From: an uncultured Candidatus Saccharibacteria bacterium
Lineage (GTDB): Bacteria; Patescibacteriota; Doudnabacteria; UBA920
Length of the DNA stretch: 64,000 bases
Direction: 5' to 3'
Assembly (NCBI GenBank): GCA_964512925.1
Contig: CAZEKH010000005.1
Span: forward strand, 4,325 to 68,324
Below the pieces are notes generated by a model. It was not told the DNA's origin. It saw only the letters and a list, made by a program, of their open reading frames with translations, and searched no databases. This document shows positions 1 to 64,000 of the stretch, in pieces. How positions within the stretch are numbered: the stretch's first letter is position 1; the number at the start of each line of letters is the position of its first letter. The position numbers and the translations under genes are program-made.

Positions 1-864
1 GACGCGCTGGATAAACATCCAACTGTGTTTTCCAATATTTTTGTCAGTATGGTCAGGGTCGGGGATTTGGGCGGTAATTTGGACAAAAGTTTGGAATATT
101 TAAGCATCCAGCTGCACAGGGAAGCGGACTTAAAGAGCAAAGTCAAAGGCGCGATGATTTACCCGTCAGTCATTGTCGGGGCAATGATCGTGATAGGTGT
201 TTTGATGTCAATTTTTGTTTTACCCAACTTAACTTCAGTGTTTAAAGATTTTAAAACAGATTTGCCAGCAACCACCAGGGCGGTGATGGCTTTGGCTGAC
301 TTTATGAGCGCGCACGCGGTTTTGGCGATAGGCTCGATGATTGGAACTTTTGTGGGATTTTTTTTGTTTTTGCGCACCCAGTTGGGCCAGTTGGTTTTTG
401 ACAATGTGATGCTTCGTTTTCCTATCATAAATCCCATAGTAAAAAAAGTAAATTTGGCCAGGTTTTCCCGCATCTTGGGCTCGCTTTTAAAAAGCGGCAT
501 ACCCATTGTGCAGGGTTTGGAAGTATCCGCCGATTCTTTGGGTAATGTTTTGTATAAAAATCATTGCGCCAAGGCCGCTTTAAGCGTTAAGCTGGGAAAA
601 CCATTGGCAGAAAGTTTGGGCAGTAACACTTTGCTGTTTCCAGTTTTGGTATCGCAGATGCTTCAGGTAGGAGAAGAAAGCGGCACAGTGCAGGAAATAT
701 TGGAGCAACTGGCGGTGCACTACGAAGAAGAAGTGGATACGACCCTTCGCAATATGTCTTCCATAATAGAACCTTTGCTTTTGCTGGTCATCGGCGGGGT
801 GGTGGGGATTTTAGCTATGGCTTTGATCGCGCCGATATATAACATCAGCCAGAGCATTCAATAA
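1..864 (+). CDS. pilC: type IV pilus assembly platform protein, PilC/GspF family (5'-partial; frame is open to nt 1)
   Basis: ORF 25..864 continues in-frame to the window edge; polytopic membrane protein with a GspF-like C-terminal repeat; directly followed by pilM/pilN/pilO. Confidence 0.75.
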   Translation, partial: DALDKHPTVFSNIFVSMVRVGDLGGNLDKSLEYLSIQLHREADLKSKVKGAMIYPSVIVGAMIVIGVLMSIFVLPNLTSVFKDFKTDLPATTRAVMALADFMSAHAVLAIGSMIGTFVGFFLFLRTQLGQLVFDNVMLRFPIINPIVKKVNLARFSRILGSLLKSGIPIVQGLEVSADSLGNVLYKNHCAKAALSVKLGKPLAESLGSNTLLFPVLVSQMLQVGEESGTVQEILEQLAVHYEEEVDTTLRNMSSIIEPLLLLVIGGVVGILAMALIAPIYNISQSIQ

Positions 865-885
865 ATTTTGCTATACTAAATACAT

Positions 886-1941
886 ATGCTCTCGTTTTTA
901 AAACCAAATAAAAATATTTTCGGGCTTGATATCAGTCAGGGCTCTTTAAAAATCGTTGAACTTCAAAAGTTTGGAAAAAGCGTGGGCTTGAAGAGTTTTG
1001 CCCGCGCCGAGTTTCCAAAAGGTTTGGTGATTAACGATGTTGTGACGGATAACAAAGTTTTCGCCCATATCTTGTCCCAGACAATGCAGAAACCGCAATA
1101 CGGCAAATTGGATACCAACCGCGCGGTTGTGGGGATCCCGGAGTCCAAGTCTTTTGTCAGGGTTATACAGATCCCGCTTTTGACCGATAAAGAAATTGAG
1201 AACGCGGTCTTGTTTGAAGCTGAGAATTTTATCCCTATGCCGATTGACCAGGTTTATATGGATTGGCAAAAGCTCGGCGAATCTTCCGGCAAGCTGAATA
1301 TTTTGATAATCGCAACGCCAAAAGATTTTGTTGACAAATTGCTTTCGGTTTTAGACGAATGCGGGATCGTGGTGCAAGCTTTGGAGGCTGACTCGCAAAG
1401 CGTCAGGCGTTCGGTTTTAAGCCGTGAAAATAAGGAGACTCTGCTTATAGTTGACATAGAATCCGGGTCAAGCAATTTGGTGATGGTGGAAGACGGGCAT
1501 TTACAATTTACTTCGTCGGTTCCCATTGCCGGCAATAATTTTACCGACAGCATAGCCAAATCCCTTGGCGTGTCTTTTGCCAAAGCCGAAGAGATTAAGC
1601 AAAAAGTGGGAATTGCCAATACGGCGGACTATCCCAACATACAAATAGCTCTGTTGCCGACCTTGGGGAGCCTGACTGAAGAAATAAAAGGAATTTTAAA
1701 ATTTCACCGCGAGCACTATTCGCAAAAACCGGTTTCCAGGCTGGTTTTATGCGGCGGCGGTGCGCGGCTGAAAAATCTGCCCCAATATTTTTCCGAGCAA
1801 TTTTCACAAACAGAAAACATCCGTGTCGAACTCGGTAATCCGTGGATAAATTTTCCGGAAATCAAAAATATTCCCTTGGATAATACCGAAGTTTTGGATT
1901 TTACGGGAGCTATCGGGATGGCGATGAGGAATTTTAAATAA
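886..1941 (+). CDS. pilM: type IV pilus assembly protein PilM (actin-like ATPase fold)
   Basis: 351 aa; N-terminal 'FGLDISQGSLKIVEL' and C-terminal 'LVLCGGGARL' typical of PilM; operon context. Confidence 0.8.
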   Translation: MLSFLKPNKNIFGLDISQGSLKIVELQKFGKSVGLKSFARAEFPKGLVINDVVTDNKVFAHILSQTMQKPQYGKLDTNRAVVGIPESKSFVRVIQIPLLTDKEIENAVLFEAENFIPMPIDQVYMDWQKLGESSGKLNILIIATPKDFVDKLLSVLDECGIVVQALEADSQSVRRSVLSRENKETLLIVDIESGSSNLVMVEDGHLQFTSSVPIAGNNFTDSIAKSLGVSFAKAEEIKQKVGIANTADYPNIQIALLPTLGSLTEEIKGILKFHREHYSQKPVSRLVLCGGGARLKNLPQYFSEQFSQTENIRVELGNPWINFPEIKNIPLDNTEVLDFTGAIGMAMRNFK

Positions 1942-1942
1942 T

Positions 1943-2497
1943 ATGAAAACTATCAATCTGCTGCCAAAAAACCGCCAGGAAGAGCTATTTTACGCAAACA
2001 TTCTTTATGTTTTATATCGCGTGATTTTTGTTTCGTTTTTGTGTTTTTTCGCGGTGCTGTTCAGCCAGCTGGCAACCAAAGTTTATTTATCCCGCCAGGC
2101 GGAGGATTTGAAATCGCAGATAGAATTGCTAAAGCAAAAAGCCGGAGATAGGGATATAACGGTTTTAAAACAAAAAATTCTGGAAGTCAACCAAAACATT
2201 TCCGATTATAAGACTTTGGCGACCACTTTGCCAAAATGGTCAAAGGTCATTGCCAGATTTTCCCAAATGCCTCCGGAAGGACTGCTGGTCAATTCTATGG
2301 CCATAGACGTGAACAGAAAAACCATTACCATCACTGGTTTCAGCCCAACCCGCGAGCTGGTCATTGAGCTGTTTGAAAAAATCAAAGCCGACAAAGAGTA
2401 TTTTATGGATATAAATTATCCGTTTGAAAATGTTGCAAAGGCAACCGAGGTGTCTTTCCACTTTACTTTTTCGGTAAAAGAGGAGGCTTTAAAATAA
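1943..2497 (+). CDS. pilN: PilN-like fimbrial assembly protein
   Basis: 184 aa; starts 'MKTINLLPKNRQ', single N-terminal TM, coiled coil; 1-nt spacing after pilM. Confidence 0.65.
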   Translation: MKTINLLPKNRQEELFYANILYVLYRVIFVSFLCFFAVLFSQLATKVYLSRQAEDLKSQIELLKQKAGDRDITVLKQKILEVNQNISDYKTLATTLPKWSKVIARFSQMPPEGLLVNSMAIDVNRKTITITGFSPTRELVIELFEKIKADKEYFMDINYPFENVAKATEVSFHFTFSVKEEALK

Positions 2498-3049
2498 ATG
2501 AAAAGCATATCTTCTAAAAACAAAATTTTTATTTCTTTAGGCGCGTGGCTTTTAACCTGCTTATTTTTGTTTATGATAGGTTTTAGATATCTGGAAAATT
2601 CCAATACCAGAGCCTTTGAATTTAATGGCGCGCTTTTAAAAGAAGAGCGGCAGCTGAATTTGGAGAAAGAAAGCTACGAAAAAGCCAAAAAAGATTTAAC
2701 TGAGCTGGAAAAAAGACCCATCCAGCCAGAAAACTTTTTTAGTCGCGATACCACGCTTGTCAATGAAATCAAATATTTGGAAGATTTGGGGAAAAATCTA
2801 AATTTGGATTTACAGCTGTCCGGTATCAGCGGCACAATCGGCAACGCCGCAAAATCCGTATCTCACGGCGGGCTCTTGTCTGTTCCTTATAGTATCACTG
2901 CCAAAGGCAGTTTTGCCCAGCTGGCTAAGCTGGCAGAAAATTTGGAAAATATGCCTTTTTTAACCACTATCAACGGTATGACCATATATGCCGCCGAGTT
3001 AGGCAATGTTAATATGACCATCTCGTCTAATTTTTATTTGAAAAAATAA
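2498..3049 (+). CDS. PilO-like pilus assembly protein (bitopic, coiled-coil)
   Basis: 183 aa; N-terminal TM + coiled coil; abuts pilN stop. Confidence 0.45.
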   Translation: MKSISSKNKIFISLGAWLLTCLFLFMIGFRYLENSNTRAFEFNGALLKEERQLNLEKESYEKAKKDLTELEKRPIQPENFFSRDTTLVNEIKYLEDLGKNLNLDLQLSGISGTIGNAAKSVSHGGLLSVPYSITAKGSFAQLAKLAENLENMPFLTTINGMTIYAAELGNVNMTISSNFYLKK

Positions 3050-3051
3050 AT

Positions 3052-3342
3052 ATGCCTTCAATAGTTTTAAAATTTAAAAATTTCTTTTCAACTTCCAATG
3101 GCTTGCAAAAGCAATTAAGCTTGGTGTTTGTGGCTATGCTCTTGGCTGTGATATTTTTCTGCGGTTTTAGTATTAAGAGAAGTGTGGATTTGGTGTTGAA
3201 TGTGCCAGAAGCTCCGGTAGGAAAAAAACCCGGAGTCAGGGTGGATTTTCAGGGTTATGATGCTGTCATAGACAGAATGGAAAAAGTAAAAAAATTTACT
3301 CCGAATATTAAGATAGAACGCAATCCTTTCGGCGTAAAGTAG
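3052..3342 (+). CDS. small membrane protein, last gene of the pilus cluster (PilP-like?)
   Basis: 96 aa, one TM helix; tightly packed after pilO; followed by a terminator. Confidence 0.3.
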   Translation: MPSIVLKFKNFFSTSNGLQKQLSLVFVAMLLAVIFFCGFSIKRSVDLVLNVPEAPVGKKPGVRVDFQGYDAVIDRMEKVKKFTPNIKIERNPFGVK

Positions 3343-3362
3343 GCCTAAAGCCCACTAAATTT

Positions 3363-3392
3363 CCAGCCTTGTGTTTTGGGCTGGTTTTTTTT
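3363..3392 (+). terminator. rho-independent terminator of the pil cluster
   Basis: stem CCAGCC/GGCTGG followed by T8. Confidence 0.55.
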
Positions 3393-3460
3393 ATACTAAG
3401 CATACTGATTTAGTGGTTTTTGTGATTGGAGGTTTGGCTTTTTGCCCCGCTAAATTGTAT

Positions 3461-3537
3461 GTGTCCGTAGCTCATTTGGATAGAGCGCTTGGCTTCGAAC
3501 CAAGAGGTAGTAGGTTCAAATCCTACCGGACACACCA
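3461..3537 (+). tRNA. tRNA-Arg (anticodon TCG), CCA encoded
   Basis: acceptor GTGTCCG/CGGACAC; D arm GCTC..GAGC; anticodon stem CTTGG/CCAAG with loop CTTCGAA; T arm GTAGG-TTCAAAT-CCTAC; ACCA. Confidence 0.8.
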
Positions 3538-3565
3538 TTTTAATTTTCAAATTTAGCGGGGTGAA

Positions 3566-3623
3566 GATAGAGTGTTGGTCTTCGAAACCAGTTATATAGG
3601 TTCGATTCCTACTGAGAGCGCCA
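3566..3623 (+). pseudogene. 5'-truncated tRNA-like fragment (TCG anticodon loop, T arm and ACCA present; no 5' acceptor/D-stem partner)
   Basis: TTGGT-CTTCGAA-ACCAG anticodon arm, TAGG-TTCGATT-CCTA T arm, TGAGAGC-G-CCA 3' end; upstream sequence cannot pair with the 3' acceptor strand. Confidence 0.4.
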
Positions 3624-3698
3624 TAAATTCACACAGTTGGCAGTCGTGTTGTTTTGCCTTGAATATATTTTGAATATGGGCTAAAATACTGCTATTGT

Positions 3699-3774
3699 GG
3701 GCTGGTAGCTCAGTTGGTAGAGCAGTCGGCTCTTAACCGAAAGCGCGTGGGTTCGATCCCCACCCAGCCCACCA
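3699..3774 (+). tRNA. tRNA-Lys (anticodon CTT), CCA encoded
   Basis: GGGCTGG acceptor, GCTCAGTTGGTAGAGC D arm, anticodon loop CTCTTAA, GTGGG-TTCGATC-CCCAC T arm, CCAGCCC-A-CCA. Confidence 0.85.
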
Positions 3775-3921
3775 TAAAAAAATCAGATTTGTTATTTATA
3801 GATAGAATTTTAAAGGTTTTACAAGTCAGACACCATCTGAAAAGTAAAACTTTTTTGTTTTATTTATATGATAAGTGGTGTATAATAATTTTAAAAGTAG
3901 TAAAAATTTCTAGAAAAAAAT

Positions 3922-4575
3922 ATGGATAGAGCAGAATTTTTTCAAAACAGAGTTTATGAATTACCATCCCATATCTCGCAAGCTTATTTTACTGACTTGG
4001 GAAAAAGCTATCCCTACTTACCCGGCCTAAAGCAAGAAGAACCTTCAGTTAAAGTTTATAATGAATTGAGTAGCGGGACTGATATTTTAGCTTGGAAACT
4101 TAGTGAAAACCTAAATCCTGAACATCAGGTACTTGCTATGGAAGGTCCGATAGTTGAAGTAGCGGGACCCACACCTTTGGAATTTGAATATGGAAGTACA
4201 AATGATTTTTATAGCCTTAACATAAATAGTTTAAGGCAGGGTGCCGTAGTTACAAATATTGATGCAGAAGAAGGAGTAGATGTAAGAGCAGATGCGCTGC
4301 GTATGCCTTTTCGTGAGAAATCTGTAAAAGCTCTGGTCTGTTCCAGAATTGGTTTTCAACGAAACCCAAAAAAATTTGAGCAGATGTTTAGAGAAGCCGA
4401 AAGGGTGCTTAAAGAAAAAGGCTTGTTTTTTATACAAGGGATTTATTTTGAAAATTTTAAAAAGTTGCTTCAGAAAACAAACTTACAAATTATATTATAT
4501 GAGCTTAGGATTTCCACGGATAAATATCATAAAAAAACAGTTATGAGTTCTGATGCAGTGTTCCAGAAGCAATAA
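3922..4575 (+). CDS. class I SAM-dependent methyltransferase-like protein
   Basis: 217 aa; 'VLAMEGPIVEVAGPTP' Gly-rich motif and 'ADALRMPFREKSVKALVCSRIGF' methyltransferase post-I/II-like motifs. Confidence 0.45.
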   Translation: MDRAEFFQNRVYELPSHISQAYFTDLGKSYPYLPGLKQEEPSVKVYNELSSGTDILAWKLSENLNPEHQVLAMEGPIVEVAGPTPLEFEYGSTNDFYSLNINSLRQGAVVTNIDAEEGVDVRADALRMPFREKSVKALVCSRIGFQRNPKKFEQMFREAERVLKEKGLFFIQGIYFENFKKLLQKTNLQIILYELRISTDKYHKKTVMSSDAVFQKQ

Positions 4576-4743
4576 ACTTTTATAAATTGTGACTTACCTA
4601 TTTGGCGTCATTTGGGCCTCAGAGCTTAAAAGCTTGTTAGTTTGGTTGTTTGTTTTATAAAAAACATTCCCTTCGCCGTTTGTAGGAGTCGCATCTCCCC
4701 GCCTTTGGCGGGGGAATGACAATTTAAATGCTATATTGTTTGT

Positions 4744-5715
4744 ATGCTGTATTTACTTTTAGGGTCAGATGATTTTACGAAAAAACAATATGTACATAAT
4801 TTGGCTTTAGAAAAAAAGGCTGATTTGGTTGTGTTTGAGGCAGGGGAGGAAGTATCTACCCAAAAGATGCTTGAAACGGATTTGTTTTCCAAGCCTAAGG
4901 TTTTTGTTTTGCCAGCGCTTTTAGGGGTTTTGGAAGAACAAACTTTGGAAAAACTGATTAAATCTCCAAATGTCATAGCAATAAATACTGAAAGTTTGGA
5001 CAAAAGAAAAACTGAGAACAAAAAACTGTTAGAAAGGAAAGATGTTGTTATTCAAAATTTTGTGCTGCCCCACGGTAGAGAGTTGGACGGTTGGATATTA
5101 AAACATTTTAAAGATTTAGGCGGCCATATTTCAGCCGATGGAGCGGATGAATTGGCTAAAAGGCTTGGTCGGGATGAAGCTAAAGAAACTAAAGCGGGAG
5201 GAAAAGTTATAGCTGTGGAAGAAGTTTACAGTCTTTGGCAGGCGGACAGCGAAGTGAAAAAGCTTGTAGCTTTTTGCGGGGATAAAGTTTGTACAGCCGA
5301 AGATGTAAAAAGTTTGGTTGGCTTGGATATTGAAATTGACCCGTTTCGCATCACCAATGCCCTAGCTGACGGGAAGACCGAGGAAGCTTGGGAATATCTG
5401 GAAGGTTTTTTTAAAAACCAGGGATCTAGCGACCGTAAAGCTTTGTGCATTAACCTAAACGCCCTGCTGGCAGAACAGTTTCGTAATGTCTATATGGTTC
5501 AAGGATTTTTGCAGGAAAGGACTTCTGAAGAAGAAATTTTACAGCAAACAGGCTGGAAATCGGGAAGGCTGTTTGTGATGAAAAAGATAGCTGGCAAATT
5601 TAAACCGGAAAAAGTTTTAGAAACTCTTAAAAAACTCTCAGCCCTGGATATTGAGCTAAAAACCGGCTCAATGCCGGAAAGGGTGATGCTGGACTTGATA
5701 CTTGCGCAGTTGTAG
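4744..5715 (+). CDS. holA: DNA polymerase III delta subunit
   Basis: 323 aa; N-terminus 'MLYLLLGSDDF', length and helical C-terminus match HolA. Confidence 0.7.
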   Translation: MLYLLLGSDDFTKKQYVHNLALEKKADLVVFEAGEEVSTQKMLETDLFSKPKVFVLPALLGVLEEQTLEKLIKSPNVIAINTESLDKRKTENKKLLERKDVVIQNFVLPHGRELDGWILKHFKDLGGHISADGADELAKRLGRDEAKETKAGGKVIAVEEVYSLWQADSEVKKLVAFCGDKVCTAEDVKSLVGLDIEIDPFRITNALADGKTEEAWEYLEGFFKNQGSSDRKALCINLNALLAEQFRNVYMVQGFLQERTSEEEILQQTGWKSGRLFVMKKIAGKFKPEKVLETLKKLSALDIELKTGSMPERVMLDLILAQL

Positions 5716-5753
5716 ATATATTGCACAAATTACAAATTATACAAATATTAAAC

Positions 5754-5891
5754 TGTCATCCCGGCCAAAGTTAGACGCGAGCCGGGATCCAGGGTTTGTT
5801 ACTATATTTTTGATTCGATAATCACCTTTGGTCGTTGAAATTCGTAAACCATAACCTCACCCCTAACCCCATCTCCCATATGGGAGAGGGG
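5754..5891 (+). repeat. copy A of a ~140-bp direct repeat (5' hairpin ATCCCGG/CCGGGAT, 3' palindromic element CCTCACCCCTAACC + TCTCCCATATGGGAGA)
   Basis: aligns along its length with 6449..6594. Confidence 0.7.
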
Positions 5892-5938
5892 AAAAAAGGC
5901 ATTTTGAAAGCGCGACCGTACTGTGTCGATCGCGCTGG

Positions 5939-6319
5939 TTATTTTTTGCTTAGGGTTAGGTACACTTCCCATGCCAAATTCTTGATCGTGCAAGTACTTA
6001 AATGTACCTGGATATTTTGCACCCTGAGCGCACGATATAATTGACCATACAATAGGTGGAATTTGACATAATCCATAGAAAGGATTTCGCCTAACAGCGT
6101 ATCACCGGTGAGATCGTCCCACTTTTTTCCACTTACCCGCGACACGCACTCATAAACCGCTTGAACAACCATGAACTCTGTATTTTGAGCACGCAGGTCT
6201 TTGATCGCATCGTACCAGTTTTTAAGGTCTGGTCTGCCGGGGTTTTGGACAGCAATCTGTGCGGCACGCTTAGCTTTCATTATTTCCAGTATTTCCTTTG
6301 TCGGAAGTTTTGTATCCAT
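5939..6319 (-). CDS. hypothetical protein (126 aa) carried between the direct repeats
   Basis: internal ATG of ORF 5939..6334 preceded by GGGAGGAAAAATG Shine-Dalgarno; locally higher GC than surroundings. Confidence 0.45.
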   Translation of the reverse strand: MDTKLPTKEILEIMKAKRAAQIAVQNPGRPDLKNWYDAIKDLRAQNTEFMVVQAVYECVSRVSGKKWDDLTGDTLLGEILSMDYVKFHLLYGQLYRALRVQNIQVHLSTCTIKNLAWEVYLTLSKK

Positions 6320-6448
6320 TTTTCCTCCCATCAAGTGTTCTTAGCCACTCACGGCTAGTGTGTTGCCCGGGGTTCTGCCCGGGCTCAGTACAGTAGATAA
6401 TAGATTTTATAACAAGGGGTGAAAATAGGCAAGAGAGGGTAAAATGTC

Positions 6449-6594
6449 TGTCATCCCGGAATTTTTAAGGGAAGTTAAAAATATCCGGGATCCAGGGTTT
6501 ACTAATTTATTTTTGATTCTATTATTAACTTTGGTCATTGAAATACGGAAGTTATATCCTCACTCCTAACCCCATCTCCTATATGGGAGATTGG
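6449..6594 (+). repeat. copy B of the ~140-bp direct repeat
   Basis: same order of 5' hairpin, conserved core CCGGGATCCAGGGTTT..TTTTTGATTC and 3' CCTCACTCCTAACCCCATCTCCTATATGGGAGA element. Confidence 0.7.
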
Positions 6595-6599
6595 AAAAA

Positions 6600-6630
6600 C
6601 AAAAACCCCGAACTAAATCGGGGTTTTTAA
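6600..6630. terminator. bidirectional rho-independent terminator (AAAACCCCG..CGGGGTTTT) at the 3' end of typA
   Basis: 9-bp GC stem flanked by A-run and T-run. Confidence 0.55.
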
Positions 6631-6636
6631 GTAACA

Positions 6637-8472
6637 TTATCTCGCAGCTCTTTTCCTTTGATTCGGGTCCAGGATTTTTTTGCGGATTCTTATAGACAGG
6701 GGAGTTACTTCCATTAGTTCGTCCGGACCTATATACTCCATCGCAAAGTCCATAGTGACTGGCTTATGCGGGGTTAAGATGATGGCATCGTCTGCGCCTG
6801 AAGATCTCATATTGGTAAGTTTTTTGGTTTTGCAGACATTTAGTTCTATATCTTCGCTTAAAGCGTTTTGCCCGACTACCATACCCTGGTAAACTTCCAC
6901 GGCAGGACCTATAAACAAAGTTCCGCGTTCCTGGGCATTGTTAAGACCGTAAGCGTTCGATGTTCCGCTTTCTGAGGCTATGAGCGATCCGTGGTCGTTG
7001 GCGTGTTCGTCTATCTGGTGAGCTGGTTTGTAGCTGTCAAATAAATTATTCAAAATTACTGTGCCGCGGGTGCGGGTGAGCATCAGGTTTTTAAGGCCAA
7101 TCAGTCCGCGGGTGGGGATCAGATATTCTGCGTGGATTTCTCCGGAAGGAGTGGTTTCCATAGTCTGCAGTTCTCCGCCTCTTTTACCCATTTCTTCTAT
7201 CATCACGCCTTGGTACTCGCTGGGCACATCCACTGTGGCTATTTCATATGGCTCCATCCGCACCCCATTTTCTTCGTGGTAAATAACCTGGGGCTGGGAA
7301 ACCTGGAGTTCAAAGCCTTCACGGCGCATCTGTTCTATAAGAACCGCTAAATGTAGTTCTCCTCGGCCGGAAACTAAAAAGCTTTCCGCGCCTTCGGGCG
7401 ACGGGTCAACTTTCATAGCCACATTGGTTTCCAGCTCCTTGTCCAAGCGGTCGCGGATGTTTCTGGAAGTGACAAACTTTCCTTCGCGGCCCGCAAACGG
7501 GGAAGTGTTTACGCCGAAAGTCATCTTGATGGTAGGCGGCTCTATTTCCACCGGCGGCATAGAAACCGGGTTTTGGATGTCGGTTAAGGTGTCGCCGATA
7601 TGGATGTCGTCAAACCCGCCTATAGAGACAATGTCGCCGGCCACCGCTTCGTCCGCATCCACTTTTTTTAAGCCTTCGTACATCTGGAGGGCGGAAATTT
7701 TACCAGTGGTTTTTTCGCCGTTTGGCTTAACTTGGAGGATATTTTGCGCCTTGCTGATTTTGCCGGAAAATATTTTGCCTATACCCATCCTGCCTTTGTA
7801 GTTGTCGTAAGCCAGAGCTAAGACTTGCAAAGCAAACGGTTTGTCAGTCTCGGCAAAAGGCGCGGGGATGTATTTGATGATAGTTTCAAATAGTGGAGAG
7901 ATGTCAGGGGCAGCAGAATTTTTTATCTTCGCCAACAGGCTTTCCAAATTCAAGTCAGCCAAGCCTTTTACTCCGCTGGCGTAGATGATAGGGAAGTCGG
8001 TCTGTTCGTCATTGGCATTCAGCTTTACGAAGAGGTCAAAAGTTTTATTGATGGTTTCGTCAGGGTTTGAGCCTTCTTTGTCCACTTTGTTTATGACCAC
8101 TATGGCTTTCAGTCCCAGCTGTAAAGCTTTTTTTAAGACGAACTTTGTTTGAGGCATCGGACCTTCTTTGGCGTCAACCAAAAGAAGGACTCCGTCTGCC
8201 ATTTTCAAAGTCCTTTCCACTTCGCCGCCAAAGTCCGCGTGTCCCGGGGTGTCTACAATATTGATCTTTACCCCTTTATACACCAAAGATGCGTTTTTGG
8301 CCTTGATAGTGATCCCGCGTTCTCTTTCCAGATCCATACTGTCCATTATCAAATCCGCGGTGTCGTCATTTTTGACAGTCTGGGTTTGTTTCAGCATAGC
8401 GTCCACCAAAGTGGTTTTGCCGTGGTCAACGTGGGCAATGATGGCGATGTTTCTGATGTTGTCTCTTTTCAT
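6637..8472 (-). CDS. typA: translational GTPase TypA/BipA
   Basis: 611 aa; '[16 protein letters not shown]' G1, DTPGHADF G3, NKVD G4; EF-G-like domain order. Confidence 0.9.
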   Translation of the reverse strand: MKRDNIRNIAIIAHVDHGKTTLVDAMLKQTQTVKNDDTADLIMDSMDLERERGITIKAKNASLVYKGVKINIVDTPGHADFGGEVERTLKMADGVLLLVDAKEGPMPQTKFVLKKALQLGLKAIVVINKVDKEGSNPDETINKTFDLFVKLNANDEQTDFPIIYASGVKGLADLNLESLLAKIKNSAAPDISPLFETIIKYIPAPFAETDKPFALQVLALAYDNYKGRMGIGKIFSGKISKAQNILQVKPNGEKTTGKISALQMYEGLKKVDADEAVAGDIVSIGGFDDIHIGDTLTDIQNPVSMPPVEIEPPTIKMTFGVNTSPFAGREGKFVTSRNIRDRLDKELETNVAMKVDPSPEGAESFLVSGRGELHLAVLIEQMRREGFELQVSQPQVIYHEENGVRMEPYEIATVDVPSEYQGVMIEEMGKRGGELQTMETTPSGEIHAEYLIPTRGLIGLKNLMLTRTRGTVILNNLFDSYKPAHQIDEHANDHGSLIASESGTSNAYGLNNAQERGTLFIGPAVEVYQGMVVGQNALSEDIELNVCKTKKLTNMRSSGADDAIILTPHKPVTMDFAMEYIGPDELMEVTPLSIRIRKKILDPNQRKRAAR

Positions 8473-8490
8473 AGTTTTTCAATATAGTTT

Positions 8491-8528
8491 CCCTCCCCAA
8501 GAGTTGGGGAGGGTCAAGGGAGAGGTTG
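8491..8528. repeat. GC-rich nested palindromic element (CCCTCCCCAAGAGTTGGGGAGGG + TCAAGGGAGAGGTTG)
   Basis: perfect 8-bp inner inverted repeat; same family as 5855, 31889, 32284, 59848. Confidence 0.7.
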
Positions 8529-8728
8529 AATTAAAATTCAAATTTACGAATTAAACAAATTTGCAAATGGTTACAAATATTGAGATTAAAACAATAATAA
8601 TTATTTGTAATCATCTGTAAATTTGTCCACATTTGTATATTTGACCAATTTGTAACAATCAAAAACCCCCGCCTTTGGGGGCAAACTTCCATAATCTTAA
8701 GACATTTTTGGCAAAAAGTCAAATATTT

Positions 8729-8748
8729 TGGTATAATTTTGGTATAAT
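8729..8748 (+). promoter_or_regulatory. tandem extended -10 boxes (TGGTATAAT x2) in the typA / AI-2E divergent intergenic region
   Basis: ttTGGTATAATtttGGTATAATaa. Confidence 0.3.
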
Positions 8749-8817
8749 AAAAATGGATTAAAAGTAAAATTTACATTTTTATAGAATTTTATTATTGAAA
8801 TTAGACCTTGTATTTTT

Positions 8818-9861
8818 ATGTCATATAAAAAACCTCAAATTATCGGGTTCTTTGTTTTAGCTTCTATTGTGGGCTTGGTAGTGGCTATGATGTTTTGGCC
8901 GTTTTGGCAGATGCTGGTTTTAGCCGGCATTATATCCGTGATGTTCAGCCCCTTACACAAAAAACTTTTGGACAAATATCAAAAGCCGATTTTAGCCACT
9001 AGTCTGACCGTGGGCGCGGTTTTGGTGATTTTGATTTTGCCTTTATGGTTAGTTGGCCAGCTGCTCTTTAACGAGTTGGTAAAAGTCTACCAGTCCTTTC
9101 GTTTGGGGAATCTCTCTTTTGCTTCCGAAGCTTTTTCCCAAAGGCTCCCCGAGTCTTTGCAGCATTTGCTGGTAACCTTGAACAATGACTTTTCCAGTAT
9201 GGTTTCCAAATTCAGCAGCAATGCTTTTGACTTCATCTCCAGTATGCTGTCCAATGTAGCGGGATTTTTCTTGTCCCTGTTTTTATTGATATTTATGGTT
9301 TACTATTTTTTACGCGACCGCGAAAGAATCCGGGCTTTAGTTGTAGATTTGTCGCCCATCACTACCGGCGGCTATGAGCATGTGCTTTTAATGCGCTTGG
9401 AGGCTGCGATATCCGGAGTGGTAAAGGGCGCGTTTTTAACCGCTTTGATACAGGGCTTTTGCGCATTTATCGGGTTTTGGATTTTTGGCGTGCCAAGTCC
9501 GGTACTTTGGGGCGCGGTTACGGTTTTGGCAGCCTTGGTGCCAAACGTGGGCACTTCTTTGGCCTTGGTCCCTGCGGTTTTGTATTTGCTTATCTCAGGG
9601 CATACCGGGGCGGGTATTGGGCTTGGTATATATGGCGCTTTGATAGTCGGCACAATTGACAACATTGTGGGACCAAAACTCATAGGCAATCAGGCTAAGC
9701 TTCACCCGTTGTTGGTTTTGTTGTCCGTTTTGGGCGGAATTCAGCTGTTTGGTTTTCTGGGATTTTTGTTTGGCCCGATAATTTTGTCAGTGTTGGTTAC
9801 TTTGGTGGATATATATCGTGGCGACCTAAAACCGCAGATTGACAATAATTTGATTAATTAA
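8818..9861 (+). CDS. AI-2E family transporter (UPF0118/PerM-like permease)
   Basis: 347 aa, ~8 TM helices, family-typical architecture. Confidence 0.7.
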   Translation: MSYKKPQIIGFFVLASIVGLVVAMMFWPFWQMLVLAGIISVMFSPLHKKLLDKYQKPILATSLTVGAVLVILILPLWLVGQLLFNELVKVYQSFRLGNLSFASEAFSQRLPESLQHLLVTLNNDFSSMVSKFSSNAFDFISSMLSNVAGFFLSLFLLIFMVYYFLRDRERIRALVVDLSPITTGGYEHVLLMRLEAAISGVVKGAFLTALIQGFCAFIGFWIFGVPSPVLWGAVTVLAALVPNVGTSLALVPAVLYLLISGHTGAGIGLGIYGALIVGTIDNIVGPKLIGNQAKLHPLLVLLSVLGGIQLFGFLGFLFGPIILSVLVTLVDIYRGDLKPQIDNNLIN

Positions 9862-9879
9862 TTTAACTACTAACAACAG

Positions 9880-12555
9880 ATGTTCTGGCACCAACTTACA
9901 AAAACACAGTTAGAAAATGAACTTAAAACTAATTTTGAAACAGGACTTACTTCTGAAGAAGCGCAGGTTAGGCTTAAAAAATATGGGCTAAATGCTTTGC
10001 CCGAGGCGCCGAGAGAAACTTGGCTGACAGTCTTTTTATCCCAGTTTAAAAGCCCCTTAATATATATGCTAGTGGCTTGTTCACTGGTAGTTTTTTTACT
10101 TGGGGACTCGGCTGATGCCGGGATTATTTTGGTTGTGCTGATAATTAACGCGCTTATAGGCGCGTACCAGGAAGGTAAAAGCGGAAAAATACTGGAATCT
10201 CTAAAAAAATTGTCAAAGGCTGAAGCAACGGTTTTAAGGGATGGGCGCAAAGAAGTGGTGCAAGAGCAGTTGGTGGTGCCCGGCGATATTATGCTTCTCT
10301 CAGAAGGGCAAAAAATTGTAGCTGACGGCAGAGTCATCTTTAGTAGCAGCTTGGGTATGGACGAGTCTATGCTGACAGGGGAGTCCGGTTCAGTGATGAA
10401 AAATGAAGCTGTGTTGGCAGAAGAAGTTTTAAGCGCGGCGCAGAAGCATAATATGGTGTTTAAAGGCACAAATGTGTTAACCGGAGACGGTAAGGCTGTG
10501 GCAGTGGCAACAGGACAAAAAACGGAAATGGGCAAGATAGCCCAAAGTTTGATGCTGCCTCCTGAAGAAATTCCGCTACAAAAAAATATCCGGGCATTTT
10601 CCGAACTTTTGGTAAAAGTGGTTTCCGTGATCGGGGTTTTGGTTTTTGTTTTCGGCTTGCTGATAGGCCGGGATGCAAGGGAAATGTTTTCTTTGGTCGT
10701 GTCGTTGACGGTTTCTACCATTCCCGAAGGGTTGCCTTTGGTTTTAACCGTGATCTTGGCAACGGGCGTGTACAGGATGAGCAAAAAAAATGCTTTGGTA
10801 AAAAAGATGCAGGCTGTAGAAGCCCTGGGCCAGGCGGAAGTTATTGCCGTGGACAAGACCGGGACCATCACCAAAAACGAAATGATAGTAAAAAAACTTT
10901 TTTTAGGCGATAGGATTTATGAGGTTAGCGGGAGCGGCTATGAGCCGCAAGGCGGGGTGATGCTTGCCGGTGAAAGCAAAAATCACGATGAAGATGTTTT
11001 GTGGGCTGCGGTTTTGGGTTCTTTATCAACCAAAGGCGAAGCGATTTTTCAAGAAAACGAGAGTGTTTATAAAGTGGTGGGCGATCCGACCGAGGCGGCT
11101 GTTTCTGTGTTTGGCTCCAAATTGGGCAAAAGCAGAAGAGATCTTTTGACGGTTTTTAAGGAAGTGGAAGAAATACCTTTTGATTATAAAAACAAGTATC
11201 GGGCTGTGTATTTTGAGCACGGCGGAAAATATTTATGCGCGGTTTTGGGCGCCGCAGAAGTTTTGCATAAAAATAGCGACAAATTTTTATCGGCAGGACA
11301 GCAGAAAAAGATTTCCGCTTTGGAAAGTGAAAAAATAATCGCGGCTGAAGAAGAGTTTGCAGGCAGGGGACTAAGGGCAGTTGCTGTGGGGTATAAATGG
11401 TCGGATAAAAAAGATATAGAAAATGGGATTGTTAATCTTACTTTTGCCGGTATTTTTGGCATAGAAGATTCGGTCCGTCCTGAGGCTTTAGAAGCGGTAA
11501 AAAAAGCCAGGGAGCTTGGCGTAAAAATTGTGATGATAACCGGCGATCATAAGCAAACCGCAAGATCGATAGCCAAGGAAGCAGGGATTTTTTTTGAGGG
11601 TGATGAGATTATAACCGGACAAGAACTTGCCGCCGCCAGCGATGCAAATTTAATATCGCGTCTGGAAAAAACCTCGGTGTTTGCCCGCATTACCCCTGAA
11701 GATAAAATGCGAATAATAAATCTTTACAAGCGGGGCGGTAAGATAGTGGCAATGACCGGAGACGGGGTCAATGACGCTCCGTCTTTAGTAGCGGCTGATT
11801 TAGGCGTGGCAATGGGCAGGATTGGGACTGAGGTAGCCAAGGAAGCCGGGGATATCGTGCTTTTAGATGACAATCTGATGAGCATCGTATCTGCTATTTC
11901 CGAGGGTAGAGTTATGTATCGCAATATAAAAAAGACCTTGCAATTTATTTTCTCCACCGCCTCAGCCGCGCTTTTGACTATTGTGGCTTCTCTGGCTTTC
12001 AATATGCCTCTGCCTGTTTTGGCAGTTCAAATTTTGTGGCTCAATTTGGTTACGGATCCGCTTTTAGGTATTGCTTTGGCTACGGAAAAAAGCGAGCACA
12101 ATGCAGAAATGCGCCTTACAAAAGGCTTTTCTAAACATTTTGTGGACAAGCAGATGGCTATACATATGGTGTTGGTTTCAGTGGTGATGGCAGCTGGCAC
12201 TTTGTATTTATTTAACGTGTATAGACCGGTAAACGAAACTCTCGCGAGGTCGGTTGCGTTGACTGCATTGTGCGCTTTTCAGTGGGTAAATGCTTTTAAC
12301 TGCCGGTTTTTAGAACGCAGTATTTTGAGTGTTAGAATTTTCTCAAATAAACTTGTTTGGCTAGCATTTTTTATGAATATCGGCCTGCAGATTTTTGCTT
12401 TACATACCCCGTTTATGCAAAAAATATTAAAAACCCAAGGCCTCGGCAGCAGGGAATGGGTTTTTATAGCAGTTATATCTCTGGTTATAATTATATTGGA
12501 TGAAATTAGAAAATATTTTGTCAGAAGGCCTTACCGCAAAGTCGCGACTGTGTGA
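9880..12555 (+). CDS. cation-transporting P-type ATPase (Ca2+/Mg2+ type IIA-like)
   Basis: 891 aa; DKTGTIT phosphorylation motif, TGDGVNDAPSL hinge motif, 10 TM topology. Confidence 0.85.
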   Translation: MFWHQLTKTQLENELKTNFETGLTSEEAQVRLKKYGLNALPEAPRETWLTVFLSQFKSPLIYMLVACSLVVFLLGDSADAGIILVVLIINALIGAYQEGKSGKILESLKKLSKAEATVLRDGRKEVVQEQLVVPGDIMLLSEGQKIVADGRVIFSSSLGMDESMLTGESGSVMKNEAVLAEEVLSAAQKHNMVFKGTNVLTGDGKAVAVATGQKTEMGKIAQSLMLPPEEIPLQKNIRAFSELLVKVVSVIGVLVFVFGLLIGRDAREMFSLVVSLTVSTIPEGLPLVLTVILATGVYRMSKKNALVKKMQAVEALGQAEVIAVDKTGTITKNEMIVKKLFLGDRIYEVSGSGYEPQGGVMLAGESKNHDEDVLWAAVLGSLSTKGEAIFQENESVYKVVGDPTEAAVSVFGSKLGKSRRDLLTVFKEVEEIPFDYKNKYRAVYFEHGGKYLCAVLGAAEVLHKNSDKFLSAGQQKKISALESEKIIAAEEEFAGRGLRAVAVGYKWSDKKDIENGIVNLTFAGIFGIEDSVRPEALEAVKKARELGVKIVMITGDHKQTARSIAKEAGIFFEGDEIITGQELAAASDANLISRLEKTSVFARITPEDKMRIINLYKRGGKIVAMTGDGVNDAPSLVAADLGVAMGRIGTEVAKEAGDIVLLDDNLMSIVSAISEGRVMYRNIKKTLQFIFSTASAALLTIVASLAFNMPLPVLAVQILWLNLVTDPLLGIALATEKSEHNAEMRLTKGFSKHFVDKQMAIHMVLVSVVMAAGTLYLFNVYRPVNETLARSVALTALCAFQWVNAFNCRFLERSILSVRIFSNKLVWLAFFMNIGLQIFALHTPFMQKILKTQGLGSREWVFIAVISLVIIILDEIRKYFVRRPYRKVATV

Positions 12556-12660
12556 TATGTAGCGCGCCTCTTGTTTCAGAGTAAATGTTCTGTAGTGTTT
12601 CGTACGAGACCTTGTTTCATTTCATTATACTCGGTATGGCAAATAGTTCTTAAGATCTAT

Positions 12661-13218
12661 TTACTTTTTTATTGAGAATTTTTTATTCAGCCAGATTTCG
12701 CCAAGTATCCAAACCACCAAAAAAACACTGATTAAAGGGAGAATGATTTGAAAAGGCGAATTTGGCCAGGAAATGTTATGAGCGATATGGCGGTGGATGA
12801 AGCCGATGAACAAAGCTCCCCACCAGCCCGTTTGGGAGATGGCTGTGGTGAGGAAAATTCTAAATCTGAAAATTTTTGACAAGTTTTCATATTCTGAGGC
12901 TTTGCTCAAGCCTTTTTTTATCAGGTGCAGAAATATGCCATTTAAACCTAAGAGCGCAACTAAGAAAAGTTTAACCCAAGTGAGGTTGTCTATATATCCT
13001 TTAAGATAGATCAGATTAACTCCTGAAACCACCATTCCAAGCCAGCCGGCCCATATGAGGGGTTGGGTGATGGCAGCGGTTTTTTTCACTCTATCCAGTG
13101 AAATTTTTTTCCTCAGCATTAAAATTCCGGTGGCGTCTATAACCATAACTGAACCAAAACCTAAAATCAGGAAAGTTAAGTGGAAAAAAAGCGCGATATA
13201 AAAATGTAAAGAATCCAT
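12661..13218 (-). CDS. hypothetical integral membrane protein
   Basis: 185 aa, 5-6 predicted TM helices; convergent with the ATPase gene. Confidence 0.45.
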   Translation of the reverse strand: MDSLHFYIALFFHLTFLILGFGSVMVIDATGILMLRKKISLDRVKKTAAITQPLIWAGWLGMVVSGVNLIYLKGYIDNLTWVKLFLVALLGLNGIFLHLIKKGLSKASEYENLSKIFRFRIFLTTAISQTGWWGALFIGFIHRHIAHNISWPNSPFQIILPLISVFLVVWILGEIWLNKKFSIKK

Positions 13219-13245
13219 AGTTTATTTTTATTTTTCAGTTAATAA

Positions 13246-13254
13246 TGGTATAAT
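13246..13254 (+). promoter_or_regulatory. extended -10 (TGGTATAAT) 14 nt upstream of the zwf ATG (very short leader)
   Basis: aataaTGGTATAATtataccataaatttATG. Confidence 0.35.
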
Positions 13255-13268
13255 TATACCATAAATTT

Positions 13269-14732
13269 ATGGTTCAATCTGATTTGCATAAAGAAAAAGA
13301 AATATTAGAACCGACTGTACTGACGATTTTTGGCGCGACCGGGGATTTGTCTGCGGACTACTTGATCCCGACTATTTTTCATATGCATATTGAAGGGTTG
13401 TTGCCTAAAGATTTTAGGCTGGTTGCGGTGGGACGGAGAGATTTGACAGCTAAAACTTATCTGGATTTCATACTCAAAAAGTCAGCTGTGTTAAAAAATG
13501 TTACAGAGAAGCAAAAAAAGGCAATTTTAAAATTTTTAGAATACTATCAAGGCGATTTTGAGAAGCCGGAAAGCTTTTCCGGGCTAAATGAAGTTTTGTC
13601 AGCCCGGGAAAAACCGGCGCACAGGTGTTATAACCGACTTTACTATTTTGCCACCAGCCCGCAGCAGTTTTCCGGCATTGTTCATATTTTAAAAAACTTC
13701 GGTTTGTTGACGGCGTGCGCCGGGCACAAGCGGCAGGTTAGGGTTTTGGTTGAAAAGCCTTTTGGGTTTAACTTAAAGTCAGCCCAGGTTTTAAATCAGC
13801 TCCTTTTAAAGTATTTCTCCGAAGACCAAATATACCGCATTGACCACTATTTGGGCAAAGAAACGGTGCAGAATTTGATGGTGGTGAGATTTGCCAACAG
13901 TATTTTTGAACCTTTATGGAACCGTAGCCATATTGACCATATTCAGCTAAGTGTGGTTTATGACGATACGGTCAAAAATCGGGCTGAATATTTTGACCAG
14001 GCCGGGATAGTGCGGGATATTGTGCAAAATCATCTTTTACAAATGCTGGTTTTGATGACAATGGACGAGCCTAGGGAATTAACCGCTTCGCATATACGCG
14101 ATGAAAAACTTAAAATTTTAAACAGTTTAAGATCTTTTACCGGCGAGAGTTTAAAAACCGACTTGGTCAGAGGACAGTACGAAGGCTATATCAAAGATGT
14201 AAAAAATCTCGGAAGTCAAACTGAAACTTTTTTGGCAGCCAAAATGTTTATTGATTCGCCGCGCTGGCAGGATGTGCCTATTTATATAAAAACCGGAATG
14301 GCGATGAAGAAAAAAATCACGGAAATTTCAGTGCATTTTAAAGAACCGGTCAGATGTTTGTTTCAAGGGTGCGCTTCAAATGTGCTAACTTTTCGCATTC
14401 AGCCCGACGAATCTGTACGTTTAAGGCTTAACAACAAAATTCCGGGGTTTGGGATCAAGTTGCACCAAGGAGAGTATGAGTTTGGCTACAAAGAGGCATT
14501 TTTTACGGAAATTCCTCCCGCTTATGAGAGGCTACTTCTAGATTTTATGCAGGGCGATCAACGTTTGTTTATCCGTTCAGACGAAATTGAGGCTGCCTGG
14601 AAGTTTGTAGACAGCATTACGGAAAAATGGCAGTCATTGCCGTTGTATAAATATAAGAAAAAAAGTTCGGGTTTTTCTGAAGCTGAAGAACTAATAAAAA
14701 AAGATTTAAGGGATTGGCATACTAAACTATAA
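13269..14732 (+). CDS. zwf: glucose-6-phosphate 1-dehydrogenase
   Basis: 487 aa; 'IFGATGDLS' NADP-binding motif, 'RIDHYLGKE' active-site motif. Confidence 0.9.
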   Translation: MVQSDLHKEKEILEPTVLTIFGATGDLSADYLIPTIFHMHIEGLLPKDFRLVAVGRRDLTAKTYLDFILKKSAVLKNVTEKQKKAILKFLEYYQGDFEKPESFSGLNEVLSAREKPAHRCYNRLYYFATSPQQFSGIVHILKNFGLLTACAGHKRQVRVLVEKPFGFNLKSAQVLNQLLLKYFSEDQIYRIDHYLGKETVQNLMVVRFANSIFEPLWNRSHIDHIQLSVVYDDTVKNRAEYFDQAGIVRDIVQNHLLQMLVLMTMDEPRELTASHIRDEKLKILNSLRSFTGESLKTDLVRGQYEGYIKDVKNLGSQTETFLAAKMFIDSPRWQDVPIYIKTGMAMKKKITEISVHFKEPVRCLFQGCASNVLTFRIQPDESVRLRLNNKIPGFGIKLHQGEYEFGYKEAFFTEIPPAYERLLLDFMQGDQRLFIRSDEIEAAWKFVDSITEKWQSLPLYKYKKKSSGFSEAEELIKKDLRDWHTKL

Positions 14733-14751
14733 AATATTAATTATAAATCCA

Positions 14752-15945
14752 ATGGATTCACAAAATAACAATGTTTCCTCTGAGATGCAGGTAAATACTA
14801 ATCCGGAAATTGTAGCTCCAAACAAAAGTCGGTCTGTTAAGCTGATTGGAGCTGTGCTACTGCTTTTAGCTTTAGCAGGCGGCGCTTACGCGTATATTTT
14901 TAGTCCAAGCCGGGTTTGGTCAAAATTTGTTGCCGGATCGGCAATGCGGCAGGATTCTATGAAATCCAGTTTTTTGTTTTCATATTCTGATTCAGAAGAT
15001 GAAAAGTCGGAATTAGCAGAACCGGAGGCATCTTGGCTTAAAAATGTGAATTTTTCTTTGGCCGGCAACGGCTATCAGAGTTCCAAGGATTTAAACAATC
15101 CTCAGCTGGATATGAATTTTACATATAAATTGGGTAGTGGAAACAGTAATTTTTCCACGGGTATGAGAGTTTTAATGTTAAATCGGAATATTTATTTAAA
15201 TATCCAAGACAATCCATTGTTTATGGCTTTGGGCGGGATGGCTCAGGATGGAAAAAAATACGATTGGGTAAAAATGGATATTGAAGCGATGCAAAAAATG
15301 GCAGAAGAAGAAAATCCAGACAAGCCAAAAATGGATTTTGATTTTCAAAAGCAGGTTTTGGAATATCAGCAGGTTTTGTCCAAGCATATGCCGGGCGTTG
15401 TAACAACGGAGAAATTTTTAGGTAGAGAAAAAATTTCCGGCGTTCAGACATTGCATTTTAAAAACAAGGTTGATGGGGAAAAAATGCAAAATTTAGTTAA
15501 TGAATTATTTGCCGCTATGCTAAATCAGGTCTCGCAAAATACCGAAGTTTCTGCTGAAGAAAAGGAAAAAGCCAAAAAAACATTTGGCCAGGTGATGCAG
15601 GTGGTGGGTGAAAAGGGAAAAATTTTAAATTTAGAAACCTGGGTTGGGGCTAAAGACGGCAAGTTGTATAAGTTAAAGCTTGAGTCAAACGCCCCGTCTT
15701 TAAAGTCGCTTCTTTCCAGCCAAAACAACAATTCCGACTCCTCTTTGAGTCCCGAAGAGGAAGTTTTAGCGGCATTTAGGGCAGTAGAGTTTTCCGGTAA
15801 ATTCAGTTTTGAACAGGAAAATTCTGAATATGGCATAGAAAGGGAAATAAAAGAGCCTGATAATTTTATGGATTTGGTTGAGGTTTTAAGAAAGCAGCGA
15901 ACTCAATTTCAAGCGCCAGCCGGAGAAGGTTTGAGGGTTAACTGA
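14752..15945 (+). CDS. hypothetical secreted/membrane-anchored protein
   Basis: 397 aa; N-terminal TM/signal anchor (LIGAVLLLLALAGGAYA), Asn/Ser-rich. Confidence 0.45.
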   Translation: MDSQNNNVSSEMQVNTNPEIVAPNKSRSVKLIGAVLLLLALAGGAYAYIFSPSRVWSKFVAGSAMRQDSMKSSFLFSYSDSEDEKSELAEPEASWLKNVNFSLAGNGYQSSKDLNNPQLDMNFTYKLGSGNSNFSTGMRVLMLNRNIYLNIQDNPLFMALGGMAQDGKKYDWVKMDIEAMQKMAEEENPDKPKMDFDFQKQVLEYQQVLSKHMPGVVTTEKFLGREKISGVQTLHFKNKVDGEKMQNLVNELFAAMLNQVSQNTEVSAEEKEKAKKTFGQVMQVVGEKGKILNLETWVGAKDGKLYKLKLESNAPSLKSLLSSQNNNSDSSLSPEEEVLAAFRAVEFSGKFSFEQENSEYGIEREIKEPDNFMDLVEVLRKQRTQFQAPAGEGLRVN

Positions 15946-15950
15946 TTTTT

Positions 15951-16721
15951 ATGAAAATTGACGATACTTCATGGGGCAAAGTCGCAAGTTGGTATGATCA
16001 GCTGGTAGGTGATCCTGATTCCTACCAGGCAAAAGTCATCACGCCTAACTTGTTACGTGTTTTGAGTATAAAAAAGCGCGAAAAATTTTTAGACTTGGGC
16101 TGCGGCCAGGGTTTTTTTGCCAGATTGGCTTCTAAAGAAGGCGCAGAAGTTACAGGAGTGGATATTGCCGCAGAGCTGGTTCAGATAGCAAAAAAAAGCG
16201 CTGGCAAAAATGAAAAATATTTTGTTTCATCTGCGGATCAGCTAGGTTTTTTGCAGGACAAAATATTTGATTGCGCGGCAATTGTTTTAGCTTTGCAAAA
16301 TATAAAAAATTTGTCCGGCGCTTTAGCCGAAGTTTCCCGGGTCCTAAAGCCCGGTGGCAGACTGGCGGTGGTTTTAAACCACCCAACTTTCCGCGTTCCA
16401 GGCAAATCTGCTTGGGGTTTTGACCAGGCCAGAGGCTTGCAATACCGCAGGGTTGACAGTTATCTGTCAGAATTTTCCAAAGAAATAGATATGCATCCGG
16501 GCAAAGACTTGCCGCGTCCAAAAAAATATACCTATTCATTTCATAGGCCTTTGCAGGTGTATTTCAAAGAGTTTGTTAAAAACGGTTTTGTTGTTACAAG
16601 GCTGGAAGAATGGGTTTCCCATAAAAAGTCAGACAGCGGGCCGAAAGCCGCAGCTGAAAATCAAGCCAGAAAAGAGTTTCCTTTGTTTATGTGTTTAGAA
16701 TTAAGAAAAATTAAATTTTAA
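15951..16721 (+). CDS. class I SAM-dependent methyltransferase
   Basis: 256 aa; motif I 'LDLGCGQGFF', motif II/III spacing typical. Confidence 0.7.
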   Translation: MKIDDTSWGKVASWYDQLVGDPDSYQAKVITPNLLRVLSIKKREKFLDLGCGQGFFARLASKEGAEVTGVDIAAELVQIAKKSAGKNEKYFVSSADQLGFLQDKIFDCAAIVLALQNIKNLSGALAEVSRVLKPGGRLAVVLNHPTFRVPGKSAWGFDQARGLQYRRVDSYLSEFSKEIDMHPGKDLPRPKKYTYSFHRPLQVYFKEFVKNGFVVTRLEEWVSHKKSDSGPKAAAENQARKEFPLFMCLELRKIKF

Positions 16722-16734
16722 AGAGTTAACCCAG

Positions 16735-17067
16735 ATGGAAAGTGAAGCATTTGAGAGTACAATATCCCCAGAGCGAATAAAAGAGATTACTAACTTGGCT
16801 GATACAGATTGTAAAAAATTATATCAAGTGGTTTTGTCAAAGCTAAATTTGAAAAAAATGCCTGCTGGAATTTTTGAAAAAATACAGATGGAAAACGGGC
16901 AAGTTGTATTTTTACCAAGTATATACAATGTTAATGTGGATTTTCATCAAACTGCTTTTGGAATAATTTCAGAATCAACAAGATCTATGAATCAGCCCGA
17001 AGCTGCTATGTATATAAATCAATTTAATTATTTTGTGAATTTAGGTTGGCCGAGAAACATTCATTGA
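16735..17067 (+). CDS. hypothetical protein
   Basis: 110-aa ORF, no recognisable motif. Confidence 0.3.
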   Translation: MESEAFESTISPERIKEITNLADTDCKKLYQVVLSKLNLKKMPAGIFEKIQMENGQVVFLPSIYNVNVDFHQTAFGIISESTRSMNQPEAAMYINQFNYFVNLGWPRNIH

Positions 17068-17072
17068 CGAAT

Positions 17073-17354
17073 ATGAATATTGAACAAGAAATTGAAAAAA
17101 TCACTCAGCGGAATAAAAGGGTTGAAGAAGATAAAGCCTGGGAGACCAGTTTTTTTAGACGGGGATTTATAGCGGTTATTACTTATTTAGCTGCCTGGTC
17201 GTGGCTTATGCTGATTCACGAGCCGCTTTCTTTCCTAAAAGCTTTGGTTCCGGTGTTCGGTTTTTTAATTTCCACTTTTTCTTTGCCAATTTTAAAATCC
17301 AGATGGATAAAAAATCAACTTTCCAATTCGCGCGAATTGGAAAGTGAAAGGTAA
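17073..17354 (+). CDS. hypothetical small membrane protein (start chosen at internal Met of ORF 17046..17354)
   Basis: two predicted TM helices. Confidence 0.3.
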   Translation: MNIEQEIEKITQRNKRVEEDKAWETSFFRRGFIAVITYLAAWSWLMLIHEPLSFLKALVPVFGFLISTFSLPILKSRWIKNQLSNSRELESER

Positions 17355-17886
17355 ACCTATGGAAATCGCAGTATTTGGCGGGGGGTGTTTCTGGTGTACG
17401 GAAGCCATTTTTCAAAATCTAAAAGGCGTGTCAAAAGTCTTGCCTGGCTACGCAGGCGGGCAAAAACCCAATCCCACTTATGAAGAAGTCTGTGGCGGGA
17501 ATACCGGGTATGTGGAAGTTATTTATATTGAGTTTGATCCTGAATTTATAACATTTCTGGATCTTTTAAATGTATTTTTTGCCACGCACAATCCTACAAC
17601 TTTAAATAGGCAGGGAAATGATATAGGGGAGCAGTATGCTTCTGTGGTTTTTTACGCTAACGAAATTCAGAAAACAACAGCGGAAGAATATATAAAAAAA
17701 TTAAATCATGAGAAAACTTTTGACCAGGATATAGTGACAACAGTCAGACCTTTGGATAAGTTTTATGAAGCGGAAAATTACCATAAAAATTATTTTTTAC
17801 AAAACCAAAACCAGCCTTACTGCCAGGCAATTATCTCCCCCAAAGTCGCCAAATTCCGCCAAAAATTCACGCATTTGTTGAAATAA
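17344..17886 (+). CDS. msrA: peptide-methionine (S)-S-oxide reductase MsrA (alternative start at 17359, MEIAVFGGGCFW)
   Basis: 'FGGGCFWCTEAIF' catalytic Cys motif. Confidence 0.85.
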   Translation: MKGKPMEIAVFGGGCFWCTEAIFQNLKGVSKVLPGYAGGQKPNPTYEEVCGGNTGYVEVIYIEFDPEFITFLDLLNVFFATHNPTTLNRQGNDIGEQYASVVFYANEIQKTTAEEYIKKLNHEKTFDQDIVTTVRPLDKFYEAENYHKNYFLQNQNQPYCQAIISPKVAKFRQKFTHLLK

Positions 17887-17892
17887 GGAGCA

Positions 17893-17921
17893 TTTACAAA
17901 GTGTTTGAAATAGGGTATAAT
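17893..17921 (+). promoter_or_regulatory. sigma70-like promoter for rpsO (-35 TTTACA, 17-nt spacer, -10 TATAAT)
   Basis: cattTACAaagtgtttgaaatagggTATAATc; followed by a hairpin-forming leader GCGGC..GCCGC. Confidence 0.4.
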
Positions 17922-18011
17922 CTTTAGGTAAAAATTTATTAACTACGGATGAGTCTGTAATGCGGCATACAGAAACTGCGCCGCAATTCATCTCGTAAAA
18001 AGGAATTTGGT

Positions 18012-18287
18012 ATGTTAACACCCAAGGAAAAGAACGCGATCATTAAAAAGTTTCAAACTCATAAGGACGATACTGGCAGCCCGCAGGTTCAGGCAGCCAT
18101 ATTGACCGAAGAAATCGCCCGCGTATCCGAGCATTTAAAAGAACACAGAAAAGACAACCATTCCAGAAGGGGACTTTTGAAAATGGTAGGTAACCGCAGA
18201 CGCTTGCTTCGCTATTTGAAAAACGAAGACGAAAAAGCTTATTTGAAACTTATGGATAAGTTAAAATTAAAAGTAGCGGCTGAATAA
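18012..18287 (+). CDS. rpsO: 30S ribosomal protein S15
   Basis: 91 aa; '[15 protein letters not shown]...[16 protein letters not shown]' S15 signature. Confidence 0.9.
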
Positions 18288-18288
18288 A

Positions 18289-18690
18289 ATGGATTTGCAA
18301 AATATAAATACGGAAAATTTTGAAAAAAAATGGCTGAAGCTTTCAAGGCAAATTTGCCAGGCTATATATGTTAAGCCCGAAGCCCAGGAACTCAAAGCCA
18401 GCCTTCAGAAAAACGGATTTTTAAGCCTTGAAGAAAAAAGCAAATTTATAGATATTTGCGACAAGGTAAAATATGAAGTTATAGAAACCGAGTTTGGCAA
18501 GGAAGGGACTGAAGGCTATGTGGCTTTTAGCGCCGCCTGGAGGGAGTGGTTTCAGGACAAAGGTGTGGAAAGCCAAAAAAACAGAAGCCAGCGCGACAGT
18601 GTGGACCATATAATGTTTGGCAGCACCCCCGACCCGGAACAGTTTCTAATGCATTTTGAACAGGAAATCTTAGGAAGTATGAAAGAATAA
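18289..18690 (+). CDS. hypothetical protein
   Basis: 133 aa; translationally coupled to rpsO (1-nt gap). Confidence 0.4.
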   Translation: MDLQNINTENFEKKWLKLSRQICQAIYVKPEAQELKASLQKNGFLSLEEKSKFIDICDKVKYEVIETEFGKEGTEGYVAFSAAWREWFQDKGVESQKNRSQRDSVDHIMFGSTPDPEQFLMHFEQEILGSMKE

Positions 18691-18720
18691 AAAATTCCCC
18701 TTTAAAGGGGAATTTTATTT
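18691..18720. terminator. rho-independent terminator (AATTCCCCTTTAAAGGGGAATTTT + T-run)
   Basis: perfect 9-bp stem. Confidence 0.6.
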
Positions 18721-18794
18721 TATACACAGACACAAATTTTAGAGACTGTTAAATAATTATTCTGACATTCTTGAGAATGTCAGAATAATGTGGA

Positions 18795-20483
18795 TTATGT
18801 TTTTGGTTGGTCTTTGGTGAGGTCTAGGAGGGTTGTGGCGGTCAGGCCGCTGTTGATGGGGATGCTGAAGGCAAAGGTGGAACCCTTACCTTCGCCTTCG
18901 CTTTCCGCCCAGATTTTTCCTTTATGTTGTTCAATGATGATTTTGGCAACATAGAGTCCAAGTCCAAGACCGGCGCTGTGTTTGACTGATTCTTTGCCGC
19001 GGGAAAATTTTTGGAAAATCGAGGTTTTTTCTTGTTCGCTGACTCCTTTGCCCGAGTCTTTAACAGAAAAAACAATCTGTCCGTTTCTTTCGCAGATCGC
19101 GGCTGTAACCGAACCTTTGGGTGTGTATTTCAAGGCATTGTCGATGAGATTGTTCATAACCTGGCGGATTTTTTCTTTGTCCGCCATTACTTTCGGCAAA
19201 TTTTGTTCCGGTTTGATAAAATTGAAAAGAAGTTTTTTGTCCGTTGCCATCGGGATGAGTTGGTTAAAGGCCAGTTCTGCCAGCTCCAGCATATTGGTTT
19301 CCGTAAACAAAAATTCCATTTTGCCCCGCTCAATGCGCGAGACATTGAGCATATCTTCAATCAATGAAATAAGCCCGTTGTTGGTTTGGTGGATGATGTT
19401 TAGCTGTTTTTTTTGGTCATCGGTAAATGGGCCGTAGTCTCCGGCAAGCAGGGAAGACATATACCACTTGATGGTTGCTGGAGGAGTGCGGAGCTGGTGC
19501 GAGGCAATGGAAATAAATTCCGCTCGCGCCTGGTCCAGTATTTTTAACTGCTCATTGGCGCTTTGTAATTGCCAGGTTAAAAATTGTAATTGTTCTCTTT
19601 GTTTTACTTCGCGTTTTACGCTTTTAATGAGTAGAGAGCCCAAAATTCCAAGAAGTAACAAAGTCAGCACTACAATTATACGAACATTTTCAATGGACCT
19701 AATAAATAAAATACTAACTAAAAAGAACCAAATGGTTCCAACCAACACTTGAGTGCTTAAAACTTTTATGTTAAAACTTTGATACTTTACGACCAAATAT
19801 GATAAAAAGAAAACAAAAATTGGCATACCAATCAGCCCCGCTTGTGCCAATTGCCAGTTATCTGAAAAACTGCCGATAATATTTCCCCAGGAAAAGGCTA
19901 CTAAAAATAGTATTGAACCTGCTGAAAAAGTTTTAATTTCCTGGCTTCTGGAAGTTTTTTTGCTGAAAATGCCGAAAAATAAAATACTTAAAATAATTAT
20001 CAGCTCAATAAAGTATGTAAAATATTTTGCAATAATATTTTCAATCGCAGTGCAGTCCGAAAGGTTGATGCCTATTATGTTCCATTTGGTTGAAAGAAAA
20101 AAAACAATAGGAGCATAGCCCAGTAAAATTAAAATTTTATATTTATCCTTTAAATCTTGCTTTGTACTGAATATATAGGTTAAATAAAAAGTTAAAATGT
20201 AGATTGATGGCTCAATGAGGATTTGCAGTGACCAGAAAAACATAACATCTTTGGGGGAGTTGGTTGCCCATAAAACCAAATCAAAAAGGCTCCAGGCAGA
20301 AAACAGCAAACAGATAGAAAGTAAAATTAAGCTGATTTTTTCTCCTCTGGTTTTTATATAGACAATAGCGCCGGCAAAAATTGCTATGGCTATGGCGGGG
20401 ATATGGGAATAATAAAACAAGCTTGGGGTATTGCTGGAAAAAATAAAGTATTGAGCGGGTTCCCACGGACAAAAAATATCCAT
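18795..20483 (-). CDS. sensor histidine kinase with multi-TM N-terminal sensor domain
   Basis: 562 aa; H-box 'SHQLRTPPATI', G-box 'GLGLGLYVAKIII', N-terminal ~7 TM helices. Confidence 0.8.
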   Translation of the reverse strand: MDIFCPWEPAQYFIFSSNTPSLFYYSHIPAIAIAIFAGAIVYIKTRGEKISLILLSICLLFSAWSLFDLVLWATNSPKDVMFFWSLQILIEPSIYILTFYLTYIFSTKQDLKDKYKILILLGYAPIVFFLSTKWNIIGINLSDCTAIENIIAKYFTYFIELIIILSILFFGIFSKKTSRSQEIKTFSAGSILFLVAFSWGNIIGSFSDNWQLAQAGLIGMPIFVFFLSYLVVKYQSFNIKVLSTQVLVGTIWFFLVSILFIRSIENVRIIVVLTLLLLGILGSLLIKSVKREVKQREQLQFLTWQLQSANEQLKILDQARAEFISIASHQLRTPPATIKWYMSSLLAGDYGPFTDDQKKQLNIIHQTNNGLISLIEDMLNVSRIERGKMEFLFTETNMLELAELAFNQLIPMATDKKLLFNFIKPEQNLPKVMADKEKIRQVMNNLIDNALKYTPKGSVTAAICERNGQIVFSVKDSGKGVSEQEKTSIFQKFSRGKESVKHSAGLGLGLYVAKIIIEQHKGKIWAESEGEGKGSTFAFSIPINSGLTATTLLDLTKDQPKT

Positions 20484-20495
20484 TGATGTGTTTTA

Positions 20496-21428
20496 TTAGT
20501 TAGATAAATATAACAAATATGTGCCAATAATGATGATTCCAACAGAAATGAATTTGTGTAACAGGTGTTTATAAGATATTTTTTCGTTAAATAATTTAGG
20601 CAAGAATTTTGTTAACATAATGCCTTCTAAAAAAACAAATAGCGGTTGATAACTGGAAACCACTGATACAATAGCCACTGGCGCAAGGAGTGTGGCAAAA
20701 CTGTTAGCCAAATTGCCTAAAGTATAAAAACTTTCGCTGATTACATTTAAATACAAAACTTTATGGGATCCATTTTTTACTATGTTTTTAAATTCATCCC
20801 TGGATTTTTTAGATGAAATAAAAAAAATGCTGCCAAAAATAAAAATGCCAAAATACTGCCAAAAAGTGGAAATCCAGAAATTATCCGGAACTGTTGCGAG
20901 TTTGAAGCAGACATCGTTTAAAGCAAAAAGAAAAGATGAAAGAACGGCAAATAGTAAAGACGTGGTTTTGATTTTAAATTTATTTTCTATATCAATTTCA
21001 AAGGAGATAACAATAATGCCCAAAAGAATAATAAGCGAATATAAAATTTGCTGAGACTGAAGGGTTTCATTAAGAATAAAAAAACTTAAAAAATAAGCAA
21101 AAACAGGAGTTAGTTGAAGAAGGGCTACTACTATTGAAGCTTCTTCTATATCCATGGCTTTTAAATAAAAATAGAATGCCGCTGCCCCAAAAAAGCCGGT
21201 TACAATCAATAAAAAAAACTGAGACAAAGATACGCTAAAGATTTGTTGATGGAAAAAAATTGCGATGAAAGGCAGGATTAGCGCGGAAAAAAAAGTTGAA
21301 AACAAAATTATCGCATTTACGCCTTTGCCCGAGGGGAATTTATTTAACAGGTATTTGTCTATGTGATTTATGAAGCTCCAGAGAATTGGGGCAAGAATGG
21401 CGAAAAAAAACCAGTTAGGTTGATACAT
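20496..21428 (-). CDS. DMT-superfamily (EamA-like) transporter
   Basis: 310 aa, 10 TM, two-repeat architecture. Confidence 0.55.
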   Translation of the reverse strand: MYQPNWFFFAILAPILWSFINHIDKYLLNKFPSGKGVNAIILFSTFFSALILPFIAIFFHQQIFSVSLSQFFLLIVTGFFGAAAFYFYLKAMDIEEASIVVALLQLTPVFAYFLSFFILNETLQSQQILYSLIILLGIIVISFEIDIENKFKIKTTSLLFAVLSSFLFALNDVCFKLATVPDNFWISTFWQYFGIFIFGSIFFISSKKSRDEFKNIVKNGSHKVLYLNVISESFYTLGNLANSFATLLAPVAIVSVVSSYQPLFVFLEGIMLTKFLPKLFNEKISYKHLLHKFISVGIIIIGTYLLYLSN

Positions 21429-21849
21429 TGAGAGTGTTTTTAATTGATATATCTTTTAGCAGACTTTTTTCAAAAGTTGCTTTCGTCGCGAAATTTAAGT
21501 ATTTTGAGCGAAAACTTTGAAAAAACGTAAGATATCGGAGTTATCGCTGAGGCTTTTTTCAGAAGTTTGCAGCCAAAATACTTAAATTGCAGTTGAAATG
21601 TACTTTTGAAAGAGGTCTAGTGTAAAGTTTTCGTAACTACTATGGATTTGTTAATTGGGTTTTGATTTTTTACAATTTCAAAATTTTGTAAAATATAAGC
21701 GCGCAAATACAATAAAAAAATTGAAATTATCAAGGTTAAAATGCAAAAAAAATAAACAAGTTTTTTAGTATTTTGTTTCATTAATCCGATATAAAGTAAG
21801 TACAGAAGTATTATACCACTTTTTTTGCCAGGCATACTTTTTAAAAGTA

Positions 21850-21858
21850 TGGTATAAT
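21850..21858 (+). promoter_or_regulatory. extended -10 (TGGTATAAT) 6 nt upstream of the response-regulator ATG (leaderless-type)
   Basis: agtaTGGTATAATtttttt-ATG. Confidence 0.35.
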
Positions 21859-21864
21859 TTTTTT

Positions 21865-22260
21865 ATGTCTGAAAATAGCAAAATTACTATTCTTATAGCT
21901 GAGGATGACTTGGCTATGAGGGATATTTTAACTCATAAGCTGATCTCTAAGGGCTATGAAGTTTTGGCGGCAGAGAATGGCTTATCAGCTTGGGATGTTA
22001 TACAAAAACGGCAGCCGAATCTGGTTTTGACCGATCTGATGATGCCTGAGCTGGATGGCTTTGCGCTTTTAGAAAAAATCCGCAGCCATAAAGATGAACA
22101 TATTTCCAAATTGCCAGTAATTGTACTTTCCAATCTTTGGAGCAATCAGGATATACTGAAGGCTGAAAGTCTTGGGGTAAAGGCTTTTATGATAAAAGCC
22201 TACTTTACGCCGGAAGAGATTTATGCTAAAATCAATGAAGCTTTAGGAAAAGAAAATTAA
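21865..22260 (+). CDS. single-domain response regulator (CheY-like receiver)
   Basis: 131 aa; DD..D54-equivalent 'LVLTDLMMPELDG', K-site. Confidence 0.8.
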   Translation: MSENSKITILIAEDDLAMRDILTHKLISKGYEVLAAENGLSAWDVIQKRQPNLVLTDLMMPELDGFALLEKIRSHKDEHISKLPVIVLSNLWSNQDILKAESLGVKAFMIKAYFTPEEIYAKINEALGKEN

Positions 22261-22367
22261 CAGAATGGTTTGCGGGAACAGCGAAGGATTATGTGCATAG
22301 TCCTCGTCATCACGCAAAATCATTCTGAGAAAAGGATCTAAAAGCTCCAGCTTTTAGATAAACATAA

Positions 22368-24641
22368 ATGAGCAAACAGCAAATCTCATGCAAAGTCGGC
22401 GACAACGACTATGTTTTTGAAATTGGTCAGATAAAAACCCAGGCCAATGCCGGGGTAATAGCCCGTGTTGGCGACACTATGGTTTTAGCCACTACGGTAA
22501 TGTCCGACAAATCAAGAGAGGGAATAGATTTTTTCCCGCTTTTGGTTGATTATGAAGAAAGACTTTACGCCGCAGGAAAGATCAAAGGCAGTCGCTGGAT
22601 AAAAAGAGAAGGCCGGGCTACTGACGACGCTATACTAAAGGGGCGGGTGATTGACAGAACTTTGAGACCAATGTTTCCGGAAGGAATGCGCAATGATGTG
22701 CAGATAGTCGCCACCGTGTTGTCCATTGACGGGGTAAATGAACCAGATATGGTAGCGGTTAACGCGGCTTCTATGGCTTTGACTATTTCCGATGTGCCTT
22801 TTGACGGGCCTGTGGCAGCTGTGAGAGTTGGGAAAGTGGATGGTAAATATATAGTAAATCCGACTCACGAACAGCAGGAGGTTTCTTCTATGGACCTGAT
22901 AGTTTGCGGTACTTCAGACCATATCATAATGGTTGAGATGGGAGCAAAGCTTGTTTCTGAAGAGGAGATAGTGGAAGGAGTAAAGTTTGCCCAAACTCAT
23001 TTGGCTGTTTTGGTTAAATGCCAGTTGGATTTTGCAAAGCAGGTAGGCAAAGCCAAATCTGAGCCAATAATAGTCAAGCCAAATGAACAGGTTTACGAAA
23101 AAGTCAAAAGCTTTTTGACAGAAGAGAAGATTGAAGCCGCAGTTTATGTGCAAAATATGTATGAGCGCGATGAAAAAACCGCAAAGCTTTTTAAAGAAGT
23201 AGCTGAATTTGCCAAAAAGGAATTGGGAAGCATAGAGGGGGTCAGTGTGGAGAAAGAAGCCAATGCGGTAGCGGATAAAATTTTGAAAAAATATCAGCAA
23301 AAACAGATTTTGGAAAAAGAACGGAGAGTTGACGGCAGAAAGCTGACAGAAACCCGTCCGATTTTCTGCGAAGTCGGGGTACTGCCTCGCGTTCACGGTT
23401 CTGCTATCTTTACCCGTGGAGAAACTCAGGCTTTAACTACTGTGACTTTGGGAAGCCCTGGCGACGAACAAATGCTTGACGGAATGGAAGACCCGACAGA
23501 TGGACGTTCCAAGCGCTACATTCACCACTATAACTTTCCTGGCTACAGCGTTGGCGAGGTAGCTCCTTTAAGGGGTCCGGGCAGGCGTGAGGTTGGACAC
23601 GGTATGCTGGCTGAACGGGCTGTGGAAGTGGTGGTGCCGGAAAAAGAAGCTTTTCCTTATACTTTGCGACTGGTTTCAGAAATTATGTCTTCTAACGGGT
23701 CAACTTCAATGGCTTCTACTTGCGGTTCGACTTTGGCGCTTATGGACGCTGGCGTGCCTATCAAGCACATCATCGGCGGGTGCGCTATGGGTTTGGTAAT
23801 GGACGAGTCGGATACCAGTAAATACAAAGTTTTAACCGACATTGCCGGCATTGAGGACTTTAACGGGCATATGGATTTCAAAGTGACCGGTTCTGAAGAA
23901 GGCGTTACCGCCCTCCAGTTGGATATAAAAGTAAAAGGTTTGACTTGGCAGATTTTGGAAAAAGCTTTAGAGCAGGCTAAGCCAGCGCGCAACCATATAA
24001 TCGGGAAAATGAAAGAAGCGCTTCCCGCACCAAGAGCGGAAATGTCTCCTTACGCGCCAAGGATTGTTTCGTTTAAGATTAAGCCTGACAAAATCCGCGA
24101 AGTTATCGGTAGCGGTGGAAAAACTATAAACGAAATTATTGCAAATTGTCCTGGCGTTAAAATTGACATTGAAGATGACGGCTTGGTGATGATTACTTCA
24201 ACTGACTCAGAAAGCAGCAAAAAAGCTGTTGAGTGGGTACAAAATATAGTCAAAGAAGTTCAGCCTGGAGAAATTTATGATGGCAAAGTTACGAGGCTAA
24301 TGGACTTTGGCGCCTTTGTGGAAGTTTTGCCAGGAAAAGAAGGTTTGGTTCATATTTCCCAACTTGCCAATTACCGTGTTGCCAGGGTGGAAGACGTTGT
24401 CAATGTTGGCGATGCGCTGAAAGTCCAAGTTTCAGAGATTGACGAGCAGGGTAGGATCAACCTGACCCACAAACCCTTTGCGCCTGAGCCTACCCCAGAA
24501 CAGCTGGCCAAGTCCCAAAGTGGAGACTTTCATTCCAGCGGTGGTAGTCGTGGCGGTTTTGGTTCAAGACCTGGCGGCCACTCCCGCGGCGGGTTTGGCT
24601 CCCGTCCAAGCGGCCCCAGACCCCCGAGAAGAGACTATTAA
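22368..24641 (+). CDS. pnp: polynucleotide phosphorylase with Gly/Arg-rich C-terminal tail
   Basis: 757 aa; two RNase PH domains, KH and S1 domains; tail SGGSRGGFGSRPGGHSRGGFGSRP. Confidence 0.9.
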   Translation: MSKQQISCKVGDNDYVFEIGQIKTQANAGVIARVGDTMVLATTVMSDKSREGIDFFPLLVDYEERLYAAGKIKGSRWIKREGRATDDAILKGRVIDRTLRPMFPEGMRNDVQIVATVLSIDGVNEPDMVAVNAASMALTISDVPFDGPVAAVRVGKVDGKYIVNPTHEQQEVSSMDLIVCGTSDHIIMVEMGAKLVSEEEIVEGVKFAQTHLAVLVKCQLDFAKQVGKAKSEPIIVKPNEQVYEKVKSFLTEEKIEAAVYVQNMYERDEKTAKLFKEVAEFAKKELGSIEGVSVEKEANAVADKILKKYQQKQILEKERRVDGRKLTETRPIFCEVGVLPRVHGSAIFTRGETQALTTVTLGSPGDEQMLDGMEDPTDGRSKRYIHHYNFPGYSVGEVAPLRGPGRREVGHGMLAERAVEVVVPEKEAFPYTLRLVSEIMSSNGSTSMASTCGSTLALMDAGVPIKHIIGGCAMGLVMDESDTSKYKVLTDIAGIEDFNGHMDFKVTGSEEGVTALQLDIKVKGLTWQILEKALEQAKPARNHIIGKMKEALPAPRAEMSPYAPRIVSFKIKPDKIREVIGSGGKTINEIIANCPGVKIDIEDDGLVMITSTDSESSKKAVEWVQNIVKEVQPGEIYDGKVTRLMDFGAFVEVLPGKEGLVHISQLANYRVARVEDVVNVGDALKVQVSEIDEQGRINLTHKPFAPEPTPEQLAKSQSGDFHSSGGSRGGFGSRPGGHSRGGFGSRPSGPRPPRRDY

Positions 24642-24658
24642 AAAATAAATTTTAAAAA

Positions 24659-24690
24659 CAACCCGATGTAAAATCCGGGTTGTTTTGCTT
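24659..24690 (+). terminator. rho-independent terminator after pnp (CAACCCG..CGGGTTG + TTTT)
   Basis: 7-bp stem, 10-nt loop, T-run. Confidence 0.55.
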
Positions 24691-24725
24691 TATACTTTAT
24701 ACAAAATACTTTATACTATCTTAAT

Positions 24726-26027
24726 ATGCCGTATTTTGAGATTTTGAAAAAAGCAGAACTCACCCCAGTCCTCTCTTTAGAAAATAGAGGGAGTGATATA
24801 TTCCCCCCCTCTTTAAGCAAAGAGGGCGAAGGGGGAGTTTTGGGAGCTAGGACGGGCATCATCCATACCGCGCACGGGGATATAAAGACCCCGGCGTTTT
24901 TGCCTATTGGCACCAAAGGCGCGGTAAAGGCTGTGACGGCGGAGGAGCTGAAGTTTTGGGGCGCGGACATCATCCTTGCCAATACCTACCACCTTTGGCA
25001 GCGTCCGGGCGACGCTCTCATATATAAAGCCGGGGGGCTGCATAAATTTATGAACTGGCAAGGGCCTATCTTTACTGACTCCGGGGGGTTTCAGGTTTTC
25101 TCGCTCGCAAAAATGAGAAAAGTTTTAGAATTGGGCGTGCTGTTTCAGTTTGATTTAGACGGCAGGCAGGAACTTTTGTCGCCGGAAAAATCCGTTGATA
25201 TCCAAGCTAACTTAGGCAGCGACATCTGCCTCATACTGGATGATTTTCCGGGATATCCTTGGACTTATGAGCGAAGCAAAGAATCCATTGAGCTTACAAA
25301 CCGTTGGGCTGAAAGGGCGATAAAGGAGCATAAGAGAATAGTGACTGATGGCGACCCCATTAACCCCGGCCAAAAGCTGTGGGGGATAGTTCAGGGCGCA
25401 TCTTTTCCGGACTTAAGGGAAATGTCGGCTAAAGCAATGGTTCAGTTTGGATTTGAAGGCTTTGCCATTGGCGGCGTGGCCGTGGGCGAACCTCACGAGG
25501 AGATGATGAAAGCTGTGGAGGTTACCATACCGCATTTACCGGAAAATGCCCCAAAACATCTTTTGGGCGTCGGAACGCCTTTTGACATTGTTCAGGCAGT
25601 AGCGCGTGGCTGCGATACTTTTGACTGCGTGATCCCGACTAGGGAAGCTAGGCATGGAAGACTCTATATAAATAACAAATATCAAATTTCAAATAACAAA
25701 GCAGACAACCTCTCCCTTTCTCCCTCCCCTCATGAGGGGAGGGAAGGGGTGGGGTTGCAGTTTGAAGGCTATAGTACCATCAATATCTTCAACGAAAAGT
25801 TTAAAGAAGATTTTTCCACCATAGACGATCAGTGCGATTGCTATTTGTGCCAGAACCATACCAAGTCTTACCTTAGACATTTGTTTCAAACTGGCGAGCC
25901 TTTGGCGACAAGGCTTGCAACTATGCACAACCTGAAATTTTATTTAAACTTAATGGCTAAAATCAGGAAATCCATCCAATATGATTATTTTGATGAGATG
26001 GTCTTAAACTACAAAGAAATTAAATAG
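24726..26027 (+). CDS. tgt: queuine tRNA-ribosyltransferase carrying two inserted palindromic elements
   Basis: 433 aa; 'LANTYHL', 'DSGGFQV', 'GFAIGG', Zn site CxCxxC..H (DDQCDCYLCQNH...HL). Confidence 0.85.
   Translation: MPYFEILKKAELTPVLSLENRGSDIFPPSLSKEGEGGVLGARTGIIHTAHGDIKTPAFLPIGTKGAVKAVTAEELKFWGADIILANTYHLWQRPGDALIYKAGGLHKFMNWQGPIFTDSGGFQVFSLAKMRKVLELGVLFQFDLDGRQELLSPEKSVDIQANLGSDICLILDDFPGYPWTYERSKESIELTNRWAERAIKEHKRIVTDGDPINPGQKLWGIVQGASFPDLREMSAKAMVQFGFEGFAIGGVAVGEPHEEMMKAVEVTIPHLPENAPKHLLGVGTPFDIVQAVARGCDTFDCVIPTREARHGRLYINNKYQISNNKADNLSLSPSPHEGREGVGLQFEGYSTINIFNEKFKEDFSTIDDQCDCYLCQNHTKSYLRHLFQTGEPLATRLATMHNLKFYLNLMAKIRKSIQYDYFDEMVLNYKEIK
24757..24840. repeat. nested palindromic element inside tgt codons ~12-39 (CCCCCCCTCTTTAAGCAAAGAGGGCGAAGGGGGAG with outer arms AACTCACCCC/GGGGGAGTT)
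   Basis: ~84 nt, multiple of 3, encodes LTPVLSLENRGSDIFPPSLSKEGEGGVL absent from Tgt orthologs as remembered. Confidence 0.65.
25706..25757. repeat. nested palindromic element inside tgt (CAACCTCTCCC..CCCTCCCCTCATGAGGGGAGGG..AGGGGTGGGGTTG)
   Basis: perfect 8-bp inner arms, ~11-bp outer arms; lies in a ~36-aa segment extra relative to E. coli Tgt. Confidence 0.65.
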
Positions 26028-26145
26028 TTAAGACCCTGAGTTAATTGAAGGGTAGATAGTCTCGCAAAGCGAGATCGCGCTTTGTATGAAGAGATAAGAA
26101 ATTGGCAAAATTGGCTTATTTTGGTATACTTTTTTATATATTTAT

Positions 26146-26466
26146 ATGGCTGAAAAAATTCATTTGGATTTTTTATTAAAAAAGGATTTAGTTAAAATTC
26201 CAGATCAAAGTTTAAACCCTGAAGAACAGCTCAGAAGAAAACAGATTTTAGAGATGTTAAAAGAAGCCTCTGAAAGAGGACGAATCTCTCAAAGGGAATT
26301 AAAAATTTTACAGCTGTATCATTTAGAGCAGATGAAGCCAGTGGAAATTGCAAGAAGTGAAAATGTGCATAATTCAAAAATTCATGAGATATTAAAACGC
26401 GCTAATCAAAAGCTTCGTGAATATTTTTCAAAAAAAGGGATACAATCCCCAGAAGATATAATATAA
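26146..26466 (+). CDS. small sigma-70 region-4-like HTH protein
   Basis: 106 aa; 'ISQRELKILQLYHLEQMKPVEIARSENVHNSKIHEILKRANQKLR' resembles sigma r4 HTH. Confidence 0.4.
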   Translation: MAEKIHLDFLLKKDLVKIPDQSLNPEEQLRRKQILEMLKEASERGRISQRELKILQLYHLEQMKPVEIARSENVHNSKIHEILKRANQKLREYFSKKGIQSPEDII

Positions 26467-26533
26467 TTTTATAAACAACTCAGATTTGATGGGTCACGTT
26501 AGAAATTTAAAACTAAAAATAGTTAACTAAAAT

Positions 26534-27862
26534 ATGAGTGAAAATTTAAAAAAAAATCCAGGAGATATTTCTAACGGGATGGAAAAAATTGTCAGCCTCT
26601 GCAAGAGGCGGGGATTTGTATATCCGGGAAGTGAAATATACGGCGGGCTTGCTAACTCCTGGGACTACGGCCCCCTTGGAGTGGAACTTAAAAACAACAT
26701 CAAACAGCTGTGGTGGAAAAAGTTTGTCCAACAAAGGGACGACGTTGTGGGCTTGGACGCGGCTTTGATAATGAACCCCAAAGTTTGGGAAGCATCTGGC
26801 CACGTGGGAAATTTCAACGACCCAATGGTTGAGTGTAAAAATTGTCATGAACGGTATAGGGCTGACCATATAGATACTTCAAAGCCTTGCGCGAAATGCG
26901 GCAAAACTGTTTTTACAGAAAGCCAGCAGTTCAATATGATGTTTAAAACAAACCTGGGGCCAGTGGCGGATGAAAAATCTGTTGTTTACCTCCGTCCGGA
27001 AACCGCGCAGGGGATGTTTGTGAACTTTAAAAATGTTTTAAACACTTCCAGAAAGCAGCTGCCGTTTGGGATTGCCCAGATTGGTCCGGCTTTCCGTAAC
27101 GAGATTACGCCTGGAAATTTTATATTCCGCACCCGCGAGTTTGAGCAGATGGAAATTGAATTTTTTGTAAAACCCGAAGACTGGGAAAAGTGGTTTGAGT
27201 ATTGGCTTTCACAGCAAAAAGAGTGGCTTAAGGAATTGGGAATATTTGAGCAAGCTGTTTTTGTGGAAGTACCTGAAGCAGACAGGGCACACTATAGCAA
27301 GCGCAGCATAGACACCGAATACCTCTTTCCTTTTGGCCAGAAAGAACTTTATGGTTTGGCATATAGGACTGACTATGACCTAAAAGCCCATATGGAAAAG
27401 TCCGGTCAGAGTTTGGAGTATGTGGATCCCGTGACAGGGGAAAAAAGTGTACCACATTGCATTGAGCCTACTTGGGGCGTAAACAGAACCCTGCTTGCGG
27501 TTTTGTGTTCAGCTTACGACGAGTCTGACCCCGAAAATATAACTTTAAAACTTCCATACAAACTTGCACCTTACAAAGCCGCGGTTTTTCCACTTTTGAA
27601 AAACAAGCCGGAGTTGGTCTCTAAGGCAAAAGAAATTTACGACAGTTTGCGAAAAGATTTAACGGTTGCCTGGGATGACCGGGGCAACGTGGGAAAACGC
27701 TACTATAGTCAAGACGAAATTGGCACGCCCTTTTGCATAACTGTGGACTTTGACACCATAGAAAAAGACAATATGGTCACAGTTAGAAACCGCGACACCA
27801 AACAGCAGGAGAGGGTGAAGGTTGAGGAATTAAAGGAATATATTGTAAGGGAAATTAAATAA
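26534..27862 (+). CDS. glyQS: glycine--tRNA ligase (class II, alpha2 type)
   Basis: 442 aa; N-terminal 'RRGFVYPGSEIYGG...WDYGPLGVELK' GlyRS signature. Confidence 0.9.
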   Translation: MSENLKKNPGDISNGMEKIVSLCKRRGFVYPGSEIYGGLANSWDYGPLGVELKNNIKQLWWKKFVQQRDDVVGLDAALIMNPKVWEASGHVGNFNDPMVECKNCHERYRADHIDTSKPCAKCGKTVFTESQQFNMMFKTNLGPVADEKSVVYLRPETAQGMFVNFKNVLNTSRKQLPFGIAQIGPAFRNEITPGNFIFRTREFEQMEIEFFVKPEDWEKWFEYWLSQQKEWLKELGIFEQAVFVEVPEADRAHYSKRSIDTEYLFPFGQKELYGLAYRTDYDLKAHMEKSGQSLEYVDPVTGEKSVPHCIEPTWGVNRTLLAVLCSAYDESDPENITLKLPYKLAPYKAAVFPLLKNKPELVSKAKEIYDSLRKDLTVAWDDRGNVGKRYYSQDEIGTPFCITVDFDTIEKDNMVTVRNRDTKQQERVKVEELKEYIVREIK

Positions 27863-27866
27863 TATT

Positions 27867-28136
27867 ATGTTCGCAGAAATTTTACAAAGTACAGAAAAAA
27901 CCACTAATCCTAAAGTTGATTTTTTAGGCAATCAAGTCAGACTTGCTTACTTTACTTATGTTGAAAAGTATGGGGAGTTACCAAAAGATTTAAAAGACAA
28001 TTTAACAGAATTTTATTTAAAACTTGACCTTGCAAATATCGGTCAATATACTTTGGAAGGTTTAAAAAAAGATGCAGAGTTAATTTTAGTTAGTTTGAAT
28101 AAGCCAAACGTCCAGGATACTGCTTATACTGTATAA
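27867..28136 (+). CDS. hypothetical protein
   Basis: 89-aa ORF, 4 nt after glyQS. Confidence 0.3.
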   Translation: MFAEILQSTEKTTNPKVDFLGNQVRLAYFTYVEKYGELPKDLKDNLTEFYLKLDLANIGQYTLEGLKKDAELILVSLNKPNVQDTAYTV

Positions 28137-28161
28137 ATTTAAATTTTAATCTTGAAACATA

Positions 28162-28467
28162 ATGAATGAAGGCAAAAACAAGATAACATCAGAAATTTTT
28201 TGGGAAAGTTTTCAAACCAAAAATCCTGAATTAAAAAAGTGCCTCGCAGACCTTGATGCTTATCTGCAAGTAGTTGATTTTGATCAAGTTTCAGAAATTG
28301 ACAAAGAAAGATTTGTGGAGCTAAAAACTTCCATAAGTCAATTTATTGCAGATAAAGAAATACAACACGATCGGGAGGAGTTTGTTGATACTTGGACAAA
28401 AGAATTTGAAGAATTACAACAAAAATATGGAACACCAAAGGTTGCGGCAACTTCAGCAGGAAATTAA
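28162..28467 (+). CDS. hypothetical protein
   Basis: 101-aa acidic ORF. Confidence 0.3.
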   Translation: MNEGKNKITSEIFWESFQTKNPELKKCLADLDAYLQVVDFDQVSEIDKERFVELKTSISQFIADKEIQHDREEFVDTWTKEFEELQQKYGTPKVAATSAGN

Positions 28468-29635
28468 ATATCCTATTTTAGTAAAGAAAAAAGAAAACCT
28501 GGCCTATTTGACTGGCGAGGTTTTTGATTTGCGGACACAGGAGTATCTTTTGGTAAAACCGCTGAAGTACGCGGATAAACGCGGAAGCTATACAGGGGTT
28601 GTTGGGTTTGGCAGCGGTCTGGAAAAAATTTCCTGGGCGCCAAAGTCGGACACTTTATACAACATCGGAAAATATGTGAAAGGCTATGAGAAGTTAAATC
28701 TTGAATATGGGTTTACTTTGGGGGAACATAAGTACATAAAAAGCAAGATCAAGAATTTGAGATTGCAGGTAAAAGTCCAGCCGGAACATTCTCCGGTGGA
28801 TGAGATAAGGCAGATAAAGACCCCGGATGAAATATTGAAGATTAAAAAATCAATGGAAATAGTTAAACAGGTATACAAGTATACTAGGAAGCAAGCGGTG
28901 AAGAGCGGGATGACGGAAGCAATTTTGGCAAAATACATTGAAAATTTGGGTTTAAAGTTGGGGGCAGGCGAGCTGGCGTTTCCGGCCATAGTAGCAAGCG
29001 GTAAGAACGCGGCAATGCCACACCACGTACCTACGAAAAAAAGGTTGAAGCCGGGTGAAAGCATTATTTTGGATTTTGGTTTTTTGGCCGGAGGCCAATC
29101 CGCCACTGGCGGAAAATCTTCATCTAACTACTGCAGCGATTTTACTCGTACGGTTTTTATCAAAAAAGTTCCAAAAAAGCTGGAAATAGCTTATAATCAG
29201 GTGGAGAAAGCTTATTTAGGGAGTATGGAATACATTAACTCCCCCAACCCCCGCCCGAACGCCGCAGGCGGGCAGGCCTCTTTGAAAAAGAGGGAAAAAT
29301 TCACCATCTCCTCCTCTTTGACAAAGAGGAGGCAGGGAGGAGTTCGTGCAGAGGGTGTTTACCAAAAATCAGTCGAGATTTTAGCCGAAAAAAAACTGGA
29401 TAAATATTTTATCCACTCGCTTGGCCATGGTACCGGCCTTGAGATCCACGAAAGGCCTTATTTGGGTCCAAAGTCAAAAGACATTTTAAAAGAAGGAATG
29501 GTTTTCAGTATAGAACCTGGCGTGTATTTTCCCGAGTATGGAGGGGTTCGGATAGAAGATTTGGTCTATATGGAAAATGGAAAAGTAAAAAAATTTATAG
29601 AAGTACCAACAGATTTAAAGTCTAATATTTTATGA
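28427..29635 (+). CDS. M24 family metallopeptidase (Xaa-Pro aminopeptidase-like) with in-frame palindromic insertion; start uncertain (ORF opens at 28346)
   Basis: 'HSLGHGTGLEIHERP', 'FSIEPGVY', 'VRIEDLV' M24 metal-ligand motifs. Confidence 0.65.
   Translation: MEHQRLRQLQQEIKYPILVKKKENLAYLTGEVFDLRTQEYLLVKPLKYADKRGSYTGVVGFGSGLEKISWAPKSDTLYNIGKYVKGYEKLNLEYGFTLGEHKYIKSKIKNLRLQVKVQPEHSPVDEIRQIKTPDEILKIKKSMEIVKQVYKYTRKQAVKSGMTEAILAKYIENLGLKLGAGELAFPAIVASGKNAAMPHHVPTKKRLKPGESIILDFGFLAGGQSATGGKSSSNYCSDFTRTVFIKKVPKKLEIAYNQVEKAYLGSMEYINSPNPRPNAAGGQASLKKREKFTISSSLTKRRQGGVRAEGVYQKSVEILAEKKLDKYFIHSLGHGTGLEIHERPYLGPKSKDILKEGMVFSIEPGVYFPEYGGVRIEDLVYMENGKVKKFIEVPTDLKSNIL
29237..29344. repeat. composite palindromic element inside the M24 peptidase gene (three hairpins: CCGCCCG..CGGGC, CCTCTTTGAAAAAGAGG, CCTCCTCTTTGACAAAGAGGAGG; outer arms AACTCCCCC/GGGAGGAGTT)
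   Basis: 108 nt (36 codons) encoding NSPNPRPNAAGGQASLKKREKFTISSSLTKRRQGGV. Confidence 0.65.
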
Positions 29636-29949
29636 CACGCAATTTTGAGCAGGGTCCGAATCGGGACAGAACAAATAAAGAATGGCTAAAAGTTTTTTTG
29701 ATTAAACGACAAAATATTTTAGGTTTTGTTAAGCAAATATCGTCAAAAAGAAAGTTATTTGGGGCAGAAGCTGACACGCTTATAGAACAAGGTGTAAAGA
29801 TTTTAAGAACAATCAATGAAATTACCGCCGGTCTTTCGGTAAAAGCGTCTTTGTATCCTGGATTGACTGATTTTGCAACAACATTGAAAGAGTGTGAGCA
29901 GCTAGAACAGAATTTTAGATTGTATATCCACAAACAGTCAGAGATATAA
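29632..29949 (+). CDS. hypothetical protein
   Basis: 105 aa; overlaps the M24 peptidase stop by 4 nt. Confidence 0.3.
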   Translation: MTRNFEQGPNRDRTNKEWLKVFLIKRQNILGFVKQISSKRKLFGAEADTLIEQGVKILRTINEITAGLSVKASLYPGLTDFATTLKECEQLEQNFRLYIHKQSEI

Positions 29950-29970
29950 TTAATAATTAATTGCATTTTT

Positions 29971-30600
29971 ATGCCAGAGACGGATCATAACCACGGAGAG
30001 CAGCCTGCTTTGGATATAGAGACAATTGATACAAGATTGCATTTTTTAACATCGGAATTTAGCGCTTGGATGACTAGTCAAAAGGCAGCTGATCCTGATT
30101 TTTGGGGATCATACACAGATAGTAGAATTTTGGGACTTGTTTTGCAGATTAGGAATATTGAAAAAAATATTCGGGAAAATTCGAATTATCCAAACGAGGA
30201 GACTGTTAGTTTGATAGGAAGACAGATGGAGGCGGTAATGTCTGAATATAAAAAAGTATCAGAACAAAATTTGTCAGACAAAATAACAAGGCAAGAGTTA
30301 ACTAGGGTTTTTGGCGTTGAGTTGAGTTATATGGCAGATTTGGTGTTAAGTTGTTTGAAGAAAATTGACAAATATCATAGCACAGAGAATTCCCTAGGAT
30401 CAAAAACAGCTTGGGCTCAGTTATCTTGGAATCAAATAATGAAAAAAATTAAGCCTGAAAATGTTGAAGGTCCTAAGGCTGAGTTTATAAGCAGTTTGTC
30501 TAAAATAATCAGAATGATTTTAAAATTTAACAAAGAAAAAAAGATTATTTCTCAAAAAATAATCGAAAATCTGACAAGTTTTTTAGCATATAAAAATTAA
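29971..30600 (+). CDS. hypothetical protein
   Basis: 209 aa, no recognised motif. Confidence 0.35.
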   Translation: MPETDHNHGEQPALDIETIDTRLHFLTSEFSAWMTSQKAADPDFWGSYTDSRILGLVLQIRNIEKNIRENSNYPNEETVSLIGRQMEAVMSEYKKVSEQNLSDKITRQELTRVFGVELSYMADLVLSCLKKIDKYHSTENSLGSKTAWAQLSWNQIMKKIKPENVEGPKAEFISSLSKIIRMILKFNKEKKIISQKIIENLTSFLAYKN

Positions 30601-30611
30601 ACATTTTTTAA

Positions 30612-31877
30612 ATGATATTTACGAAAAAAGTTTTACCTAACGGTTTAAAGGTTATCGAAGTGCCGTCTAGTGACGCGGAAAGCGTGGTAGTGGATTTTTT
30701 TGTAAAGACCGGTTCGCGTTCGGAGACAGAAAAAGAAAATGGTATTTCCCATTTTCTTGAACATTTTTTGTTTAAAGGTAGTAAAAAGTATCCGACAGCA
30801 ATGGCTATTTCTTCCTTGGTTGACTCCATAGGCGGGGAAATGAATGCCAACACAGGTAAAGAACATACCCAGTTTTATATCAAAGCTGCCAGTAGGCATT
30901 TTAAACTGATATTTGAAGTTCTGACCGATATGATTCAAAACCCGCTTTTAGACCCAGCAGAATTGGAGCGGGAAAAAGGCGTGATAGTTGAAGAGATAAA
31001 TATGTACAAAGACACGCCAATGTACGAGATAGAAAATATACTGGAAGGGCAGATGTGGCAGGGGGACGCTTTAGGCAGGGACATTGCTGGAACCAAAGAA
31101 ACTGTGACCAAGTTTACCAGGGAAATGTTTTTAGACTATATAAATAGGCACTATCAAACTCCAAATATGCTGCTTGGGGTTTCCGGTAGCTACGATAAAA
31201 AAGTTTTAAATGATTTGATAAGCAAGTATTGGAAAAATTATCCGAAAAATAAATTTCATAATTGGACTAAAGCAGTAGACAGTCAAAATCAATATCGTCT
31301 GAAGGTTCAGTTTAAAGAAACCGAACAGGCGCACTTGGCATTAGGTTTCAAAGGTTTTAAATATGGAGACAAAAGAAACGCGGCGCAGTCTGTTCTTTCA
31401 GCCATACTGGGCGGCGGTATGTCCTCAAGGCTTTTTTCCGAAGTTAGGGAAAAAAGGGGCCTTGCTTACTATGTCCGTGCCAGCGGCGGGTCTTACCAGG
31501 ATACCGGCGTTTTTAACATTGGAGCTGGGGTGCAAATACCTAAAATAGAAGAAGCTATAAAAGTCATTTTAGACGAACTTGAAAAGATAAAAAGCATAAA
31601 AGTAGAAGACGCGGAACTTAAAAAAGCCAAAGAATTTATAAAAGGAAAATCGGCTTTGGCGTTAGAAGACAACCAGGTGCGCTTGGACTGGTTTTTGGAA
31701 GCCGCAGCTTTTAAGCCGGAAATCTTAACCCCCAAAGAAGCCTTTGCAAAAATAGACAAAGTAACTGCCTCAGACGTGCAAAAAGTTGCCAAAGATTTGT
31801 TTCAAAAAGAAAAACTGACTTTAGCGGTCATAGGGCCATATAAGGACGAGAAGGTTTTTGATAAATTAATAAAATAG
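30612..31877 (+). CDS. M16 family zinc peptidase (insulinase-like)
   Basis: 421 aa; inverted zinc motif 'HFLEHFLFKGS' (HxxEH). Confidence 0.8.
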   Translation: MIFTKKVLPNGLKVIEVPSSDAESVVVDFFVKTGSRSETEKENGISHFLEHFLFKGSKKYPTAMAISSLVDSIGGEMNANTGKEHTQFYIKAASRHFKLIFEVLTDMIQNPLLDPAELEREKGVIVEEINMYKDTPMYEIENILEGQMWQGDALGRDIAGTKETVTKFTREMFLDYINRHYQTPNMLLGVSGSYDKKVLNDLISKYWKNYPKNKFHNWTKAVDSQNQYRLKVQFKETEQAHLALGFKGFKYGDKRNAAQSVLSAILGGGMSSRLFSEVREKRGLAYYVRASGGSYQDTGVFNIGAGVQIPKIEEAIKVILDELEKIKSIKVEDAELKKAKEFIKGKSALALEDNQVRLDWFLEAAAFKPEILTPKEAFAKIDKVTASDVQKVAKDLFQKEKLTLAVIGPYKDEKVFDKLIK

Positions 31878-31888
31878 TTGTTAAATTT

Positions 31889-31925
31889 CCTCTCCAAGTT
31901 TGGAGAGGGGTTAGGGGAGAGGTTG
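31889..31925. repeat. nested palindromic element (CCTCTCCAAGTTTGGAGAGG + GGTTAGGGGAGAGGTTG) whose 3' arm supplies the SD for the next gene
   Basis: GGGGAGAGG ends 7 nt before the ATG at 31930. Confidence 0.65.
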
Positions 31926-31929
31926 TTGT

Positions 31930-32277
31930 ATGAAACGCAAGCCATATTTAGTACATAACGCAAAAAATTTAAGAACGCGTTCAACTATATGGGAAACAAA
32001 ACTTTGGCAATATTTGAGAGGCGGTAGATTTTTTGATTATAAATTTAAAAGACAAGTTGCTATAGAAAAGTATATCGTAGATTTTTGTTGCAATGAAAAA
32101 AAGTTGATCATTGAGTTGGATGGGAGTGGATATCAATTTTCAGAAAAAGATAAAATTCGTGATAAATTTTTTGAAGGGCTAGGTTATAAAATCTTACGTA
32201 TTTGGAATAATGATATTGACAATAATTTTGACGGGGTTCCATTAAGAATTAAACAAAATTTCGATGAAAAAAAATAA
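31930..32277 (+). CDS. DUF559/Vsr-like endonuclease-domain protein
   Basis: 115 aa; 'FKRQVAIEKYIVDFCC...LIIELDGSGY...RDKFFEGLGYKILRIWNND' matches the DUF559 restriction-endonuclease-like fold pattern. Confidence 0.6.
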   Translation: MKRKPYLVHNAKNLRTRSTIWETKLWQYLRGGRFFDYKFKRQVAIEKYIVDFCCNEKKLIIELDGSGYQFSEKDKIRDKFFEGLGYKILRIWNNDIDNNFDGVPLRIKQNFDEKK

Positions 32278-32283
32278 ACAAAA

Positions 32284-32329
32284 ACAACCTCTCCAGGCCT
32301 CCGGCCACCCTCCCCAAACTTGGGGAGGG
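32284..32329. repeat. palindromic element (CAACCTCTCCAGGCCTCCGGCCA + CCCTCCCCAAACTTGGGGAGGGG) immediately 5' of nfo
   Basis: GGGGAGGGG arm lies ~9 nt upstream of the ATG giving MAVGCHVSAAGG. Confidence 0.65.
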
Positions 32330-32338
32330 GAAAGCGGT

Positions 32339-33388
32339 ATGGCTGTGGGTTGTCATGTTTCTGCGGCAGGCGGAGTGTGGAATGCGCCGAAGAATGCAAA
32401 GGATTTAAACTGCGAAACTTTCCAGATATTTACCCGTCCGCCTATGGGCGGACCTGCGCCGAAAATAGACCAGGAGGGAGTAGAGAAATTTAAGATGGAG
32501 ATGGAGAAGTATTATTCTTCATTCCATACAGAAGATGCAGAACCCCTCCCAACCTCCCCTTTGGTAAAGGGGAGGGGTAAGGTAGGTTCCCCCTCTTTTT
32601 CAAAGAGGGGGTTAGGGGGAGTTGGTTTTGTTGTTCACTGCCCGTACATTGTAAATTTTGGTTCAGCAAAGAAAACTACTTTTCACGGATCTATTTCTAT
32701 AGTTTCTGAAGAACTAAAAAGGGCTAATTCGCTTGGAGCTCGGTTTGTTATGACTCACTTAGGCAGCTTTAAGGATTTGGGCCAGGAAAAAGGTATGGTG
32801 CAGGCGCAAAAAGGTTTGGAAGAGGTTTTAAAAAAGTACGAAAGTTCTATAAAAAACAAACAGCCCTCCCAATTTCTTTTAGAGATAGCGGCAGGACAAG
32901 GTGAAGTTATAGGTGATACTTTTGAGGAACTGGCCGAGCTTATGGAGCCGCTAAAAAAATACAAAACTTTCGGGGGAATCTGCTTTGACACTCAGCATGC
33001 TTGGTCTTCGGGATATGATATAACCAAAAGCGAATGGGTAAAACAATTTGAGAAGACTATTGGCCTAAAATGGCTGCGGATGAGCCATATAAACGACTCT
33101 AAAGTTGATTTAGGCGGCAAAAAAGACCGTCACGAGCATATTGGCGAGGGGAAGATAGGAGAAAAGGGGATATATAATTTTATTCGAAATTTAAAATTGA
33201 ACCTGCCTGTCGGCAAGGCAGGGATTGAAGATTTAAACACCCTCTCTACCCGAAGCGGGTCCCTTCTCTCCCAGAAGGGAGAGATTAATAATGTTGTCTT
33301 TGACTCTTTTGCCTTGATTTTAGAAACTGAACATGATAAAGTGAAAACAGACATAAAAATCTTAAAAAAATTAAGGGAAAAAATATAA
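32339..33388 (+). CDS. nfo: endonuclease IV (AP endonuclease family 2) with two in-frame palindromic insertions; longer ORF opens at 32264
   Basis: 'VGCHVSAAGGV', 'ICFDTQHAWSSGYD', 'RMSHINDSK..DRHEHIGEGKIG', 'ALILETE' match Nfo metal-ligand blocks. Confidence 0.8.
   Translation: MAVGCHVSAAGGVWNAPKNAKDLNCETFQIFTRPPMGGPAPKIDQEGVEKFKMEMEKYYSSFHTEDAEPLPTSPLVKGRGKVGSPSFSKRGLGGVGFVVHCPYIVNFGSAKKTTFHGSISIVSEELKRANSLGARFVMTHLGSFKDLGQEKGMVQAQKGLEEVLKKYESSIKNKQPSQFLLEIAAGQGEVIGDTFEELAELMEPLKKYKTFGGICFDTQHAWSSGYDITKSEWVKQFEKTIGLKWLRMSHINDSKVDLGGKKDRHEHIGEGKIGEKGIYNFIRNLKLNLPVGKAGIEDLNTLSTRSGSLLSQKGEINNVVFDSFALILETEHDKVKTDIKILKKLREKI
32541..32625. repeat. double-hairpin element inside nfo (CCTCCCCTTTGGTAAAGGGGAGG and CCCCCTCTTTTTCAAAGAGGGGG)
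   Basis: 85 nt encoding PLPTSPLVKGRGKVGSPSFSKRGLGGVG between conserved KY..S and (I/V)xxH..Y(L/I)xN(L/F)G blocks. Confidence 0.7.
33201..33288. repeat. triple-hairpin element inside nfo (CCTGCC..GGCAGG, ACCCGAAGCGGGT, TCTCTCCCAGAAGGGAGAGA)
   Basis: ~88 nt encoding LPVGKAGIEDLNTLSTRSGSLLSQKGEI, extra relative to E. coli Nfo between GEGxIG and ILETI blocks. Confidence 0.6.
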
Positions 33389-33522
33389 AATGGAAACAAA
33401 TAGAGAAATTAGTCCTGCAAGTGTGGAAAATAGCCCTGAAGCTCAATTGCAAAAATTGGAAAACAACAGGCAGACATTGGTATCAGTTATCGAGGGATTG
33501 GAAAGGTCTGGTAACTAATATG

Positions 33523-33723
33523 GATGAAAATTTGAAAAAGGTTATTGCTTTGGTGCAAAAATCCGATCTTGACCAGACAATAAAAGATATCCTGGTTCGC
33601 GACCTTTCACAAGACGGTCTAAATGACTTTATGAAAGAGCAGATAAAAGCTTACTGCTTGTCTGAAATAGAAAAGATAGATGCTGAAATAGAAGAAGTAA
33701 AGAAAATATTAGACGAAAAATAA
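33523..33723 (+). CDS. hypothetical small protein (internal start of ORF 33421..33723)
   Basis: 67 aa acidic helical; region also holds two other <60-aa ORFs (33390, 33727). Confidence 0.25.
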   Translation, partial: DENLKKVIALVQKSDLDQTIKDILVRDLSQDGLNDFMKEQIKAYCLSEIEKIDAEIEEVKKILDEK

Positions 33724-33896
33724 TGTATGAAAGAAAAAGAGTTTTTGGAATTTCAGATTGACCCAGAAACCGAAGCCGTATTAACAGATCCTATACGACT
33801 AAAAGAGCAAAGAAAGAGAGTTGTTGCGACAGGACACGAGCCTTCAGAAGCCAAAATGCTTGGTGAAAAAGGGATGTATGATGAAGATGAGAAATA

Positions 33897-33955
33897 AACA
33901 AAACCCCCTCCTAGCCTCCCCCATTTAGGGGAGGAAGGGTATAGGGGTTTTTGTT
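33897..33955. repeat. long imperfect palindromic element (AAAACCCCCTCCTAGCCTCCCCCATTTAGGGGAGGAAGGGTATAGGGGTTTT) followed by T-run; probable terminator
   Basis: inner CCTCCCCC/GGGGGAGG arms, outer AAAACCCC/GGGGTTTT arms. Confidence 0.55.
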
Positions 33956-34009
33956 TTTTACCTATTATATGGTAAAATTACCATATAATTTGCGGCATTT
34001 GTTTAATTT

Positions 34010-35047
34010 GTGAATAGTGAATATATGAAATATCACGAGCTGGAAAGTTCAACTAAAGTAATTCTAAAGGTGATTTTTGCGGGACTGGCGCTGGCTTTTT
34101 TGTGGCAGATACGAGATATTTTGCTTTTGCTTTTGTTATCCCTTATATTTGCTTCGGCTATGGACCCGATGGTCGGGTATTTTCGGGAAAAAGGCGTACC
34201 CAGGGCTGTTTCCGTGCTTTCAGTTTATGTTTTAGTATTAGGCTTAGGGGGTTTGGTTTTGGCTATGGTGGTACCAGCGGTTTTAGAACAGATAAATTTA
34301 TTTTCCAGTTCTTTGCCAATATATTTAGGGCGGATACAGGAAAGTTTTGGTATAAATCTCAACGGCGATTTCCTTCAAACTATTCAGAATTTTTTTAACA
34401 GCACAAGTCAAGCGGGAGTGGTGAGCGGAACTTTTGGGGTGTTTAGCGGATTTTTTAGCTTTATCACAGTTTTGGTTATCTCGTTTTACCTGGTGGCGGA
34501 AGAGCGGGGGATGAAAAAGTTTGTTTCCGCGCTTTTGCCGGAACATCATCATGAGTTTACTTTAGGACTTTTAGAAAAAGTACAAAAAAAGATGGGGCTC
34601 TGGGTTTTAGGCCAGCTCATACTTAGCCTTTCTATTTTTGCTCTAACTTTGGTGGGGTTGATGTTAGTCGGTGTCATTTATGGAAAGGGTTTTGACAACC
34701 CTATTGTAGCCAATGCTTTGTTTTTAGCTTTGCTGGCAGGAGTTTTAGAGATAGTGCCTTACATTGGTCCATTTGTTTCGGCAATACCGGCTTTGATAAT
34801 TGCTTTTGTCATAAGTCCGGCTTTGGCTTTGGCAGTGGGAATTTTGTATTTGTTTATCCAAAAAATGGAAGGTTATGTTTTGGTGCCTAAAGTTATGGAG
34901 CGTACAGTCGGCACTTCGCCTTTGGCAGTTTTAGTCGCTTTGCTTGTCGGTTTTAAGCTGGCGGGTATTTTGGGGCTTTTGATTTCCATTCCTTTAGTTT
35001 CCGCAGCAACAGTGGTTTTTAACGAATTTATGGCGGAGAGGAAGTAA
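34010..35047 (+). CDS. AI-2E family transporter (second paralog)
   Basis: 345 aa, 8 TM, same family architecture as 8818..9861. Confidence 0.7.
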   Translation: MNSEYMKYHELESSTKVILKVIFAGLALAFLWQIRDILLLLLLSLIFASAMDPMVGYFREKGVPRAVSVLSVYVLVLGLGGLVLAMVVPAVLEQINLFSSSLPIYLGRIQESFGINLNGDFLQTIQNFFNSTSQAGVVSGTFGVFSGFFSFITVLVISFYLVAEERGMKKFVSALLPEHHHEFTLGLLEKVQKKMGLWVLGQLILSLSIFALTLVGLMLVGVIYGKGFDNPIVANALFLALLAGVLEIVPYIGPFVSAIPALIIAFVISPALALAVGILYLFIQKMEGYVLVPKVMERTVGTSPLAVLVALLVGFKLAGILGLLISIPLVSAATVVFNEFMAERK

Positions 35048-35103
35048 AATTTTTTTAAACTAAAATATTAAACCCCATAATTTATGGGAAAGGAACAAAC
35101 AAT

Positions 35104-35478
35104 ATGAATATAGAAAACAATATTGGAAAAGGTGTAGAAATAAAGGGTGAAAAGAGAAAAATGGTTAAATTTTATGTATATACTGTGGATGGAGAGATTG
35201 CTGATATTTGGGCTACTAGCATAAAAGACGCAAGAAGAGAAGCTGATAGAATTTGGGCAGAAAAGGGTAAGATAGATTACGAAAAACTTCCTGAGAGACA
35301 AAAGTTTTTGGCAAGCCAAAAAGATAATTTAATCATTTCAGCGAAACTACAAGACTCTTCTGGGTTTGGAGAATCAGCAGTTGCTGATACCAAGGAATGG
35401 GAGCATTTAATTTGGGGTGAAGGTGGATTTATACATGATGATGGTTCAGTTGAACTTGCTCCTGATAAAGATAGATAA
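35104..35478 (+). CDS. hypothetical protein
   Basis: 124-aa ORF. Confidence 0.3.
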   Translation: MNIENNIGKGVEIKGEKRKMVKFYVYTVDGEIADIWATSIKDARREADRIWAEKGKIDYEKLPERQKFLASQKDNLIISAKLQDSSGFGESAVADTKEWEHLIWGEGGFIHDDGSVELAPDKDR

Positions 35479-35535
35479 GCGTACTTTAATTATTTTTCAG
35501 CATTGCTGATGAGTTAGAATTATTCTAGTGCTAGA

Positions 35536-37131
35536 ATGAATAGATTTTACCTTACAACCACCCTTCCATACGTAAATTCAGACCCTCACTTGGGGTTTGC
35601 TTTGGAAATGGTTTTGGCGGACACAATAGTTCGGTTTCAAAAATTGCAGGGTAAGGAAGTTTTTTTTAATACAGGCACAGACGAGCATGGTCTTAAGATA
35701 TATCAAAAAGCTTTAGAACGAGGTATAAGCCCAAAAGAGTACTGCGACGAATATGCAGAAAAATTTAAACAGCTGATGCCAGCTTTGGGGGTTTTGCCGG
35801 AGATACATTTCATACGCACCACGGACGAACACCATATAAAAGCCTGTCAGGAGTTTTGGAAACTGGTAGATAAAAATGGCTACATAGAAAAGAAAAATTA
35901 TAAGGTCAAATATTGCGTTGGCTGCGAGCTGGAAAAAACTGAAAGCGATCTGTCAGAAGAAGGAAAATGTTTAGTGCACCCGCATTTGGAAATAGAGATT
36001 CGCGAAGAGGAAAATTATTTTTTTAAGTTTAGCGCTTTCCAAAAACCGCTTTTAGAACTTTATGAAAAACAGCCGGATTTTGTTGTGCCGGATTTTCGGT
36101 TTAACGAGATTAGAGAGTTTGTAAAAAATGGACTTTCTGACTTTTCTATCTCGCGGCTTAAAGAAAAAATGCCCTGGGGCGTGCCTGTGCCGGGCGACGA
36201 CAACCACGTTATGTATGTCTGGTTTGACGCGCTTATAAACTATGTTTCAACGTTGGGTTGGCCAGAATACCACCCCTTTAATTCCCCTCCTATTTTAGGA
36301 GGGGAGGGCCAGAATGGCGGGGAGGTTAGTAATTTATTTCAAGAATTCTGGGGGACAAAAGAAAACCCTAACGGAATACAAATTGCAGGCAAGGACAACC
36401 TCCGTCAGCAGTCTGCTATGTGGCAGGCAATGCTTATGGCTGCGGGCCTGCCGAACAGTAAACAAATCATCATCCACGGCTTTATTAACTCCGGGGGGCA
36501 GAAAATGTCCAAATCTTTGGGCAATGTAGCGGATCCTTATAAAATAATTGAAGATTTAAAAATAAAAGGATTGAATAAACAACAGGCGACAGACGCGCTT
36601 CGGTATTATTTACTCAAAGAAATTCCTACTTTTGAAGACGGGGACTACACTTGGGATAGGTTTTTGGAAGTCTATAACTCCGACCTTGCCAACGGCATTG
36701 GCAACCTAACAAGTAGGATTTTGAAAATGAGCATAGCTAATTCAATTTTTCTCTCTCCAGGCGTGGAGAGAGTCCCCGACTCGTCCGCCAAAGCTTTAGC
36801 GGAGGAGGAAGGGGGAGAGAGGTCGCATGATAGTAATTCCCCAAACGATCAAAAAATTAAAGAGTTTATTTCCTCTTACCACTTAAAACTCGCTCTTGAA
36901 GAAATCTGGAAAGATATAAAATTCTGCGATGAATACATTCAAAAAGAAGAACCATTTAAAGTCGTTAAAGTAGACCCGGAAAAAGCAAAAAAGCAGATAG
37001 AGTTTTTACTTGGTAAACTAAAAGAGATAGCAGAAAACCTGCAGCCGTTTTTACCAGACACTTCCCAGCAAATAACAAACAGTTTAAAACCGCTTTCGGG
37101 AGAAATTCCACGGTTGTTTCCGAGGATATAA
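35536..37131 (+). CDS. metG: methionine--tRNA ligase (short form) with two in-frame palindromic insertions
   Basis: 531 aa; 'TTTLPYVNSDPHLG' HIGH-type motif, 'KMSKSLGNV'. Confidence 0.9.
   Translation: MNRFYLTTTLPYVNSDPHLGFALEMVLADTIVRFQKLQGKEVFFNTGTDEHGLKIYQKALERGISPKEYCDEYAEKFKQLMPALGVLPEIHFIRTTDEHHIKACQEFWKLVDKNGYIEKKNYKVKYCVGCELEKTESDLSEEGKCLVHPHLEIEIREEENYFFKFSAFQKPLLELYEKQPDFVVPDFRFNEIREFVKNGLSDFSISRLKEKMPWGVPVPGDDNHVMYVWFDALINYVSTLGWPEYHPFNSPPILGGEGQNGGEVSNLFQEFWGTKENPNGIQIAGKDNLRQQSAMWQAMLMAAGLPNSKQIIIHGFINSGGQKMSKSLGNVADPYKIIEDLKIKGLNKQQATDALRYYLLKEIPTFEDGDYTWDRFLEVYNSDLANGIGNLTSRILKMSIANSIFLSPGVERVPDSSAKALAEEEGGERSHDSNSPNDQKIKEFISSYHLKLALEEIWKDIKFCDEYIQKEEPFKVVKVDPEKAKKQIEFLLGKLKEIAENLQPFLPDTSQQITNSLKPLSGEIPRLFPRI
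36268..36327. repeat. palindromic element inside metG (CCCCTCCTATTTTAGGAGGGG) flanked by 8-bp direct repeat GCCAGAAT
   Basis: encodes FNSPPILGGEGQNGGEVS; GCCAGAAT at ~36261 and ~36309. Confidence 0.6.
36749..36822. repeat. composite element inside metG (CTCTCTCCAGGCGTGGAGAGAG, CCGCCAAAGCTTTAGCGG, G-rich tail AGGAGGAAGGGGGAGAGAGG)
   Basis: 74 nt encoding LSPGVERVPDSSAKALAEEEGGERS. Confidence 0.55.
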
Positions 37132-37134
37132 AAT

Positions 37135-37797
37135 ATGCCTGATAAATATAAAACAATAGATCAAGCAAATTTTGAGCTAACTCAAAAAAAAGATTTAGCA
37201 AAAAAAATAACCAAACCTTTGAAAGCGGCATTTTTAGCATTGATGGATGAGCTTTCTGCAGACTTAAATAAACAGTCGGTGATAAATACAGAAAAACAAA
37301 TTTCTTTATTAAGGGTGGGGAGAAGAGCGGATCGGGATGGTTTAAGAAGTGAATATTTTAAGTTAAATTTTGAAGGGAAAGATTATTTTGTAAAAAAAAT
37401 TTATAAAAATTTTTCCCGATATGGGGGAGGCTCCCAAGAAGTTGAGGGAATGCAAGTGGCTAAAGAACTACTAAAGGATTATCCTTGGATTGAAATTCCA
37501 GACTATCAGCTCGGCTATTTTGACGGAAAAAATTCATACTTAATAAGTTCATGGAATCCTGCACTTGAAATTGATTTGGAGCAGTATTTAAAATATAAAA
37601 TTCCTAAAACAGAAAAAAATTGGAAAACGGTTCATGAAATAAAAAAAAGAGTGGGGTTAGTTTCAGAAAGATTGGAATATAAGTTTTCAGATCTAGAAGA
37701 TTATAATATATCGTATGATCCTAAAACAGATAAGTTAATACTTTTTGACTTAAAGTATTTAAAAAAACCCATTAAGAATTTTCAAACCAGTAAATGA
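37135..37797 (+). CDS. hypothetical protein
   Basis: 220 aa; 4 nt after metG stop. Confidence 0.4.
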   Translation: MPDKYKTIDQANFELTQKKDLAKKITKPLKAAFLALMDELSADLNKQSVINTEKQISLLRVGRRADRDGLRSEYFKLNFEGKDYFVKKIYKNFSRYGGGSQEVEGMQVAKELLKDYPWIEIPDYQLGYFDGKNSYLISSWNPALEIDLEQYLKYKIPKTEKNWKTVHEIKKRVGLVSERLEYKFSDLEDYNISYDPKTDKLILFDLKYLKKPIKNFQTSK

Positions 37798-37873
37798 GCC
37801 TTTGATAAAAAAATCGGCGGAGTCGGTTTGGGCTTGTTGCAACAAAAGCCCGCACCTTCTCCGCCAGGAGCTG

Positions 37874-38128
37874 TCAAATATTTGCGATGTTCTTTTTCGC
37901 TTGTTTTCTTGCTTCCAGCTCCTCCTTTTTGTAAGTTTTGTTCACGCGCATTTTTGGTGCTTTTTTTGCACCTTGAGGGATCCAAATCACTTTCAGACTG
38001 ACCCCGTCTTCTTCCACAACCAGCACTGTTCCGGCTGGCATTCGGTCGGGAACACCATCAAGCATGAAATAAGACACACCCACCTTTATTTTCTGTTTTT
38101 TGATCGACATACACATCCTTTGCCTCAA
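37874..38128 (-). CDS. hypothetical small basic protein
   Basis: 84-aa ORF (alt start MSIKKQKI); divergent from tatD; perfect palindrome GCCTCAAGTTGAGGC just upstream. Confidence 0.3.
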   Translation of the reverse strand: MRQRMCMSIKKQKIKVGVSYFMLDGVPDRMPAGTVLVVEEDGVSLKVIWIPQGAKKAPKMRVNKTYKKEELEARKQAKKNIANI

Positions 38129-38163
38129 GTTGAGGCTGAATAATTATAATTTATAAATTTTTT

Positions 38164-39219
38164 TTGTCAATGCTAATCGACACCCACGCTCACATTAACT
38201 TTAAAGCTTATGAAGACGACGCAGAGGAAGTTTTGCGCAGGGCTTTTGAGAGTGGGGTTATGGTTATAAACGTGGGGACGCAGTTGGACACTTCAGAGCA
38301 GTCTGTTAGGCTTGCTGAGAGGTACTCTAAAAAAAATATCCCTCCTCACTCCTCCCTTAATTTAAGGGAGGAAGCAGCACAATTACCCCCTCTTAAGGTA
38401 AGAGGGGGTCAGGGGGGTGATATTAAGGCGGTTTATTCCGTAGTTGGACTTCATCCCGTTCATACTTACTCCCAGCACGTAGACGAAGAAGAGAGTCATT
38501 TTAAAACGCGGGAAGAAAAGTTTGACTATGAGGCGTATAAAAAATTGGCACAAAATGATTTGGTGGTGGGGATTGGGGAATGTGGACTTGATTATTTTAG
38601 ATTGAAGATTGATGATTTAAGATTGCCAATAGAACAAATTAAAGAAAATCAGAAACAGGCATTTATGCAACAGGTGAGGCTGGCAAAGGAACTAAACAAA
38701 GCTTTGGTCATACACTGTAGGCCTTCGGAGGGGACGAGTGATGCGTATGAAGATATACTGGCAATTCTGGATTCAGAATTGCAAATTTCAAATATCAAAT
38801 TACAAAATTCAACAAACTCCGCTACACCCTCTACCCTAAACCCTAATCCCTTTCGTTTTGAGATCCACTCTTTTACTGGTACCCCCGACATAGTCCAAGA
38901 GTTTTTAAAGCGTGGCGCGTATGTGGGGCTAAATGGTATAATTACATTCGGAGACCGAAAATCAAAAAATATAGCGACGTCCGCCTCGGGCGGAGATAAG
39001 AGTGGAAACATGGACAATGTTTTGAAAACTGTCCCTTTAGACCGTATTGTCCTTGAAACTGACAGCCCGTATCTTACGCCAAAACCAAACCGGGGCAAAA
39101 GAAACGAGCCTTCCTATGTCCGTTTTGTTGCCGAACATATTGCTCAAGTAAAAAATATAGATTTTGCCCAAGTCGAAGAGCAAACCACAAAAAACGCAAT
39201 TAATTTGTTTAAGTTATAA
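38164..39219 (+). CDS. tatD: TatD-family metal-dependent DNase/hydrolase with in-frame palindromic insertion
   Basis: 351 aa; 'IDTHAHIN', 'VGLHP', 'IGECGLDY', 'ALVIHCR', 'LETDSPYL' TatD blocks. Confidence 0.8.
   Translation: MSMLIDTHAHINFKAYEDDAEEVLRRAFESGVMVINVGTQLDTSEQSVRLAERYSKKNIPPHSSLNLREEAAQLPPLKVRGGQGGDIKAVYSVVGLHPVHTYSQHVDEEESHFKTREEKFDYEAYKKLAQNDLVVGIGECGLDYFRLKIDDLRLPIEQIKENQKQAFMQQVRLAKELNKALVIHCRPSEGTSDAYEDILAILDSELQISNIKLQNSTNSATPSTLNPNPFRFEIHSFTGTPDIVQEFLKRGAYVGLNGIITFGDRKSKNIATSASGGDKSGNMDNVLKTVPLDRIVLETDSPYLTPKPNRGKRNEPSYVRFVAEHIAQVKNIDFAQVEEQTTKNAINLFKL
38335..38424. repeat. nested double-hairpin element inside tatD (CTCCCTTAATTTAAGGGAG, CCCCCTCTTAAGGTAAGAGGGGG; outer arms AATATCCCTCC/GGGGGGTGATATT)
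   Basis: 90 nt = 30 codons encoding KKNIPPHSSLNLREEAAQLPPLKVRGGQGGDIKA between RYS and VYSVVGLHP. Confidence 0.7.
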
Positions 39220-39223
39220 ATTT

Positions 39224-39691
39224 ATGGGAGAAAAACCAGATTTTTTAAGGACTGAATTTATGGCTGGGGCTAAAAGTCCAAGAGAACAGATTGAAAGAAC
39301 AATAGAACATCAGAAAGATTTGCTTTATAACATTAGTTTAAAGATTGCTGAAAAATCTGTTGATGGAAATAAAAGTACCTATGAATGGGTTCAAAATAGA
39401 CATAAATTTATATTCGAAAAAGAACTAAAATTAGCAAATACTTTTACACTTACGTCAGGGGATGAGAAATGGGAAAATCATTTAAGTACACCAATTGCTG
39501 GGCAACTTAGAGTTACAACCTTTAAAGGTGGAGAATATGCTCAAGTTGTGTCCTCCTATGGTTTTTTAAAAGTTCTGGATACACACATAACAAATTTAGA
39601 AACAGGAAAAACCGATGAGGAAATTAAAGAATATTTAATTGAAAAAGTTAAGGATATATTGGAGAATTGGGCATTGTTAATGCCAGAATAA
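39224..39691 (+). CDS. hypothetical protein (internal start of ORF 39164..39691, just after tatD stop)
   Basis: 155 aa. Confidence 0.35.
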   Translation: MGEKPDFLRTEFMAGAKSPREQIERTIEHQKDLLYNISLKIAEKSVDGNKSTYEWVQNRHKFIFEKELKLANTFTLTSGDEKWENHLSTPIAGQLRVTTFKGGEYAQVVSSYGFLKVLDTHITNLETGKTDEEIKEYLIEKVKDILENWALLMPE

Positions 39692-39774
39692 TTATAAAGT
39701 TAACTATTCAAAAAAAAATTAAAAACCCACTGCGCTGCGACGTGAAATTTAGGGACAAAACTTTTTTAATAAAA

Positions 39775-42393
39775 ATGTCAAGTAGATATAATCCACAGAA
39801 AATTGAAACTAAGTGGCCCTCCTACGCTAAAGCTACGAAGGGCAGGCAAAAGGTTTCTAAATATAAACCCCAGGAAATTGAACGTAAGTGGCAGTCACTG
39901 TGGTTTAAGAAGAAGCCTTTTTCTGCTGTGGAAAATAAGAGAAAGAAAAAATACATTTTAGTTGAGTTTCCTTACCCTTCGGGAGCGGGTTTACATATGG
40001 GGCACTTAAGGCCGTATGTGGCGGCAGATGTAACTGCTAGGTTTTTGCGCCTTACCGGGCATGAGGTTTTGTTTCCTATGGGCTGGGACGCGTTTGGGCT
40101 GCCGGCGGAAAACTACGCCATAAAAATGGGAGTGCACCCGACCATAACCACCAAGAAAAATGTGGCGAACGCAAAAAAACAAATGTTGTCGTGGGGGCTT
40201 TCTTTTGACTGGAAAAGGGAGATAAACACAACTGACCCTAACTACTACAAATGGACGCAGTGGTTGTTTTTGCAATTTTTCAAAAAAGGTTTGGCGTTTG
40301 AAAAAACCGGACTTATAAACTGGTGTCCAAAAGACAAGACAGGGCTTGCCAACGAAGAAGTAATAGACGGCAAATGCGAACGCTGCGGAACAGTAGTTGA
40401 AAAAAAAGAACTTCGCCAATGGTACCTAAAAATCACAGACTACGCTGAGAAATTATTAGCTGGTCTAAAGGATTTAACCGAATGGCCTGAAGCAGTCAAG
40501 CTTCAGCAGGAAAATTGGATAGGGAAAAAGACGGGCATAAACATTACATATGAGATTGAAGGTAAAAACAAAACAATAACTTGTTTTACCACGCGTCCTG
40601 ATACTAATTTTGGCGCAACTTTTATCGTTATTGGTCCTGAGCATCCTTTGATACAGCAAAATGAACTTGGTATTCAGAACTATGACGAAGTTAAAAGGTA
40701 TATCGAAAAAGCAAAGGAACAGACTGAGCAAGACAGGACTGCGGAGAATCGCAAAAAAACAGGAGTCTTTACTGGGCTATATTGCATAAATACTTTAAAT
40801 AACTACAAGATGCCTTTGTATGTAGCAGATTATGTTCTTGGAAATGTGGGCACAGGGGCTGTGGTCGGGGTGCCTGGGCACGACAAACGGGATTTTGAGT
40901 TTGCGCAAGTTTTTGGTATTGAAGTAAAAAGAGTTGTGCAAAAAAATGTAGACGATACTGGAATTATTGACCATATAGACAAGGTTCAAGAAGAAGAAGG
41001 GAAGATGGTAAATTCCGGTTTCTTAAATGGGCTTGATATTCACGAGGCCACTGAGAAAATAATGGACTATATGGAAAGTGAGGGTTATGGTAAAAGAGTT
41101 ACCAACTACAAACTCCGTGACTGGGTGTTTTCGCGCCAGCGTTACTGGGGAGAGCCGATACCTTTAATTCATTGCGATCCGCCAGCTGGCGGATGTGGCG
41201 TTGTGGCTGTACCGGAAAAAGATTTACCGGTTAAACTTCCAAATGTAAAAAAATACGAACCGACGGGAACAGGAGAGTCGCCGCTGGCTGGCATAGACAA
41301 ATGGGTAAATACCAAATGCCCGAAGTGCAAAGGCCCGGCTAAAAGGGAAACCAACACCATGCCTCAGTGGGCGGGCAGCTCGTGGTATTGGCTTAGGTAT
41401 TTGGACCCTAAAAATACCAAAACTTTTTCCGACATAAAAAAACAGAAATATTGGACACCGGTAGATGTGTATTTTGGCGGGATGGAACACACGACTTTAC
41501 ATTTGCTTTATTCACGTTTTTGGAATTTGTTTTTATACGACCAAAAGCTGGTTACAGAAAAAGAACCTTACAAGAGGCGTTTTCCGCACGGGATAATTTT
41601 GGGCCCAGATGGGGAAAAAATGTCTAAGAGTAGAGGCAACGTGGTGGATCCGCAGAAATTGGTCAAAGAATTTGGCGCTGACGCGGTACGTATGTATCAG
41701 CTGTTTTTAGGTCCTCACGGGGATATGATTGCTTGGAATGACCAGGGGATAGTCGGAGTGAAAAGGTTTTTGGATAGAGTTTGGAGTTGGGCACAGCAAT
41801 TGAATATTGAAGATATAAGATTGAAGATTGTAGACAGTGAGATAGTAGAACGGGAGATAAACAAACTGGTTAAGAAAATCACTGAGGACTTGGAAGCAAT
41901 GCGGTTTAATACCTGTATTTCGGCTTTTATGTCGTTTTTAAATGAAGTCAAAGACGAGCAAGTGTCTTTAGAAACAGTTAGAAAGTTTTTGATTCTTTTG
42001 AGCCCGTTTGCGCCGCATATTGCTGAAGAACTACTTGAGAGAGTTAGAGAGTTAGAGAGTAAGAGGGTGAGTAGATCAGTTAATCAGACAATCAGTAAAT
42101 CAGAAAGTCAGAAAGTCAAAACAAAACTCCCTCCAACCCCCTCTTTGTCAAAGAGGGGGAGCAAGGGGGAGTTCGCAGAGTGGCCTCAGTGGGACGAGAG
42201 TAAAATTTTAGAAGCTACAGCAGAGATCATCGTCCAGGTTAACGGCAAAGTCAAAGGCAAGGTAGTTGTGCCAAACCAAAGCAGTGAAGAAGTGGTAAAA
42301 GAAGCTATGCTGAAACTCCCGCAGTTTTCGTCTCTTGGTGAAATAAAAAGAACAATCTATGTGCCCAATAGACTTATTAACTTAGTTATTTAG
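39775..42393 (+). CDS. leuS: leucine--tRNA ligase; start uncertain (ORF opens at 39667)
   Basis: 'PYPSGAGLHMGHLRPY' HIGH motif, 'GEKMSKSRGNVVDP' KMSKS, CP1 editing domain, C-terminal 'QVNGKVKGKVVV'. Confidence 0.9.
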   Translation: MSSRYNPQKIETKWPSYAKATKGRQKVSKYKPQEIERKWQSLWFKKKPFSAVENKRKKKYILVEFPYPSGAGLHMGHLRPYVAADVTARFLRLTGHEVLFPMGWDAFGLPAENYAIKMGVHPTITTKKNVANAKKQMLSWGLSFDWKREINTTDPNYYKWTQWLFLQFFKKGLAFEKTGLINWCPKDKTGLANEEVIDGKCERCGTVVEKKELRQWYLKITDYAEKLLAGLKDLTEWPEAVKLQQENWIGKKTGINITYEIEGKNKTITCFTTRPDTNFGATFIVIGPEHPLIQQNELGIQNYDEVKRYIEKAKEQTEQDRTAENRKKTGVFTGLYCINTLNNYKMPLYVADYVLGNVGTGAVVGVPGHDKRDFEFAQVFGIEVKRVVQKNVDDTGIIDHIDKVQEEEGKMVNSGFLNGLDIHEATEKIMDYMESEGYGKRVTNYKLRDWVFSRQRYWGEPIPLIHCDPPAGGCGVVAVPEKDLPVKLPNVKKYEPTGTGESPLAGIDKWVNTKCPKCKGPAKRETNTMPQWAGSSWYWLRYLDPKNTKTFSDIKKQKYWTPVDVYFGGMEHTTLHLLYSRFWNLFLYDQKLVTEKEPYKRRFPHGIILGPDGEKMSKSRGNVVDPQKLVKEFGADAVRMYQLFLGPHGDMIAWNDQGIVGVKRFLDRVWSWAQQLNIEDIRLKIVDSEIVEREINKLVKKITEDLEAMRFNTCISAFMSFLNEVKDEQVSLETVRKFLILLSPFAPHIAEELLERVRELESKRVSRSVNQTISKSESQKVKTKLPPTPSLSKRGSKGEFAEWPQWDESKILEATAEIIVQVNGKVKGKVVVPNQSSEEVVKEAMLKLPQFSSLGEIKRTIYVPNRLINLVI
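42036..42173. repeat. composite insertion in leuS 3' region: tandem GAGAGTTA and AATCAG/AAGTCAG repeats followed by nested palindrome AACTCCCTCC..CCCCCTCTTTGTCAAAGAGGGGG..GGGGGAGTT
   Basis: encodes ERVRELESKRVSRSVNQTISKSESQKVKTKLPPTPSLSKRGSKGE between conserved APHIAEEL and WPxWDE blocks. Confidence 0.65.
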
Positions 42394-42486
42394 GTTTTTG
42401 ATTTTAGTATCGAACAAAAACAAATACAATGACAAACTTAAGAAATAAATCTTTCAATCTTAAATCATTAAATCATAAATTTTAAA

Positions 42487-43635
42487 GTGCTTCTAAATTT
42501 CCATCTTCCATCCTATTTCACCAAAAGCGTAAAAAAAGAAATTGGCGAACTTTATGCCCATAGCGCCATACTAAATATGGCATCTTCAATGATGCTTTTG
42601 TTTGAACCGATTTTTTTGTACGCGGTTTTGGGTTTTTCCATAAACCAGGTAATGCTGTTTACCGCTATCGTCTACGGGGTTTATATTGTTTTTATCCCTT
42701 GGGGAGGAAAAATCGCTTCCTTTTACGGGTACAAACACGCCATAGCATTAAGCGTGCCGTTCCAAATCATCTACTGGGCAATGCTTATAGCTTCGCAGGA
42801 TGCGAGCCATCTGGCTTTTGCCGCGGGCATATTTTACGGACTTTCCAAATCTTTATATTGGCCTGGATTTCATAGCCTGATGGCCAGGTATGCTGACCAG
42901 GGACAAGTGGGACGCGAGTTTGGCGTGGTTTACGCGCTTATAAGCATCACTCATATAGCCGGGCCGTTTTTGGCCGGATATATATCCCAAAATTTTGGCT
43001 TTACTGCCAGCTTTATAATCGTAATGATACTTCAAGCAGGAAGCCTTTTGCCTTTATTTAAGGCAAAGGAAGTTTTTTTGCCAAAGGTATATAGCTATAG
43101 TCAGACTTTGGCTTTGTATCGGCAGTTTCCGAAAAAAGCATTGGGCTACTTGGGTTTTGGGGAAGAAATGCTGGTCTTAAACATTTGGCCGATATTCATA
43201 TACATTGTAGTGAAAAACTACGAAGAAGCTGGACTTTTGGCCACTGGCTCAAGCCTTGTCGCCGCGCTCTTGGCTTTAATAGTTGGAAAAATTACGGACC
43301 AATACTCAAAAAGAATTCTCATAAAACTAGGAGCTTTTTTTACAGCAATGATTTGGATTGCAAGATACATAGCCAATTCCGCAGGTACTGTTTTTGCAAC
43401 TGACACCATGTCACGCGCCAGTAAGGAGATGGCTTTCATACCGATTTCCACTGCCACCTACATCCGCGCGGAAAATACCCACGTGGTGCCGTATGTGGTA
43501 TTCTTTGAACAGAGTTTGGCAATTGGCAAACTCCTTGCCTGTATCCTTGGCATAATTATATTCTCGCTTACTGGCAGTTTTATGGCTTTGTTTGTGCTCG
43601 GTGCTTTGTTTAGTTTGCTTTATATGTTTATTTAA
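42487..43635 (+). CDS. MFS-type transporter
   Basis: 382 aa, ~12 TM helices. Confidence 0.5.
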   Translation: MLLNFHLPSYFTKSVKKEIGELYAHSAILNMASSMMLLFEPIFLYAVLGFSINQVMLFTAIVYGVYIVFIPWGGKIASFYGYKHAIALSVPFQIIYWAMLIASQDASHLAFAAGIFYGLSKSLYWPGFHSLMARYADQGQVGREFGVVYALISITHIAGPFLAGYISQNFGFTASFIIVMILQAGSLLPLFKAKEVFLPKVYSYSQTLALYRQFPKKALGYLGFGEEMLVLNIWPIFIYIVVKNYEEAGLLATGSSLVAALLALIVGKITDQYSKRILIKLGAFFTAMIWIARYIANSAGTVFATDTMSRASKEMAFIPISTATYIRAENTHVVPYVVFFEQSLAIGKLLACILGIIIFSLTGSFMALFVLGALFSLLYMFI

Positions 43636-43697
43636 TAGCAGTTAGTAAGTAGTGGTTAGGGGTTAGGCTAGAATGATAGAAAATAGAGTTAAAAAAT

Positions 43698-44510
43698 ATG
43701 AAAGAAAAATCAAGATTAAAACCAAATGAATTATTTTTTTCTGAAAGAAGTGCGGTTGCCAGGGAGATTTTAGCTTCAAGAAATCTTGAAAGAAGTTATT
43801 CAAAAACCAATAATGAGTTTGAAATTTACAGGGATGCAATTGATTATATTGTGGGCATGGGTGGTTTAAGTCATGCGTTAAAACAAGCAAAAGATGTAGA
43901 AGGTTTGAATGTTTTAGACTTGGGTGCTGGATCAACTAAAGCAATATCGCAGTTTAGAGATTCAGAGTTTGGCAAGGGTTTAAATTTCTACGCCACAACT
44001 TTATCGCATAACTCGGCTATTTCTGAGAATTTGGGGAATGAAAATACAGCTATAACATCTATAGAATCTTTTAGATCAAAAAATATTCCTATGTCGGGTT
44101 ATGGATTGGTAATGAGTAATCATGGATTTGGCTATTCCGATAAACTAGGTCTGGCTACAGGAAATTTAAAAAACTTATTAGTTGATGGGGGGGTGTTTAA
44201 AGCAAGTATGCCTTACGATTATATAGTTAGAAAAGAAACTAGGTATGGTGATTTAATTCATAAAGAACCTGAAGTAATATATAAAATTTTACAAGAAGCA
44301 GGATTTGATGTTTTTTTGGCTAAACACGTTTTTGATGGTAATGATAATTTTGCAGTTATCACAGCTGTTAAAAATGGTAATAGCGGTTCCGCGAGAGTTA
44401 TTTATGAGGCAGATCTTTCTGACTATCTCAATCAGGCTAGAAAATTAGCTGTATCCCAGAAAGATATTGAATTTTTAGATAATCTGATAAGCCAAAACCA
44501 ACCTAATTAA
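43698..44510 (+). CDS. putative SAM-dependent methyltransferase
   Basis: 270 aa; 'LNVLDLGAGSTKA' motif I-like. Confidence 0.4.
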   Translation: MKEKSRLKPNELFFSERSAVAREILASRNLERSYSKTNNEFEIYRDAIDYIVGMGGLSHALKQAKDVEGLNVLDLGAGSTKAISQFRDSEFGKGLNFYATTLSHNSAISENLGNENTAITSIESFRSKNIPMSGYGLVMSNHGFGYSDKLGLATGNLKNLLVDGGVFKASMPYDYIVRKETRYGDLIHKEPEVIYKILQEAGFDVFLAKHVFDGNDNFAVITAVKNGNSGSARVIYEADLSDYLNQARKLAVSQKDIEFLDNLISQNQPN

Positions 44511-44595
44511 ATGAAAAAAAATAAATTCCAAATTAAATATCAGAGCATGGAGTGGTAGTTTTTGTTTGGCTTAAAGTTTTAGGCATAACATTAAG

Positions 44596-44618
44596 ATTCC
44601 CGTTTTCACGGGAATGAC
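44596..44618. repeat. TCCCG/CGGGA hairpin element (GATTCCCGTTTTCACGGGAATGAC) in the glyA leader
   Basis: same GGGAATGAC family as 4712, 48621, 49393. Confidence 0.5.
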
Positions 44619-44629
44619 AATAAGGACAT

Positions 44630-45880
44630 ATGAATTATCCAAACATCAAAAACCAAGATCCCAAACTTTACGAAATAATCAAACGCGAAGAGCAGAGGCA
44701 GAAAGAAGGTATAGAGCTTATCGCTTCGGAAAATTATGTTTCTCCGGCAGTTTTGGAAGCTATGGGCAGTATACTAACCAACAAATATTCAGAAGGCTAC
44801 CCGGGAAAAAGATATTATGGCGGCAATGAAGTTATAGACGAGGCGGAAAATTTGGCCATAGAAAGAGCTAAGCAGCTATTTCAGGCAGAGCATATAAACG
44901 TCCAGCCGCTGTCCGGCAGTCCCGCAAACCTCGCAGTTTATATGGCGCTTTTAAATCCTGGCGACAAAGTATTAGGCTTTTCCTTAGATCAGGGAGGGCA
45001 CTTGTCCCACGGACATCCTATGAATTTTTCCGGAAAGTTATATACCATAATCCCGTATTTTGTAAAAAAAGAAACTGAAGTCATAGATATGGACGAAGTG
45101 GAAGCAATAGCTTTACGCGAAAAACCGAAGATGATCTTGGCGGGTTTTTCTGCCTACTCACGTTCTTTGGATTGGAAAAGGTTTAGGGAAATAGCGGACA
45201 AGGTTGGAGCGTACTTATTTGCCGACATAGCGCACATAGCCGGGCTGATTGCCGGAAAGCAGCTTGAAAATCCTGTTCCTTACTGCGATGTGGTTTCTAC
45301 AACTACTCATAAAACTTTGCGTGGGCCAAGAGGGGCGATGATTATGTGTAAAGAAAAATTTGCATCAGCTATCGATAAAGCAGTTTTTCCGGGAGTGCAA
45401 GGCGGACCGCACGACCATATAAACGCAGCTAAAGCAGTTTCTTTTTTGGAAGCCTTAAGACCGGAATTTCAGGAGTATTCCAAACAAGTAATTTTGAACG
45501 CTCAGGCTTTGTCGTCAGTGCTTATTGGTAAAGGTTATAAAATTATTTCTGGCGGTACAGACAACCACCTGATGCTTGTGGATTTATTCGGCTCAAAAGG
45601 CATAACCGGAAAAGAAGGGGAGAAGGCTTTAGAAAGTGTTGGTATTTCCATAAACAAAAATATGGTTCCTTACGACACAAGAAAGCCTCTAGATCCTTCT
45701 GGTATTCGGCTTGGCACACCTGCGCTTACCACCCGCGGATGCAAAGAAGAAGATATAAAAATTGTTGCGGAGTTGATAGATAAGAGTTTAATGAACAAAG
45801 ATAATGCAGAAAAACTGAAATCCATAAAACAGGAAGTTAAGGAATTTTCACTTAAATTTCCTGTTCCCGCGATAGATTAA
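44630..45880 (+). CDS. glyA: serine hydroxymethyltransferase
   Basis: 416 aa; 'ELIASENY', PLP-Lys region '[12 protein letters not shown]'. Confidence 0.9.
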
Positions 45881-45989
45881 GGTTAAATACTACCATACCA
45901 CATAGTATTGTAGTATTTAACGAATAAAAAAATATATTAAATAATTTAAATCCGATATATTTAGTATTTGAAAAGTATGTCGCTGTTTT

Positions 45990-46796
45990 ATGGTCAATAA
46001 TTTATTTCAAAGTTTTATTTTAGGAGCGGTTCAGGGGCTTGGTGAGTTTTTGCCTATTTCTTCTTCCGGGCATTTGGTGCTTGTCCATGCGTTGTTTAAA
46101 AAAGATTTAGGTCTGGGTTTTGACGTTATGCTCCACTTAGGAACTCTTATTGCAGTCGTCTTTTATTTCAGGCAAGATATTTTAAACATGGCCCGCGGGT
46201 TTTGGCACAGTCTTTTTAGAAAGACAAGAGATTTAAGTAGTATTTACCAAAAATTACCCATAATGGTTCTAGTCGCCACACTGCCGGCGGTTATTTTTGG
46301 AATAATCTTAAAACCATACGCGGAAACAATATTTAGAAACCCGGTTTTAGTAGCCCTTTCTTTAGCTGTTTTTGGTATTGTGATTTGGCTTTCTGAAAAA
46401 TTCGGTAAAAAAAGTTTAGATTTAAACAGCATTACTTTGAAGAGCGCTTTGGTTATTGGTTGGTTTCAGGCTTTGGCAATTGTTCCCGGAGTTTCCAGAA
46501 GCGGCGCAACTATTGCGGCCGCTATGTTTTTGGCATATAAACGGCCAGACGCAGCGCGCTTTAGTTTTTTGCTTTCATTGCCAATAATTTTTGGCGCTGT
46601 GCTTGTTGAAGCTAATAATATTGAGCTTTCTGAAATAAATTTAGAATTAGCAGTAGGTTTTATTAGCTCCCTGTTTTTTGGTTTTTTTGCTATTAAATAT
46701 TTACTTAAATATATTTCAAAAAACAGCTTCAATGTTTTTGTCTGGTATAGGCTCGCTTTGTCAGGTTTGATTTTATTGGTATATTATTTAAAATAA
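45990..46796 (+). CDS. uppP: undecaprenyl-diphosphate phosphatase
   Basis: 268 aa; 'GLGEFLPISSSGHL' and 'PGVSRSGATI' BacA motifs. Confidence 0.85.
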   Translation: MVNNLFQSFILGAVQGLGEFLPISSSGHLVLVHALFKKDLGLGFDVMLHLGTLIAVVFYFRQDILNMARGFWHSLFRKTRDLSSIYQKLPIMVLVATLPAVIFGIILKPYAETIFRNPVLVALSLAVFGIVIWLSEKFGKKSLDLNSITLKSALVIGWFQALAIVPGVSRSGATIAAAMFLAYKRPDAARFSFLLSLPIIFGAVLVEANNIELSEINLELAVGFISSLFFGFFAIKYLLKYISKNSFNVFVWYRLALSGLILLVYYLK

Positions 46797-46813
46797 TCAC
46801 CTTAAAAAGATTG

Positions 46814-46849
46814 CTGTCAATCGTAACACATATGTGTCATAGTTGACAG
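46814..46849. promoter_or_regulatory. nested palindrome CTGTCAA..ACACATATGTGT..TTGACAG upstream of the PAP2 gene
   Basis: shares GTCAA-N-CACATATGTG-N-TTGAC architecture with 50263..50294. Confidence 0.35.
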
Positions 46850-46882
46850 GAATTTGTTTTGATGGGAATTTGAATTGAAATT

Positions 46883-47413
46883 ATGAACATTGATTTTTCA
46901 GATCAACAATATTTAGCCTGGCAGGGGAGACTGAAATCGGATAAAATTTTCCGATTGTTTTGGACTTTTTGCGCGGTGTACTTGGTAGGAGTGTTTTATC
47001 TGTCGGCGATATTTTTACTTTTTCAAGAACATAGGCGGATGCTGGTTCTGTCTGTTATTTCTTTTGTTCTGGCTAGGCTGATTTTTTCTGAGATCGTATA
47101 TCTGTTTTACAAAAGACAAAGGCCTTTTCAGCGTCTTGGGTTTTTGCCTCCCTTTTCGCCTTTGTTTTTGAGCGTGAATTTAAAACGTCCCGACAGTATG
47201 CCTTCTGGCCACGCTGCCAGTTTGGTTGCTGTGAGTTTGGTTTGCTGGTATTTTTTCCCTATTGTCGGAAGTTTGGGGTTCATTGCCTCAGTTTTAAATT
47301 CTATGGGTAGAGTGGTGTGGGGATATCATTATAACTCTGACATTTTAGCTGGTTGGGTTTTGGGCTTTTTAACCAGCGGTTTTGTGCTTTACCTAATGGA
47401 AAGAATTTGGTAA
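46883..47413 (+). CDS. PAP2-family phosphatase (type 2 phosphatidic acid/undecaprenyl-PP phosphatase fold)
   Basis: 176 aa; 'PSGHAA' and 'YHYNSD' PAP2 motifs. Confidence 0.7.
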   Translation: MNIDFSDQQYLAWQGRLKSDKIFRLFWTFCAVYLVGVFYLSAIFLLFQEHRRMLVLSVISFVLARLIFSEIVYLFYKRQRPFQRLGFLPPFSPLFLSVNLKRPDSMPSGHAASLVAVSLVCWYFFPIVGSLGFIASVLNSMGRVVWGYHYNSDILAGWVLGFLTSGFVLYLMERIW

Positions 47414-47429
47414 AATAAGGTTTAGTTTG

Positions 47430-47513
47430 GGCCGAGTGGTGGAATGGCAGACACAAACGACTCAAAATCGTTCGCTTAACGGCATGAGGGTTCGACTCCC
47501 TCCTCGGCCACCA
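47430..47513 (+). tRNA. tRNA-Leu (anticodon CAA), long variable arm, CCA encoded
   Basis: GGCCGAG acceptor, anticodon arm AACGA-CTCAAAA-TCGTT, variable arm CGCTTAACGGCATG, T arm GAGGG-TTCGACT-CCCTC. Confidence 0.85.
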
Positions 47514-47533
47514 AAATTATTTAAAATAAACAG

Positions 47534-48538
47534 ATGGACAGTGTTATTCCTGTTACACAAATACCACAAAATTCTACTAACGAATCTTCGAATTCGCTTG
47601 TTCCTTCAGGATACCCTGGAACTGCTACAACGCAGGATTTTTTAGCAAATGACAACCCGTTTCAGCCCCAAGTTCCTAATGCGCTTAAAGCGGAAGAAAA
47701 AAATCTTTCTGAAGACAGAGTTTCTTACGCTGACGCAAAAATCCAGGAAATTGAAGTTTCTAAAATAGTTGCCAACCCTTTCCAGCCAAGAAAAACTTTT
47801 AACCCGGAGGCTTTAAAGGAGTTGGCTGATTCTATCCGCGAACACGGGGTGATTCAGCCTTTGGTGGTTACCGAAACACCAAATGGTTATGAAATTGTGG
47901 TAGGGGAAAGGCGTTTTCGGGCAAGCCAGCTGGCTGGTCTTTTGAAAGTTCCAGCTATCGTAAAAAGCCAGATGGTGGACCAGACTAAGCTGGAAGTAGC
48001 GCTCATAGAAAACATCCAAAGGCAGGAGTTAAATCCTATAGAAGAAGCGATGGCCTATGACAGGCTAATGAAGACTTTTGACTTGACCCAAGACCAGGTG
48101 GCAAAGAAAGTTGGAAAGTCGAGGCCCGCAGTTGCCAACACTGTCAGGCTCTTAAACCTGCCTGCGGAAATCCAAAGAGCTTTGATAGAAGGCAAAATCA
48201 CCGAAGGGCACGCCAGGGCGCTTTTGGGGCTCATAGACAAAGACAAGATGCTTTTAATGTTTCAGAAGATCCAGGAAGAAGGTTTAAATGTGCGCCAGGT
48301 GGAGCTGAAAGTCCGCGAGCTTTCCATCCGCAGGCGGATGGACGCGGCAATGCCCGACCCAAAGCTGATGGCGCTTGAAACCGAGCTTCGCGGCCGTTTG
48401 GGCACCCAGGTGAAGATCCAAAAACAAGGCACCGGCGGCAGGATCACTATAGAATATTTTTCCGAAGACGAGCTAAATGAGATCATCCATAAAATGGCAG
48501 AAAATAAAAATCAGGATAGCCAATATTTAACGGTTTAA
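47534..48538 (+). CDS. parB: ParB/Spo0J chromosome partitioning protein with ~60-aa low-complexity N-terminal extension
   Basis: 'IVANPFQPRKTF', 'GVIQPLVVTE..YEIVVGERRFRA' ParB box, HTH 'QVAKKVGKSRPAVANTVRLL'. Confidence 0.85.
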   Translation: MDSVIPVTQIPQNSTNESSNSLVPSGYPGTATTQDFLANDNPFQPQVPNALKAEEKNLSEDRVSYADAKIQEIEVSKIVANPFQPRKTFNPEALKELADSIREHGVIQPLVVTETPNGYEIVVGERRFRASQLAGLLKVPAIVKSQMVDQTKLEVALIENIQRQELNPIEEAMAYDRLMKTFDLTQDQVAKKVGKSRPAVANTVRLLNLPAEIQRALIEGKITEGHARALLGLIDKDKMLLMFQKIQEEGLNVRQVELKVRELSIRRRMDAAMPDPKLMALETELRGRLGTQVKIQKQGTGGRITIEYFSEDELNEIIHKMAENKNQDSQYLTV

Positions 48539-48620
48539 AACATATATCCTTGGCCTTTGATTTTTAAGCTTTTTCAGATTTTACCTATTTTTTTAAGTGC
48601 TTTTTATCTCAGTCTCTGTT

Positions 48621-48644
48621 GTCATTCCCGCGAAAGCGGGAATC
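48621..48644. repeat. TCCCG/CGGGA hairpin element (GTCATTCCCGCGAAAGCGGGAATC)
   Basis: 8-bp perfect stem. Confidence 0.5.
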
Positions 48645-48704
48645 TAAGTTTGAGAGAATTTTCGGTACTAACAGATATAAACTGTTTTTCTGTGGAAAAC
48701 TGCA

Positions 48705-48733
48705 TTTGACAAGTTTTTGCTAGGGGTATAATA
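48705..48733 (+). promoter_or_regulatory. near-consensus sigma70 promoter (TTGACA-N15/17-TATAAT)
   Basis: gcatTTGACAagtttttgctaggggTATAATat. Confidence 0.55.
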
Positions 48734-48739
48734 TATATA

Positions 48740-48893
48740 AAATCTATGCAAAGAAATTTTTCCCACAACCTCATTATTTCTCTCCCGGTCGTCAAGACCT
48801 GGGTGTTTAAAATGCGGGGTAGTGTGGGAAAGAAAAGATAACAGTAGTATAAGTAAAGTTTCCACACCATACCCCGCAAAGAGCGGGTTTTTT
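48740..48893 (+). ncRNA. candidate ~150-nt small RNA between the consensus promoter and an intrinsic terminator (identity unknown)
   Basis: no credible ORF or SD; TTTCCCACAACC pairs GGTAGTGTGGGAAA with alternative partner TTTCCACACC; terminator CCCCGC-AAAGA-GCGGG + T7 at 48871..48893. Confidence 0.35.
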
Positions 48894-49010
48894 TCTGGGT
48901 AAGAGAAACTTAGAGAAATAGAATGTTAGAGAATTAGAGAGATAGAGTGTTAGAGAGGAAGAAAGTTAGCAAAGTAGATAAAATGAACTTTAAAAATTTT
49001 TTGTAGTTTT

Positions 49011-49128
49011 ACCCCCTCTCCCGTGTGGGAGAGGGTTGGGGTGAGGTTTCAGCGATGGTAATAAAACCAAGGTTTGTTATTATCAAACATTATTACCTCA
49101 CCCTAGCCCTCTCCGTGATCGGAGAGGG
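49011..49128. repeat. symmetric composite of two palindromic elements in opposite orientation around an AT-rich inner hairpin
   Basis: CCCTCTCCCGTGTGGGAGAGGG+TTGGGGTGAGGT ... ACCTCACCCTAGC+CCTCTCCGTGATCGGAGAGG. Confidence 0.65.
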
Positions 49129-49475
49129 AATCTGAAAAAGGCTTGAAATATTTATTATTTGTTCTTTAAAACTTAACACCAACCGCCCACAAAAGTTTTT
49201 CCAACAATTGATTTACTGATTATCAGATATTCTGATCAACTTGGAACTTCTTTTGTGTGCAGTCCGTTTGTTTTTATTTCTTTTCCTCCCGCTGGTCGGG
49301 ACGGACACAAGATGGAATCTCATTCCAAAGCACATAAAAACAAAAAAGGCACACGAAAGTTTGGGCAGATCTTGGCTTACCAGCCACTAAAAAATCCCGT
49401 TTTCAAAATTCGGGATTCTGCCCATAGCTATCCGGGCCGCGCAATTTGCTGGCCCATTCGTTCGAGGAGGAAAAA

Positions 49476-49679
49476 GTGGATAGACCAAAGGCATCCACGG
49501 GTGTTGGTCAAAAATTTTGTCAAAGTTGTCGTAGAACTTCAACTTTCATCACCGTGCAAGGTGACGGACATGAGATTGAAGTTTGTGAAAACTGTTTGAC
49601 AAACGGCGAACCAATATCTAGATTCAACGATCCGGATTATGCTTCGGATGTATCGGCCATGAGACTAATCATGGTCTAA
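49476..49679 (+). CDS. hypothetical small zinc-ribbon protein (GTG start after GGAGG SD)
   Basis: 67 aa; CQSC..(17)..CENC; locally GC-rich patch. Confidence 0.3.
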   Translation: MDRPKASTGVGQKFCQSCRRTSTFITVQGDGHEIEVCENCLTNGEPISRFNDPDYASDVSAMRLIMV

Positions 49680-49808
49680 CCAGCAACAGACTTAAAGAGC
49701 AAGTACTTGGGTAGTACCCTGCAATTATACCGCTCTTCAGGTCTTAACCCCGGGGTTCACCAGCTGACCACCATCGGCTAGTGGATCCCGGGCCACTCAA
49801 TTTTTTCT

Positions 49809-49846
49809 TCCTCTCCGTTATCGGAGAGGGTAGGGTGAGGTAACGG
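49809..49846. repeat. palindromic element (CCTCTCCGTTATCGGAGAGG + GTAGGGTGAGGTAACGG)
   Basis: same family, reverse orientation. Confidence 0.65.
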
Positions 49847-50013
49847 ACTCAAAATTCAAATCAGATTTATAAATCATTTAAACTTAAAATCCCCATTTTG
49901 GTTGGGAATGACGGAAAAAACATAAAAATTTCATACCCCCAAAAACCTATTAAATTTTTTGATAAGTTCTTGGGCGCATGAAAGCGCTCGATATTGGTTT
50001 TGTTGGAGGAACA

Positions 50014-50169
50014 ATGAGTGACACTAAACCGCAGGAGCCTGCAATTCGCGCCACAAATAAGGGTCTTAAAAAACCCCGACCACATTACGAGGTCGTAGTA
50101 CACCCGGAAACCCGGAGTGTGGATGTGATCCTAAAACCGTGCGAAGAATGCAAAACCTGCAAGACCTGA
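50014..50169 (+). CDS. hypothetical small Cys-rich protein (C-terminal CEECKTCKT)
   Basis: 51 aa from internal ATG with GGAGGAACAATG SD; followed by strong terminator. Confidence 0.35.
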   Translation: MSDTKPQEPAIRATNKGLKKPRPHYEVVVHPETRSVDVILKPCEECKTCKT

Positions 50170-50179
50170 CAGGTTTTTA

Positions 50180-50252
50180 GGCAGAGCCGCTACTAATTTA
50201 GTCTTTCTTAGACTTTTTTAGCAGAGGCTCTGCCACTATTTTTTTTATTTTT
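50180..50252 (+). terminator. long nested hairpin GGCAGAGCC..AGTCTTTCTTAGACT..GGCTCTGCC followed by T-rich run
   Basis: 9-bp outer stem + inner palindrome + TTTTTTTTATTTTT. Confidence 0.55.
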
Positions 50253-50262
50253 AAATTCGGGT

Positions 50263-50294
50263 GTCAAACTAGTCACATATGTGACTAGTTTGAC
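50263..50294. promoter_or_regulatory. perfect 32-bp palindrome GTCAAACTAGTCACATATGTGACTAGTTTGAC
   Basis: fully self-complementary; architecture shared with 46814..46849. Confidence 0.4.
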
Positions 50295-50308
50295 AGAGGT
50301 TGGGTTTT

Positions 50309-50330
50309 TGGTTGGGATGCTTTGGAATCC
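50309..50330 (-). pseudogene. degenerate copy of the tRNA-Pro 3' terminus
   Basis: TTTTTGGTTGGGATGCTTTGGAATCC vs tRNA TTTCTATGGTCGGGATGCTGGGAATCG. Confidence 0.4.
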
Positions 50331-50452
50331 TTTTCGCTGCGACTCGTAGCCGGGGCGTTATACTCAAGCATTCCAAATAGTCGTGCTTTTCTCATGCACT
50401 TCGATTCCAATAATTTTTATACCAAATAAAAAATACCGAAATTATTTCGGTA

Positions 50453-50473
50453 TTTTTTATTTGGTCGGGATGC
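50453..50473 (-). pseudogene. copy of the tRNA-Pro 3' terminus (acceptor 3' strand + CCA + flanking T-run), 20/21 identical
   Basis: TTTTTTATTTGGTCGGGATGC vs TTTTTTCTATGGTCGGGATGC at 50560..50580; then a non-tRNA hairpin CCCCGAC..GTCGGGG. Confidence 0.5.
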
Positions 50474-50568
50474 CCCGACGACCACTTCGTGATGTCGGGG
50501 TAAACTGGGTATTTCCAACAACCTATAACCATAGAAAAAAGCGCGACACAAGAACACACTTTTTTCTA

Positions 50569-50642
50569 TGGTCGGGATGCTGGGAATCGAACCCAGACTA
50601 CATCCACCCCATGGACGCGTACTACCACTATACTACATCCCG
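50569..50642 (-). tRNA. tRNA-Pro (anticodon GGG), CCA encoded
   Basis: reverse complement: CGGGATG acceptor, D arm GTAT-AGTGGTA-GTAC, anticodon arm CGTCC-ATGGGGT-GGATG, T arm CTGGG-TTCGATT-CCCAG, CATCCCG-A-CCA. Confidence 0.8.
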
Positions 50643-50720
50643 ATTTAAACCTTAGATTAACGATGACTTATAAACTATTTTGTTCAGGTGCTTGTCCGCC
50701 GAAGCCTCGGCGAAGGAGGA

Positions 50721-50744
50721 TACTACCACTATACTACATCCCGA
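50721..50744 (-). pseudogene. 24-nt exact copy of the tRNA-Pro 5' portion (acceptor + D arm), no T arm
   Basis: TACTACCACTATACTACATCCCGA identical to 50620..50643; then hairpin CGCCGAAGCCTCGGCG. Confidence 0.5.
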
Positions 50745-50793
50745 ATTGCAAAACAGATAATATTCTAACAAAACTTAAAGTTATGGGCAAATG

Positions 50794-50802
50794 TGGTATA
50801 AT
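50794..50802 (+). promoter_or_regulatory. extended -10 (TGGTATAAT) 6 nt before the maf ATG (leaderless-type)
   Basis: aaatgTGGTATAATttttct-ATG. Confidence 0.35.
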
Positions 50803-50808
50803 TTTTCT

Positions 50809-51384
50809 ATGCCAAAACAACTGGTTTTAGCTTCAGCCTCGCAGACCCGCAAAGAAATGCTTGATATTTTGGGTCTAAAATATAAAGTCATCCCCAGCAA
50901 GTTTGAGGAGGATTTGTCTTTAAAAATGCCGGCAGAACAGCTGGCAGTATTTTTAGCTAAAGGCAAGGCTATGGAAGTAGCTTATAGGGTGAAAAATGCG
51001 GTAGTAGTTGGAGCGGATACTTTGGCATCGTTTCGGGGAAAAGTTTTAGGCAAGCCCCACACGCCTAAAAAAGCCTTTGAAATGCTAAAAATGCTTTCAG
51101 GGCAAACTCATTTTGCCATAACAGGGCTTTGCCTAGTTGATACAGAAAATAAAAAAACATTTGCCAAAGCTTATACAGTAAAAGTTACTTTTAGGGAGTT
51201 AAGCGACAGCGAGATAAAAAGTTATATAAAAACCAAACAGCCTCTGGACAAAGCCGGAGCTTATGAGATCCGCGGTCGGGGCGCTGCATTTGTCCAAAGG
51301 TTGGAAGGGGAATACACCACAGCTGCGGGCATGCCTTTGTCCGCTTTTTGCGAAGAAGTAAAAAAGTTTGGGGTAAAACCATAG
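50809..51384 (+). CDS. maf: Maf-like nucleoside-triphosphate pyrophosphatase (start at second Met of ORF 50791..51384)
   Basis: 'LVLASASQTRKEML', 'VVGADTL', Maf fold motifs. Confidence 0.8.
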   Translation: MPKQLVLASASQTRKEMLDILGLKYKVIPSKFEEDLSLKMPAEQLAVFLAKGKAMEVAYRVKNAVVVGADTLASFRGKVLGKPHTPKKAFEMLKMLSGQTHFAITGLCLVDTENKKTFAKAYTVKVTFRELSDSEIKSYIKTKQPLDKAGAYEIRGRGAAFVQRLEGEYTTAAGMPLSAFCEEVKKFGVKP

Positions 51385-51430
51385 CTCTTTACGGAGTACG
51401 GATTGGCACGAATAGCGGATTATTATTAGG
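51385..51430. repeat. post-stop repeat TCTTTACGGAGTACGGATTGGCACGAATAGCGGATTATTATT
   Basis: second copy at 52823..52870 directly after another TAG stop. Confidence 0.55.
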
Positions 51431-51470
51431 ACTTTCGCTTATAATTGGATCCTATAAGTAATAAAAAATT

Positions 51471-52286
51471 ATGAGAAGATTGGCAACACAGACATTTGAA
51501 GCTTTATATCCAGGCCTGAAGGATAGTTTGGCAAGGGAATCCCTTAGGTCAATGTTAGAGTTAAGCAAGAAAAGCGGCGATAGGGCTCTTGATGTATATC
51601 CAAAAATATTTTGGGATAAATGGAATATAAGGCCTGAAATAAACATTGGAGATGAGGATAAAAAAAGATTATTGAAGGAAAAAGGTGTTATAATTTCCAA
51701 TCATCCGGGAATTTTGGATGTGCCTTTAATTCTTGAAGCTTTAAAGGATGAGAGTGGGAAAGTCAGAAGAAATGTGAAAATATTTATTAACTCAGAAAAC
51801 TACCCTATTTTTTCTGAGTATTTAGGTAAAGAATATTTTTTGGAAGCAAAAAGAGATTATCCTGACGCCAAAGCTCAATTGGATATAGCCATAGATTTTG
51901 TGCGGGACGGTGGAATATTCTTGATTTTTCCCAGCGGAGGTAATGAGCAGTTAAACAATGATCCTTTAGAGTTTAGATCGGGTTTTTCCTATTTGGTGGA
52001 TAAGTTAGATTCTGACACTATGATATTTGGTTTTAAGATAAACACTGACGACTTCAGGCGATTATCCTTCAAAGGAGGCGGTATGTTGCCTAGAAGCGTT
52101 GTTGCAGGGATGCATATGGTAAAAGGAACTCCAAACATAAATATGTTTAGAGGCAAAAAGCGAATCAGGATGGAAGGAAAATATTCTAAGGCTTTTGAGT
52201 GGAAAGAGGTTGTAAGGGGCAAAAATTTGATGGTAGATAAAAACCAGTCACACACTCAGCATTATCAGGAAAAATTTAAAATATGA
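51471..52286 (+). CDS. putative lysophospholipid acyltransferase-family protein
   Basis: 271 aa; 'NHPGILD' (HX4D) and 'FPSGG' motifs. Confidence 0.45.
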   Translation: MRRLATQTFEALYPGLKDSLARESLRSMLELSKKSGDRALDVYPKIFWDKWNIRPEINIGDEDKKRLLKEKGVIISNHPGILDVPLILEALKDESGKVRRNVKIFINSENYPIFSEYLGKEYFLEAKRDYPDAKAQLDIAIDFVRDGGIFLIFPSGGNEQLNNDPLEFRSGFSYLVDKLDSDTMIFGFKINTDDFRRLSFKGGGMLPRSVVAGMHMVKGTPNINMFRGKKRIRMEGKYSKAFEWKEVVRGKNLMVDKNQSHTQHYQEKFKI

Positions 52287-52822
52287 TAATAAAAGGAAAA
52301 AAGGTAAATCTGAGAACTGTGAGACTGTCAGATGCGGAGAATTTCGTAAAGTGGTTTAACGATCCCGAAGTGAACAAGTTTGTGTTTGTGCGGCAAATGA
52401 ATTTAAAAGAAGAAAAGAAGTTCATCAGAGAAAGGCTAAAAGGCAAAACCAAACAAAACCAGGTATTTTTTTGCATTGATACCAAAGACGGCGTACATAT
52501 CGGCAGTACTTCGCTGGAAATAAAAAGCCAAAGGTTAAAAGTGGCGGGTTTTGGGATAATCGTCGGCGATAAGAATTATTGGAACCAAGGCTATGGCACT
52601 GAAGCGGCCAGGCTGATTTTGGATTATGGGTTTACAAATTTGAAACTGCATCGGGTGGACTTGGATGTTTATGATTACAATAAGAGAGCCTTAAAAGTTT
52701 ACAAAAAATTGGGTTTTAAGGTTGAAGGCAGAAAAAGAGAAACGAATTTGTATAATGGCAAGTATTATGATGCTATATATATGGGAATGCTGAGTAGGGA
52801 ATGGAATGGGATTAAAACATAG
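52283..52822 (+). CDS. GNAT-family N-acetyltransferase (RimJ/RimL-like)
   Basis: 179 aa; 'VNLRTVRLSDAE' N-terminus, 'QGYGTEAARLILDYGF' motif A. Confidence 0.75.
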   Translation: MIIKGKKVNLRTVRLSDAENFVKWFNDPEVNKFVFVRQMNLKEEKKFIRERLKGKTKQNQVFFCIDTKDGVHIGSTSLEIKSQRLKVAGFGIIVGDKNYWNQGYGTEAARLILDYGFTNLKLHRVDLDVYDYNKRALKVYKKLGFKVEGRKRETNLYNGKYYDAIYMGMLSREWNGIKT

Positions 52823-52870
52823 GTCTTTACGGAGTACGGATTTGTACGGATATACGGATTATTATTTTAG
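52823..52870. repeat. post-stop repeat, copy 2 (TCTTTACGGAGTACGGATTTGTACGGATATACGGATTATTATT)
   Basis: aligns with 51385..51430 including preceding AAAACATAG. Confidence 0.55.
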
Positions 52871-52962
52871 ATATTAGGCGTAAGTCTTTAGTGATATTGC
52901 TAATTATGAGCGCGTGGCATAGCAGGTGGACATTCGTCGGGTAAAAATATATAATAAGCTCT

Positions 52963-54252
52963 ATGTTAGAGCATTTGTTTACCAACATAAAAGTCGGTTT
53001 TTTTCTTAGCCTTAGGCAGATAAAAAGATCCAGCAAAGGTACGACTTTGCTGATCATTTTTATAATGACTTTGACTTTTTTAAACCTGGTCGTGGTCAAT
53101 GGTATTTTGGTTGGGCTTTTAACCGGTTCTTTTAACCAGTTTCGCGCCAGGTATTCAGGGGACATCTTGGTTACTGCGCAGGATCGTTTGGAATACATAG
53201 AAAAAAGCCAGCAACTTATAACTTTAGCAAAAGCGCAAAAAGGCGTTTTGGCAGTTTCGGAACGAACTGTGGTCAACGGCAAAATCCGCGCGGACTTAAG
53301 TAAAAACCCCTCTGGCAAGGAAAGCCCGAACGAAAACGGCGGCTCCATAGTTGGTATAAATCCTGACGATGAAGACCAGGTAACTGGCCTTTCCCAGCTG
53401 ATGCTTAAAGGCGAGGCGCTTAGGCCGGGCGATGAAGGTTATATACTCATAGGCGCTAGTTTGATCAAAGAATATTCCAGCTTTGCGGATGCCAATTTTC
53501 CGGGTTTTACTATTTTGCGCGGCATAAAAGTGGGGGACAAAGTCAGGTTGACGGTTAATATAAAAACTTTGGAAGGCCTTCAAACAGCCAGTAAAGAGTT
53601 GGTGGTTAAGGGAATTGTTAAAAGCAAGGTAGACCAGGTTTCCCAGAGATCTTTTGTGCTAAATTCCGAACTTAGAAAAATCCTTTCCAATTCAGATTTG
53701 AACGTGCAGGAGATTGCCATAAAAACTTTGCCTGAAAATACCCAAGAAGTTTTAGCTTCGCTGAAAGCCTCTTCAGATCTTTCAAAGGTGAGAGTTCAGC
53801 TTTCAGCTGAGGCTGTACCGTCATTTCTTAGGCAGATTGCCCAGACTTTCGGCATCCTGGGCAATGTGATAGGCGGCATTGCTTTGGTGGTGGCATCCAT
53901 CACAATTTTTATTGTTATTTTTATCAATGCCGTAACCAGAAAAAAATATATCGGCATATTAAAAGGAATCGGTATTGAATCTTCAGCTATACAGATCGCT
54001 TACGTTTTCCAGGCTTTATTTTATGGATTTTTAGGCAGTTTGTTTGGTTTTTTGACTGTGTTTTTATGGCTTAGGCCGTTTTTTGACAAACATCCTTTGG
54101 ACTTTCCTTTTTCGGACGGGATTTTGGAAGCAACTGTCCCAGGCGCCCTTATCCGCGCTGGCATCCTGATGCTGATTACTTTGTTTGCCGGGCTTATACC
54201 CGCCAGGATAATTGTAAAGAAAAATACTTTAGATTCGATATTAGGAAGATAA
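52963..54252 (+). CDS. ABC transporter permease, FtsX-like (MacB/LolE type)
   Basis: 429 aa; N-terminal TM, large periplasmic domain, 3 C-terminal TM. Confidence 0.75.
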   Translation: MLEHLFTNIKVGFFLSLRQIKRSSKGTTLLIIFIMTLTFLNLVVVNGILVGLLTGSFNQFRARYSGDILVTAQDRLEYIEKSQQLITLAKAQKGVLAVSERTVVNGKIRADLSKNPSGKESPNENGGSIVGINPDDEDQVTGLSQLMLKGEALRPGDEGYILIGASLIKEYSSFADANFPGFTILRGIKVGDKVRLTVNIKTLEGLQTASKELVVKGIVKSKVDQVSQRSFVLNSELRKILSNSDLNVQEIAIKTLPENTQEVLASLKASSDLSKVRVQLSAEAVPSFLRQIAQTFGILGNVIGGIALVVASITIFIVIFINAVTRKKYIGILKGIGIESSAIQIAYVFQALFYGFLGSLFGFLTVFLWLRPFFDKHPLDFPFSDGILEATVPGALIRAGILMLITLFAGLIPARIIVKKNTLDSILGR

Positions 54253-54321
54253 AAGTTTGTATATTGTATTTTGTATTAAGTATAATGCAAAATACATAAT
54301 ACTTTATACTCTATACTAGTT

Positions 54322-54996
54322 ATGATCAAAGCAACCAACATTATAAAAACTTATGTGTCAGGAGAAGTGGTCACTCCGGTTTTAAAAGGAGTGTCTTTGG
54401 AAATTTCCGGAGGGGAGTTTGTGGCGATCATCGGACCTTCTGGCGCGGGCAAATCAACTTTGATGTACCAGTTGGGTCTTTTGGACCACCCTACTTCAGG
54501 CGAAATATATATTGATTCAGTTGAAGTAACTTCCAAAGAAAGTTCGGAGCGAACTAAGTTTCGCTTAAATTACCTGGGTTATGTGTTCCAGGACTATGCG
54601 CTGATGCCTGAGCTGACAGCTATTGAAAATGTAGCAGTCCCGATGCTGATGCAGGGTATGGAAAAATACGAGGCATATGAAAAGTCAACAATTTACCTAA
54701 AAAAAGTGGGTTTAGAGGGTAAGGAAAACAGCTTGCCGAACCAGTTGTCCGGCGGACAACAGCAGAGGGTTTCCATTGCCCGCGCCATAGCTCACGAACC
54801 CAAGATTTTGTTTGCGGACGAGCCGACAGCCAATCTTGATACCCAGACTTCCAGGGAAGTTTTAAAAGTATTTTTAGAGCTTCATAAAACAGGACAGACC
54901 ATCGTAATGGTGACGCACGAACAGGAGTTTGCCGAAATGGCCGGACGTATCATTGAACTTAAAGATGGTAATATAGTTTCTGATCGGAAGAAATAG
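54322..54996 (+). CDS. ABC transporter ATP-binding protein (MacB/LolD type)
   Basis: 'GPSGAGKST' Walker A, 'LSGGQQQRVSIARA' signature, 'ILFADEPT' Walker B. Confidence 0.85.
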   Translation: MIKATNIIKTYVSGEVVTPVLKGVSLEISGGEFVAIIGPSGAGKSTLMYQLGLLDHPTSGEIYIDSVEVTSKESSERTKFRLNYLGYVFQDYALMPELTAIENVAVPMLMQGMEKYEAYEKSTIYLKKVGLEGKENSLPNQLSGGQQQRVSIARAIAHEPKILFADEPTANLDTQTSREVLKVFLELHKTGQTIVMVTHEQEFAEMAGRIIELKDGNIVSDRKK

Positions 54997-55080
54997 ACAT
55001 ATTAACAAGGAATCTGCAGGTGTGTTATACTATTGAGTGCGAGAAAAGGTCGATAAGTTATATTAACTTTTTGAAAAAAA

Positions 55081-55446
55081 ATGACAAAAAAATTAGCAAT
55101 GGTTTTCGGGGTAGTTTTTGTGCTTGTTGGTTTGTTGGGATTTGTTTCCAATCCGATAGTCGGAGAAGGAAAAATTTTTCACACCAACCTTGCTCATAAC
55201 TTGGTGCACATTCTTTTAGGAGCAGTTTTGTTGTTAGGTATGAACAAGGGCGCTATGGTTTTGAAAGTTGTTGGCGCAGTGTACCTTTTAGTTGCCGTTT
55301 TGGGTTTTGTGATGGGCGGAGATATGCTTTTGGGACTGGTTGAGATAAACAGCGCGGATAACTGGCTTCATTTGGTTTTGGGTGTTGTGCTTTTTGCCTC
55401 CTCATTTGCAGGAGAATCAAATAGTTCTGCAGCACCACAAATTTAG
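55081..55446 (+). CDS. small membrane protein (DUF4383-like)
   Basis: 121 aa, 4 TM, 'GLLGF' motif. Confidence 0.45.
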   Translation: MTKKLAMVFGVVFVLVGLLGFVSNPIVGEGKIFHTNLAHNLVHILLGAVLLLGMNKGAMVLKVVGAVYLLVAVLGFVMGGDMLLGLVEINSADNWLHLVLGVVLFASSFAGESNSSAAPQI

Positions 55447-55454
55447 TTTTTAAA

Positions 55455-55487
55455 CAAAACCCCGCGAAAAATGCGGGGTTTTGTTGT
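55455..55487 (+). terminator. rho-independent terminator (AAAACCCCGCGAAAAATGCGGGGTTTT)
   Basis: 8-bp GC stem + T-run. Confidence 0.6.
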
Positions 55488-55496
55488 TTACAATCT

Positions 55497-56528
55497 ATGG
55501 GAATTTTTTTTAAAAAATATTTAATTTATATAATCCTGGTTTTTTTAGCGATTTTGTTTGTTTCAAAAGTCGTAGTTTTAAGGCAACCCAAAGAAAGTAT
55601 CGCGCCTGTCGGGCAAGTAGAAAAAAAATTTTATTCCATAAATGGACTGGAAGTTTCCAAAGAAGTATCCGTAAAAAGGCCTTTTGCTGTGATGGTGGAA
55701 AACCATCCGGACTCTCGCCCTCAGTCTGGGTTGTCAGCGGCGGATGTGGTCTATGAGACTTTGGCAGAAGGCGGTATAACCAGATTTTTAGCCCTTTACC
55801 AATCCGAAAATGCTGCGGAAATTGGACCTGTTAGAAGCGCGCGGGACTATTTTGCCGAGATTGCGGATGAGTGGGGCGCGGTATATGCCCACGTGGGTGG
55901 GAGTAATGAAGTTATCGCTGAACTAAAAGCAGGGAAGTATAAAAATGTATTTGACTTAAATGAATATTTTAGCGGCCAATATTTTTTTCGAAAAGAAGGG
56001 GTTCAGGCTCCCCACAATGTTTTTACTACTTCTAAACTTTTAGAAAAGGCTCGTGAAGAAAAGAAAATTTCCGATTTGCTTGAAAACCGGAAATTTTGGA
56101 AATTTAAAGCTGATTTTACTTCTGCCAGCAGCACAGTTTCAAAAATCCAAGTGGATTTCTCCAGACCAGGGTATGAAGTTTTATGGCATTACGATCAAAA
56201 CGCCAATAGTTATCTGAGGGATATATATTTTGAGCCTGATATAGATTTGGTCAACAAGAAAAGAATTGAAGCAAAAAATGTGATTGTTATGTTGGTTGAA
56301 GCAAAACAAGTACCTAAAGATCCTTTACTTAGAATAAATATGGATTTGTTTTCCGGCGGCAAGGCCTTGGTATTTTTAGACGGCCAAGTACAAATAGGGC
56401 AGTGGAAGAAAGAAAATGGCAAGACTGTTTTTTTAGATGAAAAAGGATTGGAGTTTAACTTGAACAGGGGTAAGATTTGGATTGAAGTTTTGCCGAAAGA
56501 CAGAGAAAAATATTTGGTTTGGGAGTAG
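55497..56528 (+). CDS. DUF3048-domain lipoprotein-like protein (YerB-like)
   Basis: 343 aa; 'RPFAVMVENHPDSRPQSGLSAADVVYETLAEGGITRF' matches the DUF3048 core. Confidence 0.55.
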   Translation: MGIFFKKYLIYIILVFLAILFVSKVVVLRQPKESIAPVGQVEKKFYSINGLEVSKEVSVKRPFAVMVENHPDSRPQSGLSAADVVYETLAEGGITRFLALYQSENAAEIGPVRSARDYFAEIADEWGAVYAHVGGSNEVIAELKAGKYKNVFDLNEYFSGQYFFRKEGVQAPHNVFTTSKLLEKAREEKKISDLLENRKFWKFKADFTSASSTVSKIQVDFSRPGYEVLWHYDQNANSYLRDIYFEPDIDLVNKKRIEAKNVIVMLVEAKQVPKDPLLRINMDLFSGGKALVFLDGQVQIGQWKKENGKTVFLDEKGLEFNLNRGKIWIEVLPKDREKYLVWE

Positions 56529-56576
56529 CATTTATATGTTATAATATAAATCTTTAAGCATTAACATAAATATAAA

Positions 56577-56759
56577 ATGCCACAACTTTCTTGCAAAACA
56601 ATGGGCGTGTCCGGGTGCGATTTTACAGCCCACGGAGAAACAGACGAAGAAGTAGTTTCAAATCTGATCAGCCACGCCAGAGAGGCTCATGCTGATATTG
56701 TTTCCGAAAAAGACGACGAAACGCTTTCCGGCGAAATGATGCCTAACATCAGCGAATAA
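56577..56759 (+). CDS. DUF1059-family small protein
   Basis: 60 aa; 'LSCKTMGVSGCDFTAHGETDEE...HAREAHA'. Confidence 0.5.
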   Translation: MPQLSCKTMGVSGCDFTAHGETDEEVVSNLISHAREAHADIVSEKDDETLSGEMMPNISE

Positions 56760-56770
56760 AATCGCATAAA

Positions 56771-56797
56771 AAAATTCCTCCTAAAGGAGGAATTTTT
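56771..56797. terminator. bidirectional rho-independent terminator (AAATTCCTCCTAAAGGAGGAATTTTTT)
   Basis: 9-bp stem flanked by A- and T-runs; convergent genes. Confidence 0.6.
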
Positions 56798-56814
56798 TGA
56801 AGTGAAATGAGAAT

Positions 56815-56988
56815 TTATTTAGCTTTAGCCTTGGTTTTGATGCATCTTGTGCAGGCTTTGACTCTTTTTCCGTCAAATATCGCGTATTGGAGGTTTGGCA
56901 GGAGTCTTCTTATGGAAGGCCTCATAGAGTGGGAACGTTTGATGGTTCGGCTATAGATTTTACCGCAGACTGCGCACATTCTTGGCAT
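56815..56988 (-). CDS. rpmB: 50S ribosomal protein L28 (start MPRMCAVCGK within ORF 56815..57051)
   Basis: 'CAVCGK..RSHS...RRLLPNLQ' L28 signature. Confidence 0.7.
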   Translation of the reverse strand: MPRMCAVCGKIYSRTIKRSHSMRPSIRRLLPNLQYAIFDGKRVKACTRCIKTKAKAK

Positions 56989-57005
56989 AAAGTTATTGAA
57001 AATTT

Positions 57006-57037
57006 TCCGCCAGAGGCGGATCCCGCCTTGCGGGAAA
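57006..57037. repeat. double hairpin TCCGCCAGAGGCGGA + TCCCGCCTTGCGGGA + A-run (GGATCCCGCYTTGCGGGAAAA motif, copy 1)
   Basis: motif recurs twice in tandem at 59762..59809. Confidence 0.5.
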
Positions 57038-57105
57038 AAATTAAAAATCAAAATGTAAAATTATTACTTTGTATAGATTAACATAGTTTGGTATAATGGT
57101 CAAGG

Positions 57106-57216
57106 TTTAGGCAATTGACCTAATTATTCTAATTACCCTAATTGACCTAAACAATCCCCAATGTTCAAAGTATTATTTGTTTAGAATAATTAGGTGAATT
57201 AGAAATTAGGAATTTA
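57106..57216. repeat. ~110-bp AT-rich inverted-repeat element (CTAATTATTCTAATT..CTAATTGACCTAAACAATCC..TTAGAATAATTAGG..AGAAATTAGG) in 5' leader of the M50 protease gene
   Basis: second copy at 62381..62476. Confidence 0.55.
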
Positions 57217-57251
57217 CAGTAAAAATTTTTTATAAAATCTAATATTTATAA

Positions 57252-57884
57252 ATGGATCTAATCATCACTTTCGCTATCCTTTTGTTTTCCGCCATCGTGC
57301 ATGAGGTCTCGCACGGGCTGATGGCTGAATATTTGGGCGACCCGACAGCCAGGCAGGAGGGCAGGATAACCCTAAACCCAATCTCCCACATAGACCCTTT
57401 TGGTAGCATAATTTTGCCCGCGCTTTTGTATTTTGGTTCCGCGGGATTTGCGCCTTCTCAGCGCGTTGTTTTTGGCTATGCCAAACCCGTGCCCGTGGAT
57501 ATGTACAGGCTTACAAGGTTTAAAAGCCGGCAGTGGGGGTTTGCTTTGGTCAGTTTTGCCGGACCTTTTTCAAACCTAGTGTTAGCTGTGTTTTTTGCTT
57601 TGCTTATAAAAATAGGACTGGTGAACGAAATTTCCGCCCCGATCTTAGTGTCCGCTATTGTTATAAACCTCTCTTTAGCTATTTTTAACCTCATCCCTAT
57701 ACCACCTTTGGATGGCAGTAAAATTCTACTGGCTTTTTTGCCCTATGAATCTTGGTATGTAAAGGCTTTGCAGTTTGAACGTTTCGGATTTATTTTAATA
57801 TATGTTTTCATTAGTAGTGGAATAATGGATCGCATCCTTTGGCCTGTGGTAGACGCGTTTTTCCGGTTTTTTGGACTAGGTTGA
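57252..57884 (+). CDS. site-2 protease family (M50) zinc metalloprotease
   Basis: 210 aa; 'HEVSHG' HExxH in TM1, 'LNPISHIDPFG', LDG motif. Confidence 0.7.
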   Translation: MDLIITFAILLFSAIVHEVSHGLMAEYLGDPTARQEGRITLNPISHIDPFGSIILPALLYFGSAGFAPSQRVVFGYAKPVPVDMYRLTRFKSRQWGFALVSFAGPFSNLVLAVFFALLIKIGLVNEISAPILVSAIVINLSLAIFNLIPIPPLDGSKILLAFLPYESWYVKALQFERFGFILIYVFISSGIMDRILWPVVDAFFRFFGLG

Positions 57885-58039
57885 CATTTTAAAGAAAAAA
57901 GTTATAATATAGGTAACTAAATACAGAAACCATTCACAGATCACAGATAGGTTCAGATAGCACAGATCAAAAAGATTTGTAAAATTTGCTCCAATTTGTG
58001 TATTTGTGAATAATAACCTTATTTAGTCGAGTTTTTGGG

Positions 58040-58105
58040 AATACCACCCCGCCCTGCGGGCACCCCTCCTATATTTAGGCGGGGAAAATCCGAAAGGTTT
58101 CCGGA
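58040..58105. repeat. hairpin cluster in rpsL leader (CCCGCCCTGCGGG, CCCCTCCTATATTTAGGCGGGG, ATCCGAAAGGTTTCCGGAT)
   Basis: CCCCTCCTAT(A)TTTAGG core identical to metG element at 36281. Confidence 0.45.
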
Positions 58106-58189
58106 TAGTACCAAAAAAGCGAAGTAGACAAGAACTGATTGTCGATCAGTTTTTATTGTGTCAATAGACTTAACATTTAAGGAAAAACT

Positions 58190-58603
58190 ATGCCAACAAT
58201 CAACCAGTTAGTCAGGCGAGGACGAAGCCCGCTTAAAGCCAAGAGAAAGTCTCCGGCTTTGCAGTTTCGTATGAACCTTTTAAAAAACAGGGAAGTGCCG
58301 ATGAAAACAGGAATTCCGTTTATGCGCGGAGTGTGCCTGAAAGTGTATACCACTACGCCAAAAAAGCCGAACTCGGCTTTGCGTAAAGTTGCCAAGGTCA
58401 AACTGACCAATGGAATGGAAGTTATCGCGTACATCCCAGGGGTTGGCCACAACCTCCAGGAACACTCAGTGGTAATGATCCGCGGCGGACGCGTTAAAGA
58501 TTTGCCTGGTGTCAGGTACCATATTGTTCGCGGAAAACTAGATACTCTCGGAGTCGACGGGAGAAAGAGATCAAGAAGCAAATACGGAACCAAAAGAAAG
58601 TAA
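58190..58603 (+). CDS. rpsL: 30S ribosomal protein S12 with ~15-aa insertion after the PAL motif
   Basis: 'PTINQLVR', '[16 protein letters not shown]', '[25 protein letters not shown]'. Confidence 0.9.
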
Positions 58604-58684
58604 ATCAGTAAAATCAGATATTAGTAAATCAGATCATTTTTTACTGATCTACTGATAAACTGACAAACTGATAACTAAAAACTT

Positions 58685-59269
58685 ATGCCAAGAAAATCAC
58701 GAAATTACGACAAACATGTGCCAGAACCGGATCCGAAATACGGGTCGGTTAAATATGCCAAGTTTATCAATTACATCATGGAGCGCGGAAAGAAAAATGT
58801 TGCGCGCAAGATTTTTTACGATGCTTTGGATATAGTGGAAGAGAAAGTTAAAGCTTTGCAGCCGCAGGGCGGGGCTAAAACAGGTGCCCCTGCAAAAGCC
58901 GGCGCAGATAAAACCGGAGAAAAACCGGCAAAAGAAGAAAAGACTGTGGCTTTGGACGGCCGCCAAGTTTTTGATATTGCTTTGAAGAATGTGGGCCCCT
59001 TGATGGAACTAAAAAGCCGCCGCGTAGGCGGAGCTAACTACCAGGTTCCTATGGAAGTTGTTGAACCAAGAAGAACAGTTCTCGCTATGCGCTGGATACT
59101 GGCTTCCTGCCGCGCCAAAAAAGGCGTGCCAATGGCAATGAGACTGGCTACTGAAATTGTGGATGCTTACCAGAAACAGGGAGCTTCCATCAAAAAGCGT
59201 GAAGATGTGCACCGTATGGCAGAAGCCAACAAAGCCTTTGCCCACTTTGCAAGGTTTAACCGCAGATAA
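58685..59269 (+). CDS. rpsG: 30S ribosomal protein S7 with ~32-aa Ala/Lys/Gly/Pro-rich insertion
   Basis: 'KSRRVGGANYQVP', 'ALAMRWI', 'KKREDVHRMAEANKAFAHF'. Confidence 0.9.
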   Translation: MPRKSRNYDKHVPEPDPKYGSVKYAKFINYIMERGKKNVARKIFYDALDIVEEKVKALQPQGGAKTGAPAKAGADKTGEKPAKEEKTVALDGRQVFDIALKNVGPLMELKSRRVGGANYQVPMEVVEPRRTVLAMRWILASCRAKKGVPMAMRLATEIVDAYQKQGASIKKREDVHRMAEANKAFAHFARFNRR

Positions 59270-59485
59270 ACTACAGAACTACGAATTTGGAAACACTACA
59301 GATACCTACAGAAGTAAAGGAAGTATTTAGATATAGTGTTCGAATTTACGAATAGGACGAATCTGCGAATGATTGCGAATAAGATTTTCTTGATGATACT
59401 TTGATGAAAAGTATGAAAAAATAATAAAAAAAGTCCCACACCCGTCCGTTGAGTGAAACGAGTGTGGGGGCAGGAAAAGTGGTTT

Positions 59486-59635
59486 CTATAGAAAATCTGC
59501 TAGATATCGTGCCACGCCATAGGATGCTAGTACCTTGAAGGTCCATACAGCGACGGTTATCGGTTTTTCCTTCCAGCAGACGACGGTTATTATCACACCG
59601 TAAAACAAACCTGACTGGATGTAGTTTGGGTCCAT
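59486..59635 (-). CDS. hypothetical 50-aa membrane peptide with AAGGAG SD
   Basis: internal Met of ORF 59486..59710; preceded by CTTTACAAAACTCTCTCTCTGATATTTTT box shared with gene 62104..62316. Confidence 0.35.
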   Translation of the reverse strand: MDPNYIQSGLFYGVIITVVCWKEKPITVAVWTFKVLASYGVARYLADFL

Positions 59636-59761
59636 TAAATACTCCTTTTCAGGAGTAAAAATATCAGAGAGAGAGTTTTGTAAAGGCTGGTAGGAAATTT
59701 TGAACAACAAATTTTAAATCAAATTTGAATTTCAAAATTCATTGAAAATTGTCCGGCAAAG

Positions 59762-59809
59762 TCGGATCCCGCTTTGCGGGAAAATCGGATCCCGCTTTGC
59801 GGGAAAAAT
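59762..59809. repeat. tandem 24-bp direct repeat (TCGGATCCCGCTTTGCGGGAAAA x2), each a TCCCGC/GCGGGA hairpin
   Basis: two adjacent identical units; related single unit at 57021..57037. Confidence 0.65.
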
Positions 59810-59847
59810 TGTAAAATTAAAAAATTGAAAATTAATTAAATACTTAT

Positions 59848-59884
59848 CAACCTCTCCCTGGCCCTCCCCAGGTCTTGGGGAGGG
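59848..59884. repeat. nested palindromic element (CAACCTCTCCCTGG + CCCTCCCCAGGTCTTGGGGAGGG) 18 nt upstream of fusA
   Basis: perfect 8-bp inner inverted repeat. Confidence 0.7.
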
Positions 59885-59902
59885 AAACTATAAAGCAAAT
59901 CT

Positions 59903-62026
59903 ATGGCACGCGAATATTCTATTGAAGTTACTAGAAATATTGGTATCATTGCGCACATTGATGCTGGTAAAACCACTACTACGGAAGGTGTGCTTTTTAA
60001 CACTGGGCAAAAACACAAGATCGGAGCGGTGCACGAAGGCGAAACCACGACTGACTGGATGGAGCAGGAAAAAGAGCGCGGTATAACCATCACCGCGGCT
60101 GCTATCACCTGTTACTGGACCCCTCAGCACGTAAAGCTGGCTCCGGAAACTAAATATAAGATCAACATCATTGACACTCCGGGTCACGTGGATTTTACCG
60201 TGGAAGTGGAACGCAGTTTACGAGTTTTGGACGGCGCAGTTACCGTGTTTGACGGAAAAATGGGCGTGGAGCCGCAATCTGAAACTGTGTGGAGGCAGGC
60301 TGACAAATACGGCGTGCCGCGCATTTGCTCTATCAACAAAATCAACCAAACCGGCGGGGACTTTTACAAGTCTTTGGATTCTATCCATAAACGACTGTCT
60401 CCCAATGCAATGCCAATACAAATCCCGGTTGGGTTTGAAAAAGACATTTGCGGCGTGGTGGATTTGATCCAGATGAAGTCTTACACCTATAAGGATTACA
60501 CGGATAAGCAATTTATAGTCGGCGAAATACCGGCAGATATGTTGGAAAAAGCAAAAGAATGGAGAAATAAACTGGTTGAAAAAGTGGTTGAGTACGACGA
60601 TGCGATGATGGAAAAGTATCTAAGCGGAGTTGAGCTGACTGAAAACGAGCTTTTAACCACCATTCGCAAAGCCACCCAGTCCGGCCAGTTTTTCCCGGTA
60701 ATCGGCGGCGACAACCGCGGTATCATCGTGCAGATGATGCTGGACGCGGTGGTAAACTTCCTTCCAAGCCCGGTAGACCGTGGCCCAGTGAAGGGCGTAA
60801 ATCCGGATACCGAAGCTGAAGAAATAAGAAAGCCGTCTGACGACGAGCCGTTTTCAGCTCTGGCTTTTAAAATCGCCACCGATCCTTTTGTGGGACGACT
60901 GGCTTTCTTCCGCGTATACTCCGGCCATTTGGAAGCTGGAAACTATATTTTGAACGCAACCACCGGCAACAAAGAGCGCGTGGGACGTATCGTGCGGATG
61001 CGCGCCAACGAAAGAGATGAAGTAAAAGAAGTTTTTGCCGGCGACATCTGCGCTTTAGTCGGACCTAAAGATACATTGACAAGCCACACTTTGTGCGACG
61101 AAAAGCATCCTATACTTTTGGGCGCTATCAAATTTGCTGATCCGGTTATCTCTATGTCTATTGAACCGAAGACCAAGGCTGACCAGGAAAAGATGGGTAT
61201 TGCGATGCAGAAGCTGGCGGAAGAAGATCCGACTTTTAAAGTCTCTACCAACGAAGAAACCCAGCAGACTATCATCGCGGGTATGGGCGAACTGCACCTA
61301 GAAATTTTAGTGGACAGGATGCGCCGCGAGTTTAAGGTGGAAGCCAATGTCGGGGAGCCGGAAGTGGCATATAAAGAAACTATCAAAAAGACCGCAGAAG
61401 CTGAAAGCAAATACATCCGCCAGTCTGGCGGACGCGGACAGTACGGCCACGTATACCTTCGCATTGAACCTCAGGAACGCGGCAAGGGGTATGAATTCTT
61501 GGACGAGATCGTGGGCGGTGTGATCCCGAAAGAATACATCAAGCCAATAGATAAAGGCATCCAGGAGTCTGCGGCCAACGGCGTTATTGCCGGATATCCT
61601 TTGGTTGACTTTAAGATCGCTTGTTATGACGGAAGCTACCACGAAGTTGACTCTTCGGAAATGGCTTTCAAAATCGCGGCGTCCAAGGGACTTCAGGAAG
61701 TTGCTAAGAGGGCAGACCCCATCCTTCTTGAGCCAATTATGAAAGTGGAAGTTATTACCCCGGAAGCCAATATGGGAGATGTTATAGGCGACCTAAACGC
61801 CAAACGCGCAAAAATAGACGAGATGACTGACAGAATGCATCTTAAAGTCATCAAAGCTCAGGTGCCTTTGGCTGAAATGTTCGGTTATGCTACAACCTTG
61901 AGAAGCATGACTCAGGGACAAGCTTCCTATACTATGGAATTTGACCACTACGAAGAAGTAGGAAAAAATATCACTGCCAAAATAGTAGAAAAGAGGCAGG
62001 GGATAAATGTGAGAAAGGGCATGTAA
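59903..62026 (+). CDS. fusA: elongation factor G
   Basis: 707 aa; 'AHIDAGKTT', 'DTPGHVDF', 'NKID' (as NKIN), domains II-V. Confidence 0.92.
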
Positions 62027-62103
62027 ATAGCAGGGGGTAGGGTTTAGGATGTATTAAAAAAACGGGCCAGGTAACTACCGGACCCGCGTTGGGAACGACA
62101 CCG

Positions 62104-62316
62104 TTATAATTCGATGTCATAGAGCACAATGGCATTTCGTGAACCAACCTGTCCGATATCACGCACAACCGTAGTTTGATCTAGCATTTTGGCCAATGCT
62201 TTGCGTGCGAGTTTGGGTGACTTGCCCGGTATTAAAGCTATTGTTGCTGTTGTACTTTTTCTTTTTCTTTGTTTTCTTTGTCCCACAGTTGTAAACAAGA
62301 AAATGTAAAGAGGCAT
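62104..62316 (-). CDS. hypothetical small basic protein antisense within the fusA-tuf spacer
   Basis: 70 aa; AAGGAGTTCGC-ATG SD; upstream CTTTACAAAACCCCTCTCTCTGATATTTTT box; T-run after hairpin downstream. Confidence 0.4.
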   Translation of the reverse strand: MPLYIFLFTTVGQRKQRKRKSTTATIALIPGKSPKLARKALAKMLDQTTVVRDIGQVGSRNAIVLYDIEL

Positions 62317-62380
62317 GCGAACTCCTTTTCTCGATCATTCTAAAAATATCAGAGAGAGGGGTTTTGTAAAGACTTTGTTG

Positions 62381-62476
62381 AATTATTCTAATTATTCTAA
62401 TTGACCTAAACAAATCCTAAAATTGGAGTTTAGAAATTATTTAGAATAATCAGAAATTAGGTCAATTAGAAATTTA
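62381..62476. repeat. ~95-bp AT-rich inverted-repeat element, copy 2 (CTAATTGACCTAAACAAATCC ... TTAGGTCAATTAG) ending 5 nt before the ATG at 62482
   Basis: terminal 13-bp inverted repeat; aligns with 57106..57216. Confidence 0.55.
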
Positions 62477-62481
62477 CTTTT

Positions 62482-62841
62482 ATGTCCTCACTTCAAGACA
62501 TCATCAAAATAGCTAAGACTGAAAAAGGGAAGTTTTTTGTGATGGATGAAAAGGGCGAGGCAAAACTAGTTATACTGCCTTTTGAGGAGTACCAAAAGCT
62601 GTTGTTAGGAAAGTTAAAAGAACAGGTGCAGGATGTGGAAAAGATCAACGAAGAGATAACCAAAGCTCAGATAGAAAGCGGACAGGTCAATGTGGAAAGG
62701 TATTTGGTTTCAAAGCCAAAGGTTCAAGAAAACTTTCGGGCGTTTACTCAGCCCAAAGTTGAAACTGCGGACTTGCGCGAGGAAGTCATAGACCCCAGTT
62801 TTGACTTCGAAGCCCCGAAAATGGACTTGGACAGTTTTTGA
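62482..62841 (+). CDS. hypothetical protein
   Basis: 119 aa acidic ORF. Confidence 0.4.
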   Translation: MSSLQDIIKIAKTEKGKFFVMDEKGEAKLVILPFEEYQKLLLGKLKEQVQDVEKINEEITKAQIESGQVNVERYLVSKPKVQENFRAFTQPKVETADLREEVIDPSFDFEAPKMDLDSF

Positions 62842-63053
62842 CAGAATGCGGAAAATATTTTAAAATTCATTTGTAAAAATTAATTAATTCTACTTTAAAA
62901 ATCTAAACGGATTTTGTTCCTGGATTCGTCCCGATGTACATCGGGATAAAAAAGAGATCCCCTTGGCACTGCTGCCCAATCGATAGGCGGTGGTGACTAG
63001 GGAATCTCGGACAGAGCCTGAAAAAGATTTTAAAATTAGACCAAAGGAAAAAA

Positions 63054-64000
63054 ATGGCAGACAAGTTTGATAGAAGCAAAGTGCACGTCAACGTCGGAAC
63101 CATCGGTCACGTTGACCACGGAAAAACCACTTTGACAGCCGCGATCACTTCCGTGCTCGCAAGAAAGTATTCCGACATTAAGACCAAAGCTTACGACCAG
63201 ATCGACAACGCTCCGGAAGAAAAAGCCCGCGGTATTACCATCAACACCGCTCACGTCGAGTACCACTCTGAAAAGAGACACTATGCCCACGTGGACTGTC
63301 CTGGTCACGCTGACTATATCAAGAACATGATCACCGGCGCCGCCCAGATGGACGGAGCTATCTTGGTTGTTTCAGCAACAGACGGACCAATGCCTCAGAC
63401 CCGCGAACACATCTTGCTCGCTCGTCAGGTGGGCGTGCCTTATATCGTGGTGTTTATGAACAAATGCGATATGGTGCAGGACAAAGAGCTTTTGGACTTG
63501 GTTGAGGAAGAAATCCGCGACCTTTTGACCAAATACGAATTCCCAGGCAAAGACACCCCGATCATCAGGGGATCTGCTTTGAAAGCTTTGGAAGGCGACA
63601 CTTCTGAAATGGGCGAAGGCGCTATTATGAAGCTGGTTGAAGCTTTGGATACTTTCATCCCGGATCCGGTTCGCGACACTGAAAAGCCATATTTGATGCC
63701 TATTGAAGACATCTTCTCCATAGAAGGACGCGGCACAGTGGTAACAGGAAGAATAGAACGCGGTACAGTCAATGTCGGCGATGAAATCGAAATCGTCGGT
63801 ATAAGGCCAACTTCCAAAACCGTAGTTACCGGTATTGAAATGTTTAACAAACAGTTAGACTCTGGTATGGCGGGGGACAACGCAGGAGTACTGCTTCGCG
63901 GCACTAAAAAAGAAGAAGTTGAGCGCGGCCAGGTTTTGGCCAAGCCAGGTTCTATCACCCCGCATACTGATTTTGAAGCTGAAATCTATGTTTTGACCAA
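63054..64000 (+). CDS. tuf: elongation factor Tu (3'-partial, runs off window end)
   Basis: '[32 protein letters not shown]', 'DCPGHADY', 'NKCD' G-motifs; no stop in frame before nt 64000. Confidence 0.92.

Follow-up and report, generated by a model that had tools for sequence, protein, structure and literature searches.

The window, i.e. the whole 64,000-nt stretch of DNA analysed here, raises the question of how a strongly folded triple hairpin comes to lie inside the coding frame of a conserved peptidase gene, and whether it is translated there. The host gene (28427..29635; this and all other features given here are on the + strand) encodes a 402-aa M24 family Xaa-Pro dipeptidase/aminopeptidase. 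Its match to Pfam PF00557 (E 3.2e-48) is broken into two stretches at the insert, and a pita-bread catalytic domain is evident from PF00557 together with Foldseek, in which the AF2 model aligns with prolidases at TM 0.78-0.82 (normalised by target). The protein is 100% identical to a protein on one NCBI contig, and several orthologs at ~50-56% identity carry the NCBI name Candidatus Doudnabacteria. We consider it likely that the 108-nt triple hairpin is an RPE-like mobile palindrome of the MITE type, in frame, translated and tolerated in the M24 peptidase; that the insert is translated with the gene is itself probable, judging from the intact reading frames.

Both the sequence and its predicted fold bear out the earlier note's description of three hairpins with bracketing arms at 29237..29344, 108 nt or 36 codons long in the host frame. 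This family-A element opens with the 5' pyrimidine arm of a closing stem (AACTCCCCC, 29237..29245) and ends with its 3' purine arm (GGGAGGAGTT, 29335..29344, including GGAGGAGTT at 29336-29344), as determined by inverted-repeat analysis and folding; AACTCCCCC and GGAGGAGTT are complementary at 8 of 9 positions, and in the fold the closing stem juxtaposes the two ends of the insert. Enclosed by it are hairpin 1 (CCCCCGCCCG...CGGGCAGG, 29248..29276), an additional module relative to the two-hairpin consensus that has a counterpart, CCGCCCGAAGGGCGG, in elements of the L008 and L014 loci; hairpin 2 (CCTCTTTGAAAAAGAGG, 29277..29293, 7 bp); and hairpin 3 (CCTCCTCTTTGACAAAGAGGAGG, 29310..29332, 10-11 bp). 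The latter two have the pyrimidine arm first, and hairpin 3 shares a 22-nt match (95%) with a copy in the LeuRS gene at 42140-42161. Folded as RNA, the element has an MFE of -46.3 kcal/mol; dinucleotide shuffles give -32.8 +/- 3.7 (z = -3.65), and 0 of 200 are as stable; GC over the insert is 0.53-0.58 (100-nt windows) versus 0.405 in the entire window. The reverse complement of the 5' arm, GGGGGAGTT, occurs 5 times in the window versus 0.54 expected. The ORF runs uninterrupted through the element, with the translation NSPNPRPNAAGGQASLKKREKFTISSSLTKRRQGGV; peptides predicted at the junction of the insert or within it include AYLGSMEYINSPNPRPNAAGGQASLK and EKFTISSSLTK. An intrinsic terminator was considered and rejected: none of the in-gene elements received a call as a terminator-like site, and no such tail follows the 108-nt element. 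We also dropped, as a defining property, the idea that the homopurine/homopyrimidine arms keep the elements open in all six frames by design, which is weakly supported and not general: 4 of 6 frames are open in the 108-nt copy versus 1.8 expected (P 0.04), and the hairpin loops with ...TTTGA... bring a TGA stop into one frame.

The insert lies between the Y-C-S-D-F-T-R-T and HSLGHGTGLEIHE blocks and ends 24 residues before HSLGHGTGLEIHE, i.e. between conserved M24 blocks upstream of the metal site, where the earlier note had placed it. Residues D216, D238, H334, E363 and E377, which we take, from what is established for M24 enzymes, to be the metal ligands, do not vary across an alignment of 35 sequences, so that the catalytic residues stay in register across the insert. 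Structure comparison shows that solved prolidases have no equivalent segment, query residues 263 to 299 corresponding to 251 to 255 of 1wn1. In the AF2 model the insert is a low-confidence loop joining two helices; pLDDT falls below 50 precisely at the three inserts of this protein (at residues 279-303 within the 108-nt insert), and the remaining fold is prolidase-like. The model suggests that the insert-encoded residues are probably surface-exposed and disordered.

A comparison of M24 orthologs separates filled from empty sites. Ten orthologs are empty, with exactly 165 nt from the YCSDFTRT to the HSLGHG motif, while 18 (window copy included) carry an additional 33 to 135 nt at this position; all 18 inserts are strong palindromes, multiples of 3 and stop-free, and the chance of 18 out of 18 inserts being in frame is ~3e-9. 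The loop varies in 69 of 121 orthologs. At least four unrelated palindrome families are found at the site, outgroup lineages are empty, and the element families are interleaved on the M24 tree. The earlier note's reading of an in-frame palindrome at a permissive position agrees with this alignment, and the finding that would have spoken against it, palindrome-free orthologs with a loop of equal length, is the reverse of what we see, their loop being 32 codons shorter. Its notion of a discrete 108-nt insert holds for the palindrome but not for the net gain: compared with empty orthologs, the site is longer by 96 nt (32 codons). Five loop codons of the empty orthologs are replaced by the palindrome and one further codon, which leaves the insertion boundaries approximate. 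Nucleotide identity of same-site copies across genomes is 0.57-0.73, versus 0.64-0.75 for the surrounding gene, a similarity that fits old inheritance and recurrent insertion alike. Apparent internal stops in four M24 loci proved to precede the true start codon or to fall where a contig ends. What goes beyond the earlier note is a dispersed element family, other palindromes at the same loop, two more inserts in the M24 gene, and an association with DUF559 genes.

The two further M24 inserts are smaller. One, 'AGGQSATGGK' (29083..29115), lies between the D-x-G and Y-C-S-D motifs and adds 11 aa that most orthologs and the PDB homologs lack, with a fold z of -3.7 and pLDDT <50 at residues 224-232; it is a degenerate relative of a 34-nt family-C palindrome, of which intact copies (TTTCCGCCAAAGGCGGATCCGCCTTTGGCGGAAA) occur in L003, within a few residues of the same position, and elsewhere at different positions and in different genes, and three orthologs have 'SAGGGSAFGG/SASGG' at the same site. 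The other, 'LKYADKRGS' (28562..28588), is not palindromic in the window copy but occupies a hot spot that is filled in 56 of 121 M24 orthologs (pLDDT <50 at residues 49-51).

Elements of the same kind are dispersed through the window, with at least ten related copies in ~18 kb, located in other genes (TGT, endonuclease IV, MetRS, TatD, LeuRS) or in spacers. The tRNA-guanine transglycosylase (TGT) gene has two: a family-A two-hairpin element in its N-terminal part (24757..24840; 26 aa longer here than the orthologs, fold z -5.6), and an element ACAACCTCTCC...GGGGTGGGGTTG at 25704..25761 (E 3e-4), a hot spot filled in 10 of 30 orthologs; this and the E values that follow are from a covariance model, R1, built from six copies with the M24 copy left out and with 24757..24840 among its seeds. 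Family-A two-hairpin elements found by the R1 search lie in the endonuclease IV-type (AP_endonuc_2) gene (32541..32623) and in a TatD-type DNase gene (38335..38420), and a family-A one-hairpin element lies near the C-terminus of the LeuRS gene (42124..42173, E 2e-7). The MetRS gene carries a hairpin element with the insert 'PPILGGEGQNG' (36269..36327, E 0.019) and a hairpin-rich insert between the catalytic and anticodon-binding domains (36751..36820); an intergenic copy at 33902..33952, a weak match (E 0.31), is followed by a T-rich run. The copies share 17-23-nt modules and architecture without full-length identity, and no part of the M24 insert longer than 23 nt has a second copy within the window; the likeness in modules rather than over the full length does not amount to a demonstration of recent transposition in this genome.

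Although the M24 copy was left out of R1, the model finds it at E 5.4e-9 / 1.7e-7. R1 gives 77 matches in 689 kb of Doudnabacteria DNA versus 5 in 708 kb of control DNA from other bacteria, and 23 of 26 distinct sites are inside long ORFs. Across 113 lineage-specific insertions the median fold z is -2.8, versus -0.12 for control segments; a conserved 23-aa insert in GlyRS served as a non-palindromic control. In L014, three different genes carry copies of ~140 nt, and in one of these two extra palindromes are nested. Of the in-ORF copies, 12 have a match that begins with AAC; 7 of them are in phase 0 and 5 in phase 1, and since the same terminus is read in two phases, the element is defined at the DNA level and not as a peptide module. 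On the coding strand, exact GGGGAGTT exceeds AACTCCCC, an excess that is also present, more weakly, in control DNA. No direct repeat indicative of a target-site duplication was found in the 6-nt flanks of the 26 sites, a weak negative given that the boundaries are uncertain.

The stems of the family change as pairs: across six copies, 11 of 26 stem pairs are doubly changed with the pyrimidine-first polarity kept, and G-U and C-A mismatches are about equal in number, which does not tell RNA-level from DNA-level structure. Paired change is what would be expected if the sequence were kept for a nucleic-acid structure useful to the host (a translation pause, mRNA stability, a protein-binding or recombination site), with coding being incidental, and this explanation, which is compatible with a mobile origin, is also consistent with the elements being better conserved (0.57-0.73) than third codon positions of the host genes (0.38-0.53) and with Shine-Dalgarno-like purine arms such as GGGGAGAGG. 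We nevertheless regard it as unlikely: ten orthologs manage without the insert, others have unrelated palindromes in its place, and the covariation may stem from the needs of mobility rather than from a host function.

It is also decidedly unlikely that nothing moved at all, i.e. that a hypervariable loop expanded in place through slippage, repair templated by hairpins or amplification of a short seed palindrome, or that the K/R/G/S/P-rich segment is an adaptive protein loop. The variability of the loop among orthologs would fit such growth, as would the mosaics of short modules that make up the window copies and the lack of visible target duplication; in addition, the empty site of L011 already contains a short palindrome-like ...AAAGCCGGAGTT..., which resembles the element ends and could act as a seed. 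Local growth would not, however, place the same multi-hairpin sequences in unrelated genes of one genome and across genomes, in intergenic positions and around DUF559 genes, nor would it lead a model built from other copies to the M24 copy, and the reading of the family-A terminus in two frames argues against selection for a particular peptide.

The conservation of frame bears on another alternative, an intervening sequence that is cut from the mRNA, with hairpins guiding cleavage and ligation, or bypassed by the ribosome in the manner of T4 gene 60 and mitochondrial 'byp' elements, to give a protein without the 36 residues. The closing stem does unite the ends of the insert, and introns are known to be numerous in the rRNA and tRNA genes of CPR bacteria (PMC13011429). 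Removal or bypass would put no constraint on length or on stop codons, so that the 18 of 18 stop-free, in-frame inserts at the M24 site count against it, as do all large genic indels between L008 and L081 (85% nucleotide identity), where palindrome differences of 114, 108, 180 and 126 nt are all stop-free multiples of 3. Among ortholog instances, 316 of 321 keep one frame; the five frame changes are in three MAGs, and we rejected them as evidence of excision, for they look like simple indels or assembly errors away from the element ends. The exception in favor of removal is a +1 shift inside the element of the L014 LeuRS gene (20410-20556), in a MAG that has other simple frameshift errors at the same locus. 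At gathering threshold, Rfam finds 4 tRNAs and nothing else in the entire window; a permissive search of 29150-29430 returned chance-level microRNA and plastid matches only, with no intron or other Rfam family at the insert even at E<=5, and 108 nt is far below ribozyme size. No stop codon and no matched take-off/landing codon pair is present at the ends of the insert. A self-splicing intron, an intein and a bypass element were each rejected, there being no ribozyme core, intein motifs or take-off/landing pair with an in-gap stop in this uninterrupted ORF; 36 aa is far below even mini-intein size. Splicing is very unlikely on the frame statistics, and we give the intervening-sequence explanation as a whole very little credence. 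An artefact of assembly or binning (for instance a chimeric inverted repeat) has a negligible chance of being the correct explanation: the source is a MAG, and amplified or mis-assembled data can yield palindromes, but this insert is in frame in an intact conserved gene, and dozens of independent assemblies, made in different projects and on different sequencing platforms, contain equivalent elements at this site and elsewhere.

A mobile palindrome tolerated in frame has a precedent in the RPEs (Ogata et al. 2000 Science 290:347; Ogata et al. 2002; summarised in PMC10969869), which are likewise small palindromic repeats, present in many genomic copies, that lie in frame in unrelated housekeeping genes of a reduced-genome bacterium, leave the ORF intact as fold-compatible fusions, and have intergenic copies too. 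RPEs are about 100-150 bp with one conserved peptide, in a fixed frame, per family (PMC10969869), whereas the Doudnabacteria elements are read in phases 0 (7) and 1 (5) and thus use two frames or more, are built from modules (1-3 or more hairpins, 33-250 nt in all), stand out as GC-rich against an AT-rich genome, have pyrimidine-first hairpins, are sometimes nested, and belong to different families that repeatedly fill the same ortholog loops; repeated filling of the same loops by unrelated palindromes is not reported for RPEs in the review PMC10969869. We therefore liken the element to RPEs by its apparent mode of action, without classing it as a member and without expecting a sequence relationship. 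With bacterial MITEs (Correia/NEMIS, ERIC, BOX, Nezha; PMC10969869) it shares terminal inverted repeats, small size (< ~300 bp), multiple copies and the lack of coding capacity or a transposase ORF; in-frame intragenic copies of MITEs are occasional (PMC10969869), whereas an intragenic location is the rule here, and no target-site duplication is seen at the 26 sites. REP/REPIN-RAYT systems (Bertels & Rainey 2011, PMC3116915, PMC3337134) have in common with these elements short, hairpin-forming, non-autonomous dispersed repeats and a small single gene flanked by repeats, proposed to be the mobiliser in trans, but REPs are predominantly extragenic, in contrast to the 23 of 26 sites inside ORFs. 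In the searchable literature, we found no description of in-gene palindromic elements of CPR/Patescibacteria or of the family-B terminus GTCATTGCGAG.

As for how the elements spread, the mechanism we infer is as follows. Each copy is a non-coding palindrome in which a AACTCCCCC-like 5' arm, rich in pyrimidines, and a GGGGGAGTT-like 3' arm, rich in purines, enclose one to three hairpins with all-pyrimidine 5' arms. The elements would land across Doudnabacteria genomes, genes included, and genic copies would survive selection only if they are a multiple of three, stop-free in the host frame and placed in a tolerant loop. The present element would be transcribed and translated together with the M24 gene, the peptidase gaining a probably disordered loop of 32-36 residues between two outer helices, at a distance from the dinuclear metal site, which is unaltered.

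In-frame 'selfish DNA' in proteins has had Rickettsia as its main case since 2000, and it now extends to an unrelated, uncultivated CPR lineage, at higher density. The repeatedly filled loops map out, in nature, where essential enzymes tolerate insertions, and the elements explain much of the length variation among Doudnabacteria orthologs (344 to 419 aa for M24). Inserts rich in P/S/R/G/K are expected to break profile matches, as in the split Pfam M24 match, and could mislead gene calling.

A candidate for the enzyme behind the elements is encoded within the window. Between the stop codon of the M16 peptidase gene and the start of the endonuclease IV gene is a DUF559 unit (31878..32354; PF04480 E 1.7e-33), in which a hairpin and the purine arm GGGGAGAGGTTGT precede the ORF (31930-32277), and the pyrimidine arm ACAACCTCTCC and hairpins follow it. 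In L001, L004, L007, L013, L018 and L019 the M16 peptidase and endonuclease IV-type genes are 5-19 nt apart, and since these neighbors otherwise abut, the DUF559 unit is an insertion between them. What else fills this spacer in other genomes is ordinary genes (NUDIX and others) and not further nuclease units. The DUF559 domain is very common and has no assigned role; its genes are variably present, and at differing positions, in syntenic genomes. Hairpins and arms bracket 8 of the 8 copies examined, and in 80 metagenomic DUF559 loci the number of pyrimidine-first hairpins is 2.30/kb within 150 nt of the ORF versus 0.13/kb elsewhere; an exact inverted repeat of at least 9 nt spans the ORF in 35 of 69 loci versus 7 of 69 when shuffled.

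The bracketing resembles that of RAYT transposase genes among REPINs, and for this reason DUF559 may be the mobilising or homing partner of the hairpin elements; it is the only candidate enzyme we have. In place of the RAYT gene (an IS200-like HUH/Y1 transposase) there is a Vsr-like PD-(D/E)xK endonuclease of PF04480, and no transposase, RAYT or RT domain was found in the 63 of 72 window ORFs scanned, i.e. all except the last 9, in the ribosomal-protein/EF-G region. A diversity-generating retroelement target, which calls for a template repeat that differs at A positions and for a reverse transcriptase close by, was rejected, with no second copy of the insert of >23 nt in the window and no RT among the 63 ORFs. 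The DUF559 profile matches 3hrl (1e-28) and the catalytic domain of the EDxHD homing endonuclease I-Bth0305I (PDB 3r3p, E 3.5e-5; Taylor et al. 2011, PMC3239194), which resides in a group I intron, whereas the DUF559 genes are free-standing, intergenic and palindrome-bracketed, without intron or intein. As possible MITE parents, DUF559 units have the same arms and hairpins but encode an endonuclease and not a known transposase, and their arm order (purine arm, ORF, pyrimidine arm) is opposite to that of the small elements, which are therefore not simple internal deletions of the unit. Circular or tandem molecules in which the right end meets the left would account for the swapped order.

If this EDxHD-type, Vsr-like protein does mobilise the elements, the result would be a REPIN-RAYT-like system with an RPE-like life inside coding sequence. 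We put forward tentatively, as a possibility that falls short of being probable, that free-standing DUF559 genes and their bracketing pyrimidine-first palindromes form an undescribed, widespread REPIN-RAYT-like mobile system driven by a PD-(D/E)xK nuclease, whose small non-autonomous members, fit for coding sequence, would time and again lengthen essential enzymes of Doudnabacteria (probably of other CPR as well) by new loops at the same permissive positions and would be a major source of protein-length variation. No function of DUF559 in repeat mobility was found in the searchable literature, and the domain is a testable candidate. Purine arms resemble Shine-Dalgarno sequences, as with GGGGAGAGG, 8 nt before the DUF559 start codon. 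An intact DUF559 copy such as that at L002 9599-9949 reads ELDGSQH; in the window copy, Tyr replaces a His that is conserved in the other copies (ELDGSGYQ).

The 108-nt element at 29237-29344 lies within the M24 metallopeptidase gene (28427-29635, + strand; 402 aa; Pfam PF00557, E 3.2e-48), and its in-frame translation is NSPNPRPNAAGGQASLKKREKFTISSSLTKRRQGGV. Its termini, AACTCCCCC and GGAGGAGTT, are complementary at 8 of 9 positions and bracket three hairpins (29248-29276, 29277-29293 and 29310-29332); the fold reaches -46.3 kcal/mol, with z = -3.65 relative to dinucleotide shuffles, and 0 of 200 shuffles were equally stable. Over the insert, composition windows of 100 nt have a GC of 0.53-0.58 vs 0.405 for the window as a whole, and the match to the Pfam M24 profile is interrupted where the insert sits. 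The in-frame triple hairpin described in the earlier note is a real feature.

Occupancy of the M24 site was measured at DNA level as the number of nucleotides separating YCSDFTRT from HSLGHG, which needs no gene calling. We retrieved 80 genomic loci, each with flanks of 10 kb (L numbers below denote these loci), ~35 of which resemble Doudnabacteria and share synteny with the window; the M24 protein of the window is 100% identical to a protein on an NCBI contig, and several orthologs of ~50-60% identity are named Candidatus Doudnabacteria (CPR/Patescibacteria). Ten genomes have an empty site, with a spacing of exactly 165 nt; in eighteen the spacing is longer by 33 to 135 nt, the window included at +96. 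All 18 extra lengths are multiples of three, stop-free and fold as palindromes with a closing stem; the chance probability of 18 out of 18 in frame is ~3e-9. The proposal that the insert is a palindromic element is supported by these empty and filled sites, since empty orthologs have the 165-nt spacing rather than an equally long loop lacking a palindrome. Were the element instead cut from the RNA, or skipped by ribosomal bypass, no frame or stop constraint would follow, and the strict constraint observed makes this very improbable. Read as an in-frame palindromic insertion, the element represents a net gain of 96 nt, not 108; the palindrome plus one codon replaces five ancestral loop codons, and the exact insertion boundaries are for this reason unreadable at this divergence.

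The M24 site has received at least four unrelated insert families. Family A, AAC(T/C)CCCC...GGGGGAGTT, is found in the window, L001, L003, L006, L008, L029 and L031; family B, GTCATTGCGAG...CTCGCAATGAC, in L009, L010, L015, L019 and L028; a family B variant, GTCATYCCG..., in L004, L005, L017 and L021; four inserts are singletons. Families and the empty state are interleaved on the M24-core tree and distant lineages are empty; therefore this loop has been colonised repeatedly. Family B, translated as ...SLRG...ARNDK..., also occurs at other sites in other genomes (e.g. L008 18004-18123), and a GTCATCCCGA variant exists; its terminus was found in the searchable literature only as primers.

The 120 best M24 orthologs are 344-419 aa long, and their alignment resolves into a core of ~345 aa plus insert hot spots: after core column 45 (filled in 56 of 121 sequences), at ~columns 208-211 (6 sequences), after column 254, the site of our element (69 of 121), and, more rarely, after columns 101 and 339. 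At the column-45 hot spot the window carries a further variable insert, 'LKYADKRGS' (28562-28588), and orthologs often have ...NTDKKR.../...HADSNA..RG-type peptides. Where solved prolidases have 3 residues at our insert, the window protein has ~35. An AlphaFold2 model built from the ortholog alignment (mean pLDDT 80.8) superposes on prolidases with TM ~0.8; pLDDT drops under 50 over the three inserts (residues 49-51, 224-232 and 279-303) and over 331-340. For our element the model gives coil between helices 250-271 and 308-320, which we take to lie on the outer face of the pita-bread fold, away from the metal site. D216, D238, H334, E363 and E377 are invariant across a 35-sequence alignment, and the catalytic residues thus remain in register, a check proposed in the earlier note.

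Related elements are present elsewhere in the window, in the genes for TGT (24757-24840; 25704-25761), an endonuclease IV-type enzyme (32541-32623), MetRS (36269-36327; 36751-36820), a TatD-type DNase (38335-38420) and LeuRS (42124-42173), and between genes (32284-32352; 33902-33952). GGGGGAGTT occurs 5 times in the window vs 0.54 expected, and the hairpin CCTCTTTnnnAAAGAGG 4 times vs 0.06. Six two-hairpin copies, drawn from four genes in three genomes, share one architecture, in which 11 of 26 pairs have double changes that preserve both the pairing and the 5'-arm pyrimidines. A covariance model seeded with these six copies, none of them the M24 element, matches that element at E 5e-9, and at E<=1 it returns 77 matches in 689 kb of Doudnabacteria DNA vs 5 in 708 kb from loci of other phyla. 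At E<0.01, 23 of 26 distinct sites fall inside long ORFs, a share close to the window coding fraction of 0.89, so the elements show no avoidance of genes. The in-ORF copies starting with AAC are read in phase 0 (N-S-P) in 7 cases and phase 1 (x-L-P) in 5; with two reading phases in use, the inherited unit is therefore the DNA and not the peptide. The intergenic family-A-like hairpin at 33902-33952, which follows the gene at 33421-33723 and runs directly into TTTTTGTTTTTT, could be a transcription terminator; it is absent from the calls of a simple terminator scan.

Comparisons of genomes point to dispersal. L008 and L081 share 85% nucleotide identity, and palindromes present in one are absent in the other: 114 nt in M24, 108 nt in TGT, 180 nt in endonuclease IV and 126 nt in TatD, all multiples of three; the TatD element of L081 and the M24 element of L008 belong to the same family. 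L014 has three copies of a ~140-nt element, ACTCCAACCACCCCG...GGGGAGGGGGTTGGAG, each in a different gene, the TGT copy holding two more nested palindromes, and a fourth copy lies in the endonuclease IV gene of another genome. Family C is a 34-nt perfect palindrome, TTTCCGCCAAAGGCGGATCCGCCTTTGGCGGAAA ('SAKGGSAFGGK'), found at several sites and in several genes; the M24 insert of the window at 29083-29115 ('AGGQSATGGK') is a degenerate relative, and three orthologs have a matching 'SAGGGSAFGG/SASGG' peptide at that site.

Across ten syntenic gene families there are 113 lineage-specific insertions of at least 8 aa; at DNA level they fold with a median z of -2.8 and have a GC of 0.52, vs -0.12 and 0.45 for segments drawn at random from these genes. 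The internal negative control is a conserved GlyRS insertion of 23 aa, with a fold z near 0; this non-palindromic insertion (A-L-P-x-M-K-V-E-G-K...) occurs in about half of the orthologs of the window GlyRS gene (26534-27862) and weakly matches Pfam GlyRS_ins_1 in the L081 product. Perfect hairpins of at least 8 bp number 339 in Doudnabacteria loci vs 54 after shuffling, with a genic density of 0.364/kb vs 0.162/kb in control loci; those with an all-pyrimidine 5' arm outnumber purine-first ones 74 to 4 (13 to 8 in controls). A frame change was seen in just 5 of 321 ortholog instances, in three MAGs, at apparent simple indels (L014 12551 and 19062; L019 9011-9029 and 13035-13054; L021 9032-9071). 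Being simple indels off the element ends, these are probably assembly or sequencing errors, with the exception that the L014 LeuRS shift falls inside an element, and frame arguments from these three assemblies call for caution.

Among known systems, the elements resemble Rickettsia palindromic elements (RPE), which are in-frame, tolerated, translated palindromes in housekeeping genes (PMC10969869); ours are probably translated too, but they differ in lineage, modularity, variable reading frames and the lack of a conserved peptide; by this analogy they appear to work like RPE without being members of RPE families. REPIN-RAYT systems also have a gene flanked by its own repeats (PMC3337134), a layout similar to that of the DUF559 gene described below, but the Doudnabacteria elements are intragenic and tied to another enzyme class. 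MITEs share terminal inverted repeats, small size and many copies, but no target duplication was seen and no transposase parent was found for our elements. The M24 element matches no Rfam family and is not followed by a terminator-like tail; there is no template repeat in the window, and neither a reverse transcriptase nor a transposase was found among the 63 of 72 window ORFs scanned. The literature that could be searched yielded no description of such elements in CPR bacteria.

A lead to how they might move comes from a DUF559 (Vsr-like/EDxHD-type endonuclease) ORF (31930-32277; PF04480, E 1.7e-33), with which the elements are associated. The DUF559 profile matches PDB 3hrl (1e-28) and also I-Bth0305I (3r3p, 3.5e-5), an EDxHD homing endonuclease, in agreement with published classifications (PMC3424549, PMC9403480); in the window copy, Tyr replaces the conserved His (ELDGSGYQ). 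The ORF is variably present in 7 syntenic loci, at differing positions, and the surroundings of the gene are alike in 8 of 8 Doudnabacteria copies: upstream, a pyrimidine-first hairpin and a purine arm (CCTCTCCAAGTTTGGAGAGG-GGTTA-GGGGAGAGGTTGT in the window), and downstream, the complementary pyrimidine arm and at least one hairpin (ACAACCTCTCC...CCCTCCCCAAACTTGGGGAGGG). In the window this 477-nt unit (31878-32354) is an insertion that parts the M16 peptidase gene from the endonuclease IV gene; in six other genomes 5-19 nt lie between the two. The L022 DUF559 gene has downstream of it an element of the family to which the in-gene M24 element of L008 belongs. Among 80 metagenome loci, pyrimidine-first hairpins reach 2.30/kb within 150 nt of the DUF559 ORF vs 0.13/kb elsewhere; 35 of 69 loci have an exact inverted repeat of at least 9 nt spanning the ORF, vs 7 of 69 shuffled, and the arms around metagenomic ORFs are mostly homopurine or homopyrimidine. 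The arm order at the ORF is purine then pyrimidine, opposite to that of the small elements; a small element therefore corresponds to the right end of the unit joined to its left end, not to an internal deletion. We tentatively suggest that DUF559 might mobilise the elements or home into them, a reading we hold to be possible though somewhat doubtful; a mobile system that may be new, and that can be tested, would then underlie the palindromes.

Several other features were observed. The LeuRS genes of L014 (19556-20039), L015, L019 and L081 have an in-frame, non-palindromic insertion of ~160-190 aa, absent from the window LeuRS, resembling an alpha/beta serine hydrolase domain, with a GHSLG/GHSFGG motif and a weak Pfam Ser_hydrolase match (L081 product); L025 LeuRS has a non-palindromic 129-aa in-frame insert instead. 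At its end, the PNPase gene (22368-24641) has an Arg/Gly-rich tail (24530-24641, ...SRGGFGSRPGG...) that is GC-rich (<=0.77), non-palindromic (z -0.4) and missing from most orthologs. A strong hairpin at 37816-37865 (-29.5 kcal/mol in 50 nt; CGGCGGAG...CTCCGCC around GGGCTTGTTGCAACAAAAGCCC) stands at the start of a 113-aa ORF without a Pfam match, between two genes. Within the ParB gene (47534-48538), a GC-rich stretch (0.64-0.67) at 48287-48442 with the hairpin TCCATCCGCAGGCGGATGGA may be another in-frame insert.

Follow-up and report, generated by a model that had tools for sequence, protein, structure and literature searches.

The region considered here lies within a 64 kb stretch of DNA (hereafter the window) from a member of Candidatus Doudnabacteria (Patescibacteria), where a short ORF for a DUF559 nuclease stands between a gene for an M16 peptidase and nfo (Table 1). 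The M16 stop codon (TAG, 31875-77) is followed by the spacer ttgttaaattt and then by a hairpin of the form CCTCTCCAA-gt-TTGGAGAGG, whose 9-nt arms (31889-97/31900-08) are 100% complementary according to the repeat finder. On its 3' side come ggtta, the block GGGGAGAGG, ttgttgt and the DUF559 start codon, an ATG at 31930 that is consistent with the N-termini of homologues in the alignment. The 9-bp hairpin forms in both the MFE and centroid RNA folds of the local sequence, and a preliminary description of this DNA was thus right in placing a hairpin between the M16 peptidase and DUF559 genes. It had also pointed to a Shine-Dalgarno (SD)-like block 7 nt before the ATG; such a block is indeed present, with GGGGAGAGG ending at 31922 and ttgttgt intervening, and this is the only exact match to GGGGAGAGG in the whole 64 kb window. 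This block had been taken for the hairpin's own 3' arm, but it is a separate third block lying 3' of the hairpin. The repeat finder also offers the C-arm a second pairing option, at 31916-22.

Table 1. Features of the M16-nfo junction and triplex-type repeat units elsewhere in the window
Feature	Coordinates	Strand	Evidence
M16 peptidase gene, upstream neighbour	30612..31877	+	Pfam PF00675, PF05193
Hairpin of 5' unit: C-arm CCTCTCC(AA), loop, G-arm (TT)GGAGAGG	31889..31908	+	repeat finder, RNA folds
G-box GGGGAGAGG, mirror block of triplex unit, SD-like	31914..31922	+	7/7 purine-motif triads with G-arm
Left terminal inverted repeat GGAGAGGTTGTT	31916..31927	+	12-nt exact inverted repeat with 32284-32295
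DUF559 nuclease ORF, Vsr-like PD-(D/E)xK, 115 aa	31930..32277	+	Pfam PF04480, E 1.7e-33
Right terminal inverted repeat AACAACCTCTCC, C-box 32289-32295	32284..32295	+	pairs with 31916-31927 in whole-cassette fold
Remainder of inverted 3' unit: expanded loop 2 AGGCCTCCGGCCA (mini-hairpin), hairpin CCCTCCCCAA/TTGGGGAGGG at 32308-32329	32296..32329	-	
nfo, endonuclease IV family (AP-endonuclease-2)	32339..33388	+	Pfam PF01261, ortholog N-termini
Two units in frame within nfo, EPLPTSPLVKGRGKVGSPSFSKRGLGGVG	32540..32624	+	26.7 bits, 9/9 triads
Gene-less inverted pair, 45-nt centre, architecture as in the DUF559 cassette	49013..49129		37.5 + 28.9 bits, 8/8 triads each
Dispersed unit copy	5854-5890	-	covariance model, weakest, 5/6 triads
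Dispersed unit copy	8491..8526	+	covariance model
Dispersed unit copy	25708-25756		covariance model
Dispersed unit copy	33902-33937	-	covariance model
Dispersed unit copy	38386-38421		covariance model
Dispersed unit copy	42124-42159	-	covariance model
Dispersed unit copy	49808-49843	+	covariance model
Dispersed unit copy	59849-59884	-	covariance model

What had been described as a 'palindromic element' is one unit of the BoxC/PIT/TM family of potential intrastrand (purine-motif) triplex repeats. The blocks CCTCTCC, GGAGAGG and GGAGAGG succeed one another at 31889-31922, the third mirrors the purine arm so that triads are possible at all seven positions, and loop 2 contains a TTA core. The unit also has dispersed relatives, in that a covariance model of 33 instances (27 from upstream of DUF559 in unrelated metagenomes and 6 from the window or Doudnabacteria) recovers 13 units in the 64 kb window at E <= 0.02, including an inverted pair at 49013-49129. 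The unit at 31888-31923 ranks third in the window (32.7 bits, E 5e-5), a score that is not independent, since this unit and three others from the window, to whose scores the same applies, were training sequences. Comparison of the G-box with the G-arm over 32 asymmetric arms favors a mirror relationship in 18 and a direct copy in 2, with 12 ties, and a mirror score as high as the observed one was reached in 0 of 2000 permutations of the arm/box pairing. A G-quadruplex formed by the G-arm and G-box was considered and rejected, as it leaves the mirrored A/T positions unexplained.

Oligonucleotides of the E. coli version, TM_ECO, form an intrastrand purine-motif triplex in vitro, as seen by CD and NMR (Holder et al., 2015; PMC4666352), and intrastrand triplex motifs of this kind have also been treated elsewhere (Hoyne and Maher, 2000). 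There are 23 BoxC/PIT/TM_ECO copies in MG1655, and the motif is found in >260 genomes; loop 2 is TTA in type A and CCG in type B, with five inverted A+B pairs in MG1655 (PMC4666352). The same survey reports that PIT/BoxC have no promoter or terminator activity in E. coli, that there are no mobility genes near the copies and that purine triplexes do not form in RNA, and its text makes no mention of an endonuclease or ycjD (PMC4666352). The window units share with these repeats the C-rich arm, the G-rich arm and the mirror G-rich block, the G·G:C and A/T·A:T triads and the TTA loop 2 of type A, as well as dispersed occurrence, inverted pairs whose partner has a different loop 2 and conservation in distant bacteria. 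They differ in their shorter arms (7-9 nt), in their CPR host and in their density (~0.14-0.2 units per kb versus 23 copies per 4.6 Mb). Moreover, many of the window copies are in-frame insertions within coding sequences, a contrast to E. coli, where all copies are reportedly intergenic, and the units bracket a DUF559 gene, an association absent from that survey (PMC4666352). The unit at the locus has arms of only 7 nt (CCTCTCC), and its loop 2 can be read either as 7 nt long or as a TTA with two unpaired G·G steps; it does not fit the strict TM_ECO consensus (CCCTCNCCC N3-6 GGGNGAGGG N3 GGGNGAGGG), and on this comparison it is BoxC-like and not TM_ECO proper. Rfam searches returned no family at gathering thresholds for the whole window, or at E <= 10 for 31800-32400.

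A cassette of ~440 bp (31889-32329) has the 5' unit as its left terminal inverted repeat, DUF559 as its sole gene and an inverted unit as its right end. An exact inverted repeat as long as that between GGAGAGGTTGTT and AACAACCTCTCC was reached in 0 of 2000 shuffles, and the entire 5' flank of DUF559 can be aligned to the reverse complement of its 3' flank. The partner unit on the 3' side (32284-32329) has an expanded loop that includes CCGG, as opposed to the TTA loop of the 5' unit. The likely start of nfo, at MAVGCHVS, comes 8 nt past the 3' unit's G-arm; were the in-frame ATG at 32264 used instead, the ORF would run through that unit.

Comparison with 80 related loci collected via the M16 gene points to the history of this arrangement. 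In 17 Doudnabacteria loci the M16 and nfo genes overlap or directly adjoin each other (gap -5 to +5 nt), and one of these loci (L051) encodes an M16 protein with 81% identity to that of the window; in the window the gap is 461 nt and contains the units and DUF559. Therefore, the units and DUF559 constitute one derived insertion, the cassette having entered a formerly overlapping M16-nfo junction. The idea that the element 'donates' a signal to a resident gene consequently has to be given up, as DUF559 and both units belong to a single inserted cassette. Among the relatives, DUF559 is polymorphic for presence or absence both at this junction and at another site, just ahead of the M24 peptidase gene, where most of the DUF559 matches in the Doudnabacteria loci are found. 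All ten of these matches are bracketed by units, in the order hairpin, G-box, TTGT/TTGCAT/TCGT, ATG...stop, (t)aCAA, C-box and hairpin. One related locus (L014) has the identical hairpin, GGGGAGAGG, tcgt and ATG, followed by a truncated DUF559. Conversely, two loci (L046 and L047) have two inverted units with a centre of just 14 nt and lack DUF559; in L047 an ATG lies 4 nt past the G-box, in frame through the right unit into nfo.

The M16-nfo junction (31878-32338 in the window; L003-L075 among the relatives) is an insertion hotspot in Doudnabacteria, and the other inserts seen there are HicA/HicB-like (toxin-antitoxin-like) gene pairs, Nudix or glyoxalase-like genes, or units alone. In two relatives (L012 2031-2600; L009 ~2180-2700) an inner DUF559 cassette is nested between an outer G-box-TTGC and an outer GCAA-C-box-hairpin, which looks, from the order of the blocks, as if a cassette had been inserted into the centre of a pre-existing inverted pair.

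Within the window, a scan for pyrimidine/purine hairpins yields ~20 similar sites. The complete form of the unit is C-box, C-arm, loop, G-arm and G-box, but numerous copies are reduced to three blocks, either those on the right or those on the left. Antiparallel G·G:C and A/T·A:T triads are possible at 7-9 of 7-10 positions in 12 of the 13 covariance-model units, the exception being the weakest one (Table 1). The insert in nfo is missing in the closest orthologs, and different inserts occur at the same loop in other relatives. The inverted pair consists of a + unit at 49013-49048 and a - unit at 49094-49129, and possibly represents an 'empty' cassette; together with the gene-less pairs of L046 and L047 it is, by its architecture, a candidate empty homing site. 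It is located in a stretch of ~1.5 kb (48880-50380) with three units in all (the third at 49808-49843 on the + strand), for which neither a convincing ORF nor an Rfam match was found.

Other copies occur in coding sequences or shortly before start codons. Units lie in frame within the housekeeping genes for TGT, an M24 peptidase, nfo, MetRS, TatD and LeuRS, at 24803-24839, 25708-25756, 29308-29344, 32540-32624, 36283-36321, 38337-38421 and 42124-42173. At two further places, 8473-8526 (gene 6637-8472, - strand) and 59849-59902 (EF-G, 59903), a C-box plus hairpin unit ends 18 nt before an ATG, and is followed in both by a shared GGGGAGGGAAACTATA(A/T)(A/T)G....CT-ATG with a TATAAA/TATATT box 8 nt before the start.

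The bracketing of DUF559 extends far beyond Doudnabacteria. An alignment scan of metagenomes for DUF559 gave 80 loci of 31-71% GC, in which units were called at a covariance-model E <= 0.01. Of the 80, 39 have a '+' unit no more than 100 nt ahead of the projected start and 46 have an inverted '-' unit where the ORF ends, with these downstream units lying outside the training set of the model; both are present in 31 and either in at least 54. The units are sharply concentrated next to the gene: 41 '+' units fall in the first 100 nt upstream against 3, 5, 0, 0, 0 and 0 in the bins farther out, and 45 '-' units in the first 100 nt downstream against 1, 2, 0, 0, 0 and 1. A cross-check with a sequence-only nhmmer profile, which is less sensitive, recovers the units at 32 and 37 loci as against 39 and 46 by the covariance model. 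The inverted bracket around DUF559 ORFs thus spans many phyla, with a variable distance from the start. Several database DUF559 ORFs have N- or C-terminal extensions (e.g. PLSRPGEGQGRG, SPHPSPTPGEGV) that are translated units. In viral contigs, units were found at only 2 of 19 DUF559 loci, with no sign of phages as the vehicle.

In E. coli, the DUF559 gene ycjD ends in CCCTCTCCC-TGA and has a model-positive unit ~170 nt downstream; the corresponding 70-mer has a median copy number of 17 among E. coli genomes. In K-12 (L163; NC_000913.3 1351040-1351830), ycjD is followed by a duplicated DUF559 3' fragment and then by the BoxC/TM unit. Before its GTG start there is a 14-bp hairpin of other sequence, whose 3' arm ends in GAGG.

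DUF559, typified by E. coli YcjD, is to our knowledge a very widespread nuclease-fold domain without a known function, and we know of no activity of any DUF559 protein on triplex repeats. Profile searches match the domain to the structures PDB 3HRL (E 1e-33) and I-Bth0305I (3R3P; E 4e-6). A role in defence was considered and set aside, as the only matches are marginal ones, in the nuclease domains at the C-termini of Hhe and ProA. At codon 68 the window copy has Tyr in place of the His of the ELDGxxH motif, which is found in 29 of 30 homologues and in each of the seven other Doudnabacteria copies, and a 3-residue deletion lies adjacent to it; the other invariant residues (D51, E62, D64, R41 and Q42) are retained. 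The window copy may thus be catalytically dead or decaying. DUF559 is truncated or split in two of the related loci (L014 and L016).

The preliminary description had proposed that the element gives DUF559 an SD sequence in a window where most genes have no recognizable one. The second part is borne out: with an SD core defined as >=5 nt situated 3-14 nt before the start, 3 of the 60 window genes of >=100 aa have one, versus 2.8% of random 25-mers, and SD use in the window is at background, the upstream regions of its genes being AT-rich. Across the Doudnabacteria lineage there is a weak enrichment (7.2% versus 2.9%; 401 ORFs). Two of the three genes with a core are DUF559 and nfo, both element-derived, and the 'SD' of nfo lies within a 10-bp stem.

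The first part stands only in a qualified form. On its side, the G-box is the sole SD-like sequence near the DUF559 start; its spacing is canonical (6-7 nt in the window, with GAGGT 6 nt from the ATG); and GAGGT and GGAG match the canonical anti-SD, which may not be the host's own 16S tail (no rRNA was found in the window or in 163 loci). In the local RNA fold, moreover, the G-arm occupies the C-arm and so leaves the box unpaired, and 12 of 41 unit-to-ORF-start distances fall within 0-14 nt. Against it, the box is a conserved structural block of the unit, and in the RNA fold of the whole cassette (MFE -126.9 kcal/mol, z = -5.7) it is engaged in a 12-bp helix with the C-box. Of 10 Doudnabacteria DUF559 cassettes, 8 have a spacing of 4-7 nt between G-box and ATG, but the C-box is placed equally tightly on the 3' side, 5-10 nt past the stop, and therefore compaction alone could explain the 5' spacing. 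Across phyla, the distance from box to start varies between -5 and 63 nt, with a median of 15, and an SD of its own frequently stands between the two. Relatives without the elements, which the preliminary description had suggested as a comparison, have no equivalent SD before the neighbouring nfo or M24 genes, and where the cassette is present a G-arm lies 4-11 nt before the nfo or M24 start. The G-box owes its presence mainly to its membership of the repeat unit. Given the variable spacing across phyla, the mirror-placed C-box and the pairing in the full-length fold, SD function would be only a plausible secondary role of the box in the compact CPR version of the cassette, and on these comparisons we regard the case for it as evenly balanced.

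We are moderately inclined to the following overall explanation: a DUF559 cassette delimited by triplex units, with a G-box that derives from the repeat and probably doubles as a portable ribosome-binding site, and with a link between nuclease and repeat. In the compact Doudnabacteria cassettes the G-box would be positioned at a distance from the ATG suited to this role. In RNA, where purine triplexes reportedly do not form, the C-arm would be locked by the G-arm, so that the G-box would stay single-stranded while the mRNA is being made and could probably serve as the ribosome-binding site of the cassette gene in a host that otherwise hardly uses SDs. Once transcribed, the 3' C-box could pair with the G-box and shut the site. 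The nuclease, for its part, would probably recognize or process the units on either side of it and so act as a selfish module of the RAYT-like or homing type; such an activity on the units would explain why gene and repeat travel together. This functional link is no more than an inference.

The chief competitor is that the G-box is purely a by-product, i.e. only a third-strand and terminal-repeat block, whose SD likeness is incidental because any GGAG-rich purine block resembles an SD, with DUF559 being translated, if at all, independently of an SD. This has a substantial claim, though we hold it somewhat doubtful: it accords with the background frequency of SD cores in the window, with the variable spacing across phyla and the separate SDs where the box is distant, with the mirror C-box abutting the stop and the pairing of the box in the full-length fold, and with the lack of a regulatory role for the E. 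coli copies according to Holder et al. (PMC4666352) and Maher et al. It sits less well with the consistent 4-7 nt spacing in Doudnabacteria, with the mild but real SD enrichment of the lineage and the free box in the local fold, and with the element-borne nfo start in L047. If, alternatively, the window DUF559 were a decaying and untranslated remnant, the translation signal would be irrelevant. The Tyr in place of the near-invariant His, the adjacent deletion and the truncated or split copies in L014 and L016 lean that way; however, the ORF is intact and of full length, keeps all its other invariant residues and is found with identical sequence in two further assemblies, making this unlikely.

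Two readings that bypass the SD question appear still weaker. A role of the hairpin in terminating transcription after the M16 gene, or in insulating DUF559 from it, is suggested by its GC-rich 9-bp stem 11 nt past the M16 stop, but there is no U-tract, a terminator scan was empty at the site and PIT/BoxC have neither terminator nor promoter activity in E. coli (PMC4666352), which renders it highly improbable. We attach the least credence to leaderless translation, with a promoter that starts the mRNA at or near the ATG and leaves the SD unused, which the preliminary description had named as a finding that would count against its claim. There is a weak promoter-like match (TTGATA-18-TAAATT, 31858-31887), but 42 nt separate the end of its -10 box from the ATG, and the leader would hence carry both hairpin and box; no -10 box places an mRNA start at the DUF559 ATG, and the promoter count is not above that of shuffled sequences (3 versus 2.2 expected). 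As for leaderless initiation as a genome-wide norm, -10-like boxes 5-10 nt before starts are common by eye, but they are not enriched once AT-richness is controlled for (9 of 60 versus 16% of shuffled upstream regions), and we rejected it.

Returning to the cassette with a nuclease-repeat link, several known systems offer parallels. The REP/REPIN-RAYT systems, reportedly described by Nunvar in 2010 and by Bertels and Rainey in 2011, likewise have a small nuclease-type gene between inverted copies of the genome's own short, structured repeat, which is dispersed singly or in inverted pairs. However, DUF559 is a Vsr-like PD-(D/E)xK domain and not an IS200/IS605-like HUH/Y1 transposase, and a triplex-type unit takes the place of the REP hairpin with its GTAG foot; the cassette is therefore an analogue of these systems and not a member. 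I-Bth0305I (PDB 3R3P, 'mobile intron protein') is comparable in its related catalytic domain, its selfish nature and its presence or absence at fixed sites, but DUF559 stands alone in a cassette between genes, outside any intron. The Rickettsia palindromic elements (RPEs), said to have been described by Ogata in 2000, are similarly short palindromic repeats that lie in frame in housekeeping genes, are tolerated in surface loops and vary between close relatives; their sequence family is unrelated, and they have no associated nuclease gene. Finally, some mobile elements provide the genes next to them with expression signals, as do IS elements through their outward promoters, or Correia elements. 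As in these, an inserted repeat ends up giving a cis signal at a gene start; in contrast to them, the candidate signal is a putative ribosome-binding site, and it would serve the cassette's own gene.

BoxC, for which Bergler's work of 1992 is reportedly the source, is said to have been first seen beside envM/fabI, though we found no support in the literature for a box C next to envM. BoxC/PIT/TM repeats have been known since the 1990s from hundreds of genomes, form a triplex in vitro and mark unstable loci, and no associated gene or spreading mechanism had been identified for them, the 2015 survey having explicitly found none. A search of the literature on DUF559, ycjD, CPR repeats and BoxC/PIT turned up no report of an association between DUF559 and triplex repeats. 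We consider the phylum-spanning bracketing of DUF559 by inverted triplex units, which we could not find reported, to be the more interesting result, as it links two orphans, namely a nuclease domain without a function and a repeat without a gene, and turns both questions into simple experiments. The SD question is less important by comparison; at most, it concerns a mobile cassette that brings its own start signal into an SD-poor host. Going further, we tentatively offer, with more reservation than conviction, a wider scenario in which DUF559 (YcjD-type) would be the long-missing partner enzyme of BoxC/PIT/TM, and inverted units plus the nuclease gene would form a minimal selfish cassette. This could spread by homing into gene-less pairs or by RAYT-like mobilization of units and would carry its own ribosome-binding site in the inward G-box, with solo units colonizing coding sequences in frame in the CPR.

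The units also bear on annotation. In-frame repeat insertions in CPR housekeeping genes are flagged by the present analysis, and the units account for the spurious extensions of the 'PLSPxGEG' type that DUF559 proteins and their neighbours carry. Gene callers run the nfo and DUF559 ORFs through them, giving rise to low-complexity extensions such as QPLQASGHPPQTWGGESG, PLSRPGEGQGRG and SPHPSPTPGEGV, which are probably annotation artefacts; the gene calls affected are those at 32264-32338 in the window and in two related loci (L001 and L002), and the proteins P0007, P0021, P0028, P0039, P0045, P0066 and P0092.

Follow-up and report, generated by a model that had tools for sequence, protein, structure and literature searches.

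Short palindromic repeats named BoxC, PIT or TM elements have reportedly been known since 1992 and are said to occur in hundreds of genomes; the literature on them reportedly goes back to Bergler in 1992 and to Hoyne and Maher in 2000. To our knowledge, their function, origin and mechanism of mobility have not been established, and we likewise know of no function for DUF559, a very large protein family of which a structure has been solved. Another group of palindromic repeats, the Rickettsia palindromic elements (RPEs), was reportedly described by Ogata et al. in 2000. The TMECO/BoxC/PIT family has been described in a census of 262 proteobacterial genomes (Holder et al. 2015, PMC4666352). The TMECOs of Escherichia coli were reported to be "always intergenic" and include five inverted pairs, the PIT elements of this species showed no promoter or terminator activity, and a mobility gene was never found near TMECOs (PMC4666352). 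RPEs are in-frame translational fusions with host ORFs (reviewed in PMC10969869).

We examined a 64-kb stretch of DNA (the window) from a Doudnabacteria-like genome, its taxonomy being judged by homologues that carry the names Doudnabacteria or Patescibacteria, and found 25 hairpins with a pyrimidine arm and a purine arm, as compared with a mean of ~0.65 in 20 shuffles, a roughly 38-fold excess. Their stems are mostly perfect and 8-11 bp long. The pattern CCYCYCC-N6-GGRGRGG matched the window 19 times, with 0.84 matches expected, and a relaxed form of the published TMECO pattern gave five exact matches (49015, 49096 on the minus strand, 49810, 8492, and 59851 on the minus strand), as compared with none in 100 shuffles. 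A mirror third strand with a match of at least 85% accompanied 7 of the 25 hairpins, as compared with 0.6% in the control; most units showed at least 7/9 mirror matches on one side, the unit at 33265 being weaker (5/8). The units form G+C-rich islands in a genome of 40% G+C. Rfam searches of the whole window at gathering thresholds, and of 48.5-50.8 kb at E-value thresholds, returned only tRNAs and no hairpin family. Judged by sequence, these units appear to fit the intrastrand triplex motif type of BoxC/PIT/TMECO, in which a hairpin is followed by a short loop and a mirror G-rich third strand.

The resemblance to the TMECOs includes the order of parts, namely CCCTCNCCC, a loop of 3-6 nt, GGGNGAGGG, a loop of 3 nt (often TTA) and a further GGGNGAGGG, with nearly identical sequence. 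Both are dispersed in multiple copies, can form inverted pairs and are markers of variable loci. In contrast to the TMECOs, about half of the window hairpins are intragenic, lying in frame in essential genes; an exclusively intergenic location is, however, a property of the E. coli copies and not part of the structural definition of TMECO. Moreover, the host is a Patescibacteria genome, whereas the census was proteobacterial; many window units have two arms, C-rich on the 5' side and G-rich on the 3' side, or else a mini-hairpin within the second loop; and a DUF559 gene lies between inverted units.

The 13 intragenic hairpins are located in conserved genes, encoding TGT, an M24 peptidase, MetRS, TatD, LeuRS and the endonuclease IV Nfo, none of which is disrupted. 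Intragenic copies, including those in the five genes besides nfo, are alike in design to the intergenic ones. The repeat sites add ~33 aa to TGT, ~46 aa to TatD and ~36 aa to LeuRS, and at every intragenic copy the host frame runs through in frame and stop-free, with a net length of 3n. The encoded peptides vary with the reading frame in which the 35-90 bp units are read. We considered the possibility that the repeats are intrinsically ORF-compatible, and rejected it, as they have 3.24 stop-free frames as compared with 2.99 in random 50-mers; the in-frame copies thus reflect selection rather than design. This situation resembles that of the RPEs, which are also palindromic selfish repeats lying in frame in unrelated housekeeping genes at fold-compatible positions, where they add peptide segments, and for which no transposase is known (PMC10969869). 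RPEs, however, measure ~100-150 bp, have conserved peptide products, are confined to Rickettsia and show no sequence relationship to the window units, which are about 35-90 bp long pyrimidine/purine mirror-palindromes with triplex potential, associated with a nuclease gene. The resemblance is one of analogy only.

The nfo gene (endonuclease IV / deoxyribonuclease IV; 32339..33388, plus strand) encodes a product 100% identical to the 349-aa protein annotated by NCBI. The product scored 189.3 bits with TIGR00587 (cutoff 129.65), was matched by Pfam AP_endonuc_2 (PF01261), and matched PDB structures of Nfo at E ~1e-33. Nine metal ligands, H100, H140, E182, D217, H220, H250, D263, H265 and E329, are invariant in the orthologue alignment; from alignment to PDB chains, we take their E. 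coli counterparts to be H69, H109, E145, D179, H182, H216, D229, H231 and E261, respectively. The AF2 model is a TIM barrel (pLDDT 82.8, pTM 0.82), in which pLDDT falls below 50 only at aa 68-93 and 292-321. Perfect hairpins start at 32308, 32553, 32589 and 33265 in the nfo ORF (32339..33388, or from 32264).

Insertion 1 (32535..32625, plus strand) consists of an arm GAACCCCTCCC, hairpins at 32553-32575 and 32589-32611, a loop TTA, and an arm GGGGGAGTTG, with a folding energy of -50.2 kcal/mol. The two-hairpin element that the initial annotation had placed at 32541-32625 is indeed there, complementary outer arms enclosing two perfect 10-bp hairpins. The peptide, about AEPLPTSPLVKGRGKVGSPSFSKRGLGGVG, lies between helix 45-58 and strand 97-100. 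Insertion 2 (33202..33288, plus strand) comprises a hairpin at 33202-33222, a C-rich arm at 33238-33247, a mini-hairpin at 33248-33260 and a hairpin at 33265-33284, TCTCTCCC-AGAA-GGGAGAGA, which agrees with the three hairpins expected in this segment. Its peptide, containing NTLSTRSGSLLSQKGEINNV, lies between helix 274-288 and strand 325-328. The inserted segments, rich in Pro/Ser/Leu and in Gly/Lys/Arg/Glu, are probably disordered. We infer that they are translated, and that the enzyme activity of the insert-bearing Nfo is most likely kept.

The proposal that the inserts separate blocks adjacent in E. coli Nfo was upheld by the alignments to solved Nfo structures, in which the step from query residue 59 to 96 corresponds to ~5 residues of the chain, and by the loop lengths among 119 orthologues. 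Site 1 is 38 aa long here, as compared with 4 aa, that is, empty, in 77 of the 119; it is also empty in nine of nine members of the closest clade. Site 2 measures 48 aa here and ranges from 16 to 73 aa among the orthologues. The additions had been sized at 28 and 29 aa; two internal additions exist, but their net sizes are ~34 and 32 aa, and neither hairpin block alone (85 and 88 nt) has a length divisible by three. Insertions at both sites are scattered over the orthologue tree and absent from most of the 119. We compared four orthologous loci, designated L001, L003, L097 and L098. For insertion 2, L097 has homologous DNA, L003 a degenerate version, L098 a short one and L001 none, suggesting that site 2 is an old insertion, orthologous with that of L097 at the DNA level. 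Ahead of insertion 1, the YSSFH codons look like an older arm decayed by C-to-T changes, so that site 1 appears to combine a decayed older arm with a newer unit. Different sequences fill one insertion site in different lineages, and decayed copies are still in frame.

Upstream of nfo, a DUF559 gene (31930..32277, plus strand) encodes a 115-aa, YcjD-like, Vsr-fold predicted PD-(D/E)XK nuclease. The protein matched Pfam PF04480 with E=1.7e-33 and 115 bits (cutoff 20.6), and the NCBIfam YcjD model below that model's cutoff; profile searches gave E-values of 2e-37 for PDB 3HRL and 5e-4 for the homing endonuclease I-Bth0305I (3R3P). PADLOC gave weak partial matches to large defence proteins and no assignable system. 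In the alignment, the core residues D51, E62 and D64 are present, and the nearly invariant His68 of the ELDGGQH motif is Tyr; given this substitution, the DUF559 protein of the window may be inactive. The DUF559 of L097 contains the His.

This gene is enclosed by two inverted TM units, giving the layout [hairpin + third strand]-DUF559-[complementary arm + hairpin] between an M16 peptidase gene and nfo. The left unit (31889..31925, plus strand) ends 4 nt 5' of the DUF559 ATG and consists of a hairpin CCTCTCCA-AGTT-TGGAGAGG, a loop GGTTA and a G-rich third strand GGGGAGAGGTTG, which is a perfect mirror of the purine arm (8/8). The right unit (32285..32329, minus strand) has a C-rich arm CAACCTCTCC (32285-32294), a mini-hairpin GGCCTCCGGCC (32296-32306) and a perfect hairpin CCCTCCCCA-AACT-TGGGGAGGG (32308-32329). 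A 12-nt exact inverted match links the left unit with 32283-32294. The unit upstream of nfo is no independent insertion but forms the right-hand inverted terminal repeat of a DUF559 cassette. The view that nfo was invaded three times is accordingly too simple a count: palindromic repeat DNA does occupy two internal loops and the upstream region, but the upstream unit looks like a cassette end, site 2 is apparently old and site 1 layered. The internal units have an arm-hairpin-arm order, permuted with respect to the cassette ends, so that a simple MITE-like derivation from the cassette by deletion does not account for them.

The gene order M24-M16-[x]-nfo-AI2E-MetRS is conserved among the orthologous loci. 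L097 carries a corresponding cassette, with the left unit at the corresponding place, a DUF559 60% identical and an M16 80% identical; L098 has kept both cassette ends and a 35-codon DUF559 remnant; in L003, DUF559 is absent and 12 nt separate the M16 stop from the nfo start. These comparisons suggest that the cassette is old, being common to L097 and decaying in L098. No target-site duplications were recognisable, the filled and empty sites being too diverged for comparison. The window contains only one copy of the DUF559 cassette. An ORF at 49255-49599 between TM units, suspected of being a second DUF559, had no Pfam match.

We found that the association of DUF559 with such repeats extends across phyla, in the subfamily close to the DUF559 of the window. 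Such repeats flanked the DUF559 gene at all 11 of the genome loci, which came from several phyla. At 80 metagenome DUF559 loci, a hairpin was present upstream in 56/73 and downstream in 46/71, and the hairpin density was 4.45/kb near the DUF559 gene as compared with 0.24/kb further off. The units were oriented, with the hairpin followed by the right-hand strand upstream (42 vs 12), and the left-hand arm followed by the hairpin downstream (37 vs 6). Arm complementarity was higher within than between DUF559 loci (p=1.5e-11). In E. coli, a TMECO adjoins ycjD, and at least two independent lineages have ycjD where the eef operon would otherwise lie. In E. coli strains whose fabI-sapF locus has no ycjD, the TMECO segment still found a match elsewhere, indicating that the repeats can persist without that ycjD copy. 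The contexts of the cassette differ between related genomes.

We consider it probable that G+C-rich repeats of the BoxC/PIT/TMECO type have colonised this Doudnabacteria-like genome, including its housekeeping genes, and that the unit upstream of nfo is the end of a DUF559 cassette. Each unit would be built from a polypyrimidine arm, a loop, a polypurine arm, a short loop or mini-hairpin, and a mirror G-rich third strand. Intragenic copies would survive only where they are 3n in net length, stop-free and placed in a surface loop that tolerates them. The two such loops of Nfo would each connect a helix to a strand and lie on the TIM-barrel face that is opposite the metal site. Further insertions and indels may occur preferentially at existing repeats, which would account for the hot spots seen in the orthologues. 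The Vsr-fold nuclease encoded by DUF559 might recognise or nick the structured repeat DNA and thereby maintain or mobilise the repeats, in a relation like that of RAYT transposases to REP/REPIN. We tentatively put forward the idea, which we hold to be possible but short of likely, that DUF559 (YcjD-like) is the missing partner enzyme of BoxC/PIT/TM repeats, RAYT/REPIN-like or homing-type and acting on non-B DNA, from E. coli and Marinobacter to Patescibacteria, and that in the reduced genomes of the latter the repeats also lie in frame in essential genes, reshaping loops and N-termini such as those of Nfo. In REP/REPIN-RAYT systems, too, a dispersed repeat flanks the gene of a resident enzyme in inverted orientation, with locus-specific, complementary flanks; however, RAYTs are HUH/Y1 (IS200/IS605-like) enzymes, whereas DUF559 has a Vsr-like PD-(D/E)XK fold, and the repeats are unrelated. 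I-Bth0305I (PDB 3R3P) offers a second parallel as a small EDxHD Vsr-fold nuclease domain linked to DNA mobility, although its gene lies in a group I intron of a phage and the protein has additional DNA-binding regions, whereas DUF559 is free-standing, ~110 aa long and TM-flanked.

Several other explanations were weighed against these proposals. A free-standing homing endonuclease gene might simply insert between inverted TM pairs without mobilising the repeats. The cassette does resemble a gene dropped into the middle of such a pair, and the window holds an "empty" inverted pair at 49014-49128, with a cassette-like end-to-end layout and no gene. The TM pairs of E. coli (PMC4666352), the profile match to I-Bth0305I, the varying cassette contexts and the independent replacements of the eef operon by ycjD point in the same direction. 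We nevertheless find this explanation rather doubtful, as the M16-nfo cassette has stayed in one place in lineages whose M16 proteins are only 80% identical, and so looks resident rather than invasive, as there is a single copy in 64 kb, and as the spread of the repeats themselves into genes would be left unexplained. Ordinary loop expansion or low-complexity protein drift without inserted repeat DNA would agree with the variability of the loop sites in many orthologues, with their near-continuous lengths, and with segments such as site 2 of L003 that now have no perfect hairpins. Drift is very improbable, however, since the segments consist of pyrimidine/purine palindromes, perfect over 8-10 bp and flanked by mirror arms like the intergenic copies, far exceed the number in shuffled sequence, form G+C-rich islands, and differ in sequence at one and the same site. 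Removal of the elements as intervening sequences, by RNA excision, ribosomal bypass or protein splicing, might be expected from their very stable RNA structures (-35 to -50 kcal/mol, with Watson-Crick folding only) and from the intervening sequences that Patescibacteria have in their rRNA genes. We give this explanation hardly any credence, because all intragenic copies are in frame, stop-free and 3n, which selection would not require of removed sequences, because no intron, intein or Rfam signature was found and decayed copies have stayed in frame, and because the analogous RPEs are translational fusions (PMC10969869). Finally, the contig comes from an uncultured, MAG-type source, and hairpins could in principle arise from assembly or binning; the chance of this is negligible, as matching architecture occurs in independent projects (L001, L003, L097, L098, 11 GTDB genomes and 80 metagenome contigs) and in finished E. 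coli genomes, and the reading frames are intact.

The remaining alternative concerns the start of nfo. The initial annotation had proposed that nfo takes its ribosome-binding site from the upstream element, which amounts to a start at ATG 32339 with the purine arm GGGGAGGGG of a selfish element co-opted as a Shine-Dalgarno (SD) sequence. A purine-rich stretch is present shortly before this ATG: GGGGAGGGG ends at 32330, 8 nt 5' of ATG 32339, and contains GGAGG at 32324-32328, 10 nt 5' of it. The same ATG gives the canonical Nfo N-terminus MAVGCHVSAAGG and is the start annotated by NCBI for the 349-aa form, and SD-like 5-mers are ~4-fold enriched before genes (6/46 vs 3% of random positions), showing that SD sequences are used to some extent. 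The proposal was nevertheless not borne out, and we regard it as unlikely. The motif GGGGAGGG is paired within a perfect stem of 9-10 bp near ATG 32339, and the region from -30 to +30 folds at -25.4 kcal/mol, as compared with -4.6±2.8 kcal/mol (minimum -10.2) for other genes, a deviation of ~7.5 sd. Among the 46 ATG-start genes of the window, 40 have no 5-mer SD, and the -20 to -1 region averages 79% A+T, whereas the value for ATG 32339 is 35%. Neither L003 nor L001 shows a GGAGG-type SD ahead of nfo. The right TM unit is orthologous and at the matching place in L097 and L098, with the same loop CCCCA(A/G)ACTTGGGG, and no in-frame ATG, GTG or TTG was found between the element and IGCHVS; in these two loci, either translation runs through the element or it begins at a non-canonical codon. 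The longer ORF from 32264, which does read through the palindrome, would add 25 codons (MKKNKQKQPLQASGHPPQTWGGESG; 32264..32338, plus strand). Its ATG overlaps the DUF559 3' end by 14 nt, as in L097, has 80% A+T upstream, and folds at -1.6 kcal/mol from -30 to +30. We infer that this N-terminal extension is probably translated, since the nfo frame is still open through the element.

Within the open-access papers that we searched, no literature linking DUF559 to BoxC/triplex repeats, or describing these repeats in Patescibacteria genes, was found, although earlier reports are possible. The oriented, locus-specific, cross-phylum flanking of DUF559 ties together two long-standing unknowns and makes both directly testable. 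The window also shows that selfish palindromes have spread in frame through housekeeping genes of Patescibacteria, here from another repeat family, a process known so far mainly from Rickettsia. This bears on gene calling, with respect to start codons and inflated protein lengths, on structure prediction, and on the protein insertions typical of Patescibacteria-type lineages. MITEs such as Correia, ERIC and RUP are also small, non-autonomous palindromic repeats that often lie just upstream of genes, but a promoter or RBS role is unsupported for the window units. The ribosome-binding-site idea falls in the class of expression-altering MITEs.

The nfo gene of the window (32339..33388, or from ATG 32264) encodes what is, as judged from its sequence, a bona fide endonuclease IV. 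The product scored 189 bits against TIGR00587 (cutoff 130), matched Pfam AP_endonuc_2 and PDB Nfo chains (~1e-33), and all nine metal ligands fell in invariant alignment columns. The initial annotation had described this gene as invaded three times by palindromic elements, and inspection of the sequence confirmed the features themselves. Upstream of ATG 32339 lie a C-rich arm, CAACCTCTCC (32285-32294), a mini-hairpin, GGCCTCCGGCC (32296-32306), and a perfect hairpin, CCCTCCCCA-AACT-TGGGGAGGG (32308-32329). Within the ORF, two perfect 10-bp hairpins (32553-32575 and 32589-32611) are enclosed by the complementary arms GAACCCCTCCC and GGGGGAGTTG (site 1), and three further hairpins are found farther 3' (33202-33222, 33248-33260 and 33265-33284; site 2). 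The longer ORF from ATG 32264, which has a 14-nt overlap with the end of the gene before it, runs across the upstream palindromic unit.

Invasion of the gene by repeats was supported, as alignments to solved Nfo structures broke exactly at the first insert, where query residues 59-96 correspond to ~5 chain residues, and loop lengths varied among orthologues. Among 119 Patescibacteria orthologues (282-401 aa), the site 1 loop, after EMEKY, measured 4 aa in 77 and up to 58 aa elsewhere (38 aa in the window), and the site 2 loop, before LILETEH, ranged from 16 to 73 aa (48 aa in the window). Long and short forms were scattered across the NJ tree, and site 1 was empty in all nine closest relatives. 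An alignment-based AlphaFold model was confident (pLDDT 82.8, pTM 0.82), with pLDDT below 50 only at residues 68-93 and 292-321, i.e., at both inserts. Both are situated in helix-to-strand loops, which we take to lie on the TIM-barrel face opposite the catalytic strand ends.

Every hairpin has a 9-12-nt arm on one or both sides, either G-rich and 3' of the hairpin (e.g., GGGGAGAGGTTG), C-rich and 5' of it (as CAACCTCTCC), or both. The G-rich arm mirrors the purine stem, and does so perfectly in the unit at 31889-31925 (CCTCTCCA-AGTT-TGGAGAGG-GGTTA-GGGGAGAGG); mirror matches of at least 85% were found for 7/25 hairpins, compared with 0.6% of controls. A total of 3610 copies in 262 proteobacterial genomes has been published for the BoxC/PIT/TMECO intrastrand triplex motif, CCCTCNCCC-N3-6-GGGNGAGGG-N3-GGGNGAGGG, which adopts a triplex structure in vitro and in E. 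coli marks loci prone to rearrangement (PMC4666352). The window units share its design and almost its sequence, and a relaxed version of the published TMECO pattern matched the window exactly five times and the 100 shuffles never. In contrast to the E. coli copies, reported to be always intergenic, without promoter or terminator activity and with no mobility gene nearby (PMC4666352), the window copies lie partly inside genes. In-frame spread into housekeeping genes has its nearest parallel in the Rickettsia palindromic elements (RPE; PMC10969869), although these are unrelated to the window units in sequence and size. The window elements belong to a known repeat family (BoxC/PIT/TM; triplex-motif, TM, units) and show RPE-like behaviour in a new host group.

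The window (40.5% G+C) contains 25 hairpins with a 5' pyrimidine and a 3' purine arm, as compared with a mean of ~0.65 in 20 shuffles; a degenerate hairpin pattern matched 19 times, where 0.84 matches would be expected. Of the 25 hairpins, 13 are located within conserved genes (four in nfo, two each in TGT, MetRS and TatD, one each in the M24 peptidase and LeuRS genes, and one doubtful). Since ~82% of the window is coding, hairpins are depleted from genes, though far from excluded. Relative to solved homologues, the repeat sites add ~33 aa in TGT, ~46 aa in TatD and ~36 aa in LeuRS. TM-type repeats persist in frame in tolerant loops. The M24 peptidase genes of two related contigs (L001 and L003) likewise contain TM-type hairpins. 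In the window, the M24 peptidase ORF (28346-29635), whose domain is divided into two stretches by Pfam, has several GC-rich palindromes beyond the TM hairpin at 29310, e.g., CGCCGCAGGCGGGC and CCTCTTTGAAAAAGAGG (29240-29345). At 59849-59905 and 8470-8527 (minus strand), the EF-G and BipA/TypA genes each have a C-rich arm plus hairpin ending 18 nt 5' of the ATG. A similar AAACTATAnnGnAAAnCTATG follows at both and could represent either a leader common to the two genes or a continuation of the element.

The internal nfo units differ among related contigs carrying the same locus. At site 2, the window and L097 have units that are homologous in DNA sequence (CCCTCTCTACCC...GGGTCCCTTCTCTCCC-GAAA-GGGAGAGA-TAATAA-GTTG); the L003 unit is degenerate, that of L098 is down to one hairpin, and L001 lacks the unit. 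At site 1, the repeat sequences differ between the window, L097 and L098; the window codons YYSSFH before the unit resemble a copy of the L097 arm TATTACCCCTCACCCC that has decayed by C-to-T changes. Given these states, both sites are therefore hot spots of serial gain, decay and loss, which fits the instability reported for TM loci.

Directly before nfo lies a DUF559 gene (31930-32277; PF04480, 1.7e-33), the family being a Vsr-like predicted PD-(D/E)XK nuclease (PMC1189080). It is flanked on the left by a hairpin plus third strand (31889-31925) and on the right by a complementary arm, mini-hairpin and hairpin (32285-32329), and the gene-proximal arms show a 12-nt exact inverted match. The order M24-x-M16 peptidase-[variable]-nfo-x-AI-2E-MetRS is kept in related contigs, with different contents in the M16-nfo slot. 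In L003, the stop-to-start spacing is 12 nt, without hairpin or DUF559; L001 has two unrelated ORFs; and L097 carries the same cassette and the same 14-nt nfo overlap (identities to the window: DUF559 60%, M16 80%, Nfo ~65-71%). In L098 (699-1555), both cassette ends are present. The left TM unit is followed by a DUF559 remnant of 35 codons, a NUDIX hydrolase gene fills the remaining space between the ends, and the right TM unit persists within the beginning of the nfo ORF; this arrangement indicates cargo replacement within the cassette. The upstream units of the window, L097 and L098 have a common loop, CCCCA(A/G)ACTTGGGG; therefore, the element upstream of nfo is the old right end of the cassette, rather than a separate recent invasion. 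A search with the DUF559 profile gave a match to 3HRL (2e-37), a structural-genomics entry, and a weak one to I-Bth0305I (5e-4), a homing endonuclease. At codons 65-67 (32122-32130), the window copy reads ELDGSGYQ versus ELDGGQH in 11/12 relatives, with Tyr at a nearly invariant His that is kept in the L097 orthologue; from this substitution, the window copy may be catalytically impaired.

The upstream element had also been proposed to serve as a co-opted ribosome-binding site for ATG 32339, the start in the NCBI annotation. This is probably wrong: the motif GGGGAGGG before this ATG is sequestered by a 9-bp stem, and the element-free orthologues L001 and L003 have no GGAGG-type SD 5' of nfo. 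A 5-mer SD-like motif precedes only 6/46 ATG-start genes (3% at random positions; the 16S anti-SD lies outside the window), whose -20..-1 regions average 79% A+T and whose -30..+30 folding energies are -4.6±2.8 kcal/mol (minimum -10.2), suggesting mostly SD-independent initiation in this organism. The corresponding values are 35% and -25.4 kcal/mol for ATG 32339, and 80% and -1.6 kcal/mol for ATG 32264. The L097 and L098 loci lack any in-frame ATG, GTG or TTG from the element to IGCHVS, which leaves either translation of the element or use of a non-canonical start codon in these two. On balance, 32264 is the better-supported start, with initiation there possibly coupled to translation of DUF559; the element would then form a 25-aa N-terminal extension. 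Should any gene draw its SD from a repeat, DUF559 is the one. Within 31914-31932, the left unit has its G-rich third strand (GGGGAGAGG) 4 nt 5' of the DUF559 ATG, and a similar spacing (~4-8 nt) was found across several phyla (the window, L097, and the DUF559 loci L005, L006 and L015); as this strand is unpaired in the RNA hairpin, it could be a candidate SD.

The association of DUF559 with TM-type repeats spans phyla, and the cassette ends are inverted and locus-specific. The 11 relatives of the window DUF559 that were found in GTDB genomes (Patescibacteria, one Pseudomonadota MAG, Goldiibacteriota, Bdellovibrionales and five Marinobacter genomes) were all flanked likewise, L008 on the upstream side only. 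Among 80 metagenome DUF559 loci (34-71% G+C), a TM-type hairpin was found within 200 nt upstream in 56/73 and downstream in 46/71, with a hairpin density of 4.45/kb near DUF559 versus 0.24/kb in outer flanks of the same contigs. Upstream, hairpin plus G-arm outnumbered the opposite type 42 to 12; downstream, C-arm plus hairpin prevailed 37 to 6. Complementarity of the gene-proximal arms was higher within than between loci (Mann-Whitney p=1.5e-11), and exact inverted matches of at least 12 nt occurred in 20% and 1%, respectively.

The type DUF559 gene, E. coli ycjD, adjoins fabI/envM, beside which BoxC was reportedly first described in 1992. A TMECO lies ~170 nt downstream of ycjD, whose stop codon is itself the site of a degenerate hairpin (K-12 locus, 1351000-1351830). 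The ycjD+TMECO segment was present in 3346/5426 complete E. coli genomes, with the eefRABCD operon there in the others. These are alternative occupants of the fabI-sapF interval (loci compared: K-12 and O157:H7), and homology between the two forms ends ~55 nt before the TMECO hairpin and ~30 nt before the C-rich arm. According to a recent paper, ycjD stands 'in place of' eef following two or more independent losses (PMC12817139).

The most likely mechanism, an inferred one, is that DUF559 acts on structured repeat DNA by nicking at the hairpin or triplex, whereby repeats would be maintained or mobilised in a RAYT/REPIN-like manner; alternatively, DUF559 may home into inverted TM pairs. Existing repeats may draw further insertions and indels, and genic copies would survive only in surface loops and when stop-free and 3n long; as the repeats have no inherent ORF-friendliness, it is selection that filters them. 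Weak points of this mechanism are the Tyr substitution in the window DUF559 and the permuted order of the intragenic units (arm-hairpin-arm) with respect to the cassette ends; in addition, no TSD or recent polymorphism was recognised among the loci compared. In the open-access literature searched, we found no paper tying DUF559 to TM-type repeats. The DUF559-repeat cassette is the most interesting by-product of this analysis and, if functional and unreported, would offer a testable answer to what handles the repeats and what DUF559 does.

A gene-poor stretch of ~2 kb (48540-50750) carries TM units both as an inverted pair (49014-49128) and singly (49810-49840), and adjoins tRNA-Pro(GGG) (50569-50642, minus strand). 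A 27-nt 5' part of this tRNA gene is duplicated at 50721-50747 (96%), and its 3' end, GGTCGGGATGC, is repeated at ~50300, 50453 and 50560; these fragments look like scars of repeated integration at a tRNA gene.
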